Origin: an uncultured Dehalococcoidia bacterium
Lineage (GTDB): Bacteria; Chloroflexota; Dehalococcoidia; Lucifugimonadales; GCA-2712585
Direction: 5' to 3'
DNA length: 64,000 nt
Assembly (NCBI GenBank): GCA_958295715.1
Contig: OY282371.1
Span: forward strand, 1,406,267 to 1,470,266
In this document: piece by piece, positions 1 to 64,000 of the stretch
How the letters are laid out: each line of letters opens with the position of its first letter
Position numbering within the stretch: position 1 is the stretch's first letter
Program-made: the position numbers and the translations under genes
Notes under the pieces: model-generated
The model's database searches: none
Seen by the model: the letters and a program-made list of their open reading frames with translations, nothing else
What the model was told of the DNA's origin: nothing

Positions 1-523
1 CTTTTCCGGCTTCCCGCCCTCATTCGCCGGCATTCCCGCCCCCATTCCGTCATTCCCGCGAAGGCGGGAATCCATCTTCCTTACCACGGCTGCGGCAATC
101 CAACGGCGCCGGTAAGAGCCGGCCCCGTTTCTTCACACCCGCGTTAGGGGCACACCTACGGGTGATGCCGGATAGGGGGGCGGTGGCGCACCGTGGGGCC
201 GTTGGCCCAAGCGTAACGGTGGGGAAGGGAGGGGATGGATTCCCGCCTGCGCGGGAATGACGGATAGGGGAGTGGGCGCAGCGGCGTTGTGCTACCAGAG
301 GACGCAGGACCAACCATATTCAAAACTAAGTGGGCACGTGTGCCCATTTCTGTTTTGGGGAGCGTTGGTCCTGCTGGCGCAGGGTTCCTGGATTCCCGCC
401 TGCCCGGGAATGACGGAAGGGGGGCGGGAATGAGGAGGAGGGCGCGGGGATGGCGGGATGGGGCGTGTGGGAATCGCGGGGTGGGGGCAAGTACCGATTA
501 TGTAAAGCCCCCGTAAGGGGGGG
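1..523. repeat. REP/NIME-like intergenic repeat cluster
   Basis: GTCATTCCCGCGAAGGCGGGAATCC at 49-76 (fwd). GGATTCCCGCCTGCGCGGGAATGAC at 237-261 (rev). Degenerate copy at 390-416, and half-units GCGGGAATGA from 425. Symmetric hairpin module at 304-374 (gcaggaccaac..GGGCACgtGTGCCC..gttggtcctgc). ORFs in the track here just translate the repeats (RHSRAGGNPS, DSRLPGNDG). Confidence 0.85.
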
Positions 524-1990
524 TTAGAGGCCCAGGAGAGCAGCGGCGGCGGCTATCAGCCCAGCGACCCGCTCCGGGTCGTCGGCCTCGGCATAGACGC
601 GGACCAGCGGCTCGGTGCCTGAGAACCGGACCATCAGCCACCCGTTGGCGAAGCGGAAACGCAGGCCGTCCACGGCGTCGGTGGAGGCCACCTTCATCCC
701 GCCTATCTCCGTCAGGGCGGCGGCGGCCCGCAGCCTGCCCTCCAACTCCGCCCGGTTCGCGGGGTCAAAGGCGATGTCGCGGCGGTCGTAGCTCCACTCC
801 CCAACCTTCCCGTACAGGTATTGCAGCAGTTCCGAGGGCCTCATCCCCTTGCGAGCCATGAATTCAAGGATGAACAGGCTGCTCAGTATGCCGTCCCGTT
901 CGGGGATATGTCCGCGAAAGCCGTAGCCGCCGCTCTCCTCGCCGCCCATCAGGGCGTTCTCCTTCATCATCAAAGGGCCGGCGTACTTGAAGCCGACCCC
1001 CGTCTCTAGAACGGGGACGCCGTAGATTTGGCCCAGCTTGAACAGCATGTCTGAGGAGGTGATGGACTTGACGATGGGGCCTCTCGCGCCCTTCACGTCC
1101 AGCAGGTAGAGGGCCAGGAGGGCGAAGACCTGGAGGGTGTTGAGATAGCGGCCCTTCTCGTCCACGACGCCTAGCCTGTCGGCGTCGCCATCGTAGGCGA
1201 TGCCCACGTCGGCCTTCCCGTTCGCCACCAGCTTTGAAAGGAGTTGGAGGTTGTCGGCGATGGGTTCGGGCTGCTGCATTCCCGGGAAGGCGGGGTTCAC
1301 CTCGCTTCTGATTTCGGCGACGGGGTCTTTCGCTCCCTCAAGGAGCATGGGCAGATACCCGGCGCCTGAGCCGTGCATGGCGTCGACCACTATGTCCAGC
1401 CCCGAATTTCTGATGGCGTCCAGGTCAACCAGGCGGCCTATCTGCTCCACGTAGGGAGGCGTCGGGTCAATCTCCCTCGCCAGGCCCTGAGCCGCCGCCT
1501 GAGAGAAGGGAATGGAGTTGACCCGGTTCGCGTCAGTTCCAGCGATAAGCTCTTCCAACCGCGCCACAATCTCGGGGGAGGCGCTGCCGCCGTAGTGGGG
1601 CTTGAACTTGAAGCCGTTCCACTGCGGGGGGTTGTGGCTGGCGGTTATCACCGCCGCGCCGCCCGCGTTGTGAACCAGCACGTTGTAGCTCGCCACGGGG
1701 GTGGGACAGGACTCGCGGCAGAGGAGGGTTGGAATGCCGTTGCCGGCGAACACCTGCGCGGCGCAGAGGGCGAACTCCCTGGATGCGAACCTGGTGTCGT
1801 AGGCCACCACCAGTCCCTTGCCGGGCGGGTGGACCTCGCGCGTGTAGCCGGCCACGCCCTGGGCGCAGAGGGCGACGTTCCGGAAGGTGAAGTCGTCGGC
1901 GATAATGGCCCGCCATCCGTCGGTGCCGAATTTGATTGTCACGAGTAAGTCCTCCAGGGTTGTTTGGGCTGTCGAGGGGTATTTTATCAC
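524..1990 (-). CDS. phosphoglucomutase/phosphomannomutase family protein
   Basis: 488-aa ORF. Catalytic Ser loop TASHNPPQWNGFK, metal site YDGDADR, sugar loop GGEESGG. Confidence 0.9.
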   Translation of the reverse strand: MIKYPSTAQTTLEDLLVTIKFGTDGWRAIIADDFTFRNVALCAQGVAGYTREVHPPGKGLVVAYDTRFASREFALCAAQVFAGNGIPTLLCRESCPTPVASYNVLVHNAGGAAVITASHNPPQWNGFKFKPHYGGSASPEIVARLEELIAGTDANRVNSIPFSQAAAQGLAREIDPTPPYVEQIGRLVDLDAIRNSGLDIVVDAMHGSGAGYLPMLLEGAKDPVAEIRSEVNPAFPGMQQPEPIADNLQLLSKLVANGKADVGIAYDGDADRLGVVDEKGRYLNTLQVFALLALYLLDVKGARGPIVKSITSSDMLFKLGQIYGVPVLETGVGFKYAGPLMMKENALMGGEESGGYGFRGHIPERDGILSSLFILEFMARKGMRPSELLQYLYGKVGEWSYDRRDIAFDPANRAELEGRLRAAAALTEIGGMKVASTDAVDGLRFRFANGWLMVRFSGTEPLVRVYAEADDPERVAGLIAAAAALLGL

Positions 1991-2017
1991 CTGTCGGGGC
2001 GTCGCGGCCCGTATTTC

Positions 2018-2046
2018 TGGACACGGCGGCGGCGGCGTACTAGGAT
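2018..2046 (+). promoter_or_regulatory. candidate sigma70-type promoter (TGGACA-17-TAGGAT)
   Basis: Hexamers at 2018-2023 and 2041-2046 with a 17-nt spacer, about 45 nt upstream of the 2092 ATG. AAGGAG RBS at 2082-2087. Confidence 0.3.
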
Positions 2047-2091
2047 GTAAGCCGCTAGAGACGAATAAATCTGAAACGATAAGGAGATTGC

Positions 2092-3729
2092 ATGAAAGGC
2101 GCGGACGCGGTGGCCAGGATTCTGAAGCAGGAGGGCGTTGAGTTCATGGGCTGCATACCCTACAACACCCTGGAGGAGGCCGCGGCGGTGGCGGGCATCA
2201 GGCCCATCATCTTCAGGCAGGAGCGAGTGGGGGTGAACCTGGCCGACGGGTACAGCCGGGTCACCAACGGCCGCGGGACGGGGGTGTTCACGATGCAGGC
2301 AGGCCCCGGGGCTGAGAACGCCTTCGCCGGGGTGGCCCAGGCCTACGCCGACTCGGCGCCCATACTTCTGCTTCCGGCCTCGGCGGGGCTGGACCGGGCC
2401 GGGGTGCGCCCGACCTTCAGCCCTTCCCAAAGCTATCGCGAGGTCACAAAGTGGTCCGAGCGCGTCAACCTGGTGGAGCGCATCCCGGAGATGATGCGGC
2501 GGGCCTTCAGCCAGTTGCGGTCCGGCAGGCCCAGCCCGGTGCTGCTGGAGCTTCCCACGGACATCCTGGGCGGAGACCTGCCGGAGTCGGCCTTGAATTA
2601 CCGGCCTGTGAAACGGTTCCGGGCGGCGGGTGACCCCCAGGAGGTGAGGGAGGCGGCCAAGGCCCTGACGCGGGCAAAGCGTCCCGTCATCCACGCCGGC
2701 CAGGGGGTGCTGTACGCCGAGGCGTGGAGGGAGTTGATAACCTTGGCGGAGCTTCTCCAGGCCCCGGTGATGACCACCCTGTCGGGCAAGAGCGCCTTCC
2801 CCGAAAACCACCCCCTGGCCCTGGGTACGGGCGGGGCCACCACAACGGGGCCGGTTGTCCACTTCCTCAAGCGCGCCGACGTGGTTCTGGGCATCGGGTG
2901 CAGCTTCACCAGGACCCATTTCGGGGTGGACGTGCCGCCGGGCAAGCTGATGATTCATTCCACCAACGATGACTCCGACATCAACAAGGACTACTCTATT
3001 GACCACGCCATTTGGGGCGACGCCAAGCCGGTCCTGACCCAACTCATTGAGGAGGTGAAGGCCCTGACCGGGGCCAGTGAGGATGGCGAGGCGGCCAAGG
3101 AGGTGAGGGCGGTTAAGGAGGAGTGGCTGCGGGAGTGGATGCCGAAGCTGACCTCCGACGAGACGCCCATCAACCCCTACCGGGTGATATGGGACCTGGC
3201 CCAGGCCATAGACAGGAAGCAGGCGGTGGTGACCCACGACTCCGGCAGCCCCCGCGACCAGATGATTCCCTTCTTCGAGGCCGTGTCTCCCAGGGGGTTC
3301 ATCGGGTGGGGGAAGTCAACCCAGCTTGGATACGGCTTGGGGCTGGCAATGGGGGCCAAGATGGCGGCCCCGGAGAAGCTGGCGGTGAACGTGATGGGCG
3401 ACTACGCCTTCGGGATGGTGGGGCTGGACGTCGAGACGGCGGTGCGCGAGCGTATCCCGCTGCTGACCATAGTTATGAACAACTCGGCCATGGGCATCTA
3501 CGACTCGGACAGGTTCCCGGTGGCCAACGAGCGGTACGGCACCAAGTATCTCACGGGGAACTACGCTGAGGTGGCCGCGGCCCTGGGTGGGTACAACGAG
3601 CGGGTGGAGTCTCCAAGTGAGATCATTCCGGCCATCGGCAGGGCGCGGCAGGCTATCGCGGCGGGGCAGCCCGCTCTGCTGGAGATAATCACCAGGGAGG
3701 AGCGCGCCTTCTCCCACAAGGACCGTTGA
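2092..3729 (+). CDS. thiamine-diphosphate-dependent enzyme (acetolactate synthase-like family)
   Basis: 545 aa. N-terminal TPP-pyrimidine-binding pattern (GADAVARILKQEGVEF..GYSR). C-terminal TPP motif GDYAF..(N27)..NN. Confidence 0.8.
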   Translation: MKGADAVARILKQEGVEFMGCIPYNTLEEAAAVAGIRPIIFRQERVGVNLADGYSRVTNGRGTGVFTMQAGPGAENAFAGVAQAYADSAPILLLPASAGLDRAGVRPTFSPSQSYREVTKWSERVNLVERIPEMMRRAFSQLRSGRPSPVLLELPTDILGGDLPESALNYRPVKRFRAAGDPQEVREAAKALTRAKRPVIHAGQGVLYAEAWRELITLAELLQAPVMTTLSGKSAFPENHPLALGTGGATTTGPVVHFLKRADVVLGIGCSFTRTHFGVDVPPGKLMIHSTNDDSDINKDYSIDHAIWGDAKPVLTQLIEEVKALTGASEDGEAAKEVRAVKEEWLREWMPKLTSDETPINPYRVIWDLAQAIDRKQAVVTHDSGSPRDQMIPFFEAVSPRGFIGWGKSTQLGYGLGLAMGAKMAAPEKLAVNVMGDYAFGMVGLDVETAVRERIPLLTIVMNNSAMGIYDSDRFPVANERYGTKYLTGNYAEVAAALGGYNERVESPSEIIPAIGRARQAIAAGQPALLEIITREERAFSHKDR

Positions 3730-3765
3730 ACCGCAACCAGAATCGGAGATAGGGGAGAGCGGCTT

Positions 3766-5154
3766 ATGTCAACCACCGTCATAACCAATGCGACTATTGT
3801 GACCTGCGACCCGGCCCGGACCGTCCTTCATGACAGCGCCATCGCCATCGCCGGCGGGCGAATCGCGGCGGTGGGGGCCGCGGCGTCGGAGGCGGCCCAG
3901 GTTCCAGGCGCGCGGGTGGTGGACGGCCGCGGCAAGGCGGTGTTTCCCGGGCTCATCAACTGTCACGCCCACCTCACGGCCAACCTGTTCAGGGGGATAG
4001 CCGAGGACTTTGGCTTCCCCTCCAGCTTCAGCTTCCCGGAGGACCCGCGCGACATGGTCTCCGACGAGGAGACGGTTGTCATGGCCCTGCTTGGGGCCAT
4101 CGAGTGCGCCCGGACCGGGTCCACCACCACCGTTGAGATAGCCGGGGGGATAGACCGGTACGCCGAGGACCTGTCGCGCACGGGGCTGCGGTGGGTCTTG
4201 GCGGAGAACACCGGCGACGGTATTGTGGAGCCGACCTTCCGCGCCGGGGAGCCGGTGTTCTCCTACTCGGAGGCGCGGCGGGAGGAGGACCTGGAGCGCG
4301 CCGGCCGCCTCTTTGAAGGGTGGCACGGCGGGAAGTCGGACAGGATAACGTGCATGGGTTCCACCAGCTTGGTGGAGACCAGTTCCCCCGCCCTGCTGCG
4401 CGGGGTGCGGGAGCTGGCCGAGAAGCACGACAGCAGGTATACGATTCACTTGAACCAGAGCCGCCTTGAGGTGGAATCGCTTACGCTTATGCGGGGCGTC
4501 CGTCCGACCCAGAGCCTTTTCCACAACGACTACCTGGGCCCGCGGCTGTTGGCGGCCCACTGCCGCTTCCTAGACCCGTCGGAGATATCGCTGCTGGGGA
4601 CGACGCGTTCCAACATCGCCCACCAGCCGGCCATGGCCGCGCGGCGGGCCGTGATTCCCCCCATTCCCGCCCTCAGGGACGCCGGATGCGTCATTGGCAT
4701 GGGCACGGACAACAACACGCAGGACATGGTGGAGGTGATGCGGACGGGGCTGTTCACCGAGCGGATACTGCGGCAGGACGGGACGAACCCACAGCCGGAG
4801 GACGTTCTTCAGATGACCACCATGGGAAGCGCGCGGGCCATCGGCATGGCCGGCGAAATCGGCTCTTTGGAGGTGGGCAAGAAGGCCGACCTGATGATTG
4901 TGAACGCGCGGCGGTCTAACCTGGCCCCGACCACGCGGATAGTCTCGGCCTTTGTCCACAACGGCCAACCCAGCGACATAGAGTCGGTGATGGTTGACGG
5001 GGAGTTCGTGATGCGGGACGGGAAGGTCCTCACCATTGACGAGGAGGCGGTTATAGAGGCGGCGGATGAGATTGGCCGCCGGGTCTGGCGGCGTCTGGTC
5101 GACAGGTACCCCAACGTGCCCTTCCCCGTGACGCTGCCGCCGGGGGGATGTTAG
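3766..5154 (+). CDS. amidohydrolase-1 family protein (chlorohydrolase/aminohydrolase-like)
   Basis: 462 aa. PGLINCHAHL (HxH metal ligands), later GMGTDNN. Resembles MTA/SAH-, guanine- or atrazine-type deaminases. Substrate is not inferable. Confidence 0.75.
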   Translation: MSTTVITNATIVTCDPARTVLHDSAIAIAGGRIAAVGAAASEAAQVPGARVVDGRGKAVFPGLINCHAHLTANLFRGIAEDFGFPSSFSFPEDPRDMVSDEETVVMALLGAIECARTGSTTTVEIAGGIDRYAEDLSRTGLRWVLAENTGDGIVEPTFRAGEPVFSYSEARREEDLERAGRLFEGWHGGKSDRITCMGSTSLVETSSPALLRGVRELAEKHDSRYTIHLNQSRLEVESLTLMRGVRPTQSLFHNDYLGPRLLAAHCRFLDPSEISLLGTTRSNIAHQPAMAARRAVIPPIPALRDAGCVIGMGTDNNTQDMVEVMRTGLFTERILRQDGTNPQPEDVLQMTTMGSARAIGMAGEIGSLEVGKKADLMIVNARRSNLAPTTRIVSAFVHNGQPSDIESVMVDGEFVMRDGKVLTIDEEAVIEAADEIGRRVWRRLVDRYPNVPFPVTLPPGGC

Positions 5155-5807
5155 CCGGCCAGGGCAGGTTCCGGGGAGAGGGGGTTGGAGACGCCTATCA
5201 TGCTGTCTCTGGTGACGAGTTTGGCCAAGGCCGCCTCATCAAGGCCGTCGGAGCCGCGGGGACGCATGGGCAGGACCAGATACCGGATGTCGGCGGCGCT
5301 GTCCAGGACCCTGACCTCTACGTCGTCATCCAACTCTAGGCCGAACTCCCGCATGACGCCGCGGGGGTCCGACACGGCGCGGGAGCGGTAGGCCAGGCTC
5401 TTGTACCAGTCGGGCGGGCGTCCCAGGAGCCAGGTGGGGTAGCAGGAGCAGAGGGTGCAGACGACCAGATGATGGGCCTTGCCGGTGTTCTCGGCGACGA
5501 CCACGTCGGGCAGGGATGCGGCGGCCTCGTATCCGAGTTCGGCCAGGGCCGCCTTGGCGTCAAGGAGGAGCCGGGCCTTGAAGTCCGGGTCCACCCAGGC
5601 GCGGGCCACCGCCTTGGCGCCGTCGGCGGGCGAGCGCGACTCGGCGGCGTCAACGGCCCTCTGAATCTCGCCGGGGGCGCAGACGCCCTTCTCAACGAGC
5701 AGGGCTTCAATGGCCTTGACTCGCAGGGCGTGGAGTCCCGGCTCCACGTCTTGGGAGACGCCGGGATGGCCGGAGCCGTGGTCGTGGGGGTGGTCGTGGC
5801 TGCTCAT
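5151..5807 (-). CDS. nitrile hydratase alpha subunit (Co-type CTLCSC centre)
   Basis: 218 aa. VVCTLCSCYPTWLLGRPPDWYKSLAYRSRAV metal-binding claw, then DPRGVMREFG..RYLVLP..TRDSMIGV. ATGA overlap with the upstream gene. Confidence 0.9.
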   Translation of the reverse strand: MSSHDHPHDHGSGHPGVSQDVEPGLHALRVKAIEALLVEKGVCAPGEIQRAVDAAESRSPADGAKAVARAWVDPDFKARLLLDAKAALAELGYEAAASLPDVVVAENTGKAHHLVVCTLCSCYPTWLLGRPPDWYKSLAYRSRAVSDPRGVMREFGLELDDDVEVRVLDSAADIRYLVLPMRPRGSDGLDEAALAKLVTRDSMIGVSNPLSPEPALAG

Positions 5808-6151
5808 GGGCTGCTCCTTTCGTCCTGAGTGGAGACCTTCGCAGGGGCATCGGAGGCGGGTTCAAGCCAGTGTTCAAAAACGTCGGCCAGCAGCTTATCG
5901 GAGCGTGGGCCAGAGTAGTCTTCCCACAGTTCGGACTGGTTGAACCTGACCAGGTACAGGGGTTGGGGCGGGAGGCCGGAGGCCCCGTACGCCAGGGACT
6001 CCGGGTTGAGATAGGGGCCGTGGAGCCTTTCCACGACGCCGGTCTTGCCCTGGATGTACCACGGGGTGCGGTGGTGGCCACGCACGTTAAGGCTGAGAAC
6101 CCGGACGCGGTCGCCCGGCTGGAATCTAGGGGTCGCGGCGGGGCCGGGCAT
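5804..6151 (-). CDS. nitrile hydratase beta subunit, C-terminal (SH3-like) half as a separate ORF
   Basis: 115 aa. FQPGDRVRV..RGHHRTPWYIQGKTGVVERLHG, typical of the NHase beta C-terminal barrel. Its start overlaps the stop of the upstream ORF (TGATG). Confidence 0.8.
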   Translation of the reverse strand: MPGPAATPRFQPGDRVRVLSLNVRGHHRTPWYIQGKTGVVERLHGPYLNPESLAYGASGLPPQPLYLVRFNQSELWEDYSGPRSDKLLADVFEHWLEPASDAPAKVSTQDERSSP

Positions 6152-6453
6152 CAGACGTTCCCGCCCTCAAAGTCCGCCATTTTGCGGTCTATCTCATCGG
6201 CGGCGAGGACGCCCTTCTCTATCAGAAGGGACTCTATAGACTCGGCCCACCTTTCGAAGTAGCCAAGGGTCTCGTAGCGGCCGGGGGCTATGGCTTCGAT
6301 GCCACGGCGCAGTTCGTCGCTGCTCAGGAGGCCCTTCTGCCCCAGTACTTGCCTGATGGCGTTGAGGCGTATCTCCCAGTCCATCGGCGGGTGGTCGTTC
6401 ATGTCTATCGCCTCGCCGGTGGGCCATCCACCGCGGTCGTGAACCTTTGGCAT
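6151..6453 (-). CDS. nitrile hydratase beta subunit, N-terminal half as a separate ORF
   Basis: Start moved to ATG 6453 (MPKVHDRGGWP, matching the M..HD.GG start of NHase beta) with a GGAGGA RBS 7 nt upstream. 100 aa. The track ORF start at 6537 would overlap metK. Confidence 0.75.
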   Translation of the reverse strand: MPKVHDRGGWPTGEAIDMNDHPPMDWEIRLNAIRQVLGQKGLLSSDELRRGIEAIAPGRYETLGYFERWAESIESLLIEKGVLAADEIDRKMADFEGGNV

Positions 6454-6476
6454 CGGCTTATCCTCCAATGGCGAGT

Positions 6477-7706
6477 CTACCGTCCATCCAACCCGGCGTC
6501 GGAGCGCAGGGCCTGGGCCTTGTCCGTCCTCTCCCAAGGAAGGTCCAACTCCTCGCGTCCGAAGTGGCCGTAGGCGGCGAGGTTTCCGTAGATGGGCCTC
6601 CGCAGGTCAAGGTCCCGGATGATGGCGGCAGGCCGGAGGTCGAACCGCTTGAGGACCAGTTCCTGGATGAGGTCGTCGGAGACCTTGGCCGTCCCGAAGG
6701 TCTCCACGCTTACGGAGATGGGGCGGGCCACGCCGATGGCGTAGGAGACCTGCACCTCGGCCCTCTCGGCCAGGCCGGCGGCGACGATGTTCTTGGCCAC
6801 GTAGCGGGCGGCGTAGGCCCCGGAGCGGTCAACCTTGGTGGGGTCCTTGCCTGAGAAGGCCCCTCCGCCGTGGCGCGCCAAGCCGCCATAGGTGTCAACC
6901 AGAATCTTCCTGCCGGTCAAGCCCGTGTCGGCGGCGGGGCCTCCGGAAACGAACCTGCCGCTGGGGTTGACGAATATCTTGGTGTCTTCGTCCATCAGAT
7001 GAGGAGGCGCGACCTCCTTGATGACCCTCTCGATGACGTCGCGCTCCAGGACGTGGGGTTCCACCTCGGCGGGGTGCTGGGCGCTGACCACCACCGCGTC
7101 AATGCGCTTGGGCGTCCCGTAGGAGTACTCCACCGTGACCTGGGACTTGCCATCGGGCCAGAGGTAGGGGATTATGCCCTCCTTGCGGACAAGGGCCAGG
7201 CGCTGGCACAGCCGGTGGGACAGGGCGATGGGAAGGGGCATCATCTCAGGGGTCTCGCTGCAAGCGAAACCGACCATCATGCCCTGGTCGCCGGCGCCGA
7301 TGAGGTCCAGGTTAGGGCCGTTCCCGCCGGAGGCGTCGTCGCTGCGGACCTCAAGGGCCTGGCTCACGGCCATGTCAATGTCCTTGGACTGCTCCTGAAT
7401 GGAGACCATGACGCCGCAGCTCTTGTAGTCAATGCCGCGCTCCGAGGCGGTGTAGCCGGCCCTCCTCAGGGTCTCCCTAACGACGGCCGGCACGTCCACG
7501 TAGGCGCTGGTGGTAATCTCGCCCATGACCACCACGAGGCCGTTAGTCGTGCAGGCCTCGCAGGCGATCCGGGCGTGGGGGTCCTCGGTGAGTATCCTAT
7601 CGACGATTGTGTCGGATATCTGGTCGCACAGCTTGTCGGGGTGCCCCTCGGTGACGGACTCCGAGGTGAGTAGGTAGTGAGATGAGTTCATGAATGCGGT
7701 GGACAA
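6477..7706 (-). CDS. metK: S-adenosylmethionine synthetase
   Basis: 409 aa. [48 protein letters not shown] start 9 nt after AAGGAG. Confidence 0.95.
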
Positions 7707-7736
7707 TTGGATGATCTCCTTGTTTGGATTAGGCGC

Positions 7737-9005
<1,269 letters not shown>

Positions 9006-9989
9006 TTAGTTGCTCCTTATATGCGCTTCACGGCGGGCGTCGTTGCCCTTGCGCCATGGCAGGGTCTCCCCGGGCTTGAGGCCGTCGAAGCGGGTTATGT
9101 CAATAAAGGCGTTAAATCTTTCAACCAGTTGGGAATAGGTGATGGAGGCGAGCCTGCCAACGCTGAACTCCTCCACGACAAAGGAACCCATCACGGATCC
9201 CAAGACCAGCGCGCGGCGAAAGGCCCCGGGGCTGAGGTCGCCGGCGGCGGCCAGACAGCCCATGAACCCGCCAGCGAAGGTGTCGCCGGCCCCGGTGGGG
9301 TCGACAACCCGCTCCAGGGGAAAGGCGGGCGCTACGAAAACGGCGTCTCCGGTCAGCATCAGGGCGCCGTACTCCCCCCGCTTGGCGATGACGGCGGTTG
9401 GGCCCATGTTTAGGATGACGCCGGCGGCCCTCAGCAGGTTGGACTCTTGGGCAAAGGCCCGGACCTCTCCTTGGTCCATGAACACGACGTCAACCCGCTT
9501 CAGGACCTCCGCAAGGACATCCCGCTTGCCCTGAATCCATACGTCTATGGTGTCGGCGGCCACCAGCTTGGGCCGGGCATCCATCTGGCTCAGGACGTGG
9601 AGTTGAAGGGCCGGGTCGCTGTTGGCCAGGAATAGGTAGTCGGCGCGTCTCTGTTCCCGCGTGAGGGTTGGCGTGAAGCCGTCGGACACGTTGAGTTGAA
9701 GGTCCAGGGTCTCCCGCAGATTGGCGTCCTCGCTGCTGTATCTGCCCGACCAGCGAAAGGTCCTCCCGTTGACGGTCTTCAGGCCGGAGGCGTCGATGCC
9801 GTGGTTATCTAGGAGGACGCGGTCTTCCTCCCTAAAGTCCTCGCCCACCACGCCGACGATGGCCACCTGGGTGAAGCAACTGGCGGCGATGGAGAAGAAG
9901 GTGAGGGAGCCGCCCAGGACGTTGGTTGCGGAGGCGTCAGGGGTGAACACGGTGTCGTAGCCCACGGAGCCAACAGCCAGGACGCTCAC
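9006..9989 (-). CDS. PfkB-family carbohydrate/nucleoside kinase (adenosine-kinase-like by context)
   Basis: GTG start at 9989, 7 nt after a GAGG RBS and 11 nt after the rhodanese stop. PfkB signature DPTGAGDTFAGGF. The 5' 468 nt of the 483-aa track ORF overlap the rhodanese gene in another frame and are rejected. Confidence 0.8.
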   Translation of the reverse strand: MSVLAVGSVGYDTVFTPDASATNVLGGSLTFFSIAASCFTQVAIVGVVGEDFREEDRVLLDNHGIDASGLKTVNGRTFRWSGRYSSEDANLRETLDLQLNVSDGFTPTLTREQRRADYLFLANSDPALQLHVLSQMDARPKLVAADTIDVWIQGKRDVLAEVLKRVDVVFMDQGEVRAFAQESNLLRAAGVILNMGPTAVIAKRGEYGALMLTGDAVFVAPAFPLERVVDPTGAGDTFAGGFMGCLAAAGDLSPGAFRRALVLGSVMGSFVVEEFSVGRLASITYSQLVERFNAFIDITRFDGLKPGETLPWRKGNDARREAHIRSN

Positions 9990-9999
9990 GGCCGCCTCG

Positions 10000-10353
10000 T
10001 TACTCTCCGTAGTCCGTGGGGAGGTTGTGCTCAATCCAGGCGGGGGAGCCGTCCTCAATGTTGTAGAGGTTCTCCGGGGCGAATCCCAGAGAGGCGGCCA
10101 TCTCGCAGGCCAGGCCGCTGCGGACCCCGGCGGCGCAGATGAAGAGGAGCTTCTTGTCGTTGGGCAGCTCGTCAATCCTGTCCAACAGGTCGTCCACCGG
10201 GATATGAATGGCGCCGGCGGCGTGACCCGTGACCCACTCGTCGAGGCGGCGCACGTCCACCACCACGGCGGCAGCCCCCTCCCTGTCCAGGATGGCCTTG
10301 GCCTCGGGCGAATCGACCCTGTAGTAGGGTTCTCCGGGTTCTTGTCTAGGCAT
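10000..10353 (-). CDS. single-domain rhodanese sulfurtransferase
   Basis: 117 aa. Active-site loop CAAGVRS preceded by VVDVRRLDEW. Confidence 0.85.
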   Translation of the reverse strand: MPRQEPGEPYYRVDSPEAKAILDREGAAAVVVDVRRLDEWVTGHAAGAIHIPVDDLLDRIDELPNDKKLLFICAAGVRSGLACEMAASLGFAPENLYNIEDGSPAWIEHNLPTDYGE

Positions 10354-10368
10354 GATGGACCTCCTGGT

Positions 10369-11235
10369 TCATGTGACGCGCCTGCGAATAATGGGGGCCA
10401 GCTTCCTCTTAAACTCCTCGGAAGCCAGGTCAAAGGGGGTGACGATGGCGGTGTCAAGGGCCGTGGCGCAGGGACAGTCCCGCTCCGTGGGCATCTTCGA
10501 TATGAGGCTGCGGAGTAGGTTGATGGAGGTGGCCGCGTTCTTCTGAAGGTTGGCTATCACCATCTCCACGGTCACGCCCTCGGTGGCCTCGCGCCAGCAG
10601 TCGTAGTCGGTGACGCAGGCAAGAATGGAGTAGCAGATCTCGGCTTCCCGCGCCAACTTGGCTTCGGGAAGGGCGGTCATGCCGATGATGTGGGCGCCCC
10701 AGAGCCGGTACAGGTTGGACTCGGCGCGGGTGGAGAAGGCGGGGCCCTCCATGGCGATGTAGGTCCCGCCCCGGTGGACGGACACCCCCTCCTCCACGGC
10801 GACTTGATGCAGCAGGCCGCTTAGAGAGGCGCAGAAGGGGTCGGAAAAGGCGACGTGGGCAACCAAGCCCTCGTCAAAGAAGGTGTGGTCCCGCTGGAAG
10901 GTGCGGTCGATTATCTGGTCGGGAACCACCATGTCGAGGGGCCGCATCTCCTCCTGGAGGCTGCCCACGGCGCTGACGGACACGATGCGCTCCACGCCAA
11001 GGGTCTTGAGGGCGTACACGTTGGCCTTCACCGGCAGCCTCGTCGGGGATATGCGGTGGCCGCGTCCGTGCCTGGGGAGGAACGCCACGGCGGTGTCTCC
11101 CACGGAGCCGACGGTTATCTTGTCGCTGGGACTGCCGTAGGGGGTGGATATATCCAACTCCCGGGCGCCGGTTAGCCCCTCCATGCTGTAGAGACCGCTG
11201 CCGCCTATAATGGCCAACTTAGCCTGGGTCATCAA
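10369..11235 (-). CDS. mtnP: S-methyl-5'-thioadenosine phosphorylase
   Basis: 288 aa. LAIIGGSGLY start, PRHGRGH, MTALPEAKLAREAE. Confidence 0.9.
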   Translation of the reverse strand: MMTQAKLAIIGGSGLYSMEGLTGARELDISTPYGSPSDKITVGSVGDTAVAFLPRHGRGHRISPTRLPVKANVYALKTLGVERIVSVSAVGSLQEEMRPLDMVVPDQIIDRTFQRDHTFFDEGLVAHVAFSDPFCASLSGLLHQVAVEEGVSVHRGGTYIAMEGPAFSTRAESNLYRLWGAHIIGMTALPEAKLAREAEICYSILACVTDYDCWREATEGVTVEMVIANLQKNAATSINLLRSLISKMPTERDCPCATALDTAIVTPFDLASEEFKRKLAPIIRRRVT

Positions 11236-11248
11236 ATACCGCTCCCGG

Positions 11249-12283
11249 TCATGGCCGCGACGGGGCCAGGTTGGTTGTGTAGGGACTGCGGACGACGCCT
11301 TCCTCGGTGATTATGGCGTCAATATACCGGTGGGGCGTCACGTCGAAGGCCGGGTTGCGAATCCCTATGCCGTCGGCGGCGGTCTTCACGCCTTCCAACC
11401 GGGACACCTCCAAGGGATCCCGTTCCTCAATGGGTATCTCGTCTCCGGAGGCGATGGAGAAGTCAATAGTGCTGGTCGGCGCCGCCACGTAGAAGGGCGC
11501 GCCGTTCTCCTTGGCGAGCACGGCCAGGGCGTAGGTGCCAATTTTGTTGGCCGTGTCCCCGTTGGCCGCGATGCGGTCGGCGCCGACTATGACGCAGCGG
11601 ACGGCCCCCTCTCGCATGAGGAGCCCGGCGGCGGAGTCCACCACCATGGTGGCGGGGATGCCCAGCCTCAGCATCTCCCAGGCGGTGAGCCGCGCGCCCT
11701 GAAGGAAGGGCCTGGTCTCGGTGTGAAAGACCTCAAAGCGGGCGCCCTCCTCCCAAGCGGCGCGTATCACGCCGAGGGCGGTTCCGTAGCCCGCCGTGGC
11801 CAGGGCGCCGGTGTTGCAGTGGGTGAGAACGGCCCCCTGGCTCCTGAGCAGCGCGGCCCCGTGACGTCCTATGCGCCTGTTCACCTCAACGTCCTGCTTC
11901 TGTATGGCCTTCGCCTCGGCCAGCAGGCGTTGGGCCGCATCCGCAGGGCCGGGCGTGGCTTCGGCCAAGGCCAAGAGTCGCTCAACGGCCCAGGCGAGGT
12001 TGACCGCGGTGGGCCGGGCCGCCCTAATCTCCTTGGCCGCCTCTCTGAGGAGGGGCAGGAACCGGGACGCGTCCTCACTCGCCACCTGCCGCGCGGCCAT
12101 GGCCATGGCGTAGGCGGCGGCGACGCCGATGGCCGGCGCCCCCCTGACCCGCATCTCCCGGATGGCGTCGACGACCTGCCGGTAGTCGGAAAGCTCCAGG
12201 GTCACCTCGTGGTGAGGCAACCTGGTCTGGTCCAACAGGGCCAGATTACCGGACACCCAGGCTATGGGTTGTATTTCATCCAA
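11249..12283 (-). CDS. mtnA: S-methyl-5-thioribose-1-phosphate isomerase
   Basis: 344 aa eIF-2B alpha/beta/delta family. LLDQTRLP, THCNTGALAT, GADRIAANGDTANKIGTY. Confidence 0.9.
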   Translation of the reverse strand: MDEIQPIAWVSGNLALLDQTRLPHHEVTLELSDYRQVVDAIREMRVRGAPAIGVAAAYAMAMAARQVASEDASRFLPLLREAAKEIRAARPTAVNLAWAVERLLALAEATPGPADAAQRLLAEAKAIQKQDVEVNRRIGRHGAALLRSQGAVLTHCNTGALATAGYGTALGVIRAAWEEGARFEVFHTETRPFLQGARLTAWEMLRLGIPATMVVDSAAGLLMREGAVRCVIVGADRIAANGDTANKIGTYALAVLAKENGAPFYVAAPTSTIDFSIASGDEIPIEERDPLEVSRLEGVKTAADGIGIRNPAFDVTPHRYIDAIITEEGVVRSPYTTNLAPSRP

Positions 12284-12399
12284 AGGCGCTTACCTGCACA
12301 GTGAATCTATGAGCGTGAACGGACGAATACATTTTATCTGTCCCACAGGCTTAAGGCAAGGCGAGGGGATGATAGCCGGGGCCTTTTTGCCTCCGGGGG

Positions 12400-12775
12400 G
12401 GCTCCCCTCTCGTCATTCCCGCGCAGGCGGGAATCCATCCCATCCCCTCTTTTACCTCAAGGCAATCGCACACCGGCGCAAAGAGCCAGTAAGAGCTAGT
12501 CTTGTTACGGACAAACCGGCTTAAGGTCTCCATCCCTCGTTAGGGGAGAGACGGGGGCGGGGGTCGCGGCGCAACGGGTGGCGGGTTGCCCAAGCACAAC
12601 GGAGTGGGGGGAGGGGATGGATTCCCGCCTTCGCGGGAATGACGGGAGGGGCGGCGGCGGGTATGACGGCGGCGGGCGGGCCGGAATCGGGAAGACCCCA
12701 ATCCAAAACCAACGCTCCGCAAAACAAAAATGGGCACACGTGCCCTTCCCGCCTGCGCGGGAATGACGGCGGGTA
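12400..12775. repeat. REP/NIME-like repeat cluster
   Basis: Fwd unit at 12412-12436 and rev unit at 12619-12643. Composite rev unit at 12697-12769 = hairpin module (GGGCACacGTGCCC at 12732-12745) fused to a REP. Confidence 0.85.
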
Positions 12776-12823
12776 GGCGGGCGTGACGAAGGGGACCGGG
12801 GCGGTGGCTTTGGCGGGCGGCTG

Positions 12824-12832
12824 TGCTAGAAT
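12824..12832 (+). promoter_or_regulatory. extended -10 box TGcTAGAAT
   Basis: TG at 12824-12825 and TAGAAT at 12827-12832. ATG codons at 12833 and 12839. The second is 6 nt after the box, suggesting a leaderless start. Confidence 0.35.
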
Positions 12833-13264
12833 ATGGTTATGGACGACACGGCTATTCTGCACAGCGAGCGCCATCGCACCAACTTCCTCACCAACCTGCT
12901 TGGGTACATGGGCTGGTTCATGGTGATTATCGCGATTCCCATAGGGGCCACCGGTACGGGCAGGTGGATAGACGTTCCCATTCTGTTGGCCTTCGGCTTC
13001 GCCCTGGCAGGCTCCCACTGGTTCCTCGCACCCAAGCGGTACAACGTCTTTGATAAGGAACTGGTGATAGCCTACGGGCGGCCGCGCCAGAAGGTGATAG
13101 CCTTTGACGACATTGAGGAGTTGGAGGTTAGAAGGCACGCCCTTGGCGCCGAGATACGGGTCCACCGCCGGGCGGCCAAGAGCTTCTCCCTCCAGCCCTG
13201 GAACCCGCGGCGGTTCCACGAGAGTTTGCAGGACGCCCTGAACCGGCACAGGGGCGCCGGGTAG
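12833..13264 (+). CDS. small membrane protein with bacterial PH-like (bPH/DUF304-type) C-terminal domain
   Basis: 143 aa. Two hydrophobic helices (GWFMVIIAIPIGATG, VPILLAFGFALAGSHWF), then a beta-rich segment. The real start may be ATG 12839. Confidence 0.5.
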   Translation: MVMDDTAILHSERHRTNFLTNLLGYMGWFMVIIAIPIGATGTGRWIDVPILLAFGFALAGSHWFLAPKRYNVFDKELVIAYGRPRQKVIAFDDIEELEVRRHALGAEIRVHRRAAKSFSLQPWNPRRFHESLQDALNRHRGAG

Positions 13265-13304
13265 CGGGAAGTTCTCCATCTCCCCCCAAAGGCGACACGG
13301 GAGT

Positions 13305-15530
13305 CTAGGGCGTTCCCCCGGTCAGGGCCTCCTCAAAGCCGCCGCGCCAGGCGTCATCAAGGCGGGAGAGAGGCAGGTTGATGAAGCCGCCGGCGCGGAA
13401 CTCCTCCCCTTCCACCCTTCCCAGGACGGTCAACGGCGCCCCGACCTCTTGGGCCATGGACTGTAGGCGGGGCAGGCGGCGGGGCGGCAGGGACGCGATG
13501 ACGCGGGACTGGGCCTCTCCGAAGAGGGCGGCGTCCCACCGGCCATTGTGATTGAAGTCGCCGTTGAAGCCCAGGCCGCCAAGGATGGCAGCCTCGGCGA
13601 GGGCCACTGCCAGGCCGCCGTCGGAGCAGTCGTGGGCGGAGGATATCAGGTCGTGGGCGATGGCGCGGCGGCACAGGGCCTGGACCCGGACTTCCATATC
13701 CAGGTCGATGGCCGGCCTCCCCGCCAAGAGGTCGTGGCACACCTCCAGATACTCGCTGCCGGCCATGCTTCCGGGGTTCCCCTCCACCGCCGAGGCCCCG
13801 ATGAGCACGACCAGGTCTCCCTCATTTCTGAAGCCCGCCGGCGAGCGCTTGCTAACGTCTTCGGTCAGGCCCAAGGCGCCGATGACGGGGGTGGGGAGGA
13901 TGGCGCGGCCCCCGGTCTCGTTGTAGAGGCTGACGTTGCCGCTCACCACCGGGACCTTCAGGGCGCGGCTGGCCCTGGCGATGCCCCGGACGCACCGCTC
14001 CAACTGGTGGTAGACTTCGGGGCGCTCCGGGCTGCCGAAGTTCAGGCAGTCGGTGAGGGCGATGGGCATGGCGCCAACGCAGGAAAGGTTGCGGCAGGCC
14101 TCGGCGACGGCGATTATCCCGCCCACGTAGGGGTCAAGATAGCAGAGCCGGCCGTTGCCGTCGGTGGACAGGGCTATGCCTTTGCTCGTGCCCTTTATCC
14201 GCAGCAGGGCGGCGTCGGCGGCCCCGGGGGGCAGGACGGTGTTGGTCTGCACCTGGCTATCGTATTGACGGTGGACCCACTCTTTGGAGGCGACGTTGGG
14301 GGACTTGAGGAGGCGCAGCAGCACGCCGGCGGGGGAGTCGCCGGGCAAGGGCAGGCGCGACAGGGGGAACCGGCGGGCCTTGCGGACATCCCTCGACATG
14401 GAGCCTTTGAGCCGGTAGAGGGTGGGTGACGCGAGGGCCTCGACGGGCAGGTCGGCCACGGGTTCCCGGCCGTTGAAGACCCGCGCCCTGCCGCCGCCTT
14501 CAACGCGTCCAAGCTCCGAGCAGGGGAGGTCCCACTTCTCCATGACGGCGGCGATGCGGTCCCTGGCCTCCGGCCTAACAATCAGGAGCATCCGCTCCTG
14601 GGACTCGGAGAGCATCACCTCGTAGGGGTCCATGGAGTCTTCCCGGCGCGGGACCTTGGAAAGGTCGATGCGGAAGCCGCCGTCGCCCCGGTGGGCGGCC
14701 TCGACGGTGGAGCTGGTCAGTCCCGCCGCGCCCAGGTCCTGAATGCCCACCAAGCCCCCGTCGCGGGCGGCCTCCAGACACGCCTCGATGAGCATCTTCT
14801 CCATGAACGGGTTTCCAACCTGCACCGTGGGCCGCATCTCCGCGCCTGACTCAAAGGCGCGGGAGGCGAGGGTGGAAGCGCCGTGTATCCCGTCGCGGCC
14901 CGTGTCGGAGCCGACGAGGAGCAGCAGATTGCCCTCGGAACCAACGGATGAGGAGGCCAGCTTTTCCTTCTCAACAAGTCCGACGCAGAGGGCGTTGACC
15001 AAGGGGTTTCCCGAGTAGGAGCCGGAGAAGGCTATCTCCCCGCCCACGTCGGGGACGCCGATGCAGTTGCCGTACCAGGATATCCCGCTCACCACGCCGT
15101 TGAGCAGGTGGCGGTTGCGCGGGTTGTCCAAGGGGCCAAAGCGCAGGGAGTTGAGCAGGGCGATGGGCCGGGCGCCCATGGCCAGGATGTCGCGGACGAT
15201 GCCTCCGACGCCGGTGGCGGCCCCGTGAAAGGGTTCAATGGCGGAGGGGTGGTTGTGGGACTCTATCTTGAAGACCACGGCCAGGCCGTCGCCAATGTCC
15301 ACGGCGCCGGCGTTTTCCTGACCCATCCGGAGCAGGGTTCTTGGGCTTTGAGAGGGAAGCAGGCGCAGCAGGGGCTTGGAATGCTTGTAGCCGCAGTGTT
15401 CGCTCCACAGGGCGCTGAACATGCCTAGCTCCACGGGGTTGGGTTCCCGGTCGAGGATGTCGAGAATGCGGTCGTACTCCTCGGGGGTCAGGGCCATCTC
15501 GGCCAGGGCCTCTTTGGATGGACGCGTCAT
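13305..15530 (-). CDS. purL: phosphoribosylformylglycinamidine synthase subunit PurL
   Basis: 741 aa. Typical PurL (SEHCGYKHSK, ESHNHPSAIEP, two AIR-synthase-like repeats). Confidence 0.95.
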   Translation of the reverse strand: MTRPSKEALAEMALTPEEYDRILDILDREPNPVELGMFSALWSEHCGYKHSKPLLRLLPSQSPRTLLRMGQENAGAVDIGDGLAVVFKIESHNHPSAIEPFHGAATGVGGIVRDILAMGARPIALLNSLRFGPLDNPRNRHLLNGVVSGISWYGNCIGVPDVGGEIAFSGSYSGNPLVNALCVGLVEKEKLASSSVGSEGNLLLLVGSDTGRDGIHGASTLASRAFESGAEMRPTVQVGNPFMEKMLIEACLEAARDGGLVGIQDLGAAGLTSSTVEAAHRGDGGFRIDLSKVPRREDSMDPYEVMLSESQERMLLIVRPEARDRIAAVMEKWDLPCSELGRVEGGGRARVFNGREPVADLPVEALASPTLYRLKGSMSRDVRKARRFPLSRLPLPGDSPAGVLLRLLKSPNVASKEWVHRQYDSQVQTNTVLPPGAADAALLRIKGTSKGIALSTDGNGRLCYLDPYVGGIIAVAEACRNLSCVGAMPIALTDCLNFGSPERPEVYHQLERCVRGIARASRALKVPVVSGNVSLYNETGGRAILPTPVIGALGLTEDVSKRSPAGFRNEGDLVVLIGASAVEGNPGSMAGSEYLEVCHDLLAGRPAIDLDMEVRVQALCRRAIAHDLISSAHDCSDGGLAVALAEAAILGGLGFNGDFNHNGRWDAALFGEAQSRVIASLPPRRLPRLQSMAQEVGAPLTVLGRVEGEEFRAGGFINLPLSRLDDAWRGGFEEALTGGTP

Positions 15531-15997
15531 AGCTGGGACCCGCCGAGTATGACCAGGACAACTCCAACAACGGCAAAGGTCGTTCCAAGGAGGACGCGGG
15601 GTGTGACGAGCTCAAGCCGCCTAAGAAAGAGGTGGGCCAGGACCAGGGTGAACAGGGGGTTGAGGGACATTATGGGCGTGACGACGGACACCGGCGCGCG
15701 GCTGACGGCGAATATCAGGAGGGTGACGGCCGTGGCCGAGGATACGCCGGCGGCCATCATGAAGCCGAAGTGACGCTTGGGCGCGGCGACGGTGAAGTCT
15801 ATGCTGCGGTGGAAGATGAGGTAGACGATGGCGGCCCCGAAGAGGAGGGAGAAGGCGGTGAAGACTATGGCGGAGATGTCGCTCTGCTCCAAGGCCGTCT
15901 TGGCTATCACCGTGCTGCCGCCGTAGAAGGCGGAGGCGGTGAGGGCGAAGCCGTATCCCATAAAAAGACGCCGCCGGTCGGAGAGTTTAGGACGCAT
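15527..15997 (-). CDS. EamA-domain (DMT) half-transporter, second ORF
   Basis: Start taken at ATG 15997 ([10 protein letters not shown]). About 5 hydrophobic segments. Overlaps the preceding EamA ORF by 11 nt in another frame and overlaps purL by ATGA. Confidence 0.6.
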   Translation of the reverse strand: MRPKLSDRRRLFMGYGFALTASAFYGGSTVIAKTALEQSDISAIVFTAFSLLFGAAIVYLIFHRSIDFTVAAPKRHFGFMMAAGVSSATAVTLLIFAVSRAPVSVVTPIMSLNPLFTLVLAHLFLRRLELVTPRVLLGTTFAVVGVVLVILGGSQL

Positions 15998-16463
15998 TGG
16001 AGCGCCTTTCGCTGAGGATAAGGCCCATGCCCAGGACGGTGACGAGGATGCCAAGGCCGATGAGCAGATTGGGCCTCTCTCCAAGGGCTATCATGGCTAT
16101 CACGGTGGCGAACACGGGGCTTACGGCCAGCATGGGCGTTGAGCGCGAGGCGCCGGCCAGCTGTATGGCGGTGTAGCTCAGGAGCCGCGCCAGGGGGAAG
16201 GTGACGATGGCGAAGATGAGGCACCACAGGAAGGCTATAGGGGTGAGGGAACGCACGTTGGCCGTTTGGGTGGTGAAGACCAGAACCAGGACCACCAGCG
16301 CGCCCGTGCACAGGGACACGAACACGCCCGTGGTCGGTGATATGCGTTGGAGTCCCAGCCGGGTGAAGATGGCCGAGGCGGCGAACCCGAAGGTGGCCAC
16401 GAAGGCGACGAGCACGGCCAGTATCACGTTACTCGCCCGCCAAGGCTTGAATGATGGACTCAA
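15987..16463 (-). CDS. EamA-domain (DMT) half-transporter, first ORF
   Basis: 158 aa, about 5 hydrophobic segments. An alternative GTG start at 16427 lies just after the purQ stop. Confidence 0.6.
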
Positions 16464-17124
16464 AGAGGTATCGCCCGTCGACGCCGCCCATAATCCCCTC
16501 GCAGCACCGTTCGGGGTGGGGCATCATGCCCATGACGTTGCCCCTTGCGTTGGTTATGCCCGCAATGTTCCGCAGAGAGCCGTTGGGGTTGGCCTCGGGC
16601 GTGACCTCTCCTTGGGGGGCGCAGTAGCGAAAGAGGACCTGGCCGTTGGCCTCCAAGCGGTCCGCCGAGGCGTCGTCCAGGTAGTAGTTGCCCTCGCCGT
16701 GGGAAACGGGAACGCGCAGGACCTGGCCCGGCCTACAGGCGCGGGTGAAGGGGCTGTTGGACGCCTCCACCCTGAGATGTGTCCACTGGCAGCGGAACTG
16801 TAGGTGCACGTTGCGCATGAGGGCGCCGGGCAGCAGGCCGGCCTCGCAGAGGGCTTGGAAGCCGTTGCAGATGCCCATGACGAGGCCGCCGCCGGATGCG
16901 AAACGCTCCACGGCGGCCATGATGGGGGAGAAGCGGGCGATGGCCCCGGCGCGCAGGTAGTCGCCGTAGGAGAAGCCGCCCGGGAGGACTACGCAGTCTA
17001 GGGCGGGGAGTTCGCGGTCCTTGTGCCAGAGGTACTGCACCTGCTGGCCTAAGACGTTCTTCAGGGCATGGAAGCAGTCGCCATCGCTCCAAGAGCCGGG
17101 AAAGATGACGACGCCAAACCGCAT
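16429..17124 (-). CDS. purQ: phosphoribosylformylglycinamidine synthase glutaminase subunit PurQ
   Basis: Start set at [11 protein letters not shown] by homology. Catalytic GICNGFQ Cys and HPE triad (MMPHPER). The upstream 72 nt of the track ORF are rejected. Confidence 0.9.
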
Positions 17125-17201
17125 ACGCGGGCGCAGAGGGGAAATGGACGCCGCCGCGTCCAACGCCGGGGCGTCTATTCTCGTGGGGGGAGGCACGGCG
17201 G

Positions 17202-17657
17202 CTAGGGGGCCGACCCGCTAAGCAGGCCGGTGACCACGCGGTTCACGGCGGAGCCTTCGGCCTTCCCCCGCGTCCGGGGCATGAGCAGTTTCATAACCCT
17301 CCCCTTGTCGCCGGGGCCAACGGCCCCGGCCTCGGCGATGGCCGCCTTGGCCAAGTCTTCCAACTCCTGGGGTGAGAGTTGGGCCGGGAGGTACTCCTGC
17401 AAAACGGCCAACTCCGCGGTCTCCTTTTCCACCAGGTCCTGGCGGCCTCCCTGACGGAACATCTCGATGCTCTCGCGGCGTTGGCGCGCCTGGCGGGAGA
17501 TGATGTCCACGATGGCGGGATCTTTCACCTCGCCCTTCTTCTCTATCTCCTCGTAGCCGATGCTGCTTTTGAGCATTCGCAGGACGGATACCCGGGTCTT
17601 GTCCCTGGCGCGCATGGCCTGGTGGAGGTCCGCTTGAAGCCTGTCTTTAAGGGTCAT
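17202..17657 (-). CDS. GatB/YqeY domain-containing protein
   Basis: 151 aa. [28 protein letters not shown], the YqeY pattern. Confidence 0.8.
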
Positions 17658-18196
17658 AGCTGAGACTCCTCCTCGAGGTTCTTAATCCGGGACCGCAGGT
17701 CGCGGACATCTGGGTCAAGAGAACCCTCATTCTTAATCCGGGACAGCAGGTTGGCCATCTCCACGGCGACCAGGGCGGCGTCGCGGCCCTTGTTGCCCAT
17801 CCTTCCCCCCGCCCTGTCCATGGCCTGCTCCTCGTTCTCGGTGGTGATGACGCCCATTCCGATGGGAACACCGGTGTCGAGGGCGACCCTGGCGAGGGCG
17901 GCGGTTCCCTGGGTCACGACCACGTCGTAGTGGCCCGTCTCGCCCCTGATGACACAGCCCAGGCAGACCAGGGCGGAGTAGGCCCCGGACCGGGCCAGGG
18001 CTTGAGCGACGACGCCAAGCTCCAAGGCGCCGGGGACCCGCGCCACCGTGACGTCCTCGTCTTCAACCCCGCAGGAGCGGAGGCCGTCGAGGGCGCCCTC
18101 AAGCAGCTTTGAGGTGATGTCGTCGTTGAACCGTGAGACCACGATGGCGATTCTGAGGCCCCGTCCCTGGGCGTTCACCTCCAACTCGCGGGGCAT
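17654..18196 (-). CDS. ribH: 6,7-dimethyl-8-ribityllumazine synthase
   Basis: 180 aa. IAIVVSRFNDDIT, VPGALEL, GCVIRGETGHYD. About 25 extra C-terminal residues relative to typical RibH. Confidence 0.9.
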   Translation of the reverse strand: MPRELEVNAQGRGLRIAIVVSRFNDDITSKLLEGALDGLRSCGVEDEDVTVARVPGALELGVVAQALARSGAYSALVCLGCVIRGETGHYDVVVTQGTAALARVALDTGVPIGMGVITTENEEQAMDRAGGRMGNKGRDAALVAVEMANLLSRIKNEGSLDPDVRDLRSRIKNLEEESQL

Positions 18197-18201
18197 AGGG
18201 G

Positions 18202-18900
18202 CTAGGCTCCCTTTGGGGCGGGCTGGGGTCGCACGTATCCCACCTGCATCACCTTTTCCAGCAGTTGGGCCTCCAATGGCGGGCCGGCGAGTTGCAGCGT
18301 CTCGTTTATCACCGTTTTGGGCACGGATGAGACGTTGTGGAGACGGGTCAGGTTGGGAAACTCCCGCGCCTCCACCACGTCGGCGGTTATCATGCCGCTC
18401 TCCAGGGCCACGGCGTAGGCCAGCGCGGCCGCAGAGGGGCAGGCCGGCGACGTGGCGGTCACGAACACCTGGATATGAACGGGTCGGTTGACCTTGCGAA
18501 GCTCCCGGCGGGTGGGCAGGGCCAAGGGGCTCACCCCGCGCGACATGGCGATGAGGGTCTGGACCAGGGCGGCTATCTGGTAGCCCGCCGGGAGGCCGTA
18601 GAACTTGAGCCGGGAGCCGGTGTCGCAGTCCATGACTATGGCCGGTATCCGCTCCACGCTGCGGCTTTCCCCCTGGGCGGCGGGAGAGAAGAAGTCGTAG
18701 GTCTCCAGGCGCAGCTTGGGGGAGAGGGCGGCCAAGTCCTGAAGGAGGCCCTGGGTCTGGGGGCAGGTGGGGCAGTCCCTCCCCGGCAGGGTCAGGGGCG
18801 AGGGGGTGGTGGTGAACAGTTTGATGGTTACGTCCCTCTTCAGTTCCTTGCGGAATCTGCGCTTGAGGTCAGCTTTGTCCTGGTCTGAGACTAGGGGCAT
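18202..18900 (-). CDS. glutaredoxin/thioredoxin-like two-domain protein (PDO-like)
   Basis: 232 aa. First fold has CPTC, second fold has CPSA (second Cys lost). Layout resembles archaeal/thermophile glutaredoxin-like proteins. Confidence 0.6.
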   Translation of the reverse strand: MPLVSDQDKADLKRRFRKELKRDVTIKLFTTTPSPLTLPGRDCPTCPQTQGLLQDLAALSPKLRLETYDFFSPAAQGESRSVERIPAIVMDCDTGSRLKFYGLPAGYQIAALVQTLIAMSRGVSPLALPTRRELRKVNRPVHIQVFVTATSPACPSAAALAYAVALESGMITADVVEAREFPNLTRLHNVSSVPKTVINETLQLAGPPLEAQLLEKVMQVGYVRPQPAPKGA

Positions 18901-18926
18901 TAAACCACCAACGGATTTTTGCCCCT

Positions 18927-19565
18927 CTAGTTTACATCAAGGGATTGGGTCTTGCCAGTTCCAAGGGCGCGGCGCAGGTGGAAGAGGCGCTGGAGGAGGG
19001 TCCAGAGGGAGAAGAAGGCGATGAAGCCCAGGGCAAGGGGCACGGTGGCCTCCCCCAGCAGGAGGCCGGCCGCCAGAATCGCCACGCGTTCGGGGCGGGT
19101 CATAAGACCGCCGCGGCTGTCGATGCCCAGGGCCTCGCCCCTGGCCCTGAGGTAGCTGACGGACTGGGAGAGGACCAGGGCCAGCAGAAGAATCGTGAGG
19201 TGGACCGTGAGGTCTCGCGAGCCGGGGTCTATGCGGATGGCGTAAAGGACCAGGGCCAGGTACAGGGCCGCCTCGCCAAGGCGGTCTAGGAGTGAGTCCA
19301 GCATGGCTCCGAAGCGGGTTACGCGGTTGGACAGGCGCGCCAACGCGCCGTCAAACAGGTCCAGGGCCGACCCCGCCAGGAAGACGAGCCCCCCGATTCT
19401 GAGATGCCCCATGGCCACCAGCGCCGCGCCGGCGACGACGACGATGAAGCCTATGACGGTTACGGCGTTGGGGGATAGGCGCAGGAAGTGAAGGAACCGG
19501 GCGCCCGGCTCCTCGACGCGCTTAAGGAGCAGGTGTCTTGCGCGTTCCCGCGCTCTTTGAGCCAT
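18927..19565 (-). CDS. CDP-alcohol phosphatidyltransferase (phosphatidylinositol-phosphate synthase-like by context)
   Basis: 212 aa. Signature DLFDGALARL..(8)..G..LDSLLD. Multiple TM helices. Overlaps the GT4 gene by 44 nt. Confidence 0.8.
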   Translation of the reverse strand: MAQRARERARHLLLKRVEEPGARFLHFLRLSPNAVTVIGFIVVVAGAALVAMGHLRIGGLVFLAGSALDLFDGALARLSNRVTRFGAMLDSLLDRLGEAALYLALVLYAIRIDPGSRDLTVHLTILLLALVLSQSVSYLRARGEALGIDSRGGLMTRPERVAILAAGLLLGEATVPLALGFIAFFSLWTLLQRLFHLRRALGTGKTQSLDVN

Positions 19566-20679
19566 TGGTCCTCTCGATGGTGTCGCGATAGAAGTCCACG
19601 ACCCGCAGGGCGACGGTCTTCCAGCCGTAGGCGTTGACCGTGTCCCTGCCCTTGGCCCCCATCCTTTGGCGCAGTCGCCGGCTGCGGATTAACCGGGCCA
19701 GGCCCTCGGCCAGGGCCTCCCCGTCTCTGGGCGGGACCAAGACACCCTGCTCCTCGTGGCTGACCACGGAGGAGTAGCCCTCTATGTCCGATGCGACGAT
19801 GGGCTTGCCGGCGGCCATGGCTTCGAGCAAAACGATGCCAAAGCTCTCCTTGCCGGTGGCGGGGGAGCAGAAGATGTCGGCGGTGCGGTAGTACCTGGGA
19901 AGCATGGCGTAGTCCACGGCGCCGGCGAACACCACGTCTTGCAGGCTCCGCTCCGCCAGTATCCGGTAGCAGTATCTATCGGGGTTGCCGGGGCCGACTA
20001 TAATCAGCCGGGTGTTGGGGAAGTCCCATTTGAGGCGTCCGTAGGCGTCTAGGAGGTAGCGGAGGCCTTTGCGCTTCTCCAGCCTTCCCACAAACAGGAT
20101 GTTGATCTTGTCGTCCCGCAGTTCAGGCACGGGGTCGGCATCGGCGGCGAAGAAGCCGAGGTCTACTCCGTTGGGGATTATCGTGTAGTCGTGGGGGAAG
20201 AACCGTTCTACGTGGCTGAGGGCCGCGCCGGAGACGGCGATGCGTCCATCCAAGCGTTTGAACCAGCGTTGCAGTAGGGGGCTGCTCCACCGGTACATGC
20301 GGGTGTTGCCGTGGAAGGCGTGGAAGGTGCCCACGTTTACGGATTCGGAGCACTGGAGCACGGCCAGGGGCAGGTAGGGGGTTAGGGGTTCGTGAAGGTG
20401 AATGACGTCGAACCGCTCCTGGCGAAGGAGGCTGCGCACCTTGCGATAGAGCCAGGCCGATAGGGATATGCGGGCTATGGACCCGCCGGTTGGTATGGGG
20501 AGGCTGCGGCCCAGAGGCACGAAGTTGAGGCCGGGGTTCTCAAGCCGGGAGGGCGAGAAGGGGGCCAGTATCTTTACCTCGTGGCCCATGACCACCAGTT
20601 GGTTGCCCAGCTGAGAGATGTGAGCGGTGACTCCACCGGGCCAGGTGAAGTCGTAGGGCGACACCAGGGCAATCTTCAT
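19522..20679 (-). CDS. GT4 glycosyltransferase, PimA-like
   Basis: 385 aa. N-terminus MKIALVSPYDFTWPGGVTAHISQL..GHEVKILAP parallels PimA. C-terminal FGIVLLEAMAAGKPIVASD. Confidence 0.8.
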   Translation of the reverse strand: MKIALVSPYDFTWPGGVTAHISQLGNQLVVMGHEVKILAPFSPSRLENPGLNFVPLGRSLPIPTGGSIARISLSAWLYRKVRSLLRQERFDVIHLHEPLTPYLPLAVLQCSESVNVGTFHAFHGNTRMYRWSSPLLQRWFKRLDGRIAVSGAALSHVERFFPHDYTIIPNGVDLGFFAADADPVPELRDDKINILFVGRLEKRKGLRYLLDAYGRLKWDFPNTRLIIVGPGNPDRYCYRILAERSLQDVVFAGAVDYAMLPRYYRTADIFCSPATGKESFGIVLLEAMAAGKPIVASDIEGYSSVVSHEEQGVLVPPRDGEALAEGLARLIRSRRLRQRMGAKGRDTVNAYGWKTVALRVVDFYRDTIERTNGSKSAGTRKTPAP

Positions 20680-20722
20680 TCAACGGCCTCGCGCGTCGTG
20701 ACGGGCTTAAGAATGTATACGG

Positions 20723-21793
20723 CTATTCTTGGGAAATGAAGTCCTCCACCATCTGTCTGGCCTCGTCGTCGCTGTACTGAGTGGGCGGCGACTTCATAAA
20801 GTAGGCGCTGGGGCCAACCACGGCTCCGGACTCCCCCCTGTCCATGGCCAGCTTGCAGCAGCGTATGGCGTCCACCACCACGCCGGCGGAGTTGGGGCTG
20901 TCCCACACCTCCAGCTTAAGCTCCATGTTCACCGGGGCGCCGCCAAAGTTATGCCCCTCAATGCGAATGTAGCACCACTTCCTATCGTCCAGCCACGGCA
21001 CGTGGTCGCTGGGGCCGATGTGGATGTTGCCCGGGCCGATGTCGTAGTCGATCTGGGAGGCCACGGAGTTGGTCTTGGATATCTTCTTGGAGACCAGCCG
21101 CTCCCGCTCCAACATGTTGAGGAAGTCGGTGTTGCCGCCGAAGTTGAGCTGGTAGGTCCTGTCAACGGTGACGCCCCTATCGCGGAACAGGCGGGTGAGG
21201 ACGCGGTGGGTGATGGTGGCGCCTATCTGGGACTTGATGTCGTCGCCCACAACGGGAAGGCCGCGGCTCTTGAAGCGGTTCTGCCAGTACTCCTCCCTGG
21301 CGACGAAAACGGGGATGCAGTTCACGAAGCCGCAGCCCGCGTTCAGGACCTGCTCTATGTACCACTTGGTGGCGTCCTCGCTGCCGACGGGGAGGTAGTT
21401 GATAACGACGTCGCACTCCCGCTCCTTCAGAATCCGGGTGACGTCGGCAGTGGAGCCGGGCGCCTTCTTCACGATGTCGGACACGTACTTCCCGATGCCG
21501 TCGTGGGTCATGCCCCTCTCCACCTGAACGCCCATGTGAGGCACCTCGGCGAAGGGTATCGTGTTGTTGGGCTTGGCGAAGATGGCCTCGGAGAGGTCCT
21601 TCCCCACCTTTTGGCCGTCGATGTCAAAGGCGGCCACCACGTTTATGTCGCCTATCTCGTAGTCCCCGATGCGGGGGTGCATGAGTCCGGGGATGGACTC
21701 GCCTTCCGGTATCTCGCGGTACTTGTGTATGCCCTGCACGAGGGACGAGGCGCAGTTCCCCACGCCTATAATGGCTACGTTTATCTTCCCCAC
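20723..21793 (-). CDS. ino1: myo-inositol-1-phosphate synthase
   Basis: 356 aa. [23 protein letters not shown] site, bacterial/archaeal MIPS pattern. GTG start 7 nt after AAGGAG. Confidence 0.85.
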
Positions 21794-21857
21794 TCAGTCA
21801 CTCCTTGCTGGCGCGGGGCCAGCGCTGATGTTGTGTTGTAAGGCGGCAAGGTTAGCT

Positions 21858-21866
21858 ATTCTAGCA
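21858..21866 (-). promoter_or_regulatory. extended -10 box TGcTAGAAT upstream of ino1
   Basis: Minus-strand TGCTAGAAT, about 65 nt upstream of the GTG at 21793. Confidence 0.3.
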
Positions 21867-21937
21867 AATTGGGGGGCGGTTCCTCAAGGCGGCGGGCGTG
21901 GCGCCTACGCTGTCTTTTCGTTTTGTCGGCGCCGGGG

Positions 21938-22540
21938 CTAGTCGGCGGGGTTGGAGAGCCACAGGTCGAAGGGGAGTTCGTAGCTCAGCAGCTTGCCGCC
22001 TATGATGTTTTCGAGGGGCACGGCGAAGTGGCCGTCCCAGTGGCGGGAGTCGTTGCTGTAGCGCCGGTTGTCCCCCATGACAAAGTACTCGTCCGGGCCC
22101 AAGGCCGGGAACGCCATGGTCTCGTCCCGCGGCCTAACGTCCAGGTACGGCTCGTTGAGGAGTTCCCCGTCTATGAAGGTGAGGCCGTGGGCTATGGTGA
22201 CCCGCTCGCCGGGTAGTCCGATAACCCGCTTCACAAAGCTGCGTTCGGGGTTTTGGGGGAAGCGGAACACCACCACGTCGCCTCTTTGGGGGCCGCCGGA
22301 TAGGAAGGGGTACACCACGCCCCTATCCGACGCGTCCCAGAAGGGGATGAGCCTTGAGAACCGGGCCATGTCCACCTTGGCGTACTTGACCTTGTTCACG
22401 GCCACGTATTCGCCGGGGTTAACCGTCGGCGACATGCTGGAGCCTTCGACCTGGAACTGCTGAACGCTCACCTGGAGGATTGAGAAGACTATCAGGGCCA
22501 TTATGAAGGCCTCGGTGAAGTCTTTTAGCAGCTTAAACAA
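21938..22540 (-). CDS. lepB: signal peptidase I
   Basis: 200 aa. N-terminal TM, GSSMSPT catalytic Ser box, KRVIGLPGE, GDNRRYSNDSR. Confidence 0.9.
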   Translation of the reverse strand: MFKLLKDFTEAFIMALIVFSILQVSVQQFQVEGSSMSPTVNPGEYVAVNKVKYAKVDMARFSRLIPFWDASDRGVVYPFLSGGPQRGDVVVFRFPQNPERSFVKRVIGLPGERVTIAHGLTFIDGELLNEPYLDVRPRDETMAFPALGPDEYFVMGDNRRYSNDSRHWDGHFAVPLENIIGGKLLSYELPFDLWLSNPAD

Positions 22541-22638
22541 GGGACGCCCTCGGCGGCAGAGGACCGGTTAGAGGAGACAGCGTTGGCATCGTTCCTGGCA
22601 TTGGGCCATGATAACACGCAATCGTAACACGGCGGCGG

Positions 22639-23520
22639 TCAGGGCCGGGCGCGGCGGCCCAGGAAGCTGAGTATCCAGTCGGAGAGCAGGTCCGGGCGGT
22701 CCTCCTGAAGCAGGTAGCCGCCGTCGTCCAGGACTTGAAGCTCCGACCGGGGAATGAGGCCCTGGAGTAGGGTGGCCTCGGCCCGGCCGGACGCGGGCCC
22801 CGCCCCGGAGCCGATGAGCAGGGTTGGCGCGTTCAGACCGGGCAAACTGCCGCGAATGGCCTTCATGCGGAGGGATACGTAGTCGTTTCCCGACCGGGGG
22901 GCCATGCGCGTGAAGGCCAGCAGGCCGGCGCGGGAGGCGTAGTCGGGGAAGGGGCTGCGGTACTCGGCCTTCACCTGCGGGTCCAGGTTCTCGCTGTAGT
23001 GGACCCGCCCCCGGAGGGACGCGTCTCTAAGGGAGAGGTTCAGGCGGCGAATCAGCAGGTCGCCCAGAAAGGAGCGGTGGAGCAGGCCCCGGAGCTTGGA
23101 GGCCGGGCTACGGAGGACGGGGGCTGTGTTCATCAGAACCAGGGCCCCGGTGTTGTCCGCGCGGTTGATGGCGTAGTCAAGGGCCATCAGGCCGCCCCAC
23201 TCCTGGCCCACCAAGACCAGGTTCCTCAGCCCCAACTCCCTTATGAAGATCTCCAGGTTGTCGCTGTGGAAGTCGAAGGTGTGGGCGCTGAGGGCGGCGG
23301 GTTTGTCGGAGCCGCCAAAGCCGATGCAGTCCGGGGCGAAGCATCCCCAGCCCGCTTGGGCCAGGCGGGAGAACAGGTGGCGGTAGGAGTAGCCGGAGGA
23401 GTAGTTGCCATGAAGGAGGACCACGGCGCACGACTCCTCGGCTCCCGAATGGAAATAGTGCATCCGGTAGCCGTTGACGATGACGTAGGAGTCGGGGTAG
23501 GGGAACCGGTGATGGCTCAT
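22639..23520 (-). CDS. alpha/beta-fold hydrolase (haloalkane dehalogenase/epoxide hydrolase-like)
   Basis: Start set at MSHHRFPYP (ATG 23520). HGNYSSGYSYRHL oxyanion region. Nucleophile elbow reads VGQEWGG. Confidence 0.75.
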   Translation of the reverse strand: MSHHRFPYPDSYVIVNGYRMHYFHSGAEESCAVVLLHGNYSSGYSYRHLFSRLAQAGWGCFAPDCIGFGGSDKPAALSAHTFDFHSDNLEIFIRELGLRNLVLVGQEWGGLMALDYAINRADNTGALVLMNTAPVLRSPASKLRGLLHRSFLGDLLIRRLNLSLRDASLRGRVHYSENLDPQVKAEYRSPFPDYASRAGLLAFTRMAPRSGNDYVSLRMKAIRGSLPGLNAPTLLIGSGAGPASGRAEATLLQGLIPRSELQVLDDGGYLLQEDRPDLLSDWILSFLGRRARP

Positions 23521-23591
23521 GGATAAGTTCCTAACCCGCGCCGGACCCGGCGAAGTTTGTCGTTGGGCTGAGAGGGGAACGACCCGCCGCT

Positions 23592-24548
23592 TTAGAAGAT
23601 GGCTATGGGGTTCACCGGGGCGCCGGTGCCGTTGGCCATTCGCAAGGGCGTCACCACGGTGAGGAACTCGTAGCGGCCCTCCTGCTTGCACATGCGGGCC
23701 ACCTCTTCAAAGTTGCAGTTGTCGAGTATCCAGCAGCCCATGGCGGTGAGGATGACCTGGTGAACGGGCAGGGGAAACTCCGGGTAACCGCTGGGCAGGA
23801 CGTCCTGGGCCAGGTCCCCGCCCAACATGGCGATGTCCCGCTCCCTCAGCCAGGGGAGGCAGGCGGCGTGAAGGCCGGAGGCCCCGCCGTCGGGGGCGCT
23901 GGGGTTCCTGGGGCCTATCGCGTTGCGCCGTTCCCAGTTCCCGGTGCGTATGAGGAGGAGATCCCCCGACTCTACGGTGACGCCTAACTCCTTCTCCGCG
24001 GCGTCCAAGTCTTCGGGGAAGATGGCCTCGCGCTCCTGCATGTAGTCGACGCCCTTGAGGGTTGGAAAGTCGAAGAGGACGCCCCTGGTGACCACGCCAT
24101 TCCTGAGCAGGTCGATGCTCTCCAAGGTGGCCCCGCCGCGGGTGTGGACGGCGTCGGCGGGATGGCCGTTGTACATCTTGTCGCCGTCGAACCAGTGGGA
24201 CAGGGCGTCAACGTGGGTCATCACGTAGCCGTGGAAGACGAAGCCGATATACTCGCTGGCGTTGTGGGAGGCCATCTCCTTCTTGCCGGGGGTGTCCCGC
24301 CACCCCTCGCCGCTCTCTATCATGTAAAGGGTTGGAGGCACCGGGCCGTCGGCGGTGGTTTCCGCCACGATGGGGCGGCCCATGGTGACGCTGATTCCCT
24401 TCTCGACCAGGTTCACGGCTTGGAGCCGCTTCTCCGGGGTAATCAGGTTCATGGCGCCCAACTGGTCTTCAGCGCCCCAGCGTCCCCAGTTGCTGAGGGA
24501 GCTGTGGTACTGGCGAATGTCCGCCGCGGTGGGGAGCGTTCTTGCCAT
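23592..24548 (-). CDS. cyclase-family protein (kynurenine formamidase-like fold)
   Basis: 318 aa. SNWGRWGAEDQLGAMN start and a THVDALSHW metal motif. Confidence 0.75.
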   Translation of the reverse strand: MARTLPTAADIRQYHSSLSNWGRWGAEDQLGAMNLITPEKRLQAVNLVEKGISVTMGRPIVAETTADGPVPPTLYMIESGEGWRDTPGKKEMASHNASEYIGFVFHGYVMTHVDALSHWFDGDKMYNGHPADAVHTRGGATLESIDLLRNGVVTRGVLFDFPTLKGVDYMQEREAIFPEDLDAAEKELGVTVESGDLLLIRTGNWERRNAIGPRNPSAPDGGASGLHAACLPWLRERDIAMLGGDLAQDVLPSGYPEFPLPVHQVILTAMGCWILDNCNFEEVARMCKQEGRYEFLTVVTPLRMANGTGAPVNPIAIF

Positions 24549-24606
24549 GACGCCTCCTTTAGGGGTGGATTTAGGTTTATGTTAACTGCCGTGGGTTGGT
24601 AGAAGT

Positions 24607-24635
24607 ATTCTAGGCTGGCGGGGTGAGGGTGTCAA
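24607..24635 (-). promoter_or_regulatory. candidate promoter TTGACA-17-TAGAAT for the cyclase gene
   Basis: Minus-strand hexamers at 24635-24630 and 24612-24607. AAGGAGG RBS before the ATG at 24548. Confidence 0.45.
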
Positions 24636-24715
24636 TGGAGGATGGACGACCATCCGCCTAGCCCCCCTATTGATAGGCCCTCTTGATAGGAATCAGGGGC
24701 TGCGCCGCGCGGCGG

Positions 24716-25456
24716 TTAGCCGGTGAGCTTGGGGCAAAGGTTGGTCAGAGGACAGCCCGGGCAGTCGGGAGCGGTGGGACGACACCACTCCTGGCCGATG
24801 TTCCAAGCCGGCCAGTCCAGTTGAGCCGGATAGTCGGGATTCAGACGCTGAGCGGCTTCCACGGCCGCGCCCTCGGATTCGGAAGACGCCAGGCCGGCGC
24901 GCTTGAACACCCGCATAACGTGAACGTCGGGCTTCACGTCAATCTCGCGCTCCTGCCCCTTGAACATGCCCCAATCGTCATGCAGAAGGCGAACGGCCAT
25001 GCTCGCTATGCCGGGGCCGACGCCGTGTATGCTCCGGAGCCGCCGCGACGCCTGGGTGGGGGAGACCCCTTCCCAGATGGCGGCGGCGTTGCCTCCATGT
25101 TTAACGACCAGGGCCGCCGCTTCCTTCAGGGTTCTGGCCCCGCCGCCGTAGCGGGGTCTCACGGGCAGGCTTTCCAGCAGCCGCTTCAGGCGAGCCTCCG
25201 ACGACGAGGCCAGCTTGAAGGGGTCCAGCATCCCCCGCTGGTCTATCCGGTAAGGGATCTCCCACGCGCTCTTCCAAGGCAGGCCCCTATCGAAGGCCGC
25301 GCCCACCAGGAAGGCGAAGGGGTTGGTGTAGACCAGGTCTCCCACGTGCTTGGGGAGCCTTTCCCTGTCGGGCTGGTAGTAGCGCTGGCCGTGCTCCTTC
25401 AGGGCTTCCACCACGGCCTTGGAGCCGTCCGGAGTTGCTGAGGTATGCCGCGTCAT
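24716..25456 (-). CDS. HhH-GPD superfamily protein with Fe-S cluster loop (DNA glycosylase-like)
   Basis: 246 aa. HhH segment IHGVGPGIASM. C-terminal CRPTAPDCPGCPLTNLC (C-X6-C-X2-C-X5-C). ATGA overlap with the upstream gene. Confidence 0.7.
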   Translation of the reverse strand: MTRHTSATPDGSKAVVEALKEHGQRYYQPDRERLPKHVGDLVYTNPFAFLVGAAFDRGLPWKSAWEIPYRIDQRGMLDPFKLASSSEARLKRLLESLPVRPRYGGGARTLKEAAALVVKHGGNAAAIWEGVSPTQASRRLRSIHGVGPGIASMAVRLLHDDWGMFKGQEREIDVKPDVHVMRVFKRAGLASSESEGAAVEAAQRLNPDYPAQLDWPAWNIGQEWCRPTAPDCPGCPLTNLCPKLTG

Positions 25457-25896
25457 CTTTGAGCCTCCTTCTTGAGCCAGGCCATCTGCTCGCCCTGCCT
25501 CATGTGCGCCAAGGGTGTCTCAACCGCCACTCCGCGCCTTTCCAGGGGCTGGAGCAGAAGCCCGTAGTAGTCCCTGCCGGCGAGGAAGCAGACGCGCCGG
25601 ACGCCGCCCAGATGCGGTTCCAACGCGCCCATGACGCCATCCGCCCACCGGCGCCGCTGGGCAATCGTAAGGGAACCCATGTAGGTGTCGTACGGCGCGA
25701 TGACCTCCTCCGGCGAAACTACCCCGTGCTTGGCCGACAGGATGAGCCACCGGCCGCCCAGTCCCTCCACGTAGCGGCGGCACAGCTTGAAGCGCGTCGA
25801 GTCGTAAAGCTCCTTGGCCGGCAGAGGCTCCGCCCGCTTCCCCTTTACGCAGGAGACGAGGTAGAGGGTGGACACGCAACCGCTATTCCTCATCAT
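25453..25896 (-). CDS. DUF6884-like protein (function unknown)
   Basis: 147 aa. Pattern LVSCVKGK..PAKELYDSTRFK..ILSAKHGVVSPEEVIAPYD, recalled as DUF6884-type. ATGA overlaps on both sides. Confidence 0.5.
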   Translation of the reverse strand: MMRNSGCVSTLYLVSCVKGKRAEPLPAKELYDSTRFKLCRRYVEGLGGRWLILSAKHGVVSPEEVIAPYDTYMGSLTIAQRRRWADGVMGALEPHLGGVRRVCFLAGRDYYGLLLQPLERRGVAVETPLAHMRQGEQMAWLKKEAQR

Positions 25897-27122
25897 GGCG
25901 CGTGGGCGGCCTCTATGGGAACCCGGCGCCGGTGGGTGGCCGGGTCCAGGTTCCAGAAGCGTATGGGGTTGTCGGAGAGGAACTTCTTCTTGCTTTCGTC
26001 GCTCAGTTCCGGGTGGTCCAGCACCTTTTGGACGGAGAAGGGGGAGAGGCAGTCGAAGTGGGAGTAGTCGGAGCCGATGATGATGCCGTTGGGCCCGACC
26101 TTCTTTTCCAGGAAGGGGAGGTAGTCGGCCTCCTCCGGCTCAAAGCAGATGAAAAGCTGGTCGCCGAAGTAGTCGTTGGGGTCCTGGTGGCGGGGGGTGG
26201 GAACCGAGTCCGGCATAATCTCGTAGTGCTCTTCCAGCCGGTCCATGTAGAAGGGAAGCCAGCCGCAGCCCTGCTCAATCCAGGCTATCTTAAGCTCCGG
26301 GAACCTGTCCAAGACGCCGCTGGCGATGAAGCCCACGACGGAGAAGGGGGCGTCGATGCCCATGAAGAGGTGCTTTAGGAACTCGTTGTCGAGGCGCCGC
26401 ATACCCACCGACTCGTGGAGCTGCTGGTGTATGGATATGGGCATCCCCAGGCGCTGGCACTCCTCCAAGATGGGCCAAAACCGCTCCTTGTAGGTCCACT
26501 CGCCCTTGAACTGGCAGGGGATGTAGGCCCCGCCCAGGCCCAGGTCGGCGGCGCGCCTGAGTTCCTTCACGGCTACGTCCACGTCGTGGAGGGGAAGGAT
26601 GGCCGTGCCCCGGATGCGGTGTGTGTAACCGTCGGTCCACTCGCTGATCCAGTCATTCCAACCCTTGGCGAAGTGGTAGGCCACCTCCGGGTTGTCCACG
26701 GTGTTGAGGAGGTTCTGGTGGAGGACGCAGAAGACGAAGGTGAGGTCGAAGCCCTCGTCGTCCAGGTCCTTGACGCGGCTCTTGGGGTCCCGCTCGCCCT
26801 CGCGGTCGTACCACTGGTCGGGGCTGTGGGGGGCGAAGTTGGCGAGCTTGCCGTGAGGCCCCGTGCGGAAGTCGGAGTTGGGGAAGACCTTGGAGTGCTC
26901 AAGCACCCAGATGTGGTCGTACTGCCGCATGGTCGACCGGCCGCTGCCGCGGGCCTCGGCGCCCAGGTCCTTCCAGTTGGAGTCAACGAACTTGCGGGGC
27001 GCGAAGGGCTGGAGGTGGGGCGGGAACCGGCGCCACAGTTCGCACAGGGTCTCATCGATGTGGGAGTCGGAGTCTACGATGTAGTAGTCGGGGAGTTCTC
27101 CTCCAAAATACTGTCTAGGCAT
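25893..27122 (-). CDS. amidohydrolase-2 family (ACMSD/decarboxylase-hydrolase-like) protein
   Basis: 409 aa. VDSDSHIDE N-terminal metal motif, later ISIHQQ and GSDYSHFD. Confidence 0.75.
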   Translation of the reverse strand: MPRQYFGGELPDYYIVDSDSHIDETLCELWRRFPPHLQPFAPRKFVDSNWKDLGAEARGSGRSTMRQYDHIWVLEHSKVFPNSDFRTGPHGKLANFAPHSPDQWYDREGERDPKSRVKDLDDEGFDLTFVFCVLHQNLLNTVDNPEVAYHFAKGWNDWISEWTDGYTHRIRGTAILPLHDVDVAVKELRRAADLGLGGAYIPCQFKGEWTYKERFWPILEECQRLGMPISIHQQLHESVGMRRLDNEFLKHLFMGIDAPFSVVGFIASGVLDRFPELKIAWIEQGCGWLPFYMDRLEEHYEIMPDSVPTPRHQDPNDYFGDQLFICFEPEEADYLPFLEKKVGPNGIIIGSDYSHFDCLSPFSVQKVLDHPELSDESKKKFLSDNPIRFWNLDPATHRRRVPIEAAHAP

Positions 27123-27187
27123 GGGGCCTCCTGTGAGATTTAGATTTGATGGATGGGCGAGAAATATCTATAGGTAGTTACTTAGCG

Positions 27188-27220
27188 CCAACGGCGGCAA
27201 AAGTCAATTGCCGCCGTTGG
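27188..27220. promoter_or_regulatory. perfect 13-bp inverted repeat (CCAACGGCGGCAA-N7-TTGCCGCCGTTGG)
   Basis: Arms at 27188-27200 and 27208-27220. On the minus strand it overlaps a TTGACT-17-TAAGTA promoter-like pair upstream of the 27122 start. Confidence 0.4.
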
Positions 27221-27224
27221 CCCG

Positions 27225-27701
27225 ACGCCTCTCGCCCCCTGCCGGCCATCGACCCTCCCTTCCGTCATTCCCGCGCAGGCGGGAAGGGCACGCGTGCCCG
27301 CTTAGGTTTGAAGAGCGTGGTTCTGCGTTGGAGGCTTTTGCCCACCCCTATCCGCATTCCCGCCCTCTTATCCGTCATTCCCGCGCAGGCGGGAATCGAT
27401 CCCCTCCTTCCGGCATTGCGACGGGGCAACGGCGCAACGGCTCGCAACCCCGGCCCTCTTTCCGTCATTCCCGCGCAGGCGGGAATCCATCTTCCACCCC
27501 TCTATTACGCCAAGGCGACCCGCGCAAATCGCCGGCAAACGCTTGCCCCCTTTCCGGCCAAGACCCTGAATGCCCCCCATATCGTCAAGGAGACAAGGAC
27601 GGCAGCGCCACGAGGGACGCGCCGGAAACGCCTCTGCGGGTGAGACCGGAATTCGGGGCGCCGGATTTGGGTCGGGGCCTCCCTGGATTCCCGCCTGCGC
27701 G
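27225..27701. repeat. REP/NIME-like repeat cluster
   Basis: Composite fwd unit at 27264-27335 (REP + GGGCACgcGTGCCC + T-rich tail). Fwd REPs at 27374-27398 and 27464-27488. Module C at 27556-27664. Truncated rev REP at 27685-27701. Confidence 0.85.
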
Positions 27702-27755
27702 TAGAAACCAGGGAGGGAGGCGGGCCTGGGAGAGCGAGCGACCCCCGTCCGGAGT

Positions 27756-28124
27756 CTAGAACTTCAGCCGGGTTTTGCGATGGGCTACTGTGATGACCTG
27801 GTATTCCATACAGCCAACGACGCCGCCTGTGGACTTCACGACAACCAGGTAAATGTTAAAGGCCTCGCTCTGCCTCTTATACCCCTCGGCGCCTATCTTA
27901 GAGCGGGCGCGCCTGCGGCATCTGCTATCCATTGAAACGATGTATACGTTCTTATTGTCACGCTTCTTATTAGACTTACGATATTTGTGGTGTCTGAGTT
28001 TGCCATTGAGCAACATGGTTTCTATGTGTTCCCGATTTATTCCGCGCTGCTGGAACCTCCTTTGAGCGTGATCCGAGAAAAAGTAACTGAAACCGGGGTC
28101 ATGGTAGAAATTCACCACGTTCAT
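27756..28124 (-). CDS. DUF4258-like small protein (toxin-type fold)
   Basis: 122 aa, low GC (line 27961 hand count 40%). FSDHAQRRFQQRGINREHIETMLLNG and a C-terminal NIYLVVV..VITVAHRK pattern. Confidence 0.55.
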   Translation of the reverse strand: MNVVNFYHDPGFSYFFSDHAQRRFQQRGINREHIETMLLNGKLRHHKYRKSNKKRDNKNVYIVSMDSRCRRRARSKIGAEGYKRQSEAFNIYLVVVKSTGGVVGCMEYQVITVAHRKTRLKF

Positions 28125-28264
28125 GTGAAACCTCCCTTAAGTTATGTTCTCTGAAGCTGCTGCGCCCAAACCTCGCCCACAGATTAACCATAAATCAGGC
28201 TGTGCGGGGATATTTACGACGGGGCGAGCGGCATGGCGCCGCGACTTCAATTCAGCGAAAAAGT

Positions 28265-28292
28265 ATTATAACACAAAAGAGCATTTTGTCAA
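28265..28292 (-). promoter_or_regulatory. near-consensus promoter TTGACA-16-TATAAT
   Basis: Minus-strand hexamers at 28292-28287 and 28270-28265. About 135-nt leader to the ATG at 28124 with a GGGAGG RBS. Confidence 0.5.
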
Positions 28293-28337
28293 GTACTTAT
28301 GCGCCGGATTTCAGGGGAAATAGGGGGATGGGGGGAT

Positions 28338-28443
28338 GGATTCCCGCCTGCGCGGGAATGACGGACAGGAGGCGGGAATGCGGACAGGGGTAGGCAGAAG
28401 CCTCCAACGCAGAACCGGCTCTCTTCAAAACTAAGTGGGCGCC
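28338..28443. repeat. REP unit plus reverse hairpin/terminator-like module
   Basis: Rev REP at 28338-28362. Reverse module B at 28399-28443 (ccaacgcagaaccggctctcttcaaaactaagtGGGCGCCC), about 60 nt downstream of the stop of the 590-aa gene and in terminator orientation. Confidence 0.8.
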
Positions 28444-28502
28444 CCGGTCCCCGCTTACCCGCAAGCGCCAGCTAGTCTACCCACCCCGGCAGCCGGCGCC
28501 GG

Positions 28503-30275
28503 CTAGGTCTGGCGGGTCTTCTGGTGGGGGCCGAGGTAGCCTATCAACACCTTCTGCCGCTCGTCGTCCCAGGCGAAGGCGATGCGGATGTTGTACTGCG
28601 GGTTGCCGCGCACGCCCTTCCCAACGTGGTGGTCCAGGTTATAGAGCCTGTCCTCCACGTGGGTGGTGTACCACTCGAGGAACTGCTCCCTCGTCACCTT
28701 GGTCTGGCCCGACTTGTAGGACCAGCCGGGGCAGGCCTCCTTTATCCCGCTCTTGAAGTCAGGCGCGGAGCCGGGGTTGGGGTTGACCCGGTGGGAACGG
28801 TACTCGGTGGCAAGCCAGGCCAGGGCGTCAAAGACCTCCTGCGGGTTCCGGAAGGGGTTGTCCTTGTCGGACTTGGAGTTGAGGGCAAAGAGCAGCTCGT
28901 CGGGGTAGGTCTTCTTGGCGTGGTCGATGGCCTCGTTGACGCTGGCGAAGGTCGGCGTCTGCGACTCGTCGTCCTGGCCGCCGGCCGCCTTCGCCGCGAC
29001 GTACATGTCGCGCCAGTACTCCTCCATCTGCTGGAGACGCGATATCTCGCTCCTGAACTCGCTGTTCTCAGCGTCAAGGAACTCCTTGTCATCCTGGAGG
29101 CCGGAGTTCTGCCGCTCCAACTCCTGGTTCCGCGACTCCAAGGCCCGGTAGTCCTCAGCCGGGACCACCTGGTCCTCCGGGGCGGGTCCGGCTTCAAGGC
29201 CACCGGCGCCGGCGGGGGAGCCCTCGGTTCCGTCTAACGGCTCGGACGGGTCTCCGCCGGCTTCTTGGGAAGCGGCTTCCGCGGCGGCGGCGGCCTTCTC
29301 CTGGGCGGCGTCGTAATCTGACATGAGGCCGCGCCAACTCTCCACGGCGGCCAGGATGCCATCCTCCTTTTCCGACCTCTGAGGGGCGCGGGCGACCTCC
29401 TCCGCCCTTGAGGGGGCCTGAGGGCGCAGGAGGCGGTACTCCTCCAACAAATCCCCCAGCCGGTTGGCCACGGCCAAGGCCTCCGGGATGACGCCGGCCC
29501 TTGAGGTGGCGTCGTCTAGCCAGGAGTCGAGGGAAACGTCCAGGTACAGCAGGTCGTCCCGGAACTCGCCGGCGGCCTTAGAGATGGCGTCTTTTAGGGC
29601 TTCTGTCTGAACGCCGGCGCGGTCGGCCTCCTTTGTCACCGCGATTTTCGCCAGAGCGTGAACGAAGCCTTCAACGTCGTCCCAGTCCGGCGCGTCTGGG
29701 GGAAGCGCGTCCAACTGCTGAAGGAAGCCGTCAAGGAGGGAAGAACTGGGCGGCGACGGCTCCCGGGAGTCCGGGACGCGGCCTGAAAGACAGCAGAGCA
29801 TGAGGTGAACGTCGTTCACGTTCAGGCCGTCGTCAGCCTCAAGGATGGCGGCTAAATGGGCCGTATAGTCCGCCCACTCCCACAGGGAGTCGAAACTGCC
29901 CTCCTTGAAGCCGGGGCAGCCGGCGGGGATGCCCGCGCCTTCGAGTCGTTCAGCCACGGCGCCGCGGAGTTGGGGGTGGGACTCGACCCACGTCTTGAGG
30001 ACGGCGCCCGCCAGTTTATCGGCTCCTTCGATAATCCCCACTAGGGCGGGAATTTTGAGTTGATTGGGCGACGCACGGTCCGCGTTCTGGAAGCCGTCCA
30101 CCTTCACGTTGTTGCGGATGGCGTAGTTGAAGGAGTCGCGGAGGCTTTTCGGCGCCTTGCCCCGGAATTCAAGGGCGCGTTTGACGACGGCTTGGGCATA
30201 TTCGGGGTCTAACCGGTGGAACATGGCGTTGATGGGCAGGTCTGGGCCGGTTGCGGTGGCGTTCTCGGTGGTCAT
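28503..30275 (-). CDS. hypothetical 590-aa protein, acidic linker + coiled coil + conserved-looking C-terminal domain
   Basis: Start set at ATG 30275 (AGGAGG 9 nt upstream). No catalytic motif recognised. Heptad-like ESRNQELERQNSGLQDDKEFLDAENSEFRSEISRLQQ. C-terminus ..NIRIAFAWDDERQKVLIGYLGPHQKT. Confidence 0.7.
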   Translation of the reverse strand: MTTENATATGPDLPINAMFHRLDPEYAQAVVKRALEFRGKAPKSLRDSFNYAIRNNVKVDGFQNADRASPNQLKIPALVGIIEGADKLAGAVLKTWVESHPQLRGAVAERLEGAGIPAGCPGFKEGSFDSLWEWADYTAHLAAILEADDGLNVNDVHLMLCCLSGRVPDSREPSPPSSSLLDGFLQQLDALPPDAPDWDDVEGFVHALAKIAVTKEADRAGVQTEALKDAISKAAGEFRDDLLYLDVSLDSWLDDATSRAGVIPEALAVANRLGDLLEEYRLLRPQAPSRAEEVARAPQRSEKEDGILAAVESWRGLMSDYDAAQEKAAAAAEAASQEAGGDPSEPLDGTEGSPAGAGGLEAGPAPEDQVVPAEDYRALESRNQELERQNSGLQDDKEFLDAENSEFRSEISRLQQMEEYWRDMYVAAKAAGGQDDESQTPTFASVNEAIDHAKKTYPDELLFALNSKSDKDNPFRNPQEVFDALAWLATEYRSHRVNPNPGSAPDFKSGIKEACPGWSYKSGQTKVTREQFLEWYTTHVEDRLYNLDHHVGKGVRGNPQYNIRIAFAWDDERQKVLIGYLGPHQKTRQT

Positions 30276-30484
30276 GGCGTTGAGCCTCCTATTTTGGCGA
30301 TGGTGAGCTATCATACCTGCTGCCAGCCCAACGCGCCACCCTTGGAGCGTCCCAAGGCCGGCCGGAGGCTTTACGCTGGCTTGAGGTTGTCGCTCTGACG
30401 GGATGGAGACGGGGACGCGGCGGGAGGAAACGACCCCTTGGCCGCCTTGCCGGTCAGTCGTGGAGGGCCAGCAAGGATAAGCGG

Positions 30485-32743
30485 CTACTTGCTAAGGAAG
30501 ACTTTGAATTGGGCCGGGTTCTGGCCGAATTTGGCGACAAGGTTTCCACAAGACAAAGTGATTCGCTTCGCCGACAACTGACTATTCAAGTACAATCCGT
30601 TTGTCAGTTGCTTAGGATTACCGAAAGGCCGTTTGCTTGGATGAACTGACGACGTATGAATCAAATACGTTTTGCTACTCTTCTTATCCGCAAGTTGGAT
30701 CCCCTTGCCACTCTCGGTAGTAAGCAGACCTCGTCTTATCGACCACTCGGCGGTCTCAAGGATGAGGCTAATCCAAACATCTTTAATCGCCTTCTCTTTT
30801 TCGCCTGGAAATCGAACGCGCTGCGGCTTTATCGACCTGTCTTTACTTCCCGTGCTCTTGTGCCACTGGCCAAGACCCTCAAAGGTCACCCACTCACCCG
30901 GACCGGTTGGAGGAAGGTCCGGGAGGTCTTGGGATGAGTCTTCAAGGACGCTTTCCTCCGATGAGCCGCCTGAGACCAGACCGACCTCCCTCGCTTCAGC
31001 CTCAAAGAGCCCCATCAGCCGGTCCCTAACCTTATTCAAGACAAGCCCTTTGTCTACCGGCTGGGCCTCTAGCTCGCCAAATTCTTTCTTCCAATCCGCA
31101 AGCTCTTTCCTGAAGCCCTCATCCCATTTAACGAATTGCCATGACCATTGTAGCCTAGTTCGTGGCTGTTCTGACGGTGGAAGCCCGGTAAGATGACGCT
31201 TAAACCGCTTTTCCAGCTTGTTCTCGTTGCTTAACTCCGACTCACGGGTCTCAATGTCGCGCTTCAACTCATCCATTCGCTGCTCACGAACTTTCACATG
31301 GCGTATCCGCTCATTCTTTATCAGGTTCTTAAGGAAGGGGTCACGGTCGGGTGAGAGTTCGTCATCGGGCTGCGGCATAGACGCCTCCTCTAGTTCTTTG
31401 GTAACAGACAATTTGGCCTTAATATGGGCGTCGTAGTGGCACCAATCGCAAACCGGGTCGTGGTTTTTAGGGCAGGATGCCTTCAACCCCCACCGCTTCC
31501 ACGCCCGCCACACGACACACCGGCCGCAGATTTCGCCGAAGGGCTCGCCGCAATGGCCGCACTGGTGGCTGGAGGCGGGAGATAGGCCTTTGCAGTCCGG
31601 GCAATGGACCACCGGGGATTCTCCGGATGGCCGCACATGTTCCCTAAGTTTTAACGACCACTCCCTGACTTCCTCCGGCAGCCCGTGGAGCGGCGCGTTG
31701 CCAGCCAAGTCCAGGACCAGACAGTCGCCACCGTCCTCTTTTGGACGCAGGCCGCGTCCCACCATTTGCAGGTAGAGGGATAGGCTCAGGGTGGGACGGG
31801 TCAACATGACACAGGCGGCGTCGGGCAGGTCGAATCCCTCGGTGGCTACGTCCACGTTGACCAGGGCTTTAAGGGTTCCCTGTTGGAACCGGGCTATGAT
31901 ATCAGCGCGCTCCTCGTCAGGAGTTTTACCCACCATACAGGCGGCGGGAATACCGGCGGCATTGAACTCTTCGACAAGGTTTTCGGCGTGTCCTACCGAA
32001 ACGGCGTAGACAACGGTTTGACGATCATCGCCATGGCTTTGCCAGAACCGCAAGGCGCCGGCGGTGAGAATGTCACGGCCTTCGTTCGCCCGTTCAATGC
32101 CCGGCTCGTTGTAGTCCCCCGTGCTGGCAACCGTCCCGCCCTTAATCCGCTCCTCCTCTGCCGGCGATAGGACCCGCGCCTTGCAGAGCCATTTGTCGGA
32201 CTGTAAGTCTACGACCTGAGGGCCAGAGAGCAAGGTTTTGAACAGGTGATCAAACCCTTCCTTCTCAGAGAGGCGCCACGGCGTGGCCGTCATGCCCAAT
32301 ACCGGACCGGGCCATTGCTCCATGGCCCTAGCCCAACCCTCGGCTGGGGCATGGTGGGCCTCGTCTATAATCATCAGGTCGCCGTCGTCGTAGCGGTCCC
32401 ACACGCTTCTATGGTCGTTGCGGCGGCTCACTGTCTGGGCCATGAGGATAACGACGCCGTTGGTTATTACCGGAGCGTCGGAGCTTGGAGTCCAAACGAT
32501 GTTAGCCGCGGCCGGAACCCCGGCTTGGCTCAACATGCTCTCCGTTTGTTTGGCCAACCCCTTGCGGTGGGTGAGCCAGACCGCTTTGCGTCCGTCTCCC
32601 AGCCACCGGTTCAACAGCGCGCCGGCGATTTGGGTTTTTCCGCCGCCGGTGGGGAGTTGCATCATAACCCTGGCGTCCGGACGAGCCAGGGCCTCATCCA
32701 CCTGCCTTAGCAACTCCTCCTGGTAGGGCCGTACTTCAATCAA
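30485..32743 (-). CDS. SF2 (ResIII/DEAH) helicase with Cys-rich zinc-ribbon and unassigned C-terminal domain
   Basis: 752 aa. RPYQ, PTGGGKT (aa 31-37), DEAH (127-130), MTATP, QMVGRGLR. 9 Cys in aa 381-435. The 3' third of the gene is low GC (45-47% in two hand-counted lines). Confidence 0.85.
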   Translation of the reverse strand: MIEVRPYQEELLRQVDEALARPDARVMMQLPTGGGKTQIAGALLNRWLGDGRKAVWLTHRKGLAKQTESMLSQAGVPAAANIVWTPSSDAPVITNGVVILMAQTVSRRNDHRSVWDRYDDGDLMIIDEAHHAPAEGWARAMEQWPGPVLGMTATPWRLSEKEGFDHLFKTLLSGPQVVDLQSDKWLCKARVLSPAEEERIKGGTVASTGDYNEPGIERANEGRDILTAGALRFWQSHGDDRQTVVYAVSVGHAENLVEEFNAAGIPAACMVGKTPDEERADIIARFQQGTLKALVNVDVATEGFDLPDAACVMLTRPTLSLSLYLQMVGRGLRPKEDGGDCLVLDLAGNAPLHGLPEEVREWSLKLREHVRPSGESPVVHCPDCKGLSPASSHQCGHCGEPFGEICGRCVVWRAWKRWGLKASCPKNHDPVCDWCHYDAHIKAKLSVTKELEEASMPQPDDELSPDRDPFLKNLIKNERIRHVKVREQRMDELKRDIETRESELSNENKLEKRFKRHLTGLPPSEQPRTRLQWSWQFVKWDEGFRKELADWKKEFGELEAQPVDKGLVLNKVRDRLMGLFEAEAREVGLVSGGSSEESVLEDSSQDLPDLPPTGPGEWVTFEGLGQWHKSTGSKDRSIKPQRVRFPGEKEKAIKDVWISLILETAEWSIRRGLLTTESGKGIQLADKKSSKTYLIHTSSVHPSKRPFGNPKQLTNGLYLNSQLSAKRITLSCGNLVAKFGQNPAQFKVFLSK

Positions 32744-32806
32744 GGGATTTCACCTTGTGGCGCATTATCAAACCCATCGCTGGGCGTTGTCAAGGCGTTG
32801 TGCTCT

Positions 32807-33724
32807 TCAGGGCCTTGGCGGGGAGAGGCGGTATTTGACGACGCGGCGCTTGGGGCCGAAGGCTCCGGGCTGAATGAAGTAGACGTCGCCTCGGGAGTCC
32901 ACCCAAACGCCGTGGCAGGCGCGGTTGGCCTCCGAACCCCACCGGGCCAGCCGTTCGCCCTCCAGGGTCAGGACGCTGAAGAAGCCGCCGTTGTGTTCCG
33001 GCACGTAGGCCACGTCGCTGCGGTCCAGGTGAACGAGGGCCGGGCCGACGAGAGGCGCGGGCCAGACGGACAGGAACTCGCCGTCCTGGGTGAATAGCTG
33101 CACGCGGTCGTTCTCCCGGTCGGAGACCAGGACCCGCCCATGCCGGTCTATGGACACGCCGTGGGGAAGGTTGAACTGGCCCGGGGCCGCGCCCGGGGTT
33201 CCCCAGGAGGTGATGAGTTCGCCTTGGGGGGAGAACCGGTGCACGCGGCAGTTTGCGTACCCGTCGGCGACGAACACGTCGCCTGAGGGGGCCACCGCGA
33301 CGCCGGCGGGGATGTTGAAGGGGCCGCCGGGGTGGGTGACGCGCAGATGGGTGTCGGAGCGGAAGTCGTTGGGGTCGACGCCGGTGTCGGAGCGGTAGCC
33401 CCTGACGCCGATGGTCATGAGGGGCTTGCCCTCGGTGGTGAACTTCATCACCTGCCCGCCGTGGCTGTCGACGAGCCAAACGTTGTCGTGGGCGTCGACG
33501 TGAATGGCGTGGGCCATCCTGATGAGGCCCTCGCCCCAAGAGTAGAGAAAGGCGCCATCCCTATCGAAGACCATAACGGGGTGGTCGCCACGGTCGAAGA
33601 CGTAGACGCGGTCATGGGAGTCTCCCGCAACGGCGGCGGCGGTCATCTCCCAGCCCTGGGGCAGCCGCGCCCACTCCTCGTCAACCTCATAGGTGAAGGG
33701 TCCGGAGCCAACAACGTTACGCAT
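32807..33724 (-). CDS. NHL-repeat beta-propeller protein (peptidylglycine-amidating-lyase-like)
   Basis: 305 aa. Repeated ..D..G.V.V.D..N.R.. blades (VYVFDRGDH, VWLVDSHGG, VFVADGYANCRVHRF, VLVSDRENDRVQLF). Confidence 0.75.
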   Translation of the reverse strand: MRNVVGSGPFTYEVDEEWARLPQGWEMTAAAVAGDSHDRVYVFDRGDHPVMVFDRDGAFLYSWGEGLIRMAHAIHVDAHDNVWLVDSHGGQVMKFTTEGKPLMTIGVRGYRSDTGVDPNDFRSDTHLRVTHPGGPFNIPAGVAVAPSGDVFVADGYANCRVHRFSPQGELITSWGTPGAAPGQFNLPHGVSIDRHGRVLVSDRENDRVQLFTQDGEFLSVWPAPLVGPALVHLDRSDVAYVPEHNGGFFSVLTLEGERLARWGSEANRACHGVWVDSRGDVYFIQPGAFGPKRRVVKYRLSPPRP

Positions 33725-33782
33725 TTCGCGCCTCCTCTGTGGGCGCGGCGTCCTTCCTCATGTACCGCGCCAGTGTCAGGGA

Positions 33783-33791
33783 TGCTATCAT
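33783..33791 (+). promoter_or_regulatory. extended -10 box TGcTATCAT
   Basis: About 60 nt upstream of the ATG at 33855. Confidence 0.25.
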
Positions 33792-33854
33792 TGGGAGTAT
33801 GAGCCGTCAAAGGGCGGAGTGGGACTTCCAACAAAACTCAAGGGGGAATGCGGG

Positions 33855-34625
33855 ATGAAGACGTTTAGAGTGGCGATTTTGTTGTGCGGCCTTGCGGCGG
33901 TCTTGGCGCTGACCGCGGCCTTTGTAAGGGCGGACGTGGCGGAACGGGGGAGCGGGGCGTCGGAGGCCGCGCTGGGAGACGGGTATTCGCAGCGCGGCAT
34001 TCGCGTGACGGGAACGGGCCAGGCGACGAAGCCGCCGAACCTGGCCACGGTGAATCTGGGGGTGCAGGTGACGGCGGATAGCGTGACGGACGCCCTTCAG
34101 CAGGCCAACGCCTCTCTCGACGCCGTGCTGGCCGTGCTGCCCCTGTATGGCGTGTCGGACGCGGACACGCAGACCAGCTACTTCAACATCAATCCCCAGT
34201 ACCGCTACACGCCGGATAACGAGCGGGTCCTTGCGGGGTACCAGGTCACCAACCATCTCAGAATTAAGACCAGGGACATGGACGGAATCGGCGCCCTGAT
34301 AACCGACGTTGTGAAGGCCGGGGGCAACGCGACGCAGGTTAACGGCATCGATTTTTCCATAGAGGACACCGACGCGCTGGTGCGGATAGCTCAGGCGGCG
34401 GCGGTGAGCAGGGCGACGGCCCAGGCGGAGGAGTTGGCAAGGCTGACGGGGGTGCGCCTCGGAAAGCCGGTGTACATATCGCAGGGCATTGGAGGGTCCC
34501 CGTCGCCGCGGTTGCAGTACGGCGCGGAGTTTGCCCGCGACGTGTATGAGGCGTCGACGCCCATAAACGTAGGCGAGTTGGAGGTGTCGGTGACGGTGGA
34601 GGCGCTGTTCGCCATTGAGTACTAG
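33855..34625 (+). CDS. SIMPL/DUF541 periplasmic protein
   Basis: Start at MKTFRVAILLCGLAAVLALTAAFVRA (signal peptide) with an AGGGGGA RBS. Body matches SIMPL-type 26-kDa periplasmic proteins. Confidence 0.75.
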   Translation: MKTFRVAILLCGLAAVLALTAAFVRADVAERGSGASEAALGDGYSQRGIRVTGTGQATKPPNLATVNLGVQVTADSVTDALQQANASLDAVLAVLPLYGVSDADTQTSYFNINPQYRYTPDNERVLAGYQVTNHLRIKTRDMDGIGALITDVVKAGGNATQVNGIDFSIEDTDALVRIAQAAAVSRATAQAEELARLTGVRLGKPVYISQGIGGSPSPRLQYGAEFARDVYEASTPINVGELEVSVTVEALFAIEY

Positions 34626-34680
34626 GCCGTGGGGGGAACGGTTGCGTCTCCCCCCATCCGCCCTTCCCGCCTACTATTCC

Positions 34681-34996
34681 GTCATTCCCGCGCAGGCGGG
34701 AAGGGCGCGTGCGCCCACTTTGTCTTGACGAGCGTTCGCCCTGCTTTGGGCTGCTAGATTCCCGCCTTCACCTCTGTTCCGTCATTCCCGCGCAGGCGGG
34801 AAGGGCGCGTGCGCCCACTTTGTTTTGAAGAGCGTTGGTCCTGCTTTGGGCTGCTAGATTCCCGCCTCCCCCATCCGTCATTCCCGCGCAGGCGGGAAGG
34901 GCGCGTGCGCCCACTTTGTTTTGAAGAGCGTTGGTCCTGCTTTGGGCTGCTAGATTCCCGCCTCCCCATCCGTCATTCCCGCGCAGGCGGGAATCC
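34681..34996 (+). repeat. tandem array of 3 composite units (100, 96, 95 bp) plus terminal REP
   Basis: Units start at 34681, 34781 and 34877. Each unit = GTCATTCCCGCGCAGGCGGGAA + GGGCGCgtGCGCCC + ACTTTGTTTTGA.. + tggtcctgctttgggctgctagattcccgcc. Closing REP at 34972-34996. Confidence 0.9.
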
Positions 34997-35146
34997 ATCC
35001 CCTCTTGACCTTGCGCCGGGACAACCGCTCCACGGCGCGCGCTCCCATCCGTATAAGCGTCCCGGGTTGGCGCCTTCCGGCTCTCGCCCACAGTTATTAT
35101 CCGTAATGGTTGGATGGTCTGTTCATCTGATGAGAGGAGGGAAGAT

Positions 35147-35225
35147 GGATTCCCGCCTGCGTGGGAATGACGGGAAGGGGGGCGGGAATGACGGAAGGGG
35201 GAGAAAAGGGAATGACGGATAAGAG
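35147..35225. repeat. reverse REP followed by tandem GGGAATGACGG half-units
   Basis: GGATTCCCGCCTGCGTGGGAATGACGG at 35147-35171, then gcgggaatgacgg and gggaatgacgg repeats. Confidence 0.8.
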
Positions 35226-35315
35226 GGCGGGAGAGGGCGCGGGCATGGTGGAAGGAAGGCATGACGGCGGCGGCGGGCCGGTGCCGCCCCCGCCGCCGGG
35301 CCACCCCCGCCGCGG

Positions 35316-35324
35316 TGGTATAAT
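35316..35324 (+). promoter_or_regulatory. extended -10 box TGgTATAAT, 6 nt before the nfi GTG
   Basis: TATAAT at 35319-35324, start codon at 35331. The geometry fits a leaderless transcript. Confidence 0.4.
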
Positions 35325-35330
35325 CAGGGG

Positions 35331-36029
35331 GTGAAGCTCAAGGACCTGCACCCCTGGAACGTGACCCCGGAGGCCGCCAGAGGCATACAACGGCGACTGG
35401 CGTCTCAGGTGTCGCTCACATCCGAGGTTCCCGCGGGGGCGCGGTGGATAGCAGGGGTGGACATTTCGGGGGCCAACCGCCAGGGTCTCGCCACCGGGGC
35501 CGTAGCGCTCCTCGACACCGTCACTCTGGCCGTGGGCGAGGTCCGGACGGCCCAGGCCATCCCTCCAATGCCCTACACGCCCGGCCTCCTATCCTTTCGC
35601 GAAATCCCCGTCTTGGCAGAGGCCCTCCGCTCCCTCTCCGTGACTCCCGACCTCATCATGGTGGACGGTCAGGGGTTGGCCCATCCGAGGCGCTTTGGCG
35701 TCGCCTGCCATCTCGGTCTGCTGACGGGCGTTCCCACCATCGGCTGCGCCAAGTCCATCCTCACGGGCAATCACTCGCCGCTTGGCCTTGAAAGAGGTTC
35801 CCAAGCCCCTCTGGTCGACCGCGGCGAGGGGGTGGGCGCGGCCCTGCGGACGCGAAGCGGCGTGTCGCCGGTGTACGTATCCGTTGGCCACAAGATAGAC
35901 TTGGAATCCGCCGTTCAGTGGGTTCTCCGGTGCGGCCGCGGCCTCCGCATTCCCGAACCCACCCGCCTGGCCCACCAAGCGGCCGCCGGGCGTTTGCCCT
36001 CAACCGCCGGACGCTCGGATATCGTATAA
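35331..36029 (+). CDS. nfi: endonuclease V
   Basis: 232 aa. IAGVDIS, PYTPGLLSFREIP, VDGQGLAHPRRFG, GCAKS. Confidence 0.9.
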   Translation: MKLKDLHPWNVTPEAARGIQRRLASQVSLTSEVPAGARWIAGVDISGANRQGLATGAVALLDTVTLAVGEVRTAQAIPPMPYTPGLLSFREIPVLAEALRSLSVTPDLIMVDGQGLAHPRRFGVACHLGLLTGVPTIGCAKSILTGNHSPLGLERGSQAPLVDRGEGVGAALRTRSGVSPVYVSVGHKIDLESAVQWVLRCGRGLRIPEPTRLAHQAAAGRLPSTAGRSDIV

Positions 36030-36082
36030 TCTACCAGGGAACCCATCACCCGGCCCCGGGCCGGCCCGTCAGGGAGGAACCA

Positions 36083-37190
36083 TTGCAGGAACTGAGGCAT
36101 CAACTCCAAGAGATGACCCTTAAGGTCGGCCGGGTGCTCTCCCGCCTTTGACGTCTCAGCCAAGGAACGGGAGATAGCGAAAATCGAAAAGGAGGCCTAT
36201 GAGCAGGCCTTCTGGGACGACCCCCAGTCCGCTCAGGCCCAAATGCGCCGCCTGTCGCGCCTCAAGGAGACGGTCGGCGTCTGGCGCGGCATGGAGGAGC
36301 AGGGCGCCGCCCTTCTGGAACTGGTGGACATGTCCTTGGCGGAACAGGACGACTCCCTGGCCCATCAGCTGGCCGACGAGACCCACGCCTTCTTCACGGC
36401 CTTGGAGGAGAAGGAGGTGGAGATAACCCTATCAGGCCCCTACGACGACCGCCCGGCCATCCTATCGATACAGTCGGGGGCGGGGGGCGTCGACTCCCAG
36501 GACTGGTCCCGGATGCTCCTCCGCATGTATTTGCGATGGGCCGAGCGCCACGGCTGCCACGCCCAGGTCCTTGACCTGTCCGAGGGGGAGGAGGCCGGCA
36601 TTAAGAGCGCGGCCCTTGAGATAGACGGCAGTCTGCCCTTTGGCTATCTCAAGGCTGAAAAGGGCGTGCACCGGCTGGTGCGCCTCTCCCCCTTCAACAG
36701 CGACCACCTCCGGCATACCTCATTCGCCCACGTGGAGGTGCTGCCGGCCGCCGGTGAGGAGGACGCCGAGGTGGACATACGCCCCGAGGACCTGAAGATA
36801 GACTTCTTCCGCTCCAGCGGCCCCGGGGGGCAGAACGTGCAGAAGGTGTCATCCGCCGTGCGGCTCACCCACCTGCCCACCGGCCTGGTGGTTTCCTGCC
36901 AAACGGAGCGCTCCCAACGCCAGAACCGGGAAAACGCAGCCACCATCCTGAAGGCGCGGCTCCTCCAGTTGCGTATGGAGGAGCGGGCCAAGGAGTTGGC
37001 GGAGTTGCGGGGCGAGCGCGCCCCCGCCGAGTGGGGCAGTCAGATTAGAAGTTACGTGCTTCACCCCTACAAGCTGGTGAAGGACCACCGCAGCGAGTTC
37101 CAGGTATCCGACGCCGACGCCGTGCTGGACGGCGACATCGACGACTTTCTCAAGGCGTATCTGCTGGCGACGGTGGCCGAACAGCCGTGA
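36083..37190 (+). CDS. prfB: peptide chain release factor 2 (join 36083..36148, 36150..37190; programmed +1 frameshift)
   Basis: TTG start 5 nt after AGGGAGG. 22-codon ORF0 ends CTT TGA C (36146-36152). The +1 frame continues DVSAKEREIAKIE... and contains SPF and GGQ motifs. Combined length about 368 aa. Confidence 0.9.
36146..36152 (+). promoter_or_regulatory. prfB +1 frameshift site CUU UGA C
   Basis: In-frame UGA at 36149-36151 after the Leu CTT codon. The downstream ORF is in the +1 frame (36150). Confidence 0.85.
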
Positions 37191-37191
37191 A

Positions 37192-37219
37192 GGGCGCCTA
37201 GGCGCCCCTTTAGTTTTGA
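37192..37219 (+). terminator. intrinsic-terminator-like hairpin after prfB (also a copy of repeat module B)
   Basis: GGGCGCC-TA-GGCGCCC starts 2 nt after the TGA and is followed by CTTTAGTTTTGA. Confidence 0.6.
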
Positions 37220-38110
37220 CGAGCGCCGGCCCTGCGTTAGGGGATGGATTCCCGCCCCTCCTTTCCGTCATTCCCGTGAAAACGGGAATCCAGGAACCCT
37301 ACACAGCAGAACCAACGCCCCAAACCCCGGCGTCGACCCGTCGGTTGCGCCCTCAACGCGGGTCTTGGCCGTAACGGGACTAGCGCTTACCGGCGATTTG
37401 CGCTGTTGCCCTAGTCTAATATAGGGAGGAAAGATGGATTCCCGCCTGCGCGGGAATGACGGAGTGGGGCAGGCGGGAAGGGCGCGGGTGCCCGCTTAAG
37501 TTTTGAAGAGGGCTGTTCCTGCGTTTGGGGGCTTCCTGGATTCCCGTTTTCACGGGAATGACGGATAAGAGGGCGGGAATGGCGATTGCGCTAGAGTCTT
37601 GCCAAGGGAGGCGTGGCCTCCCGCTTGCCTGCTAAGGGGCCGCCAAAGCGTTTACCCTTTCCCGTCATTCCCGCGCAGGCGGGAATCCATCTTCCTTACC
37701 GCTGCTGCGACGCCTTGGAGCCACGCGTTGGCCGCCCTCCGGCCATTGCCCGCCCCTCCCCTTTTCCGTCATTCCCGCGCAGGCGGGAATCCAGGAAGGT
37801 TTCGACTCAAAACCGGCGCCCCGAATTCCGGCCTCGCCCGTAGAGGCGGTTCCGGCGCACACGCCCCCTCGTGGACGCTGCCGTCCTTGTCCCCTTGACG
37901 AAATGGGGGCATTCAGGGTCTTGGCCGTAAGGCCCCGGCCCTTACCTGCGCGGCGCGGCCCTGTCGCAACCAAGTAAGGAAGATGGATTCCCGCCTGCGC
38001 GGGAATGACGGAGGGAGGGGAGCGGGAATGACGAAGTGGGGCAGGCGGGAAGGGCGCGTGGGGGAGCGGGAATGACGTGGGGGGTAGGCGCGGCCTCGCG
38101 CCGGGGGAGC
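37220..38110. repeat. largest REP/NIME-like mosaic cluster
   Basis: REP units at 37267-37291 (variant GTCATTCCCGTGAAAACGGGAATCC), 37436-37460 rev, 37528-37552 rev variant, 37664-37688 fwd, 37768-37792 fwd and 37985-38009 rev. Partial composite at 37469-37530. Module C at 37813-37926. Half-unit run at 38000-38080. Confidence 0.9.
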
Positions 38111-38116
38111 CGGGGC

Positions 38117-39322
38117 CTACTCCGGGTGGATGATGTGGCCCAGCTTTTCGCGTTTCGCCTTCAGGTACTTTTCGTTATCCTTGGTGGCCTTCACCTCAAT
38201 GGGTATCCGCTCCACCACCTCCAGGCCAAAGCCGCTAAGCTCTGTAATCTTCTGCGGGTTGTTGGTCAGGAGCCGCATACGGCCCACGCCCAAGTCCACC
38301 AGAATCTGCGCCCCGGCGCTGTAGTTCCGCAGGTCCGGCTCGAACCCCAACTCCTCGTTGGCCTCAACGGTGTCCAACCCGTCATCCTGCAAGTGATATG
38401 AGCGTATCTTGTTGTGAAGCCCAATGCCCCGCCCCTCCTGCCGCATGTACAGGAAGGCGCCCTTGCCCTCCGACGCGATGGCCTTCAGGGCCTGTTCCAC
38501 CTGCTCGCCGCAGTCGCACCGGACGCTGCGGAAGATGTCCCCCGTGAAGCACTGGCTGTGTATGCGCACCAGGATAGCCTCGTCCGGCCTCCACTCGCCC
38601 AAGGTCAGGGCCATGTGCTGCTCCTGCTCAAAGGCGCTCTTGTAGCCGTACACCGTGAACTCGCCGTACCTGGTTGGAAGCCGGGCCTCGCCCACCCTCT
38701 GAGCCAGCTTCTCCGTCCGTCTCCTGTAGGCTATCAGTTGAGCTATGGAGATGATCTTTATGCCGTGCTCGCTGGAGAAGGACTCCAAGTCCTCTATCCG
38801 CGCCATAGCCCCGTCCGGCTTCATTATCTCGCACACCACGGCGGCGGGACTCATGCCGGCCATCTTGGCCAAGTCCACGCTGGCCTCCGTGTGACCGGGG
38901 CGCGCCAGCACCCCGCCCTCCCTGTACCGCAGGGGGAAGGTGTGGCCCGGCTGGGCGAAGTCCTTGGGGCTGCTGCCGGGGTCTATCACCGCCTTAACCG
39001 TGGCCGCCCTGTCGTAGGCCGATATGCCGGTGCTGGTGTCCTTCATGTAGTCGATGGACATGGCGTAGGCGGTGCCGTGCATACTGCGCTCGCTGGCCTC
39101 CCCCATCATGGGGATGTTCAGCCGCTCTAGGTACTCGGCGGTGACCGGCATACAGGGCAGGCCGCGGGCGTGTTTCGTCATAAAGTTGATGGCTTCCGGG
39201 GTCACCGCGTCGGCGGCTATGCAGATGTCGCCCTCGTTCTCCCGCTTGGCGTCGTCAACGACTATAAGGAACTTACCCTCCTTGTAGTCCTTAAGGGCCT
39301 CTTCTATCGTCGCCAGAGCCAT
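38117..39322 (-). CDS. ribBA: bifunctional DHBP synthase / GTP cyclohydrolase II
   Basis: 401 aa. Both domains are recognisable (DDAKRENEGD..; HSQCFTGDIFRSVRCDCG). Confidence 0.95.
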   Translation of the reverse strand: MALATIEEALKDYKEGKFLIVVDDAKRENEGDICIAADAVTPEAINFMTKHARGLPCMPVTAEYLERLNIPMMGEASERSMHGTAYAMSIDYMKDTSTGISAYDRAATVKAVIDPGSSPKDFAQPGHTFPLRYREGGVLARPGHTEASVDLAKMAGMSPAAVVCEIMKPDGAMARIEDLESFSSEHGIKIISIAQLIAYRRRTEKLAQRVGEARLPTRYGEFTVYGYKSAFEQEQHMALTLGEWRPDEAILVRIHSQCFTGDIFRSVRCDCGEQVEQALKAIASEGKGAFLYMRQEGRGIGLHNKIRSYHLQDDGLDTVEANEELGFEPDLRNYSAGAQILVDLGVGRMRLLTNNPQKITELSGFGLEVVERIPIEVKATKDNEKYLKAKREKLGHIIHPE

Positions 39323-39325
39323 GAC

Positions 39326-39931
39326 TTATTCCGGGATCCCGGCTTCCCCTTGTCGCTGAAAGGGCAACAGACTTTCCACGTACTTGGCCAGAATGTCCAC
39401 CTCCAAGTTCACCAAGTCGCCCGCCCGATGCTCCTTTAGGTTGGTGTTTTCAAGGGTATATGGTATCACAGAGATGGTGAAAGAGGAACTGAAGGCCTTT
39501 ACCACAGTTAGGCTAATTCCCTCCACCGCCACGAACCCCTTCTCGACGATGTAGCGCATCAACTCCGTGGGGGCCTCGACCCGCGTCATCCCCCCCGACC
39601 CTTCCGGGTTCACCGCCCCGATGCGCCCGACGGCGTCCACGTGGCCCTGAACGACGTGTCCTCCCAGCCTGCCGTTGGCCGCCAAAGCCCGCTCAAGATT
39701 CACGGCGGCGCCGTCCTTCAGACCGCCCAAGTTGGAGCGTTGCAGGGTTTCGGGGGCCAGGTCCACCTCAAAGCCCCAGGGATGCAGGGCGACGGCGGTT
39801 AGACACGCCCCGTTAACCGATATGCTATCCCCGGCGGACAGGTCATCCATCACCCGCTCGGCCCGTACCCGGAGCCTGCCGGCCTCCGGGGAGTCCACTC
39901 TTCCCACCTCTTCTACTATGCCCGTAAACAC
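39326..39931 (-). CDS. ribE: riboflavin synthase
   Basis: 201 aa. MFTGIVEEVG start, duplicated lumazine-binding repeats (SISVNGACLT / GISLTV). Confidence 0.9.
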   Translation of the reverse strand: MFTGIVEEVGRVDSPEAGRLRVRAERVMDDLSAGDSISVNGACLTAVALHPWGFEVDLAPETLQRSNLGGLKDGAAVNLERALAANGRLGGHVVQGHVDAVGRIGAVNPEGSGGMTRVEAPTELMRYIVEKGFVAVEGISLTVVKAFSSSFTISVIPYTLENTNLKEHRAGDLVNLEVDILAKYVESLLPFQRQGEAGIPE

Positions 39932-39932
39932 G

Positions 39933-41024
39933 TTAGCTCCTCGTTTCAGGATACCCCTTCACCAGCAGGTCCCGCCCTATGCGCTCGACCTGGACCCGCT
40001 CCAGGGCCACCGTCGCCGGCAGATGCGCCGCGCCGCGACCCTCCACAGGCGATGGCGCGTCTCTGCCTCCTATGATAACAGGGGCGATGAAGGCCAGGGC
40101 CCTATCCACGAGGCCATGGTCGAAGAGGGAACCAAGCAGGGCGCCGCCGCCCTCCGCCAGGAGACTGACCACGCCCCGCCCGCCCAACTCTCGCAGCAGC
40201 GACTCCAGGTCCACGCAGCCGTCCCTCTGTGGGAGCGACAAGACCTTTGCCCCGGCCTTTTCCAGCCGCTCCGACGCCTGCCGGGAGGCCCCGGCGGTGG
40301 CGATGAGGGTCTTTCCCGGCTCCGATAGCATCTTGGCGGTGGAGGGAGTCCGGCCCTCGCTGTCCACCACCACCCTCAGAGGCTGGCGCGCGGCGGCCCG
40401 CCCGTCGTCGCCCCGGGCCGTAAGCCTGGGGTCGTCCCTGAGGGCCGTGTTGATGCCCACCATCACGGCGTCCGAGGCCCTGCGCCATTGATGGGCCACG
40501 CCCCGGGCCGCCTCGCCGGTTATCCACTGGGAATGCCCCGTCCGCGTGGCTATCTTGCCGTCCAGACTGACGGCGAACTTCGCGGTGACGAAGGGAATGC
40601 CCTTGTTGACGTGCTTGGCGAAGGGCGCGTACAACTCCTTGGCCTCCTCCCCCCCCTCACCCAACCGCGTCTCGACGCCCGCCGCTCGCAGGGCCGCCAT
40701 GCCCCTGCCCATAACCCGGGGGTTGGGGTCGATGGCGGCCACCCGCGCCTCCCGGACCCCCGCCGCGATGATGGCCTCGACGCAAGGCGGGGTTAGCCCG
40801 TGGACGCAGCACGGCTCCAGGGTCACGTAGAGGGTGGAACCCCGGGTCTCCTCGCCGGCCTGTCGCAGGGCCACTATCTCGGCGTGGTCCTGTCCCGGCG
40901 GCTGGGTGGCCCCCTCGCCCGCGACACGCCCGTCCTTCACCACCACCGCTCCCACGGGAGGATTGGGACTGGTTCCACCCTCAACCTCCCTGGCGAGGGC
41001 CAAGGCGTGACTCATGGGATTCAT
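39933..41024 (-). CDS. ribD: bifunctional pyrimidine deaminase / uracil reductase
   Basis: 363 aa. CMP/dCMP deaminase HAEI..PCxxC (TLEPCCVHGLTPPC) plus the reductase domain. Confidence 0.9.
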   Translation of the reverse strand: MNPMSHALALAREVEGGTSPNPPVGAVVVKDGRVAGEGATQPPGQDHAEIVALRQAGEETRGSTLYVTLEPCCVHGLTPPCVEAIIAAGVREARVAAIDPNPRVMGRGMAALRAAGVETRLGEGGEEAKELYAPFAKHVNKGIPFVTAKFAVSLDGKIATRTGHSQWITGEAARGVAHQWRRASDAVMVGINTALRDDPRLTARGDDGRAAARQPLRVVVDSEGRTPSTAKMLSEPGKTLIATAGASRQASERLEKAGAKVLSLPQRDGCVDLESLLRELGGRGVVSLLAEGGGALLGSLFDHGLVDRALAFIAPVIIGGRDAPSPVEGRGAAHLPATVALERVQVERIGRDLLVKGYPETRS

Positions 41025-41585
41025 CTAAAAGTTCTTGTAGTAGCGGCTCGCCGTCGGCCCCGTTTGGCCCTGGTACTTGCTCCCCAACGAGGTTGACCCG
41101 TAGAGCCGCTCTGCCGGGGTGGTCAGGTTGAGGAAGGATATCTGCCCGATTTTCATGCCCCGGTACAGGACTATGGGGAGCCGCGCAATGTTGGTCAACT
41201 CCAGGGTCAGGCGTCCCTTCCACCCGGGGTCGACGTAGCCCGCCGTGGAGTGAATGACCAGCCCCACCCTGCCCAGGGAGCTCTTCCCCTCCAGCCGGGC
41301 CACCAGGTCGTCTGGCACCTCGATATGCTCCACCGTGCCGGCCAGCACAAACTCGCCGGGATGCAGCGTCAACCCGCCGTCCTCCTCTATCTCCACCAAC
41401 TCCGTCAGGTCGTCGGTCCGGTCCCGCAGGTCGATGTAGGGCCTCCGGGCGTTGCGGAACACCAGGACTCGGTGGTCGAGGCGCACGTCCACGCTGGCGG
41501 GCTGAATGTCCTGCTCGTCCAGGGGGTCAATGACGATGCGCCCCTTGGAAATCTGCTCCTTGATGGTCCGGTCGCTCAGAACCAC
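41025..41585 (-). CDS. dcd: dCTP deaminase
   Basis: Start set at GTG 41585 (MVLSDRTIKE) after a GGAGGG RBS. Body has GKSSLGRVGL and the VDPGWKG pattern. The 5' 96 nt of the track ORF (containing the G17 run) are rejected. Confidence 0.85.
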   Translation of the reverse strand: MVLSDRTIKEQISKGRIVIDPLDEQDIQPASVDVRLDHRVLVFRNARRPYIDLRDRTDDLTELVEIEEDGGLTLHPGEFVLAGTVEHIEVPDDLVARLEGKSSLGRVGLVIHSTAGYVDPGWKGRLTLELTNIARLPIVLYRGMKIGQISFLNLTTPAERLYGSTSLGSKYQGQTGPTASRYYKNF

Positions 41586-41633
41586 CGCGTCTCCCTCCGT
41601 AACCCGTGATACGGCTTCAGGGGCCGGACGCCG

Positions 41634-41650
41634 CCCCCCCCCCCCCCCCC
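41634..41650 (-). repeat. G17 homopolymer (C17 on + strand) in the dcd-rib leader
   Basis: 17 consecutive C at 41634-41650, 48-65 nt upstream of the dcd GTG. Confidence 0.95.
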
Positions 41651-41693
41651 GCTCCACTCCCCCGACCGGCGACTGCCCCAAAGCGTTCTAGAG

Positions 41694-41722
41694 ATTGTAT
41701 CAGCAGCCCCCCGCCGCCACAA
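41694..41722 (-). promoter_or_regulatory. candidate promoter TTGTGG-17-TACAAT for dcd-ribD-ribE-ribBA
   Basis: Minus-strand hexamers at 41722-41717 and 41699-41694. This would place the G17 run inside the 5' UTR. Confidence 0.3.
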
Positions 41723-41914
41723 CACGGCCCCCGGCCCCGCGGCGTTGCCCTCTCCTACTCCTTTCCCATCACTCCTGCCTTCTGTTCGTCATTCCCCCTC
41801 CCCCCTCGTCGCGCCGGGCCAACCGCACTAGGGCGCGCCCACCCATATGACACCCGCCGGTAGGTCAGAGCCGAGGCGTGGTCTATGGGGTCTGTTCTAC
41901 GACGTGGCCTTCCT

Positions 41915-42025
41915 GGATTCCCGCCTACGCGGGAATGACGGAAGGGAGGGGGCGGGAATGCGGAGGGGTGGGGGCGGGAATGACGGAGGGGAGGGGGCGG
42001 GAATGCGGAGGGGAGAGGGGGGATG
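41915..42025. repeat. reverse REP plus about 4 tandem GGGGCGGGAATG(A/C)GGAGGGG half-units
   Basis: GGATTCCCGCCTACGCGGGAATGACGG at 41915-41941, followed by about 30-bp periodic half-units up to about 42025. Confidence 0.8.
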
Positions 42026-42155
42026 GTGGCGTGGCAGGGACGACGGCGGGGCAAGGGGAACAGCGGCGGGAGGGGAGGGGGCTGGCGGCGTGGCTTGGGG
42101 GATGGATGGCATGTATAGTAGTGTGCTGCCACGGAACGCCGGATGGACGGAGGCC

Positions 42156-43031
42156 ATGGGAGAGTTGACCCCCCTAATAGCCCTGGGGCTGGTGGCTTTG
42201 GGCATTGGAGCCAGCAGCTACGGCGTCCTCATCGGCTCCGGCGGCGGGTTCATCGTCGCGCCGCTGCTCATCATCCTATTCGGGGTGGACTACAACGTCG
42301 CGGTGGGAACGAGTCTGTTCACTGTGGCCCTGGCCTCCATCTCCGGCTCCGTGTCGTATCTGTACCTCCGGCGGGTGGACCTGCGGTCGGGGCTGCTGTT
42401 CAGCGCGGCGGCCGTCCCGGGGGCCGTGCTGGGCATCTTCGGGCTGAAGCTGGTGGCGGAGGGTTCCTTCGAGATACTCTTCGGGGCCTTCCTGTCGCTG
42501 CTGGGCTTCTACGTGGCCTTCCGTCCTGAGAGCGCGCGAAAGGGCATTGTGAAGACGACTCATAAGGAGGAGGGCGGCCACAGGTTCTCGGCGCCCAGGC
42601 GGTTCCAGGCCTTTGGAGTCACCAGACGAAGGATTTACACGTCGGACGTGGGCACCTACCGGTACCAGTACAACGAGCCGGGGGCGGTGGCCACCAACGG
42701 GTTGTTCGGGTTCCTATCCAGCTTCTTCGGCATGGGCGGCGGCCCCATACGCACGCCCACGCTGGTCTACCTGTTCCGGTTCCCGGTGCTGGTGGCCACC
42801 GCCACGTCGGTGTTCACCCAGGCCATCTACACCACCATCGGGACGGCGGGCCACCTGATAGACGGCAACGTAGACATAGTCAGGGCCCTGCTGGTGGGCG
42901 TGGGCGTCGTGGCCGGGGCCCAGGTTGGAGTGCATCTGTCGGGACTGTTCAGAAGCGCCTGGATCATGCGGCTGCTGTCCCTGGGCCTTCTGGGGATAGG
43001 AATCCAGCTAATACTGAAGGGCGCGTTCTAG
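42156..43031 (+). CDS. TauE/SafE family sulfite exporter-like membrane protein
   Basis: Start chosen at MGELTPLIALG (an alternative ATG at 42102 exists). Multiple TM helices with a GSGGGFIVAPLL motif. The upstream part of the track ORF is repeat translation. Confidence 0.75.
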   Translation: MGELTPLIALGLVALGIGASSYGVLIGSGGGFIVAPLLIILFGVDYNVAVGTSLFTVALASISGSVSYLYLRRVDLRSGLLFSAAAVPGAVLGIFGLKLVAEGSFEILFGAFLSLLGFYVAFRPESARKGIVKTTHKEEGGHRFSAPRRFQAFGVTRRRIYTSDVGTYRYQYNEPGAVATNGLFGFLSSFFGMGGGPIRTPTLVYLFRFPVLVATATSVFTQAIYTTIGTAGHLIDGNVDIVRALLVGVGVVAGAQVGVHLSGLFRSAWIMRLLSLGLLGIGIQLILKGAF

Positions 43032-43110
43032 GATGGACGGCAGGAGTTCCTGAACAGGGGCTAACCCGCCAGCGAGGCGGCAAGGGCGTTCAGTAAGACG
43101 CGGGTCGAGG

Positions 43111-43386
43111 TTAGCCGCCGGCGACGGCGGGAACGATGCTTATCTCGTCGCCGGACTGGGTGGAGGTGTCCACCCCCTGGAGAAACCGGACGTCCTCACC
43201 GTTGAGGTAGATGTTGACGAAGTAACGCAGCCCTCCGGCTTCATCCAGCAGACGCTCCTTGAATCCGGGGTAGTCGGCCTCCATGCGCTCGATGAACTCG
43301 GCGATGGTTGAGGCGTCTACCTCCACCTTGTCCTGATTGTTGGTCAGGCGCCTTAGGGGGGTGGGGACTCGCACAAGAACTGCCAT
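43111..43386 (-). CDS. ThiS/MoaD-family sulfur-carrier protein (C-terminal GG)
   Basis: 91 aa ending ..ISIVPAVAGG. Confidence 0.8.
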   Translation of the reverse strand: MAVLVRVPTPLRRLTNNQDKVEVDASTIAEFIERMEADYPGFKERLLDEAGGLRYFVNIYLNGEDVRFLQGVDTSTQSGDEISIVPAVAGG

Positions 43387-43437
43387 GGGACGGTTACCTC
43401 CTTGAATGAACGGGCTTGAATGAACGGGATGCGTGAA

Positions 43438-43680
43438 TCAGCCTTCTATAACGTCTCCTGAGATGGGGTCCACCCTAACGCCTACGGACTTCACCCAGGC
43501 GACGCCCTGCCGGATCTCCTGGTCGTCGCCTTCCAACTCCAGGATGACCCAACCCATCTCCTCGCGAACGTCGGCGCGCCGGATGTTGGTCACGAGGTTG
43601 AACCTCTGGCCGAGGTTGTAGATGATGGGCTGGGGAACCAGCGCGGCGGGAAAGGTGAACTTGACCCTCTGATTAGCCAT
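43438..43680 (-). CDS. NIL-domain protein
   Basis: 80 aa from ATG 43680 (MANQRVKFTFPAALVPQPIIYNLGQRFNLVTNIRRADV..). The rest of the 252-aa track ORF overlaps the thrC-like gene and is rejected. Confidence 0.7.
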   Translation of the reverse strand: MANQRVKFTFPAALVPQPIIYNLGQRFNLVTNIRRADVREEMGWVILELEGDDQEIRQGVAWVKSVGVRVDPISGDVIEG

Positions 43681-43685
43681 ATCGT

Positions 43686-44930
43686 TTACCTCGCCGAGGG
43701 TGAAAGGCCGTGGAGGGCCTCTTCGAACTCTCTCATGTTGGGCCTGATGGCGAGGGGATGGACCACGTCTCCCACCACCTCCTGAGTCTTTAGGCCGTTG
43801 CCGGTGATGTAGGCCACGGTCAACTCGTCCCTGCCGATGGCCCCCCTCTCCGTCAACCCCTTCAGGGCCGATATTACCACACCGCCCGCCGTTTCGGTAA
43901 ATATGCCCTCGGTTTCGGCAAGGAGCTTCATGCCCTGGGCCACCTCTTCTTCGTGGACGCCGTGGGCGCCGCCGCCGGAACTCGTCATGGCCCGAATGGC
44001 GTAGATGCCGTCGGCCGGGTTGCCGATGGCCAGGGACTTGGCCACGGAGTTGGGGCGCACGGGCATGACCATCTCCTCGCCGGCGTTGAAGGCGTCCACC
44101 ACCGGGGAGCAGCCTCGGGCCTGGGCGGCGTGCATCCGGGTGGGAACGGGGCCTTCCATCAGCCCAACGGAGACCATCTCGTTGAACCCCTTCCATATCT
44201 TGGAGAGCAGGGCGCCGGAGGCGACGGGGACGATGGCGTGGTCGGGGAAGCGCCAGCCCAGCTGCTCGGCGACCTCCAAGCCCAAGGTCTTGCTGCCCTC
44301 GGCGTAGAAGGGGCGCATGTTTATGTTAACGAAGGCCCACCGGTAGCTGTCGGCTATCTCGCTGCAAAGGCGGTTCACCTCGTCGTAGCCGCCCTGAACG
44401 GCGACGAGGGTGGAGCCGTAAATGGCGGCGCCGATTATCTTGCCGGCCTCCAGGTCCGCCGGCATGAAGACCACGGACCGCATACCCGCGCGGGCGGCGT
44501 GGGCCCCAACGGCGCAGGCCAGGTTGCCGGTGGAGGCGCAGCTGAGGGTGTCGAAGCCGAACTCCAGGGCCTTGGTGGCCGCCACGGATACGACCCTGTC
44601 TTTGAAGGAAAATGAGGGGTTTACGCTGTCGTTCTTCAGGTAGAGGTTATCCAGGCCCAGAACTCTGCCAAGGTTGTTGGCCTTGATTAGGGGGGTGAAG
44701 CCCGCGTGGATGTCTATGGCGTTCTCGGCGTCCACGGGGAGAAGGTCCCGGTAGCGCCATATGGTGAGGGGGCCGTTGGCGATGCGGCGGCGGCTGGTCG
44801 CTCTGGCGATGGCCTCGTAGTCGTAGGCCGTCTCCAAGGGGCCAAAGCAGAAGTCGCAGACGTTCAGAGGCTCAACGGGATATTCCCGAGCGCATTCTCT
44901 GCATCGTAGGCACGTTACGAAAGGCGCCAT
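43686..44930 (-). CDS. threonine-synthase-like PLP enzyme with N-terminal Cys4 zinc ribbon
   Basis: 414 aa. CLRCRECAREY..CDFC ribbon, PLP Lys region NPSFSFKDR, fold-type II PLP body. Confidence 0.8.
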   Translation of the reverse strand: MAPFVTCLRCRECAREYPVEPLNVCDFCFGPLETAYDYEAIARATSRRRIANGPLTIWRYRDLLPVDAENAIDIHAGFTPLIKANNLGRVLGLDNLYLKNDSVNPSFSFKDRVVSVAATKALEFGFDTLSCASTGNLACAVGAHAARAGMRSVVFMPADLEAGKIIGAAIYGSTLVAVQGGYDEVNRLCSEIADSYRWAFVNINMRPFYAEGSKTLGLEVAEQLGWRFPDHAIVPVASGALLSKIWKGFNEMVSVGLMEGPVPTRMHAAQARGCSPVVDAFNAGEEMVMPVRPNSVAKSLAIGNPADGIYAIRAMTSSGGGAHGVHEEEVAQGMKLLAETEGIFTETAGGVVISALKGLTERGAIGRDELTVAYITGNGLKTQEVVGDVVHPLAIRPNMREFEEALHGLSPSAR

Positions 44931-44998
44931 GAGCGCTCCTTAATCGCAAGTAAAAGGGGACTGGCGCTCAACGGCGCAGCCCCTAGTTTGGATTGAGG

Positions 44999-45027
44999 AT
45001 GTTAACAGGGGGATGGCGGCGTGTCAA
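44999..45027 (-). promoter_or_regulatory. candidate promoter TTGACA-17-TAACAT for the thrC-like operon
   Basis: Minus-strand hexamers at 45027-45022 and 45004-44999, giving a leader of about 60-65 nt before the ATG at 44930. Confidence 0.45.
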
Positions 45028-45156
45028 CGCGGGAAGCCGCGCGGGGCCGCGCGGTGGCTCTGCGGTCACAACGCTTTGACAGGCGCAAGGGGCAAAATAA
45101 AACAAGAGGACCAGTTGTGATTCCTCCTGGGAATCACCATCTGGCCCTTCATGTCC

Positions 45157-45185
45157 AACATAGCTGATGTCGCTTCTTTTGTCAA
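45157..45185 (-). promoter_or_regulatory. candidate promoter TTGACA-17-TATGTT (drives a short hairpin-terminated transcript or a long leader)
   Basis: Minus-strand hexamers at 45185-45180 and 45162-45157. The GTGATTCC/GGAATCAC hairpin and T-rich tract lie downstream, at about 45095-45138. Confidence 0.35.
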
Positions 45186-45209
45186 ATCTCTGCGTGGTGG
45201 CGCTATGCC

Positions 45210-45236
45210 AAAGCCCCCGACCGGGTCGGGGGCTTT
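45210..45236 (-). terminator. intrinsic terminator after hsp20 (bidirectional shape)
   Basis: AAAGCCCCCGAC-CGG-GTCGGGGGCTTT: a perfect 12-bp stem including A/T flanks, 50 nt downstream of the hsp20 stop. Confidence 0.6.
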
Positions 45237-45286
45237 GCGCCGTTCAGAGGCGGGGCCGGTTCATTGCCGCCGGGCTTAAGGCTCGG

Positions 45287-45730
45287 CTACGCCTTTATCT
45301 GAATCTTTTGGGCCTTGGCCTCCGGGGCCTTGGGGATGGTGACGGTCAGAATGCCGTCCTGGAAGGCGGCCTCCGCCTTGTGGGCGTCCAGGCCCTTGGG
45401 CAGGGCCACGGAGCGGTGGAAGGAGCCGAAGAGGCCCCATCTAGCCGTCATGCCGCTCTTCTCCCCCTCCTCCTTCTCCTTGACCTCGCCCTTGAGAACC
45501 AGGGCGCCGTCGACAACGGTCAGGTCCACGTCCTCGGCCCGGAAGCCGGGGATAACGACCCGCACCACAAAGGCGTCGTCGGTGAAGAAGGCGTCGGTGG
45601 GAACGAGGCGGCCCCCGTGACGAAGGCCGTACAGGGCGCTAAGGGGCAGAAGGTGAAGGGGCCACGCGCGGGCCGTCGCCTCACCCATTCTTCCCCGGTG
45701 TCCAAAGGGGTCCCAACGCTGAATCGCCAT
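45287..45730 (-). CDS. Hsp20/alpha-crystallin small heat-shock protein
   Basis: 147 aa. ACD pattern (VVRVVIPGFRAEDVDLTVVDGALVLKGE..FHRSVALP..GILTVTIPK). Confidence 0.9.
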   Translation of the reverse strand: MAIQRWDPFGHRGRMGEATARAWPLHLLPLSALYGLRHGGRLVPTDAFFTDDAFVVRVVIPGFRAEDVDLTVVDGALVLKGEVKEKEEGEKSGMTARWGLFGSFHRSVALPKGLDAHKAEAAFQDGILTVTIPKAPEAKAQKIQIKA

Positions 45731-45803
45731 ATCTAATACCTCCTGTTTTCTGTTTTTCGCCGGGTGAAGCCTCGCGGTGGAGTCTCCATTCCTGACATTT
45801 AGA

Positions 45804-45832
45804 ATTATACATAGTTGAGTTTATATTGTCAA
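45804..45832 (-). promoter_or_regulatory. perfect consensus promoter TTGACA-17-TATAAT for hsp20
   Basis: Minus-strand hexamers at 45832-45827 and 45809-45804 in an AT-rich divergent intergenic region. Confidence 0.6.
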
Positions 45833-45836
45833 CTAT
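45811..45836. promoter_or_regulatory. inverted repeat ATAGTTGA-N10-TCAACTAT overlapping the hsp20 -35/spacer (candidate HspR operator)
   Basis: 8-bp arms at 45811-45818 and 45829-45836. The TTGA..TCAA core resembles the HAIR operator (CTTGAGT-N7-ACTCAAG) with a one-nt spacing difference. Confidence 0.45.
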
Positions 45837-45884
45837 CATTATAATACTGCCAGCATGTTACATTATAAGAATACGCTAATTTAC

Positions 45885-45913
45885 TTGACATCTAACCCTG
45901 TTCCACCTACAAT
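45885..45913 (+). promoter_or_regulatory. promoter TTGACA-17-TACAAT for the dnaJ-like/hspR/clp operon
   Basis: Hexamers at 45885-45890 and 45908-45913, about 40 nt upstream of the ATG at 45956. Confidence 0.55.
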
Positions 45914-45955
45914 AACTATACCAGTTATCCCATCAGCAAGGCCGCGGGCAGCGTC

Positions 45956-46831
45956 ATGGCAAACTACTACGACATACTGGGCGTTGGAAGGGGGGCCTCG
46001 GAGGCGGACGTCAGGAAGGCCTACCGCCGGCTTGCGCGCGAGCATCATCCGGACGTCAACCCCAACGACAAGGAGGCCGAGGAGCGGTTCAAGGAGATAA
46101 ACGAGGCCTATCAGGTATTGTCGGACCCAGAGAGCCGCAAGAAGTACGACGCCTACGGCGAGAACTGGCGGCAGGCCCAGCGCATGGAGGAGGCCCGCGG
46201 CCCCCACAACCCCTTCTCCCGGTTCTCGTGGGATGGCGGCCCGTCCTTCTTCGGCGGGGCCTCGGCGGACATCTTCGAAGGGCTGTTCAACCGCCGGCGC
46301 AACGGCTCCGCCAGGACTACGATAGAGCGGCAGACCACGTTGACGCTGGAGGAGGCGTATTGGGGCGCGACCCGTCGTGTCTCGGTCCCGGGAGGCGCCG
46401 GCGAGGCGAGGGAGCGGCTGCTGGACGTGAAGATTCCCGCCGGGGTGGACAACGGTTCCCGCGTCAACGTGGTCTACGACAAGGAGGGCCGGCAGAGCGT
46501 CAGCCTGCGCGTCCGGGTCCAGCCCCATCCCCGCTTCCGGCGGGAGGGCGGCGACCTGCGAACGGAGGTGGAGGCCCCGGTGCTGGACATGGTGGTGGGC
46601 GGGGAGATCCCGGTGGACGCCATCAAGGGCAAGGTGGACCTGAAAATCCCGCCGGAGACCCAGAACGGCCAGACCTTCCGACTGGCGGGTCTGGGGATGC
46701 CGCGGCTGAACAGCCCCGGCGTCTACGGCGACCTCTACGTGAAGGTTAAGGTCAAGGTGCCCAAGGGCCTCAGCGACAGGGAGCGCGAGCTCTTTCAGCA
46801 GCTGAAGGACCTGGGCGCGGTGAGGAGATAG
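45956..46831 (+). CDS. DnaJ-class co-chaperone without zinc finger (CbpA-like)
   Basis: 291 aa. J domain [24 protein letters not shown]-like linker, C-terminal substrate-binding domains, no CxxCxGxG repeats. Confidence 0.85.
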
Positions 46832-46834
46832 CCA

Positions 46835-47191
46835 ATGGTTTTCGGCCAACACTCCAATACGGAGCCGTGCTACGTCATCAGCATAGCGGCTCGAATGGTG
46901 GGGCTGCACGCCCAAACCCTCCGGTACTACGAACGGGTGGGGCTGCTTTCCCCCTCCCGGTCCCTGGGGCGGCAGCGGCTCTACTCGGCGGTGGACGTCG
47001 AAAGGCTGCGCCGCATCAAGACCCTAACGGAGGAGATGGGCGTGAACCTGGCAGGCGCGGAGGTGGCCCTCCGGCTCATGGAGCAGATGAAGGGGATGCA
47101 GCGGGAAATAGACCGGCTGAAGGGCGAGGTCAGCCGGCTCCGGTTCCAAGACTCACGGGACGGTAAAAACTCCGAAAGGCGGGCAGGATGA
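46835..47191 (+). CDS. hspR: MerR-family heat-shock repressor HspR
   Basis: 118 aa. YVISIAARMVGLHAQTLRYYERVGLLSPSR wHTH. Sits downstream of dnaJ and upstream of a Clp ATPase, as in HspR operons. Confidence 0.8.
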   Translation: MVFGQHSNTEPCYVISIAARMVGLHAQTLRYYERVGLLSPSRSLGRQRLYSAVDVERLRRIKTLTEEMGVNLAGAEVALRLMEQMKGMQREIDRLKGEVSRLRFQDSRDGKNSERRAG

Positions 47192-49677
47192 TGCAACGAG
47201 GCCCTGAGCGATTCACGGAACAGGCGCGCCTGGCCCTGTCCAACTCCCAAGACATCCTGCGCCAGTACAAGCACAGCCAGTGGGACGTGGAGCACATCTT
47301 GTTGGCCCTTCTGCGGCAGGAGGACGGCCTGGCGGAGCAGATACTGAAGCGGTTGGACGTGTCGATGCCGGACCTGAAGGCCCAGGTGGAACGGGCCTTG
47401 GGCCAGTCGCCCAAGAGCGCCAATCCGGTGAGCCAGGTCTACAACACGCCCCGGTCGGCCAAGCTGCTGAAGAACGCCGAGGCCGAGGCCGGGCGCATGA
47501 AGGACGAGTTCATCGGCGTGGAGCATCTGCTGATTGCCGCCGCCATGGTGGAGGACGGCGCCGGGGCCGCGGCCCTGAAGGGCGCGGGCGTTACCCTGGA
47601 GCGGATTTACAAGGCGTTGGCCGAGATAAGAGGCCCCCACCGCGTCACCGACGCCCGGGCCGAGAGCAAGTACGGCTCTCTGAAGCGGTACAGCATCGAC
47701 CTGACGGAGTTGGCCCTCCAGGGGAAGCTGGACCCGGTCGTGTGCAGAGACGAGGAGATCCGGCGGGTGATGCAGACGCTGATTCGCCGCAAGAAGAACA
47801 ACCCGGTGGTCATCGGGGAGGCCGGCGTGGGCAAGACGGCCATCGCCGAGGGGCTGGCCCAGAGAATCGCGGCCGGAGACGTGCCCAACACGCTGAAGAA
47901 CCGCCGGGTGATGGCCCTGGACATGGGCGCGCTGGTGGCGGGCAGCAAGTTCCGCGGCGAGTTCGAGGAGCGCGTCAAGGCGGTGATAGACGAGGTGAAG
48001 GCGGCCAAGGGCGAGGTGTTCCTCTTTATCGACGAGATTCACACCATGGTGGGGGCCGGCGGCGCCGAGGGGGCCATCGACGCCAGCAACCTCCTGAAGC
48101 CGGCCCTCGCCAGAGGTGAGATGCAGACCATCGGGGCAACGACGGTCAGCGAGTACCGCAGGCACATTGAGAAGGACTCGGCCCTAGAGCGGCGGTTCCA
48201 GCCCATCTATCTGGAGGAGCCGTCCCTGGATGAGACCGTTGAGATACTGAACGCCCTGAAGCCTCGCTATGAGATACACCACAAGGTGACCATAGACAGT
48301 TCGGCCCTGAAGGCGGCGGCCAGTCTGAGTCACCGCTACCTGACGGACCGGCACCTGCCCGACAAGGCGGTGGACCTGCTCGACGAGGCCGCCAGCAAGC
48401 TGCGGCTGGACGCCGAAAGCCTCCCCGCAAGGCTCAAGGAGAAGGAGGGACGGCTTCTGGAACTGGGCGACATAGAGGAGGCCGCGGCCCAGCGAGGGGA
48501 CTATGAGCGGGCCGCGCAGATAAAGACGGAGAAGCTGCGCATCGAGCAGGAGTACGAGGCGGAGCGCAACGAGTGGTTCAAGGAGAAGCGTATCGACGCG
48601 GACATGCGGGTGGACGCCGAGGACATCGCCCAGCTGATTCACAGCTGGACCGGAATCCCGGTGGCCCGGCTGCTGGAGGGTGAGGCCGAGCGGCTCCTTC
48701 AGATGGAGGAGCGGCTACACCAGCGCATCGTGGGCCAGGATGAGGCCGTCAACGCCGTTTCCGAGGCCATACGCCGCTCCCGCTCCCGGCTCCAGGACCC
48801 GCGGAGGCCCATCGGCAGCTTCATATTCCTCGGGCCGACGGGGGTGGGAAAGACGGAGTTGGCCCGCGTCCTGGCCCAGTACCTGTTTGACGACGAGGAC
48901 GCCATGGTCCGGATGGACATGTCTGAGTACATGGAGCGGCACGCGGTGTCGCGGCTCATCGGCGCGCCGCCGGGCTACGTGGGCTACGAGGAGGGCGGCC
49001 AGCTGGCCGAGGCGGTGCGGAGCCGTCCCTTCCGGGTCGTCCTCTTCGACGAGATTGAGAAGGCCCATCCCGAGGTGTTCAACATCCTGCTCCAGATACT
49101 GGAGGACGGGCGGCTGACCGACGGCCAGGGCCGGACGGTGGACTTCCGCAACACGGTTATAATAATGACCAGCAACCTGGGCTCCAGAGAGGCGGGCCGG
49201 TCCCAGGTGGGGTTCCGCGCCTACGGGCGGGGCATCCTCGACGAGGAGCGGCTGAAGCGGTCCGTGGAGGCGGCCTTGAAGCAGGCCTTCCGCCCGGAGT
49301 TCCTGAATCGCATAGACGAGGTGATTGTCTTCAACGCCCTCACCCCGGCGCAGATTAAGGAAATCGTCACGTTAATGACCCAGGACATCCAGGAGCGGCT
49401 GGCGGAGCGCATGATAACCATTGAGATGACGGACGCCGCCCTCGATTGGCTGGTGCGGGAGGGGTACGACCCAGTGTACGGCGCCCGGCCCCTGCGCCGC
49501 GCCCTCCAGCGATACGTGGAGAACCCCATGTCCAAGAAGATCCTCGCCGGGGAGCTCAAGGAGGGCGACCACGTGACGGTGGTCCTGGAGGGGAACGCCC
49601 TGGCCTTCAGGGCCGGGGCGCCGGTGGCCGCCGCCGCCGTTCCCGCAAGCCCCGTGGGAGCCGAGGGGCAGGACTAA
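47188..49677 (+). CDS. Clp/Hsp100 AAA+ ATPase, ClpC-like (short UVR-type middle domain)
   Basis: 829 aa. Clp-N repeats, two Walker A boxes ([16 protein letters not shown]), short M-domain with a UVR-like [23 protein letters not shown], and a GFRA loop (QVGFRAYG) where ClpP-binding tripeptides sit. The M-domain is shorter than in canonical ClpB. Confidence 0.85.
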
Positions 49678-49946
49678 AGCGACGCCGCGCGATGGATGAA
49701 GGGGCGGCCCTTTCCATTCACCCTGCCCGTCAAGGGGCCTTTGTCACACGCCGCCCCAGCCGGGGCGCTATTCATAAGCGGCGGGCTATATGGTATGCTT
49801 GCGGTTACAGGTGTTTCACAACTCTCATCACGTTTAGGCCCACAAGAGAGAACACGGCTTACTTAAGCGCAATTCTTTTCTTTTTTACGGAACCCTCTCT
49901 TCCGGGCCGGAAGGGGTGGACGAGAGAAGTGGCGGGTTACTAGAAA

Positions 49947-50987
49947 GTGCTCGTTCGACTGCTAAGTCTCGTTCTGTTTGCCGTCATCGGCTGGCGGGTA
50001 AGCGTGGCTACGTCGGTGGCTCCCGAGGGGGCCGCCGGATATATCCCTTGGGGGCTGGTCTTCACAGTCACCGGGGCGGCCTTGGGCATCGCCGCCGGGC
50101 CGCATCTGACGATAAATCCCATCAAGCGGCTCATCGACGAGGCCAACAGAATGTCCCTGGCCACCATAGCGGCGGGCACCCTGGGGCTGATTGTGGGACT
50201 GGTCGTGGCCGCCCTCATATCCATACCCTTCTTCCAGTTGACCGGCGGGTTGAACTGGATAATCCCCCTCATTATAAGCGGCGCCCTGGCCTTCATTGGG
50301 TTCTCCGTGGGGGTGCACAGGGAACGGGACCTCCATCAGATAATACCCGTGGGCGGCAGGGGCCACCGGTCCGGCGGCCAGATAAGCGGGAACATCCTGG
50401 TGGACACCAGCGCCATCATCGACGGGCGGATGGGCGACCTGAGCGAGACGGGGTTTGTTCAGGGAACCCTGATAATTCCCCAGTTCGTGCTTGACGAATT
50501 GCGACACATTGCTGACTCCAGCGACTCGTCCCGGCGCACCCGCGGACGCCGGGGGCTGGAGGTGCTGTCTAACCTGCGGCGCAGCGGCGACATCCCCATG
50601 CGGGTGCTGGACGTTCAGGTGCCCGCCGGCGGGGAGGTGGACGCCGAGTTGGTGCGCCTCGCCAAGGACATGAAGGCCCACATCCTGACCACCGACTTCA
50701 ACCTGAACCGCGTCGCCGAGCTCAACGGCGTCAACGTGCTGAACGTGAACCAGTTGGCCAACGCCCTGAAGCCCATGGTCCTCCCCGGCGAGAACCTGGC
50801 GGTGAACATCATCCAGGAGGGCAAGGAGGTCGGGCAGGGGGTGGCCTTCCTGGACGACGGAACCATGGTGGTGGTGGACCGGGGAAAGCGGTACATCAAC
50901 TCGGTCCAGGAGGTGACGGTGACCCGCGTGCTTCAGACGGCGGCGGGCCGCATCATATTCGCCCAGATGCGCGGGCCATATAGATGA
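49947..50987 (+). CDS. yacL: PIN/TRAM-domain membrane-anchored protein
   Basis: 346 aa, GTG start. 3-4 N-terminal TM helices, PIN core LVDTSAIIDGR..ELRHIADS, C-terminal TRAM-like beta domain. Confidence 0.8.
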   Translation: MLVRLLSLVLFAVIGWRVSVATSVAPEGAAGYIPWGLVFTVTGAALGIAAGPHLTINPIKRLIDEANRMSLATIAAGTLGLIVGLVVAALISIPFFQLTGGLNWIIPLIISGALAFIGFSVGVHRERDLHQIIPVGGRGHRSGGQISGNILVDTSAIIDGRMGDLSETGFVQGTLIIPQFVLDELRHIADSSDSSRRTRGRRGLEVLSNLRRSGDIPMRVLDVQVPAGGEVDAELVRLAKDMKAHILTTDFNLNRVAELNGVNVLNVNQLANALKPMVLPGENLAVNIIQEGKEVGQGVAFLDDGTMVVVDRGKRYINSVQEVTVTRVLQTAAGRIIFAQMRGPYR

Positions 50988-51700
50988 CCCCGAGCTCGGC
51001 TCCCACCGGGGCCGCGGTAGGGGCCATAGTCCTGGGCGCCGGCCAAAGCAGCCGCATGGAGGGGATGGACAAGATATTCACCCTCGTTCATGGACACCCG
51101 CTAATCGCCCACTCCCTGCGCGTTCTGGCGTCGCTGCCCGGCCTTGACAGGATAGCCCTCGTCCTCCCGCAGGACCGTCTTCACGCGGGAAGGGAGCTTG
51201 CGGCGCGGTACGCTTGGGGAGGCAAGGTCCGGGTGTGCGCGGGCGGTCTGATGAGGCAGGACTCGGCGCGGGCCGGTCTGGAGGCCCTGGGGCCGTGCGA
51301 GTGGGTGGTGGCGCACGACGGGGCCCGTCCTCTGGTGGACGCGGCCATGGCCCTCCGCGGATTGGAGGCCGCCCGGGAGACGGGGGCGGCGGTGGCCGCG
51401 GTCCCGGCCAAGGACACGGTGAAAATCGTGTCGGAGGACGGAATCGTCCGGGAAACGCCGCCCAGGGAGTCGGTGTGGCAGGCGCAGACGCCGCAGGTGT
51501 TCCTGCGGTCCCTGCTTCTGGAGGCCCACCGCAAGGCCAAGGGCGTCTTTACCGACGACGCCGCCATGGTGGAGAGCCTGGGTCGCCCCGTCAAGGTGTT
51601 CCTGGGTTCCTACCGCAACATCAAGGTCACCACCCCCGAGGACCTGCTCCTGGTGAAGGCCCTCATGGAGGCGTCGGAGCCGGAGAGGGTCCGCCGGTGA
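50984..51700 (+). CDS. ispD: 2-C-methyl-D-erythritol 4-phosphate cytidylyltransferase
   Basis: 238 aa. AIVLGAGQSSRM, VAHDGARP, AVPAKDTVK. Confidence 0.9.
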   Translation: MTPSSAPTGAAVGAIVLGAGQSSRMEGMDKIFTLVHGHPLIAHSLRVLASLPGLDRIALVLPQDRLHAGRELAARYAWGGKVRVCAGGLMRQDSARAGLEALGPCEWVVAHDGARPLVDAAMALRGLEAARETGAAVAAVPAKDTVKIVSEDGIVRETPPRESVWQAQTPQVFLRSLLLEAHRKAKGVFTDDAAMVESLGRPVKVFLGSYRNIKVTTPEDLLLVKALMEASEPERVRR

Positions 51701-52176
51701 ACGCGCGGGTCGGGTTGGGATTTGACGCCCACCCGCTGGTGGAGGGCCGCAGGCTTGTCCTGGGAGGCGTCGACGTCCCCTTCGAGAAGGGGCTTTCGGG
51801 GCACAGCGATGGCGACGTGGCAGTTCACGCCCTGCTGGACGCGCTCTTGGGCGCGGCGGGGCTGGGGGACAAGGGGTTCCATTTTCCCTCAAATGACCCG
51901 GAGTTGAAGGGCGTGTCGAGCCTCGTTCTCCTGGGGCGTGTGCGGTCCATCCTGGCCGGTAACGGATGGCGAGTGGTGAACCTGGATGCTACAATACTTG
52001 CCCAGAGGCCCCGGCTGGAGGGGTTCATAGGAGCGATGCGGCAACGGGTGGCCGGAACCCTGAGAATAGAAGAGGCCAGGGTGAGCCTGAAGGCCACCAC
52101 CACCGACTTTATGGGGTTTACAGGCAGGGAAGACGGCATGGCGGCCTGCGCCGTGGCCTTGGTGGAGGCCGCGTGA
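51697..52176 (+). CDS. ispF: 2-C-methyl-D-erythritol 2,4-cyclodiphosphate synthase
   Basis: GTG start overlapping the ispD stop (GTGA). VGLGFDAHPL, SGHSDGDVAVHAL. The upstream part of the 320-aa track ORF is rejected. Confidence 0.9.
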   Translation: MNARVGLGFDAHPLVEGRRLVLGGVDVPFEKGLSGHSDGDVAVHALLDALLGAAGLGDKGFHFPSNDPELKGVSSLVLLGRVRSILAGNGWRVVNLDATILAQRPRLEGFIGAMRQRVAGTLRIEEARVSLKATTTDFMGFTGREDGMAACAVALVEAA

Positions 52177-53645
52177 TGCGGCTGTACAACACCCTATCGG
52201 GAAGGGTGGAGGAGTTTGCCCCATCCGGCGACCAGGCCCTGATGTACGTGTGCGGCATTACGCCCTACGCCTCGAGCCACGTGGGACACGCCCTGAGCTC
52301 CGTGGTCTTTGACGCCCTGAGGCGGTATCTGGAGTTCCGGGGTCTCAAGGTGCGCCACGTTCAGAATTTCACCGACGTCGACGATAAGATAATCGCCCGC
52401 GCCGCCGAGGAGGGCGTGAGTTTCCGGGACCTGTCCGACCGCTACACTCAAGAGTACAAGGCCGACCTGTCGCGCCTGGGCGTCCTGCCCGCTCACGCCT
52501 ACCCCATGGCCACGGAGTCTATTCCCCGTATGGTGGAGATTATCGCCGGCCTGATAGACAGGGGCCACGCCTATCCTTCCAAGGGAGACGTCTACTTCCG
52601 AGTGGCGAGTTACCGCGAGTACGGGAAGCTGAGCCGCCGCTCCCTTGATAGCATGGTGGCCGGCGCGCGGGTGGAGACCGCCGCGGGCAAGGAGCACCCC
52701 ATGGACTTCACCCTGTGGAAGGCGGCCAAGCCCAAGGAGCCTTCCTGGGAAAGCCCGTGGGGTCCCGGCCGCCCGGGGTGGCACATCGAGTGCAGCGCCA
52801 TAGCCTTGGACTACCTGGGCGAGTCGCTGGACATCCACGGCGGCGGCCTGGACCTGGTCTTCCCCCACCACGAGAACGAGATAGCTCAAAGCGAGTGTCA
52901 CACCGGCGGGGGGCCTTTCGCCAGGTTTTGGGTCCATAACGGGCTGTTGAACATGGGCGACGACAAGATGAGCAAGTCCCTTGGGAACCTGGTCAGCGTG
53001 TCGGAAGCCCTCGAGAACCACAGCGCCGACGCCCTGCGCCTCTACTTCCTCAGCTCCCACTACCGCACGCCCCTGAACTACAGCGATACGGGTCTGGCGG
53101 CCACGGAGCGCGCCATGGACAGGCTGCGGAACGCCCTCAGCCAGGATCCCGGCGCCGGCTCCTTTGACCCCGGCCCTTATGAGAAGCGGTTCGTTGAGGC
53201 GATGGACGCCGACTTGAACACTCCCCAGGCCATCGCCGCCCTCTTCGACCTGGCCCACGAGATAAACCGGGCCAAAGAACGGGGGGATGGGGTCGGCCCC
53301 GGCCAGGAGGCCCTGCGCCGCCTTGGTGGGGTTCTGGGCCTCACCTTTAAGGCGCGGGCGGACGCGGACCTGCCCTTGGAGCGGCTGTTGGGGCTGCTGG
53401 GAGAGGTGGGGGCCAAGCTCCACGCGTCGGGGCAGCACAAGCTGGCGGGCTGGGCCGACGCCCACTCCGGCGCCCAGGATGGGGGAGAGGTGGTGGAGAC
53501 CCTTCTGGCCGTCCGCCGGGAACTGCGGGCGGTCCGGGAATATGCCATGGCCGACGGCGTTCGCGCCGGGCTTGCCGGCCTGGGGATAGAATTGAAGGAC
53601 ACCCCGAAGGAGACGGTCTGGGAGCGCAGAAAACCGGCGCCCTAG
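52176..53645 (+). CDS. cysS: cysteine--tRNA ligase
   Basis: ATG overlapping the ispF stop (TGATG). MRLYNTLSG start, HVGHA (HIGH) and KMSKSLGN motifs. 489 aa. Confidence 0.95.
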   Translation: MRLYNTLSGRVEEFAPSGDQALMYVCGITPYASSHVGHALSSVVFDALRRYLEFRGLKVRHVQNFTDVDDKIIARAAEEGVSFRDLSDRYTQEYKADLSRLGVLPAHAYPMATESIPRMVEIIAGLIDRGHAYPSKGDVYFRVASYREYGKLSRRSLDSMVAGARVETAAGKEHPMDFTLWKAAKPKEPSWESPWGPGRPGWHIECSAIALDYLGESLDIHGGGLDLVFPHHENEIAQSECHTGGGPFARFWVHNGLLNMGDDKMSKSLGNLVSVSEALENHSADALRLYFLSSHYRTPLNYSDTGLAATERAMDRLRNALSQDPGAGSFDPGPYEKRFVEAMDADLNTPQAIAALFDLAHEINRAKERGDGVGPGQEALRRLGGVLGLTFKARADADLPLERLLGLLGEVGAKLHASGQHKLAGWADAHSGAQDGGEVVETLLAVRRELRAVREYAMADGVRAGLAGLGIELKDTPKETVWERRKPAP

Positions 53646-53698
53646 ACGCGGCGCGCCCGCGCGCGTCTGCCGGCGCCAACCCGAATCTAACGGCATCC

Positions 53699-53723
53699 GG
53701 ATTCCCGTTTCCACGGGAATGAC
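53699..53723. repeat. solitary REP variant (GGATTCCCGTTTCCACGGGAATGAC)
   Basis: Same arms as the family (ATTCCCG..CGGGAAT) with a different loop. Confidence 0.8.
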
Positions 53724-53923
53724 GGGAGCCGCCATGCCCCTAGACCCGCTATCCTCGCCCTCTCCCGCCCATAGACGGTTGCGTCACCCGCGAGGAATCC
53801 GCAGCGCCGGACGCGCGCCGGTTGGCGCCAACCCTCTTTTCCAACCGGAAAGGGGATGGACGCGGCGGCAGAATGAGAATGGGCATGGGCGCGTGGCCAT
53901 AGGCAAGATGAAAAGGGGGAGCC

Positions 53924-55297
53924 TTGGACGATAGCCTGATTGAAGAGCTTCGGAGCATCCTCGGTCCCTCCGGGGTCTTGACGGAGCCGCGGGACGTGGA
54001 GCGCTACTCCAGGGACGCCCTGACTCCCCGCGGGGCCTTTGGAGCCGCGCCCCTCCTCGATAGAATGGCCGACGTCGTGGTGAGGCCGGCGTCGGTGGAG
54101 GAGGTGGCGTCGGTGGTCAAGCTGGCGCGCCGGCGGCGGGCGCCGGTGGTCGCCTACGGCGGCGGCACCGGGGTGATGGGGGCCTTGGCCCCAGTGAAGG
54201 GCGGCGTGATGGTGGACATGGGCGCCATGAACCGGGTCTTGGAGGTGAACCCAAGAAACATGACCGCGACGGTGGAGTCGGGGGCCATCCTCGCAGACGT
54301 GGCCGAGGCCCTTGAGCGGGCGGGGCTTATGCTGGGCCACGACCCGTGGAGCGCGCCCATCGCCACGGTGGGCGGGGCCATATCCACCAACGGCGTGGGC
54401 TACCGGGCATCGGCGGTGGGGCCTATGGGTTCCCAGGTCCTGGGCCTTGAAGTCGTCCTGCCCACGGGCGACGTCCTGCGCACCAGAAGCGTGCCCAAAG
54501 GCTCCGCCGGCCCCGACCTGAACCGGCTCTTCACCGGCTCCGAGGGGGTTTTGGGAATCATCACCAAGGCCACCCTGCGAGCATTGCGGCAGCCGGAGGA
54601 GCGGCTCTTTTCCACCTTCCGTTTTCAGGACTTTGAGGAAGGATACGAGGCCGTGGTGGAGATGTTCGCCCTGGGGCTGCGTCCCGCCGTGATAGACCTC
54701 ACGGAGGACGCCGAAGGGGTGCATCTGTATCTGATATTCGAAGGGTATAAGGAGTTGGCGGCGGCTCAGCGTGAACGGTCGGGCCAAGTCTGTCGTTCGA
54801 AGGGCGGGCGGGACATGGGGCCAACGAAGGCCATCCTGTACTGGGACGCCCGGTATCACGTCGCGGAAGGCTATCAAGAGCGCCGGCAGAAGGCCCTGCG
54901 CGGAGAGAAGCCGCCCCAGCAGGGCCGGGCCTTCGACTATCTGCACGTGGCCGTTCCCGTAGAGAAGGCCTTGGAGTATCGCCGGCGATGCGAGGCGATC
55001 TTCAAGACCTACGACATCCGCACGCCGGAGTTCTCCATCTGGACGGAGCCGGAGCTTTTTTCCATGCTGCTAACGCCGGGAGACCTCACCAAGGAGGGGG
55101 AGAACGCCATCGCGGTGGACAAGGCCCTGAAGCTGGCCCAGGACATGGGCGGCATCATGGAGTACTGCCACGGCGTGGGCGTCAAGCTGTCCCACCTGCT
55201 GGGCCGGGAGATGGGCGCGGGGCTGGAGGTGGTGAGGGCCATCAAGCGCGCCCTGGACCCCGACGGCATTATGAATCCGGGGAAGCTGGGCCTGTAG
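53924..55297 (+). CDS. FAD-linked oxidase (GlcD/D-lactate dehydrogenase-like)
   Basis: 457 aa. FAD-binding PCMH pattern VVAYGGGTGVMG, C-terminal FAD-oxidase_C-like region, TTG start. Confidence 0.8.
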   Translation: MDDSLIEELRSILGPSGVLTEPRDVERYSRDALTPRGAFGAAPLLDRMADVVVRPASVEEVASVVKLARRRRAPVVAYGGGTGVMGALAPVKGGVMVDMGAMNRVLEVNPRNMTATVESGAILADVAEALERAGLMLGHDPWSAPIATVGGAISTNGVGYRASAVGPMGSQVLGLEVVLPTGDVLRTRSVPKGSAGPDLNRLFTGSEGVLGIITKATLRALRQPEERLFSTFRFQDFEEGYEAVVEMFALGLRPAVIDLTEDAEGVHLYLIFEGYKELAAAQRERSGQVCRSKGGRDMGPTKAILYWDARYHVAEGYQERRQKALRGEKPPQQGRAFDYLHVAVPVEKALEYRRRCEAIFKTYDIRTPEFSIWTEPELFSMLLTPGDLTKEGENAIAVDKALKLAQDMGGIMEYCHGVGVKLSHLLGREMGAGLEVVRAIKRALDPDGIMNPGKLGL

Positions 55298-55464
55298 CCG
55301 CCTCCCTTTGCGCCTCCCTTTACGGCGGCAGCGGTCGGGGTTGACGGGCTTCACGGATTCCCCTTTGCGCGGGACGGCCGGGAGGGTCAGAGAAGCGACG
55401 GCGGCCTCCGTCGCTGTGACCGATGTTGTGAATAGAACGGCGGGGTTGGTATCATTCCAGGGAG

Positions 55465-56154
55465 TTGAGATACGGCTCCAAGCTCATAGAGGCCCGCTTC
55501 ATCCGGCGGTTGAACCGGTTCGCCGCGCTGGTGGAGTTGGAGGGCGCGCACGTCCAGGCCCACGTGCCAAACTCCGGGCGTATGCGGGAGTTGCTGACGG
55601 AGGGCCGCCGGTCCCTGCTGCGGCGCGCCGGGAAGCCGGGCAGAAAGACGGCCTACGACCTGGCCCTGGTGGACCTGGGAGGCGTCCTCTGCTCGGTGGA
55701 CTCCCGTCTGCCGCCTCATTTGGTGGAGGAGGCCTTCGGCTCAGGCCGGCTGGAGCAGTTCGCCGGTTACCAGCAGGCGCGCCGGGAGGTGGGTCTGGGC
55801 GAGAGCCGCATCGACCTGGCCCTGTCGGGAGGAAGCGGGACGTGCTACGTGGAGACCAAGTCGGTGACGCTGGTGGAGGAGGGCGTGGCCCTCTTTCCCG
55901 ACGCGCCTACGGAGCGGGGGCGAAAGCATCTGGCCAGCCTGACGGAGGCCGTGAAGGCCGGCGACAGGGCCGCGGTGGTGTTCGTGGTCCAGCGCAGCGA
56001 CGCCGCCAGTTTCGTTCCTCACGACTCTGCCGACGAGCCATTCGGCCAGGCTCTGAGGGCGGCGGCGTCTCAGGGCGTGGAGGTCTATGCCTACCGGTGC
56101 CGGGTGAGCGCCGGGGCGATAACCTTGGAAAGCCGCATCCCGGTGAATCTCTAG
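55465..56154 (+). CDS. sfsA: SfsA-family nuclease-fold protein
   Basis: 229 aa. ARFIRRLNRFAALVELEGAHVQAHVPNSGRM. TTG start 9 nt after a TGgTATCAT box. Confidence 0.85.
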   Translation: MRYGSKLIEARFIRRLNRFAALVELEGAHVQAHVPNSGRMRELLTEGRRSLLRRAGKPGRKTAYDLALVDLGGVLCSVDSRLPPHLVEEAFGSGRLEQFAGYQQARREVGLGESRIDLALSGGSGTCYVETKSVTLVEEGVALFPDAPTERGRKHLASLTEAVKAGDRAAVVFVVQRSDAASFVPHDSADEPFGQALRAAASQGVEVYAYRCRVSAGAITLESRIPVNL

Positions 56155-56155
56155 G

Positions 56156-56857
56156 ATGACGGCCATGAACCATGAGAGCGCGGATATAGGCCCTCTGCTG
56201 AGGGAGGTGTACCGGCGCCTGCGCGAAGAGCACGGGGCGCAGAACTGGTGGCCGGCGGACTCCGCCTTCGAGGTGGCGGTCGGGGCCATCCTCACCCAGT
56301 CGGTGGCGTGGAGCAACGTTGAAAAGGCCCTGTCCAACCTGAAGAGCGCCGGGGTCCTGTCCCCCAAGGGTCTGTGGGACGTTCCAGTGGAGGAGTTGGC
56401 CGCGCTGATACGGCCTTCGGGCTACTTCAACGTGAAGGCCAGGCGGCTGAAGGCCTTCGCCGAGCGCCTGTGGACGGAGCATCAGGGCAGCTTGGAGGGG
56501 ATGTTCGCCATGGACGCGGCCTCCCTGCGGGAGGAGTTGCTGTCGATACACGGCATCGGCGAGGAGACCGCCGACGACATCATCCTCTACGCGGCGGGCA
56601 AGCCTCTGTTCGTCATTGACGCCTACACCCGCAGGGTGGTTGACCGGCTGAGGCCCGGCTGCGCGGGTCCCGGCTACGGGGAGTACCAGCGGCTTTTCCA
56701 CGACGCCCTGCCCAAGGATAGCTCCCTGTTCAACGAGTATCACGCCCTGCTGGTGCGCCACGGCAAGCACGTTTGCAGGAAGACGCCCCGGTGCGGGGAG
56801 TGCCGCCTCGTGGGGTTGTGCGTCACGGGCGGCGAGATGGCGGCGCGGAATGGCTGA
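56156..56857 (+). CDS. endonuclease III-related HhH-GPD protein with 4-Cys cluster
   Basis: 233 aa. NWWPADSAFEVAVGAILTQ, HhH IHGIGEETADDI, C-terminal CRKTPRCGECRLVGLC. Confidence 0.8.
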   Translation: MTAMNHESADIGPLLREVYRRLREEHGAQNWWPADSAFEVAVGAILTQSVAWSNVEKALSNLKSAGVLSPKGLWDVPVEELAALIRPSGYFNVKARRLKAFAERLWTEHQGSLEGMFAMDAASLREELLSIHGIGEETADDIILYAAGKPLFVIDAYTRRVVDRLRPGCAGPGYGEYQRLFHDALPKDSSLFNEYHALLVRHGKHVCRKTPRCGECRLVGLCVTGGEMAARNG

Positions 56858-58109
56858 GGAGAAGCGCGGGCCCAAGGACGTTGACCGCAGAATTGCCCAG
56901 TGGCTGGCGTCGGAATCCGAGACGTGGCAGCGGGACGGGCTGGTCAGCGCGGAGCAGGCCGAGGCCATCAGAGCCGGATACCGCTCCGACGCGCAGGCGC
57001 GGACGCAGAAGGCCCAGGCGCGGCTGATATCGGCCCTGGCCGTCTTCGGCGCCGTCCTGGTGAGCGTTGGCGTGTCCCTGTTCTTCGCGGCCAATTGGGG
57101 CGACATGCCGCGATGGTTCCGGCTGGCCCTGATTATGGTCGTCATACCGGCCATCTACGGCGCCTCCTACTGGCTCGGTTATGTAAAGGGCTATAGGCGG
57201 GTGGGCGTCGCGGTGACGCTGTTGGGGGCCGTCAGCTACGGAATCGCCATCCACCTGGTGGCTCAGGCCTACGACTCCCCGGTCGATGATCCCATGATCT
57301 TCACCTACTTCTTCCTTGGAATAGTCCCGCTGGCCTACCTAACCCGCTCCCAGGTTCTGACGGCGGCCGCCTTGGGTGTCTTTCTAGTCATGGCGGGGAT
57401 TTGGCTCGCCGACCAGATAGGGGAGACGGGAACGGATGAGAGCCAGGCCATATTCTCCCTTGCCACCTACGCCATGATAGGGCTGGGGCTGTACGGGCTG
57501 GGCAGGGCACAGAGGAGTTTCGGCTGGACGCGGCCCCATGCAAGCGTGTTCCAAGGCGTCGGGGCGGTGACGGTCTTGATTACCGTGTACATGCTCAGCT
57601 TCAGGTATCTGTACGAGCCGGCCGCATCAAGAGGGGACGCGGATTCCGTGGCCACGGCCGGGCTGTGGGTCCTGCTCTGCGGGATGGGCGCGGCGGGTCT
57701 GTTGGGACTGGCGGTGGCCACCGCCCGGTCGCGGGACAGGAACGGCTTGGCCTGGGAGTTGGTCGCCGCCGCCCTCTTGGCCCCGGCGATAATCGCGGCG
57801 GCAATCGTCCAGCAAGGCGGCGGCCTGACCTTTCCCATACTATTCAACGCCCTGCTATTCCTGGCGGTTATCGCTCTCGTCTTTGAGGGGTACAGGCGCG
57901 GGGAGCCGGCCCTCATCAACATAGGCGCCGGCCTCTTTATGCTGAACGTGGCCACCCGGCTCCTTGAGATAAGCTGGGGACTGCTGGACAGGTCCTTCGC
58001 CTTTCTCGCGACGGGGGTAGTTCTGCTGGCCGTGGCCCTGCTGCTGGAGCGGGGGCGCCGGCGGGTCATTGACCGGATGGCCGCAAGAGAGGGGAGGAAC
58101 GCGGGATGA
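56850..58109 (+). CDS. DUF2157-like polytopic membrane protein
   Basis: 419 aa. Soluble N-terminal helix (GLVSAEQAEAIRAGY) followed by about 10 TM segments. Confidence 0.65.
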   Translation: MAEEKRGPKDVDRRIAQWLASESETWQRDGLVSAEQAEAIRAGYRSDAQARTQKAQARLISALAVFGAVLVSVGVSLFFAANWGDMPRWFRLALIMVVIPAIYGASYWLGYVKGYRRVGVAVTLLGAVSYGIAIHLVAQAYDSPVDDPMIFTYFFLGIVPLAYLTRSQVLTAAALGVFLVMAGIWLADQIGETGTDESQAIFSLATYAMIGLGLYGLGRAQRSFGWTRPHASVFQGVGAVTVLITVYMLSFRYLYEPAASRGDADSVATAGLWVLLCGMGAAGLLGLAVATARSRDRNGLAWELVAAALLAPAIIAAAIVQQGGGLTFPILFNALLFLAVIALVFEGYRRGEPALINIGAGLFMLNVATRLLEISWGLLDRSFAFLATGVVLLAVALLLERGRRRVIDRMAAREGRNAG

Positions 58110-58474
58110 GTCCTAAGATGCGTTGGGTCTTCGCGGCCATAGTCGCGGGCCAACTCCTCCTGCTGACGGGCCTCATAGTCGAGAGGGAGGTCAGCTTGCG
58201 GAGTGACGCCGGCGCGGTCCTGGAGACGCCGCGCGATGGCGATGAGACGAGACGCGTAGGCGTTGGGTCAGCCCTTTCCCTTCCAAATCTCCTCCAGCAG
58301 GCTGGCGGGCGACATGGGGAGGGCGGTCATCCTGACGCCCACCGCGTCGTAGATGGCGTTGGCCACGGCGGCCATGGGCGGCACTATGGGCACTTCACCA
58401 ACGCCCCGCACGCCGAAGGGGTGCCCAGGGTTGGGCGTCTCGACTATAACCGTGTCTATCATGGGCAGGTCTAG
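58106..58474 (+). pseudogene. possible truncated GDYXXLXY-type gene remnant
   Basis: ATGA-coupled to the DUF2157 gene, as GDYXXLXY partners usually are. The TM start (WVFAAIVAGQLLLLTGLIV) is present, but no GDY..L.Y motif follows and the 3' 200 nt overlap the convergent Mo-enzyme gene. Confidence 0.3.
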
Positions 58475-60577
58475 GGAGGTGGGCATACGGTAGTCGAGGA
58501 AGGTGGGGTTGGTCATGCGGCCCGCGTCGTTGTAGAAGTACTCCTCGTTCAAGGCCCAACCGATGCCCTGAACGACCCCGCCCTGGATTTGGCCTTCCAC
58601 GTAGTCGGGATGCACCGCCTTCCCCGCGTCCTGTAGGGCGGTGTACCGGAGTATCTGCACCTTGCCCGTTTCCGGGTCCACCTCAACGTCCACGATGTTG
58701 ACGGCGAAGGCCGCGCCCACGCCCCGGGGGTCGACGGCGGCGCGCCCGACTATGGGGCCGCCCGTCGAGTTCAGCATTTCGGCCAACTCCTTGAAGGAGA
58801 GCCTGAGTTGGGGGTTGGTACGGTGAAGGAAGACGCCATCCTCCAAAACCACCTCGTCGGTGGGAACGTCCCACACCTCGGCGGCGCGCCGCGTCATCTG
58901 CCGCCTAATGTCCTGGGCCGCCTCCCAGCAGGCCCACCCGGTCTTGAAAGCCACGCTGCTGCCGCCGGTGCTGGAGGTGTAGCCGATGGAGCCGGTGTCG
59001 CCAATGGAGGGTATCACGTCGGTTACGGGTATCGTTAAGACCTCGGCCACGTGCATGGCCACGGCCACCCGGCTGCCGCCGATGTCGGGGGAGCCTTCCA
59101 CCAGACTGACGGAGCCGTCGGCGTTCACGCTGGCGAAGGCGGTGGATGGCCCGGTGTTGTTTCGCCAGAAGCCGGCGGCCACGCCCCTGCCCCGGTTCGG
59201 CCCCGTGAGGGGAGCGGCCAGATGGGGGTGGTCCTGAGCGGCCCGGACGGTCTCCACGAAGCCGATGCGGGGGAAGGACACGCCGCTAATCTGGCGCGTC
59301 CCCTCGGCGGCGGCGTTCAGGAGGCGAAACTCCAACGGGTCCATGCGCAGCTTCTCGCAGATGACGTCTATCACCGTCTCGGCGGCGAAGGCCGCGGCGG
59401 GGGCGCCCGGCGCGCGGTAGGCGGCGGTCTTGGGCTTGTTTATAACCACGTCGTAGGCCTCCACCCGGGCGTTGGGTATGTCGTAAGGGCCGAAGATGCA
59501 CTGGGCCCCGGCGCTTATGGGCGCGCCCGGGTAGGCGCCGGCCTCGTAGGCCAGGAAGGCGTCGGCGGCGGTGATGCGTCCCTCCTCGTCAACGCCCATC
59601 TTAACCCGCATGTAGCTCCCGGAGGTGGGGCCGGTTCCCTGAAACACCTCGGAGCGGTTCATGGTCATCTTGACGGGACGGCCGGACTTCTTCGATAGGA
59701 GGGCGGCCAGGGTTTCCAAGTAGGTGGAGAGTTTGCCGCCAAAGCCGCCGCCGATTTCCATGGGAATGACCCTGACGTTGGACACGGGTATCCCCAGGAT
59801 GATGGCCACGTTGTCGCGGATGGCGAAATGGCCCTGGGAACTGCACCACACGGTCAACTCGCCGGCGGGGTTCCAAAGGGCCGTGGCGCTGTGCGGCTCA
59901 ATGTAGCCCTGGTGCACGGTGGCCGTGCGGTACTCCCTGTCCACCACCACGTGGGCCTCGGCGAAGCCCTTCTCCGCGTCCCCCTTTTCCAGAATGAAAT
60001 GGTTGGAAACGTTGGTGCCCTTTCCGGCGTCGTCCTCGTCCCGGAGGCCGCCCGGCTGGATGCCCGCGAAGGAGAAGGTCGCCAGCCGGTCGTGGAGGAC
60101 CGGGGCGTCCTCCTCCATAGCCTTTAGAACGTCGGTGACCTCCGGGAGGGGCTGGTAGTCAACCTTTATGGCGGCGAGGGCCTCTTCAGCGACGTGGAGG
60201 CTGTCGGCGGCGACGGCGGCGACGGCGTGGCCCACGTAGAGGACTTTTTCGCCCGCGAGCACGTTGTTGCTCAGGAACTTGGGGTTCACCATGGCCCCCT
60301 CGCCCAGGTCCGCCGCGCGGCCGGAGGGCTGGGGCAGGTCTTGAGCGGTGGCCACGGCTCTGACGCCCGGGATGGCCAGGGCCGGGGTCGCGTCTATGGA
60401 GTTAACGCGGGCGTGGGGGTGAGGGCTTCTGAGGACAGCCCCGTAGATGAGGCCCGGCAGGTTGACGTCGGCCCCGTACTGGGCGCGGCCCGTCACCTTG
60501 TCGGCGCCGTCGTGTCGTATGGGCCTGGTTCCCACGACGTTGTAGCTTCCCGTGGCGAGAACGATGTTTGAGTCCAT
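58268..60577 (-). CDS. xanthine dehydrogenase/aldehyde oxidase/CoxL-family molybdopterin-binding large subunit
   Basis: 769 aa. Typical Ald_Xan_dh_C/C2 layout (GRAQYGADV, GGGFGGK, ..PGHPFGVRGVGE). Confidence 0.9.
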   Translation of the reverse strand: MDSNIVLATGSYNVVGTRPIRHDGADKVTGRAQYGADVNLPGLIYGAVLRSPHPHARVNSIDATPALAIPGVRAVATAQDLPQPSGRAADLGEGAMVNPKFLSNNVLAGEKVLYVGHAVAAVAADSLHVAEEALAAIKVDYQPLPEVTDVLKAMEEDAPVLHDRLATFSFAGIQPGGLRDEDDAGKGTNVSNHFILEKGDAEKGFAEAHVVVDREYRTATVHQGYIEPHSATALWNPAGELTVWCSSQGHFAIRDNVAIILGIPVSNVRVIPMEIGGGFGGKLSTYLETLAALLSKKSGRPVKMTMNRSEVFQGTGPTSGSYMRVKMGVDEEGRITAADAFLAYEAGAYPGAPISAGAQCIFGPYDIPNARVEAYDVVINKPKTAAYRAPGAPAAAFAAETVIDVICEKLRMDPLEFRLLNAAAEGTRQISGVSFPRIGFVETVRAAQDHPHLAAPLTGPNRGRGVAAGFWRNNTGPSTAFASVNADGSVSLVEGSPDIGGSRVAVAMHVAEVLTIPVTDVIPSIGDTGSIGYTSSTGGSSVAFKTGWACWEAAQDIRRQMTRRAAEVWDVPTDEVVLEDGVFLHRTNPQLRLSFKELAEMLNSTGGPIVGRAAVDPRGVGAAFAVNIVDVEVDPETGKVQILRYTALQDAGKAVHPDYVEGQIQGGVVQGIGWALNEEYFYNDAGRMTNPTFLDYRMPTSLDLPMIDTVIVETPNPGHPFGVRGVGEVPIVPPMAAVANAIYDAVGVRMTALPMSPASLLEEIWKGKG

Positions 60578-60639
60578 TTTCGGCTGCCTCCGGCGTTGGC
60601 GGTGTGGGGGTACGGGGGGATTTTACCACAGCGGCCCAT

Positions 60640-60986
60640 GGCTTTCATGGGCGGGGTTGCCTCCCGTCCGTCATTCCCGCTCTCACCCTCTTATCCGTCA
60701 TTCCCGCGCAGGCGGGAAGGGCGCGTGCGCCCACTTAGTTTTGAGTAGCGCTGGTTCTGCGCGTTAGGTGTCCGTCATCCGCCGCCGGGTTACCCCCGTT
60801 CCAACGCGCGCCCCTCCCTTCGTCATTCCCGCTCCCTCCCTTCCGTCATTCCCGCGCAGGCGGGAAGGGCGCGTGCGCCCACTTAGTTTTGAGGAGAGCC
60901 GGTTCTGCGTTGGAGGCTTCCCGGCGTTCCCACCTCCCCACTCGTCATTCCCGCTTCTCCCTCCCGTCATTCCCGCGAAGGCGGGA
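60640..60986. repeat. REP/NIME-like repeat cluster, right end interrupted by IS
   Basis: Composite fwd units at 60697-60768 and 60845-60917 (GGGCGCgtGCGCCC hairpins). Half-units at 60669 and 60830. REP at 60966-60986 is cut after GCGGGA. Confidence 0.85.
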
Positions 60987-61977
60987 TGTGAATTCACATT
61001 TCAAGTGCAACACCTTGTTCCGGAAAGTTTCGGCTGGGGTCCGGTAGTCCAGACACTTGCGAGGGGTGTGGTTGTAGGCTTGGACCAGTTGGGTGAAGCG
61101 CTCCTCGGACACCGCCGCCAGGTCGGTCTTGCGGGGCAGGGTCCTCCGCAGCCGGCCAATGGCGTTCTCCACGCCGCCCTTCTGCCAGGGGGAGCGGGTG
61201 TCGCAGAAGAAGGTCTGGATGCCGAGGGCGTGGAGAAGGTGGTGGCGGGCGAACTCCGTGCCGTTGTCGAAGGCGACCGTCTGGCGCCACTCCTGGGGCA
61301 AGGGCCCCAAGGGCCTCGGCGATAGCAGTGGCGATGGGTCCCGCGGCCTTCCCCGGGGGTCTGAGGGCTATGAGCAGGCGGGTGCAGCGCTCGTGGAGGA
61401 TGAGGACGACTTGGCCGTAGGCGCTGAAGAGCATGGTGTCGGCCTCCCAGTGGCCCGGCTTCTGGCGGTCATCCGCATCCTGAGGACGCTCTTCCAAGGG
61501 CAGGCGGTCGGGGATGAAGGACACGGAACTGCCGCCCCGGCGCCCCCGCCAGCCTCGTCTGGACTTGCGCCGGGGCAGGTAGAGCCGCCAGGAGTAGTCC
61601 TTCCTGCGGGCTATCTGGGCGTAAATGAACCGGTAGATAGACTCATGGGAGATGACCGTCCTTCCCTTCTCCAGGGCCAGCCGGCCGGACACCTGCTCCG
61701 GGGACCAGCCTAGCTCGAGACGGGCGAGGACATCCTCCCGAAGGGTGGGGTCGCGGGTCAGCCGGTGACCGTGCCAACGGCGGGCGTGGGCCTGTTGGTC
61801 GGCGTACTTGGGCCGGTAGCCGCCATTGGCCGAAGGATTGCGCTTCAACTCCCGAGCAACCGTTGATGGCGAGCGATCCAGAGCTGCCGCGATTTGGCGG
61901 AGGGAGTGTCCCGTGGCATGTAGTCGGGCAATTTCACACCGTTCCACAATGTCGAGCTGCGTGTAGTGGAGTCCCAT
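60945..61977 (-). pseudogene. IS30-family transposase, frameshifted
   Basis: N-terminal HTH + core in the frame of ORF 60994-61977 up to ..AIAEALG. C-terminal ..LPQEWRQTVAFDNGTEF..PWQKGGVENAIGRLR in the frame of ORF 60945-61310. The shift maps to a GGGG run near 61305. The distal frame has no stop inside the IS. Confidence 0.75.
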
Positions 61978-62021
61978 GGCAACACCTCAATTAAGTGTTG
62001 CACTTCGTTTGTGAGTTTAGC
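60987..62021 (-). mobile_element. IS30-family insertion sequence (about 1035 bp)
   Basis: Imperfect terminal IRs sharing ..TCACA....AAGTGCAACAC (left at 60987-61013, right at 61995-62021). An IS30-type DDE transposase lies inside. The flanks reconstitute one REP unit with a GA duplication (60985-60986 / 62022-62023). Confidence 0.8.
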
Positions 62022-62700
62022 GAATCCATCCCCCCTTATCCCCGTTGCGACAGGTGGCTGGCGCGGGATTGCCTCCCCGTCCGTCATTCCCGCGCCCTCC
62101 CTTCCGTCATTCCCGCGCAGGCGGGAATCCATCTCCTCTTATCCCCGTTTCGACAGGTGGCTGGCCCGTGGTTGCCGCCCCGTCCGTCATTCCCGCTTCC
62201 CTCTCCCGTCATTCCCGCGCAGGCGGGAATCCATCCCCTCTTATCCCCGTTGCGACAGGTGGCTAGCGCGTGGTTGCCGCCCCGTCCGTCATTCCCGCCC
62301 CCCTCCATCCGTCATTCCCGTGAAAACGGGAATCCAGGAACCCTTCATGGCAAAACCAGCGCTTCAACCCCTAGCGTCGCCTTGTGGGCGGCCCTCCGGC
62401 CCGCCGCTCGTAGGGGTTGGGTTGTCCGTTCATATGATTAGAGGGGGAAGATGGATTCCCGCCTGCGCGGGAATGACGGATTCGGGGGGCGGGGTTCGGG
62501 GCGCTGGCTCTGCGTTGAGGCCTTCCTGGATTCCCGCCTGCGCGGGAATGACGGGAAGGGAGGCGCGGGCGGTGGTAGCGAGCGTGACCGGTGGCCCCGG
62601 GGCTTGGGGCGTTGGCTTTGGGGTGTAAGGTTCCTGGATTCCCGTTTTCACGGGAATGACGGATAGGGGGGCGGCAATGACGGATTCGGGCGGGAATTCA
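62022..62700. repeat. REP/NIME-like cluster with a 3 x 102-bp tandem array
   Basis: Tandem units begin at 62022, 62124 and 62226 (..GAATCCATCCCCTCTTATCCCCGTTGCGACAGGTGGCTGGCGCGTGGTTGCCGCCCCGTCCGTCATTCCCGC..). REPs at 62106, 62208 and 62311 (variant) fwd. REPs at 62453, 62528 and 62636 (variant) rev. Confidence 0.9.
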
Positions 62701-62774
62701 GGGGGTGAAAGCGCAGGCGGCCTGTGGTATGCTCACTGTTGGGAGGAATCCAACAAAAAGTTTGGAGGTGAGCC

Positions 62775-63851
62775 ATGAAGTTGCCATTTGGAGTCGTTGA
62801 CGCCGACGGTCATATCAATGAGCCGGAGACCAAGCTGATGTCGTACCTGGAGGGGCCCTACGCCGACATCAAGAACTTTCACAGCTACATACCCGGCGGC
62901 GACGGCGCGGTGGGGGGAAGCGTGATTGCCGGCAAGGACTATATGGACTCGTCCCTGGGGGGCAGGCTCGGCGCCCACGGCGGGCCCGACTTCCCAACGC
63001 CCCAGGAGTGGCTCGATAACGCCGACGTGGGGAGCATGGAGACGGTTTTCGTCTTCCCAACAACCCTCTTGGGTTACGCCCGCATCATCGACCCGGACTA
63101 CCTCATCGCCCTGACGAGGGCCTACAACAACTACATCTCCGAGGAGTGGTTGAAGTTCAGCCCCAGGTTCAAGTCGGTGGCCCTGATGCCGATGATGGAC
63201 GTCGAGGAGTCGATTAAGGAGATGCGGCGGTGCGTCACCGAGTTGGGCTTCAACGGGGTTTTCCTCTCCGCCGTCGGGTTTGGGCTGCTGGGCGAGAAGC
63301 GGAATGACCCCTTCTACGCCGAGGCGGAAAGGCTGGGAACCACCGTGGCCGTCCACGGCGGCCACGCCACCGCCGAGTCTCAGAAGTACACCAAGTTCAT
63401 CCAGAGGCACACCATCGGGTTCCCGGTTTCCAACATGATGCAGATGATGCACATGACCTACGAGGGCGTCTACGAGAAGTTCCCCACCCTTAAGGTCGGC
63501 TACCTGGAGGCGGGATGCACCTGGGTCCCCTACCTCCTGGACCGCATGGATGAGGAGTGGGAGAAGCGGGGCTGGTTTGAGACCCCCAACTGCAAGAAGA
63601 AGCCCAGCGAGTACATTAAGGGCGGGAACGTCTTCATCCACGCGGAGCCCGGCGAGGAGCTAATCCCCGAGGTCATCCGGGTGATGGGCTCCAACCGGCT
63701 CTTCTACGCCTCGGACTGGCCCCACTGGGACAACGAGTACCCGGACAGCGTGTTCCACATCTGGCAGCGGGACGACCTGACGGAGGAGCAGAAGCGGGGA
63801 ATACTGCGGGGCAACGCCTCGGAGATGTACGGCTTGGCGAACGGCGGCTAG
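62775..63851 (+). CDS. amidohydrolase-2 family (ACMSD-like) protein
   Basis: 358 aa. VVDADGHINEPE, ..ASDWPHWD. Paralogous in type to 25893-27122. Confidence 0.8.
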   Translation: MKLPFGVVDADGHINEPETKLMSYLEGPYADIKNFHSYIPGGDGAVGGSVIAGKDYMDSSLGGRLGAHGGPDFPTPQEWLDNADVGSMETVFVFPTTLLGYARIIDPDYLIALTRAYNNYISEEWLKFSPRFKSVALMPMMDVEESIKEMRRCVTELGFNGVFLSAVGFGLLGEKRNDPFYAEAERLGTTVAVHGGHATAESQKYTKFIQRHTIGFPVSNMMQMMHMTYEGVYEKFPTLKVGYLEAGCTWVPYLLDRMDEEWEKRGWFETPNCKKKPSEYIKGGNVFIHAEPGEELIPEVIRVMGSNRLFYASDWPHWDNEYPDSVFHIWQRDDLTEEQKRGILRGNASEMYGLANGG

Positions 63852-63867
63852 GGCCGGCTAGGGCCGG

Positions 63868-64000
63868 CTAGGTAAGGTCCCAGGACACCCCGACGTCCTG
63901 GGCCAGTTCCTTCAGTTCGTCGACCACCGCCGGCAGCAGGGGCACGCCGTTGGCCCTGCGCCGCTGCTCGCTGGCGTGCTCCGGGTCCCCGGCCACCAGA
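63868..64000 (-). CDS. 3' end of a gene running off the window (Ldh_2/malate-lactate dehydrogenase-like C-terminus, tentative)
   Basis: Reverse translation reads ..LVAGDPEHASEQRRRANGVPLLPAVVDELKELAQDVGVSWDLT* with the stop at 63868-63870. Partial, not in the ORF track. Confidence 0.4.
   Translation of the reverse strand, partial: LVAGDPEHASEQRRRANGVPLLPAVVDELKELAQDVGVSWDLT

Follow-up and report, generated by a model that had tools for sequence, protein, structure and literature searches.

A putative MetM/MetO-type homocysteine operon with a stand-alone NIL-domain protein in an uncultured Dehalococcoidia bacterium

Three adjacent minus-strand genes in a 64-kb stretch of DNA from an uncultured Dehalococcoidia bacterium (the window, 64,000 nucleotides in all) encode a ThrC-like PLP enzyme, a stand-alone NIL-domain protein and a MetO/CysO-type sulfur carrier. 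On balance, we think it probable that this trio is a homocysteine operon of the MetM/MetO type, in which the NIL protein acts as an accessory ligand-binding feedback subunit. The MetM/MetO pathway has already been published. It is known from Streptomyces albulus as the O-phosphohomoserine thiocarboxylate pathway (Hasebe et al., 2024, Appl Environ Microbiol 90:e01247-24, as cited in GapMind 2026 and in PMC12172450) and, in the GapMind 2026 account, converts O-phosphohomoserine and the carrier thiocarboxylate to homocysteine. What is new is the NIL protein. No link between NIL and the MetM/MetO system was found in the literature searched, and the suggestion in a preliminary description of this DNA that a stand-alone NIL protein falls outside the characterised system is borne out.

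The trio lies where the preliminary description had placed it and has the features claimed for it. The gene for the ThrC-like enzyme, a candidate MetM-like homocysteine synthase with an N-terminal Cys4 zinc ribbon, occupies 43686..44930 (414 aa; PF00291, E 5e-65). It is followed on the minus strand by the NIL gene at 43438..43680 (80 aa; PF09383, E 1.4e-13) and by the gene for the GG-ending carrier at 43111..43386 (91 aa; PF02597, E 5e-16). The genes are tightly packed, with 5 nt between the stop codon of the ThrC-like gene and the ATG of the NIL gene and 51 nt between the NIL stop codon and the carrier gene. Each gene has its own ribosome-binding site, and that of the carrier gene is a strong AAGGAGG. 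A consensus scan found two promoter-like sites, against 0.4 expected, both on the minus strand. The first (44999..45027; TTGACA, a 17 nt spacer and TAACAT, with TG before it) is about 70 nt 5' of the ATG of the MetM-like gene, and the second (45157..45185; TTGACA, a 17 nt spacer and TATGTT) lies 3' of the hsp20 hairpin. Enzyme, NIL protein and carrier look like one operon for sulfur-carrier-dependent homocysteine synthesis.

The same trio is present in 20 other Chloroflexota loci of the 82-locus set that we compared. When the search was begun from NIL, 80 metagenome loci were obtained, and the trio was complete at each of them wherever the flanking DNA reached far enough. In a reciprocal test, again from NIL and covering NIL relatives 60-78% identical, a MetM-like gene was found 5' of the NIL gene in 75/75 loci and a carrier gene 3' of it in 71/71; a narrower NIL alignment was used for the locus scan because the broad one was too diverse. 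The arrangement of the trio is far above chance. NIL is placed in one of three ways: between the enzyme and carrier genes, after the carrier gene, or fused behind an internal GG of the carrier. The family of carrier-GG-NIL fusions is abundant, and the fused genes adjoin genes for a MoeZ-like E1 and a JAMM protein. The enzyme-carrier pair also occurs without NIL, in Cyanobacteria, Actinomycetota, Nitrospinota and several Dehalococcoidia. NIL is therefore not mechanistically required.

In the mechanism that we propose, a MoeB/MoeZ-type E1 encoded elsewhere would adenylate and thiocarboxylate the terminal Gly of the carrier, and a rhodanese may give the sulfur. The ThrC-like enzyme would take O-phosphohomoserine and eliminate phosphate, as threonine synthase does. 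Going by the published MetM reaction and the gene context, sulfur from the carrier thiocarboxylate, instead of water, would then be added at C-gamma, and homocysteine would be released. The NIL protein, which is ACT-like and homologous to the C2 domain of MetN, would most likely bind methionine or a close metabolite. Ligand-bound NIL would contact the carrier, the enzyme or both and so throttle sulfur transfer, giving post-translational feedback at the threonine/methionine branch point.

The assignment of the 80-aa protein to the NIL family is clear (PF09383, 50.9 bits against a gathering cut-off of 24). It contains no cysteine. An AF2 model (pLDDT 89.9) predicts a beta-alpha-beta-beta-alpha-beta fold whose best match is the C2 domain of MetN (TM 0.83, rmsd 1.1 A). 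Within a TNIRRADV motif, N32 aligns with N295 of MetN and, among 33 NIL sequences linked to the clusters, is kept in at least 90%; R34 and R35 are invariant. The N295A change in MetN abolishes binding of L-Met (PMC6233128). R34 stands beside this key Asn, at the position of Ile297 in MetN, so the ligand of the NIL protein may not be methionine. The C-terminal tail, GDVIEG, is kept (G75, D76 and E79 are invariant) but is predicted to be disordered, with pLDDT <50 in the AF2 model.

The NIL protein thus has the Pfam family, the fold and the Asn (N32 for Asn295) of MetN C2 (PDB 3DHW, 3DHX, 3TUZ), but it is a free-standing 80-aa protein, where MetN C2 is the C-terminal domain of an ATPase, and it has an invariant Arg34 for Ile297, an extra conserved acidic tail and, in place of a transporter, a biosynthetic enzyme-carrier pair as its partner. 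A second point of comparison is MA1822, the NIL-ferredoxin of the L-ASST system of methanogens and Desulfovibrio, in which NIL is likewise joined to a homocysteine-forming system. The NIL domain of the methanogen homocysteine synthase L-ASST, an unrelated enzyme, has been described as methionine-binding and enzyme-regulating (PMC12068725). Unlike MA1822, the window protein has no ferredoxin domain, no cysteine and no DUF39/COG1900 partner, and the proposed chemistry uses O-phosphohomoserine and a protein thiocarboxylate, whereas that of L-ASST uses aspartate semialdehyde and sulfide. By analogy with these systems, the NIL protein is probably a trans-acting, methionine-responsive regulatory partner, that is, a methionine sensor. 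A fuller version of this proposal is offered tentatively: NIL would be a dedicated trans-acting sensor of methionine (or of homocysteine or SAM), stoichiometric with the carrier and in some phyla freed from carrier-GG-NIL by a JAMM protein, which gates the delivery of thiocarboxylate.

Some relatives of the operon are associated with control at the RNA level. A SAM riboswitch (RF00162) is located directly 5' of the MetM-like gene in seven related loci, three of them in Chloroflexota; the members preceded by a riboswitch belong to Actinomycetota and to some Chloroflexota. The S. albulus metM gene is also reported to be under a SAM riboswitch (PMC12172450). There is no Rfam match in the window, and the leader of the operon is without a riboswitch. 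A SAM riboswitch was found in 1/24 of the loci with NIL and in 6/11 of the non-cyanobacterial loci without it, as raw locus counts that ignore kinship; this contrast speaks for a regulatory NIL. Locus L082, which carries both, and the Cyanobacteria, which have neither, speak against a purely regulatory role.

A less probable explanation, though the one that best survives beside ours, is that the pathway is MetM/MetO but that NIL is a stoichiometric adaptor or chaperone of the carrier and not a sensor. Such a protein could dock the carrier on the enzyme or on E1. It could also protect the tail that bears the thiocarboxylate, or hold a pre-carrier in solution until it is cleaved, as in the case of MoaE and MoaD. 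The carrier-GG-NIL fusions fit this idea, as they ensure synthesis in a 1:1 ratio and their parts must be split at the GG. MoaX, a MoaD-MoaE fusion, is described in PMC4326299 as needing cleavage for activity. The fused relatives resemble MoaX and the ubiquitin-fusion precursors in needing a cut after GG, with a JAMM gene nearby; the window genes, unlike moaX, are separate, and what is fused to the carrier in the relatives is a domain for ligand binding and not a catalytic subunit. A conserved tail that is predicted to be disordered is also typical of a partner-binding peptide, and the invariant R34 and R35 could bind a carboxylate or thiocarboxylate. However, NIL is dispensable to the enzyme-carrier pair in several groups, and the characterised NIL domains are all ligand-binding regulatory modules. 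For a naturally occurring carrier-NIL fusion, AF2 gives two folded domains joined by a disordered GG junction, with no confident packing between them (pTM 0.50). An adaptor thus gains no confident intramolecular docking from the model, which bears neither for nor against direct contact between NIL and the carrier. A search for specificity positions that track the presence of NIL found none in the carrier and one, confounded by phylogeny, in the enzyme. Both results also count against a purely regulatory NIL.

The assignment of the enzyme depends on separating it from threonine synthase. The four cysteines of its Cys4 ribbon (C10, C13, C25 and C28) show no or almost no variation among family members, and its PLP lysine is K110, in an SFKDR motif. 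We found 73 homologues at 55-84% identity in about 10 phyla, including Chloroflexota, Nitrospirota, Nitrospinota, Cyanobacteria and Actinomycetota, and nearly all of their genes are followed by a carrier gene. True ThrC paralogues are present at the same loci in Nitrospirota and in a Chloroflexota genome. These are 34-37% identical to the window enzyme and are without the Zn ribbon. In a neighbour-joining (NJ) tree the window enzyme groups with actinobacterial and Microcystis members, away from the ThrC paralogues; those belonging to the operons with apgM-like and aspartate kinase genes form a separate branch, both in the tree and by identity. The motifs FVNxNxRPYYxEGSKT, PxASG, IGNPADG, TEGIFTETAGG and TGNGLKT are specific to the clade of the window enzyme and replace those of the true ThrC paralogues compared; this comparison is descriptive, and its ThrC set consists of the co-located true paralogues of the comparison set. 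The motifs differ in a region that presumably corresponds to the phosphate loop of ThrC.

Orthology to the characterised proteins of S. albulus is argued from gene context and from a two-step chain of identity through Microcystis. Between the window enzyme and the Microcystis protein (L070) the identity is 57%. The Microcystis protein is in turn reported to be 51.6% identical to S. albulus MetM, and its neighbour 47% identical to MetO (PMC12172450). Like the S. albulus pair, the window genes combine a ThrC-homologous PLP enzyme with a linked carrier of the ThiS/MoaD fold, relatives lie under a SAM riboswitch, and related clusters hold a MoeZ-like E1 and a Mec-like JAMM protein. Unlike that pair, they have a NIL gene between enzyme and carrier, no riboswitch, an unlinked E1, a carrier that ends at GG and a Dehalococcoidia host. 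The preliminary description had suggested a thiocarboxylate route of the MetM/MetO type and had asked that the protein be compared with ThrC. That route is upheld by the position of the enzyme, which falls inside a carrier-linked and SAM-riboswitch-linked clade, apart from true ThrC.

It is very unlikely that the ThrC-like protein is a real or bifunctional threonine synthase and that the carrier and NIL serve some other sulfur-transfer task. The enzyme passes the cut-off of TIGR00260 (thrC; 267 bits against 167), its relatives are named threonine synthase in the databases, and no second thrC was found within the 64-kb window. It falls under the cut-off of PRK08197, the model for the Zn-ribbon type of ThrC (290 bits against 303), and scores far under the cut-offs of the remaining ThrC models. 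MetM is often misannotated as ThrC (GapMind 2026). The Microcystis homologue is reported to act in vitro as a threonine synthase and as a threonine deaminase, and not to raise methionine in vivo (PMC12172450). A dual activity of the MetM-like enzyme is therefore conceivable, given the threonine synthase activity of this homologue. Against a threonine synthase stand the grouping of the enzyme away from true ThrC paralogues of the same loci, the differences in the presumed phosphate-loop motifs, the near-universal coupling to a carrier, and the location of relatives under SAM riboswitches and not under threonine-related leaders. On the evidence of its sequence and gene context, the window enzyme is probably something other than an ordinary threonine synthase.

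The carrier has a predicted beta-grasp fold and ends in ...VPAVAGG, directly followed by the stop codon. It matches NF041918 with 61 bits and is 49-88% identical to carriers encoded 3' of MetM-like genes in other phyla. Its best solved relatives are CysO of M. tuberculosis (3dwg_C, E 2e-19) and 4n6e_B. The concern raised at the outset, that the carrier might group with MoaD, is not supported: the best match is CysO, MoaD structures match much more weakly, and the carrier adjoins the MetM-like enzyme in 76/82 loci. A MoaD/MoaE molybdopterin synthase was rejected, there being no MoaE in the window and CysO being the better structural match.

The likeness to CysO raises the alternative that the sulfur of the carrier thiocarboxylate is passed by the enzyme to some other acceptor, such as O-phosphoserine, with cysteine as the product, or that it makes another thiol amino acid. 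The CysO/CysM system of Mycobacterium tuberculosis (with Mec and MoeZ) shares with the window a CysO-like carrier and, on the mechanism proposed here, the attack of its thiocarboxylate on a PLP-bound intermediate from a phospho-amino acid. In the window, however, the partner is ThrC-like with a Zn ribbon, and homocysteine is the product predicted. Models of CysM and CysK score just 34-36 bits against the enzyme, which is not an O-phosphoserine sulfhydrylase of the CysM type; the scaffold is that of ThrC. Genes for separate CysK/M-type enzymes are already present in the Nitrospirota clusters, and because they share these clusters more than one pathway may draw on the carrier. In loci L030, L055 and L077 the gene order is MetM-like, carrier, NIL, ThrC, apgM-like protein and aspartate kinase. 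The apgM family is reported to include alternative homoserine kinases. As judged from the genes alone, these ThrC, apgM-like and aspartate kinase neighbours point to the homoserine branch and to a link with O-phosphohomoserine, as does the SAM riboswitch control of relatives. We regard a different acceptor as more improbable still than a threonine synthase. The preliminary description had left the product open between homocysteine and cysteine. The homocysteine part of this stands, and cysteine is much less likely because separate CysK/M-like genes share the same clusters elsewhere.

A MetM/MetO-type operon would need partners for charging the carrier, and the GapMind 2026 account gives the pathway set as MetO, MoeZ, Mec and MetM. 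No E1 or JAMM gene was found anywhere in the 64 kb, using Pfam on all plausible ORFs and phmmer with E1 and JAMM probes, which extends to the whole window the earlier statement that neither is near the trio. In Nitrospirota, genes for ThiF or ThiF-rhodanese and for JAMM proteins form part of the clusters, and such genes also lie beside the fused forms, in agreement with the GapMind 2026 set. Since the window carrier terminates at GG as encoded, it can probably do without a JAMM protein. The single-domain rhodanese that had been singled out at 10000..10353 on the minus strand is present (PF00581, E 4e-14) with an active-site CAAGVRS loop, and among NCBIfam models it best matches those for the rhodanese domains of MoeB/MoeZ and GlpE. 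It sits in a methionine-cycle cluster with metK, ahcY, a PfkB kinase, MTAP and MtnA, and may be the sulfur donor.

Two other routes to homocysteine were looked for in the window. The alpha/beta hydrolase at 22639-23691 was considered as MetX and rejected as it is haloalkane-dehalogenase-like. The L-ASST pathway (DUF39 + NIL-ferredoxin) was likewise rejected, with no DUF39/COG1900 or ferredoxin family among the plausible ORFs of the window by Pfam.

The gene next to the trio, which had been described as a TauE-type neighbour, encodes a membrane transporter of the TauE/SafE (TSUP) family at 42156..43031 on the plus strand (PF01925, E 6e-41) and is included here as context only. Its true start is probably near 42102-42156 and not at 41847. 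It and the operon converge, with 79 nt separating it from the carrier stop codon, and it is therefore not co-transcribed with the trio. That the trio and TauE form one sulfur-handling unit, for example with export or import of sulfite or organosulfonate feeding the carrier, is an idea to which we give almost no credence: many Dehalococcoidia loci have TauE no more than 3.2 kb from the trio, pointing either way (it is near the trio in 17/23 metagenome loci with at least 3 kb downstream, and directly beside it in the window), but an unrelated TGT gene, the same one each time, stands between it and the carrier in 25/25 loci compared from the genome and metagenome sets, and in other phyla TauE is near the trio in one actinobacterial locus only (L080, 2.8 kb off). 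This pattern is that of inherited synteny with local inversion or deletion and not of selection for linkage, and TauE was rejected as a functional partner.

Metabolic reconstructions from genomes have repeatedly left a gap at homocysteine synthesis (PMC5764234). If our interpretation of the operon is correct, the MetM/MetO route is present in many Dehalococcoidia (SAR202-type genomes among them), Nitrospirota, Nitrospinota and other uncultured lineages, with an enzyme that is routinely misnamed threonine synthase, and this affects predictions of auxotrophy. The NIL protein is an unannotated and strictly linked third component and provides a testable handle on the regulation of thiocarboxylate pathways, while the carrier-GG-NIL fusions represent a bacterial ubiquitin-like precursor that needs processing for activity. 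If NIL is a sensor, this would be, as far as the literature searched shows, the first case in which a sulfur-carrier-protein pathway is under allosteric control, and would mark a third independent recruitment of NIL to methionine homeostasis, after MetN and the methanogen L-ASST.

The MetM-like enzyme, the NIL (PF09383) protein and the carrier are encoded by three tightly packed ORFs arranged head to tail on the minus strand. The first (43686-44930; 414 aa) is preceded by an AAGGAG ribosome-binding site and by two sigma-70-like promoter matches. The ATG of the second (43438-43680; 80 aa) lies 5 nt past the preceding stop codon, and the third (43111-43386; 91 aa) has an AAGGAGG site 51 nt past the NIL stop. 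Within this spacer there is a 14 nt unit, CCCGTTCATTCAAG, in two exact tandem copies (43401-43428). A search of the leader and the whole window matched no Rfam family. Near-identical proteins bear names from Chloroflexota of the class Dehalococcoidia, SAR202-type relatives included, which assigns the window to this class. The 414 aa protein belongs to the threonine synthase family of fold-type II PLP enzymes (PF00291, E 5e-65; TIGR00260, 267 bits; PRK08197, 290 bits, slightly below the cut-off of 303), with an N-terminal four-cysteine ribbon (C10, C13, C25 and C28) that is invariant or nearly so among relatives. The 80 aa protein is a NIL domain (E 1.4e-13) and the 91 aa protein is a carrier of the ThiS/MoaD fold (PF02597, E 5e-16) ending in AGG directly before the stop codon. 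When coordinates, domains and neighbours were re-examined, the trio proved to be as the preliminary description had it in every particular.

In the accounts of Hasebe et al. (2024) given by GapMind 2026 and by PMC12172450, MetM of Streptomyces albulus is described as a ThrC homologue, "often misannotated as such", that converts O-phosphohomoserine to homocysteine with sulfur from the MetO thiocarboxylate; MoeZ loads MetO, and the JAMM protease Mec carries out its maturation. We scanned a profile made from diverse Zn-ribbon representatives against one genome per species and then applied six-frame phmmer to 82 loci around MetM-like genes. The 73 homologues recovered share 55-84% identity with the window enzyme and belong to Chloroflexota, Nitrospirota, Nitrospinota, Cyanobacteria, Actinomycetota, Aquificaceae, Planctomycetia, Omnitrophota and Syntrophaceae. 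The carrier gene comes directly after the MetM-like gene in 76 of the 82 loci. Four loci (L018, L030, L055 and L077) also contain a second, ribbon-less ThrC of ~365 aa, which is 34-37% identical to the window enzyme. The operon in L030 (118-6032), L055 (151-5723) and L077 (5941-11378) runs MetM-like, carrier, NIL, true ThrC, apgM-family protein and aspartate kinase. Alternative homoserine kinases are reported within the apgM family; the operon would then both produce O-phosphohomoserine and feed it into two routes, with the branch point in one unit. All four Actinomycetota loci and three from Chloroflexota (L023, L024 and L082) have a SAM riboswitch (RF00162) directly 5' of the MetM-like gene, suggesting that the gene belongs to the methionine regulon.

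The MetM-like clade also differs from the true ThrC paralogues of the comparison set in its motifs: FVNxNxRPYYxEGSKT versus NSxNPxRxEGQK, PxASG versus PVGNAGN, IGNPADG versus IGNPASW, TEGIFTETAGG versus EGIFCEPASA and TGNGLKT versus TGxGLKD. In a neighbour-joining tree the window enzyme falls within this clade, beside the riboswitch-controlled actinobacterial genes and Microcystis, whose homologue is reported to be 51.6% identical to S. albulus MetM and whose neighbouring protein 47% identical to MetO (PMC12172450). At the level of sequence, four lines of evidence (co-located paralogues, operon context, SAM riboswitches, and motifs with the tree) set the clade apart from real threonine synthase, and the window enzyme does not group with bona fide ThrC. 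The protein-thiocarboxylate route to homocysteine proposed earlier for the trio is thereby supported as a putative pathway of a kind already known, MetM/MetO.

The window carrier is 88% identical to the carrier of L009, a comparison locus, and 49-58% identical to carriers of other phyla. The best match among solved structures is CysO of M. tuberculosis (E 2e-19), a carrier from an amino-acid pathway rather than a MoaD, and the window carrier is not encoded beside a MoaE gene. Trimming would be needed in the many related carriers that extend 1-7 residues past the GG, but not in the window carrier, whose last residues are GG. No other pathway gene turned up in the 64 kb, either in Pfam annotation of every plausible ORF or in phmmer searches using probes for E1, JAMM, ThrC, CysK/M, aspartate kinase and apgM, so the absence of E1 and JAMM genes first noted near the trio holds across the window. 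The carrier would be loaded by a putative E1 encoded outside the 64 kb. In Nitrospirota the gene order is CysK/M-like, ThiF-type E1, MetM-like, carrier, NIL, E1 and JAMM. This combined cluster is seen in L040, L045, L054, L074 and L075 (~4100-9200 in each) and, since CysK/M-like and MetM-like genes share it, a single carrier may serve both cysteine and homocysteine synthesis there. Loci with a fused carrier have the order Rrf2, MetM-like, ThiS-NIL, ThiF plus rhodanese (MoeZ-like), Prok-JAB and CysK/M-like. In the Dehalococcoidia locus L014 there are three carriers, two CysK/M-like genes, an E1 and a JAMM gene (3409-9900) downstream of the MetM-like, NIL and carrier genes.

The rhodanese at 10000-10353 consists of a single domain that includes the catalytic Cys loop, and it is most similar to the corresponding domains of MoeB and MoeZ. 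It is at most a reasonable candidate for the sulfur donor to the carrier. The gene is embedded in a minus-strand methionine/SAM cycle and salvage cluster (6477-12283) in the order metK, ahcY, PfkB-family kinase, rhodanese, MTA phosphorylase (MTAP) and MtnA, an unusual setting that may be linked to sulfur delivery to the carrier. Adenosine kinase would suit the PfkB-family gene (9006 to ~9953, minus strand) in the ahcY neighbourhood, despite weak NCBIfam matches to other sugar/ribose kinases. Nitrile hydratase genes (5151-6537, minus strand) adjoin metK, with the beta subunit in two separate ORFs (N-terminal, 6151-6537; C-terminal, 5804-6151) followed by the alpha subunit (5151-5807).

The TauE-family transporter reported next door to the trio is indeed there, convergent and 79 nt from the carrier stop, and TauE is near the trio in 17 of 23 metagenome loci with at least 3 kb of downstream sequence. 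Every one of the 25 loci compared has the same TGT gene separating TauE from the carrier, which indicates that the adjacency is inherited synteny and that the window has lost this spacer gene. Heat-shock genes flank the region (hsp20, dnaJ, a MerR-family regulator and clpB); all except hsp20 recur in L001, another comparison locus. There is a T-box leader (104 bits; 7116-7542) shortly 3' of the carrier in L018, a NIL-less Chloroflexota locus.

A short palindromic REP-like element with the core CGTCATTCCCGC, as in ...CCGTCATTCCCGCGCAGGCGGGAATC..., occurs 48 times in the window (0.6 expected), spanning 28-62682, with clusters at 28-435, 12411-12768, 27263-28363, 34680-35193, 37266-38077, 41787-41985, 60669-60976 and 62082-62682. 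The copies lie mainly in tandem or inverted arrays in gaps between annotated ORFs, and spurious long ORFs run through some of them, for example the first 100 codons of the TauE ORF. An island at 27756-32743, partly in the lowest-GC stretch (0.57 at 30-32 kb versus ~0.65), holds a 122 aa ORF, a 603 aa protein without a family match and a 752 aa RadD/type-I-restriction-like helicase that has a long C-terminal extension and an insert rich in Cys; the island may be mobile or defence-related. An EamA-family transporter on the minus strand is divided over two half-size ORFs that overlap (15987-16463 and 15527-16084), which may reflect a frameshift or a naturally split gene.

Of the 82 loci, 32 have NIL. 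In Chloroflexota (20 of 31 loci) the order is invariably enzyme, NIL, carrier; in Nitrospirota (8 of 8) and the unclassified locus L064 it is enzyme, carrier, NIL; and in Syntrophaceae, Planctomycetia and Omnitrophota NIL is fused to the carrier. Among these loci it is absent from Cyanobacteria, Actinomycetota and Nitrospinota. The fusion is laid out as carrier, GG, short linker and NIL, so that the reactive glycine is internal and would become available only after cleavage. With one fusion as query, at least 120 sequence clusters were obtained, each ~171 aa with both domains, and JAMM genes lie close to the fusion genes. The AF2 model of a fusion (pTM 0.50) has a disordered AGGS junction (pLDDT < 50) between two folded domains, which fits an accessible cleavage site, and shows no docking between the carrier and NIL domains. 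In the reciprocal direction, starting from NIL relatives in metagenomes and counting loci with sufficient flanking DNA, a MetM-like gene was found in 75 of 75 loci upstream and a carrier in 71 of 71 downstream. Given three gene orders, a Rosetta-stone fusion and linkage that is strict in both directions, NIL is very likely tied functionally to the MetM-like enzyme and the carrier. Among the papers searched, none links NIL to the MetM/MetO system.

The NIL protein contains no cysteine and so cannot hold an Fe-S cluster or persulfide sulfur. In fold comparison, its AF2 model (pLDDT 89.9) comes closest to the C2 domain of the methionine importer MetN (TM 0.83, rmsd 1.1 Å); ACT domains, for example the one in phosphoglycerate dehydrogenase, are among the next-best matches. 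The family motif TNIRRA contains N32, the counterpart of MetN N295 in the alignment, and the N295A change lowers L-Met binding by MetN to undetectable (PMC6233128). Of 33 cluster-linked NIL sequences, at least 90% keep this Asn. MA1822, part of the unrelated homocysteine synthase of methanogens, also has a NIL domain, described there as a methionine-binding regulatory module (PMC12068725). Additionally, the SAM riboswitch is rare alongside NIL: 1 of 24 NIL-positive loci has it, against 6 of the 11 non-cyanobacterial loci that lack NIL (Fisher p 0.002, or 0.05 counting cyanobacteria, both uncorrected for phylogeny); L082, with both riboswitch and NIL, runs counter to this separation.

The main alternative is that NIL is an adaptor or chaperone for the carrier. 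An invariant R34 takes the place of MetN I297 on the same strand, leaving room for an anionic ligand or for the carrier tail as the ligand of NIL. The last six residues of stand-alone NIL, GDVIEG (75-80; 43438-43455), are almost invariant in the alignment of stand-alone NIL proteins, with G75, D76 and E79 conserved; they are disordered in the AF2 model and have no counterpart in MetN C2, which suggests binding of a peptide-type partner. No residues tracking NIL presence were found in the enzyme or the carrier. NIL is dispensable in whole phyla that have the enzyme, and this suits a regulator better than a catalytic part. From this dispensability, the MetN-like fold, N32, the MA1822 precedent, the lack of cysteine and the rarity of the riboswitch, we infer that NIL is probably a trans-acting sensor giving feedback control at the O-phosphohomoserine branch point.

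Taken together, the data suggest that the window enzyme and carrier are new members of the MetM/MetO family from an uncultured lineage. The NIL subunit, with its strict linkage to them, and the forms fused to the carrier are an undescribed variant of this system.

Follow-up and report, generated by a model that had tools for sequence, protein, structure and literature searches.

The insertion sequence found in the window, as we call the entire 64-kb stretch of DNA analysed here, very probably represents a clade of IS30-family elements that insert preferentially at a fixed position and in a fixed orientation of NTS/dRS3-type repeats and take the stop codon of their transposase gene from the target. 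The preliminary description had raised the possibility of a REP-targeting IS30 relative, and this proposal is supported by 63 of 78 relatives, which share both position and orientation within an NTS-like hairpin; the preference of the clade for such sites is strong, not absolute.

The element and the repeat unit that it interrupts

The element occupies positions 60987..62021 on the minus strand (1035 bp), with its ends set by homology to 80 relatives with 3-bp duplications, in which the termini read N-CTAAACTCACAAACGAAGTGCAAC ... TGTGAATCCAC-N. It is present in the window as a single copy and is filled by a single frame. The transposase scored 234 bits against the NCBIfam profile NF033563 (cut-off 80), covering profile positions 1-267 of 267, and a domain search identified HTH_38 at residues 4-47 (E-value 1.9e-16) together with a present but weak match to the rve core; acidic residues are visible in the sequence at D(GHWEADTM), D(FDNGTEF), and E(GGVENAIG). 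IRL, located upstream of the transposase at 61995..62021 (minus strand), reads GCTAAACTCACAAACGAAGTGCAACAC outside-in and contains a core, TCACAAACGAAGTGCAAC, that is kept in 80/80 relatives. Its partner, IRR, at 60987..61013 (plus strand), reads TGTGAATTCACATTTCAAGTGCAACAC outside-in and is crossed by the transposase frame as V-L-H-L-K-C-E-F-T; the arms of this pair, 60991-61013 and 61995-62017, are 78% complementary. On the basis of the profile, the HTH_38 and rve domains, and the imperfect inverted repeats, we assign the element to the IS30 family, in agreement with the preliminary description. The positions proposed there, with the left flank GTCATTCCCGCGAAGGCGGGA at 60966-60986, the element at 60987-62021, and the right flank GAATCCATCCCC from 62022, were borne out as well: the ends set independently from the 80 related elements are the same, and the flanks still rebuild a repeat unit.

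By its sequence, the repeat initially called a REP is identified here as the Neisseria Transformation Sequence (NTS/dRS3), one of the Ssn-related hairpin repeats. At up to 2 mismatches, GTCATTCCCGCGNAGGCGGGAA is present 27 times in the 64-kb window, compared with 0 expected from 100 shuffles, and it continues as ATCCA... or ATCGA... in 19 of 26 uninterrupted units. The published 28-nt NTS consensus is CGTCATTCCCGCGMAVGCGGGAATCYRG (PMC11893778), which matched the window 23 times at up to 2 mismatches, twice exactly, again with 0 expected; with 0-2 mismatches to this consensus, the window units are the same repeat as the dRS3/NTS of Neisseria, and their arrays resemble neisserial intergenic mosaic elements. 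As DNA, an intact unit folds into a hairpin whose stem has 8 bp and whose loop has 4 nt (-8.9 kcal/mol; z-score between -3.3 and -4.0), and its flanks CGTCAT and TCCAK, which are oriented and unpaired, are conserved in the window. The left part of the interrupted unit, at 60966..60986 on the plus strand, comprises the 5' flank GTCAT, the left arm ATTCCCGC, the loop GAAG, and the right arm up to GCGGGA, and its right part, at 62022..62034 on the same strand, reads GAATCCATCCCCC, with GA at 62022-62023 repeating GA at 60985-60986. On either side lies an array of further units. The upstream part (60660..60965, plus strand) holds two NTS units, at 60697 and at 60845, and behind each of them come a GGGCGCGTGCGCCC hairpin and a T-rich tail. 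In the downstream part (62035..62661), three plus-strand units (62105, 62207, and 62310) are succeeded by three minus-strand units (62451, 62526, and 62634).

Joining 60942-60986 to 62024-62081, that is, removing the element and one GA, produced a gapless junction when aligned with the tandem units at 62080 and 62182. Since the flanks rebuild a unit that is colinear with its neighbours, the element appears to have transposed into a pre-existing repeat unit, and the earlier reading of an insertion in the right arm of the palindrome, with excision of the element and one GA restoring the unit, is confirmed by this alignment. A random single insertion at this position in any of the approximately 27 units per 64 kb would have a chance of about 4e-4. 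The 2-bp target duplication that was first described holds in part: GA/GA is visible in the window, whereas the usual size in relatives is 3 bp. Because 66 of 79 sites, the window counted in, show a perfect 3-bp duplication and 0 of 78 relatives show one of 2 bp only, GA/GA is most simply read as a GAA duplication that lacks one A at 60986, a homopolymer change that may be genuine or an assembly artefact. The one related genome examined, L081, the closest that could be reached, yielded no empty-site allele; its XDH is 81% identical, and its locus, with a 135-bp intergenic region, different neighbours, and 0 NTS units, is uninformative as an empty site.

The window copy looks like a decayed, frameshifted pseudogene, carrying a +1 frameshift in addition to the missing duplication base. 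One extra base is present in the C-run at 61305-61308 (GGGG for GGG on the coding strand), and after correction of the frameshift only 1 of 330 residues differs from paralogue P0123. Poor assembly was considered as the origin of the frameshift and rejected: the window contains four overlapping same-strand frame pairs, none of which resembles a broken gene, as three of the four hit different Pfam families and in the fourth only one open reading frame has a hit. For the window copy itself a sequence error may still be responsible, since both of its anomalies are homopolymer-length changes.

Site specificity across the clade

To the window copy we compared 80 loci from about 45 contigs of Chloroflexota, Nitrospirales, Binatia, and alphaproteobacterial MAGs, 78 of them with readable flanks; most of these loci are from MAGs, in which some flanks could be misassembled. 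Judged by sequence, the clade appears compact, with about 50% transposase identity or more, and is distributed mostly among uncultured Chloroflexota, Nitrospirales, and Binatia. Element length is 1034 bp in 58 of 80 (79 relatives and the window copy), the relatives spanning 1028-1037 bp. A scan of the genome collection returned no copy closer than 75% identity to the window element, metagenome contigs gave 0 matches to an element-specific 31-mer, and among plasmid-borne relatives none reaches 50% identity.

The hairpin shared by the 63 relatives lies at the IRR side; TGAC is in register in 59 of 78 and NTGGA lies upstream in 52 of 78. The rebuilt targets have the consensus CTGGA[TTC]CCGCnTnCGCGGGAATGACGG, which is NTS in reverse complement. 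Within the 8-nt right arm, as read on the NTS strand, the duplication takes up positions 5-7, away from the dyad, and the orientation is fixed. The duplicated letters follow the repeat variant of each genome (TTC, TAC, TGC, TCC, or CCC), which fits local insertion. The loci of the relatives contain about 0.3 NTS-like hairpins per kb, a background against which insertion sites are enriched several thousand-fold. Our own implementation of the published degenerate SRM pattern spans only 29 of 79 rebuilt targets; as this pattern is strict on loop and stem letters, the NTS consensus and a hairpin test were used in its place. Exceptions were also observed. Four sites (L016, L026, L044, and L075) display none of the scored target features, L023 keeps TGAC in register as its sole feature, and clean duplications are present at the non-hairpin sites L016, L023, L026, and L044.

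Inspection of the flanks of other genomic copies, a check set beforehand, gave a concordant result. Four intact paralogues, P0001 and P0121-P0123, are encoded on the window's own 2.35-Mb contig, the one with the window's XDH gene (P0274), and all end in ...CEFT-FPPARE*. As FPPARE is encoded by TTCCCGCCTGCGCGGGAATGA, IRR in the paralogues adjoins the same repeat in an identical register. The repeat is therefore in register at IRR in the window copy and in 4/4 paralogues, the latter being read through their protein tails and at the IRR side only.

It is unlikely, in our estimate, that the target is recognised as a structure (a single-stranded hairpin or an extruded cruciform) or that its recognition is mediated by an SsnA-type nuclease or another host protein bound to the repeat. 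Such recognition would account for the compensating stem changes between genomes (ttcccgc/gcgggaa, ttcctgc/gcaggaa, ttccggc/gccggaa, and tacccgc/gcgggta), all four of which are used by closely similar elements, and SsnA is reported to bind NTS as single-stranded DNA (PMC11893778). Against it, the unpaired flanks contribute the most informative positions of the target, and sites with a ruined arm (L013, L018, and L023) are nevertheless hit in register, with TGAC kept at the right distance. IS30-family enzymes, moreover, act on duplex DNA, and IS30 hot spots are read through an N-terminal helix-turn-helix (cited in PMC1525189). The GIY-YIG ssnA gene is often flanked by Ssn-related repeats in the same genome (PMC11893778); a motif search in every frame of the 64-kb window and of the 80 loci, whose short flanks make up a small part of each genome, revealed 0 GIY-YIG motifs.

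Far less probable is near-random insertion followed by survival, in which only copies in harmless repeats with an immediate stop would persist and stay active. The repeats are indeed intergenic, and the long C-terminal extensions of off-target copies such as P0005 and P0020 might impair the enzyme, but other intergenic DNA is equally harmless, NTS insertion positions account for about 1e-4 of the DNA, and selection cannot yield, on both sides of 63 of 78 sites, an orientation that is fixed and a register exact to the nucleotide. Least credible, and already contradicted, is the reading that the hairpin is a part of the element, such as a terminator of its own, so that the true element would be about 25 bp longer at the IRR side with no targeting: the hairpin does follow IRR in those 63 relatives and supplies the stop codon as an internal feature would, but the 3-bp duplication flanks the 1034-bp core directly and not core plus hairpin, CTGGA and the duplication upstream of IRL complete the repeat, copies of one element lie beside differing repeat variants, each matching the duplication of its own copy (TGC in L006, TAC in L011, and GGT in L005), clean insertions without a hairpin occur at L023, L026, and L044, and the window contains 27 repeat units for one element.

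A transposase frame that ends in the target

The preferred reading, targeted insertion into NTS/dRS3-type repeats, extends to the transposase gene itself. The frame of the window copy (60945..61977, minus strand) starts with ATG at 61977, and contains 0 stops within the element; its 3' part continues into the repeat and is closed by a stop at 60945-60947. The stop lies outside the element in 74 of 75 intact frames, and in 56 of the 75 it lies exactly 21 nt outside, at the TGA of the repeat. A six-residue tail, mostly F[PLR]xx[RQP]E, was observed in 86 of the 120 closest proteins. Distant IS30 relatives have the stop inside IRR, with endings ..VALQT* or ..VALEM*, and off-target copies carry long, variable C-terminal extensions, for example 444 aa in P0005 and 395 aa in P0020. 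A stop borrowed from the target explains why the products are uniformly 336 residues long and why hundreds of database proteins carry odd 'FPPSRE' tails; it is unusual for a transposase gene to depend on its target for a stop codon.

Based on these alignments, we propose that staggered cuts on the NTS strand flank GAA in GCGG[GAA]TCC, so that after insertion IRR would adjoin the hairpin body and IRL would adjoin ...TCCAG. A canonical copy would then be laid out as ...CTGGATTC | element | TTCCCGCC...GGGAATGAC, with TTC duplicated, and its frame would run six codons into the repeat, typically F-P-x-x-R-E, to end at the TGA of GGGAATGAC. The transposase may recognise an asymmetric site of about 30 bp, of which CGTCAT, the G/C stem positions, and TCCAG are best kept. 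Targeting by the element end in the manner of IS30 was considered as well, given that the IRR tip GGTGGATTCAC resembles the target stretch CCTGGATTCCC, but this resemblance is weak, and the idea was rejected because the insertion point lies inside the CCTGGATTCCC stretch and not beside it, and because the window IRR matches less well.

Transposition may proceed via a circle, as in IS30, whose joined ends form a promoter. In the window element, the putative -35 box TTGAAA (60999..61004, minus strand) lies 12 nt from the IRR tip and the putative -10 box TAAACT (62014..62019, minus strand) 2 nt from the IRL tip, and joining the ends with a 3-bp spacer places them 17 bp apart, so that the predicted promoter would exist only at the circle junction. 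TTGAAA or TTCAAA is found at the -35 position in 76 of 80 elements (79 relatives and the window copy), and no promoter-like site was found upstream of the transposase in the integrated window copy. Sequence, together with the known behaviour of IS30, is the basis on which target recognition, the circle intermediate, and the junction promoter are proposed. The repeats would act as harmless intergenic landing sites, and the 'safe haven' role first suggested for them is in this sense plausible.

Comparison with known systems and implications

With E. coli IS30, the clade shares the transposase family and domain order, a length of about 1 kb taken up by one frame, inverted repeats of about 26 bp, a duplication of 2-3 bp, a preference for specific palindrome-containing targets, and, as predicted for this clade, a promoter arising from the joined ends. 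The IS30 target is a symmetric 24-bp hot spot, entered at its centre with 2-bp duplications, whereas insertion in the clade is off-centre, 2-4 bp into one arm of a hairpin with an 8-bp stem, in one orientation and with 3 bp duplicated, and its frame has no internal stop.

Insertion at specific sites of repetitive palindromes is known in IS3, IS110, IS4, IS5, and IS256 elements. Insertion sequences that target REPs include IS1397 and ISKpn1 (IS3), ISPsy8, ISPa11, ISPpu9, ISPpu10, and IS621 (IS110), and ISRm22 (IS4) (PMC1525189), and the occurrence of every or nearly every copy at one REP position was termed 'type 1 association' by Tobes and Pareja in 2006 (PMC1525189). The window element and its four paralogues, the latter read at the IRR side, show this association, and the clade as a whole strongly prefers one position of a repetitive extragenic palindrome; it differs in transposase family and chemistry, in borrowing its stop codon from the target, and in the target itself, which is an NTS/dRS3-type repeat in place of the enterobacterial and pseudomonad REPs. 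The survey of REP-associated insertion sequences contained 0 IS30-family cases, and IS1655 was near REPs in 2/13 and 2/6 copies (PMC1525189). Within a literature of incomplete coverage, with ISfinder outside the search, no report of an IS30-family insertion into REP, dRS3, or NTS was found.

In Neisseria, dRS3 serves as the integration site of a mobile element, the Nf1 filamentous prophage (PMC3898611). Nf1 integrates by an IS110-like recombinase, whereas the window element is a DDE transposon; SsnA cuts single-stranded DNA 5' of the repeat, whereas the element is inserted close to the repeat's 3' end. The hosts differ as well, being Chloroflexota, Nitrospirales, and Binatia for the clade and Neisseria for Nf1 and SsnA.

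Collectively, these findings add the IS30 family, with its classical cut/copy DDE enzyme, to the elements that target palindromic repeats, and the target appears long, asymmetric, and precisely read. The characterisation of NTS/dRS3 as the substrate of the Ssn single-strand nucleases dates only from 2025, and the repeat has so far been discussed mainly for Neisseria and other Pseudomonadati; here it is abundant, in NIME-like arrays, in a Chloroflexota-type genome, where it is a transposon landing pad. For directed insertion, a DDE transposase whose target is defined over about 30 bp is also a candidate tool. We lean somewhat, with little more than even confidence, towards a broader proposal: that this is an undescribed IS30-family clade of dedicated, orientation-specific NTS/dRS3 parasites across several phyla, which read a target of about 30 bp at single-nucleotide precision and whose gene, in its last six codons and stop, is completed only by that target. 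If true, the quality of the transposase would be tied to the right landing place, and insertion would part the repeat from the 3' cytosine needed for SsnA binding, so that the element could disturb the repeat's own function.

An IS30-family element inside a unit of a tandem repeat array

The insertion sequence at 60987-62021 is an IS30-family DDE element bounded by imperfect inverted repeats, hereafter IRR (downstream of the transposase) and IRL (upstream). Its transposase lies on the minus strand in a frame broken into two pieces, from 61977 to about 61306 and from about 61308 to 60987 and beyond, by one additional base in a homopolymer run (GGGG on the coding strand, against the GGG that the paralogues need; plus-strand CCCC, 61305-61308). 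The shift-repaired product scored 234 bits against the NCBIfam IS30 equivalog NF033563 (cut-off 80) and contains HTH_38 and a weak rve core. The start codon is only 45 nt from the element tip, and no promoter-like site was found upstream of it in the integrated window copy.

The left flank GTCATTCCCGCGAAGGCGGGA ends at 60986, the element begins with TGTGAATTCACA... at 60987 and ends with ...GAGTTTAGC at 62021, and the right flank GAATCCATCCCC starts at 62022. The palindromic unit GTCATTCCCGCGNAGGCGGGAA occurred 27 times in the window with at most two mismatches, compared with 0 expected from shuffles; when every unit was listed with its flanks, most continued as ATCCAT... or ATCCAG..., and a second class as AGGGCGCGTGCGCCC.... 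We rebuilt the site by joining 60942-60986 to 62024-62081, leaving out the element and one GA. As the preliminary description had proposed, this recreates a unit: the rebuilt site was colinear with the next two tandem units, at 62080 and 62182, gap-free at the junction and up to about 50 bp past the palindrome, indicating that a unit of the tandem array was already in place when the element split it.

Scanning one genome per species yielded 80 loci with transposases 62-75% identical, from Dehalococcoidia, other Chloroflexota, Nitrospirales, Binatia, and Bradyrhizobium and Pseudolabrys MAGs. Their ends are strongly conserved, and we defined the element as N-CTAAACTCACAAACGAAGTGCAAC ... TGTGAATCCAC-N, which returned the boundaries 60987-62021 first assigned to the window copy. 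A perfect 3-bp direct repeat lay exactly at the defined boundaries in 66 of 79 sites (window included), which validates these boundaries and shows that precise 3-bp duplications characterise the element. Aligning copies, the check suggested at the outset, thus confirmed the inverted repeats and a duplication, albeit not the 2-bp one initially described: GA/GA is what the window shows, one A being absent at 60986, whereas a duplication of 2 bp alone occurs in none of the relatives. Most simply read, the window site carried a 3-bp duplication and later lost a base. Given the missing base, the 3' frame of the window copy continues as ...CEFT-SRLRGNDGREKRE-stop as far as 60945. Length was 1034 bp in 58 of 80 elements (79 relatives and the window copy; range, 1028-1037), and the window copy, at 1035 bp, exceeds this norm by 1 bp because of the frameshift base. 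Both of its anomalies are homopolymer changes and may be either real or assembly errors; spot checks of the window did not point to widespread frameshift error. At six loci (L003, L004, L017, L022, L039 and L056), both flanks are repeat-like and the 3-bp "duplications" are mismatched or one base off (e.g., TAC vs TTC), suggesting either later mutation or recombination between copies that occupy distinct variants of the repeat.

Register and orientation of insertion in NTS-type repeats

A 2025 description of Ssn single-strand nucleases defines the Neisseria Transformation Sequence (NTS), CGTCATTCCCGCGMAVGCGGGAATCYRG, an oriented hairpin repeat containing the dRS3 palindrome, with related "SRM" repeats in many bacteria (PMC11893778). 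The NTS 28-mer had 23 matches in the window at up to two mismatches, two of them exact (0 expected), and the repeat unit folds into an 8-bp stem with a 4-nt loop. The consensus of the targets rebuilt across the clade, in gene orientation, was CTGGA[TTC]CCGCnTnCGCGGGAATGACGG, which is the reverse-complemented NTS. Read on the NTS strand, the duplication is the GAA of GCGG[GAA]TCC, close to the 3' end of the repeat.

Among the 78 relatives with readable flanks, 63 had, on the IRR side, a stem of at least 6 bp that begins at the duplication, 59 had TGAC at positions 19-22 and 52 had NTGGA upstream; 42 had all three features and 4 had none. Register and orientation are fixed, with the hairpin body and the ...ATGACG flank always on the IRR side. 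Related loci contain about 0.34 NTS-like hairpins per kb, occupied ones counted, and the chance of random insertion at this nucleotide and orientation is about 1 in 10^4. Furthermore, the duplication tracks the local repeat variant (TTC/...GGGAAT, TAC/...GGGTAT, TGC/...GGGCAT, TCC/...AGGAT), as predicted for local transposition and not for copying of one flanked segment. The preference for the hairpin repeat is not absolute: L016, L023, L026 and L044 are non-hairpin sites with clean duplications, and in L023 ATGACG is still in register.

Cleavage by SsnA falls 5' of the repeat, and the base that matters most for SsnA binding is the C directly after the palindrome (PMC11893778). The insertion parts the hairpin from this C and may have some effect on SsnA. 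No GIY-YIG gene was found by motif search in the window or the fetched loci.

Composite NIME-like arrays of two kinds hold NTS units (60660-60965, 27264, 34681-34898 and 12747), one kind running into a terminator-like GGGCGCGTGCGCCC hairpin plus ACTTAGTTTT, and a half unit, GTCATTCCCGC, lies about 12 nt upstream of each full NTS unit. At 27463-28363, inverted NTS units (27463-27490, plus; 28336-28363, minus) bracket an island of about 500 bp with 47% GC (host, about 65%) that carries a 122-aa DUF4258 frame (27756-28124, minus; PF14076, E-value 8e-7), a layout reminiscent of the NTS-ssnA-NTS arrangement reported for Ssn nucleases, though with different cargo. In the relative L081 (ENA ERZ25067264, a 1.70 Mb contig), whose XDH is 81% identical, the neighbours upstream of the gene differ and 12 kb held no NTS units; the repeat arrays at this locus are therefore not conserved between related genomes.

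A stop codon supplied by the target

Among 75 intact relatives, 74 have a transposase frame that leaves the element without meeting a stop codon; in 56, it is the TGA of GGGAATGAC, ending exactly 21 nt beyond the tip, that closes the frame. Correspondingly, 86 of the 120 closest database proteins carry a tail of exactly six residues after ...CES(T), most commonly FPPARE, FPPSRE, FLPPQE or FPLSRE. Longer tails mostly share the same beginning, the local repeat there reading GAATGG or GAACGA, and off-target copies have long, arbitrary extensions (e.g., P0020, the 395-aa transposase of L026). Translation thus terminates in the target.

These tails also bear on the expectation that other copies in the genome would lie in repeat units. 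The XDH-like gene of the window is 100% identical to P0274, whose 2,349,492-bp contig also carries P0001 and its cluster mates P0121-P0123, four intact paralogous transposases of 336 residues each. Over 330 residues, the repaired window transposase has 1 difference from P0123 and 5-10 from the other three. All four end in ...HLKCEFT-FPPARE-stop, and TTCCCGCCTGCGCGGGAATGA, the reverse complement of the repeat, translates to FPPARE-stop, which implies that the same repeat adjoins the IRR in the same register in each intact copy, as read on the IRR side from the protein tails.

Many distant IS30 relatives (P0140-P0270; 36-47% identity) end in ...VALQT, ...VALEM or ...CCTS, reading the conserved inverted-repeat core GTGTTGCACTT in other frames and stopping inside the IRR; what sets the NTS-targeting clade apart from them is a frame change at the gene's extreme 3' end. 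The open-ended frame is thus a feature of a compact NTS-targeting clade; in an all-library search, it was common to only a handful of 50%-identity clusters. No relative at 50% identity or above was present in plasmid records, in keeping with a clade so far met only in uncultured genomes.

Relation to known systems and proposed mechanism

REP-specific insertion is documented for IS3, IS110, IS4, IS256 and IS5 family elements, and IS1655, of the IS30 family, lies near REPs in only 2/13 and 2/6 copies (PMC1525189). The window element joins these two known kinds, REP-targeting elements and the IS30 family. The dRS3 is a known integration site of the Nf1 prophage (PMC3898611), and the description of the Ssn nucleases makes no mention of IS30 elements (PMC11893778). 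The literature searched did not describe an IS30-family element that targets REP, dRS3 or NTS, and we provisionally regard targeting of NTS-type repeats by this family as new. The original observation and the proposal of an IS30 relative that targets the repeat both stand, and extend to the whole clade.

IS30 recognises its target through an N-terminal helix-turn-helix (cited in PMC1525189). In the present clade, the most informative target positions are the unpaired flanks, and sites with a ruined arm are still used when TGAC is in register, which suggests a transposase that reads an asymmetric site in duplex DNA, probably by means of the same domain. Transposition may proceed via joined element ends. 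Each end contributes a conserved hexamer: TTGAAA, 12 nt inside the IRR tip (TTGAAA or TTCAAA in 76/80 elements), and TAAACT, 2 nt inside the IRL tip (TAAACT, TAGACT or TAAATT in 57/80). Joining of the ends across a 3-bp spacer would create a TTGAAA/TAAACT promoter with 17-bp spacing. For these elements, the repeats may represent harmless intergenic landing sites.
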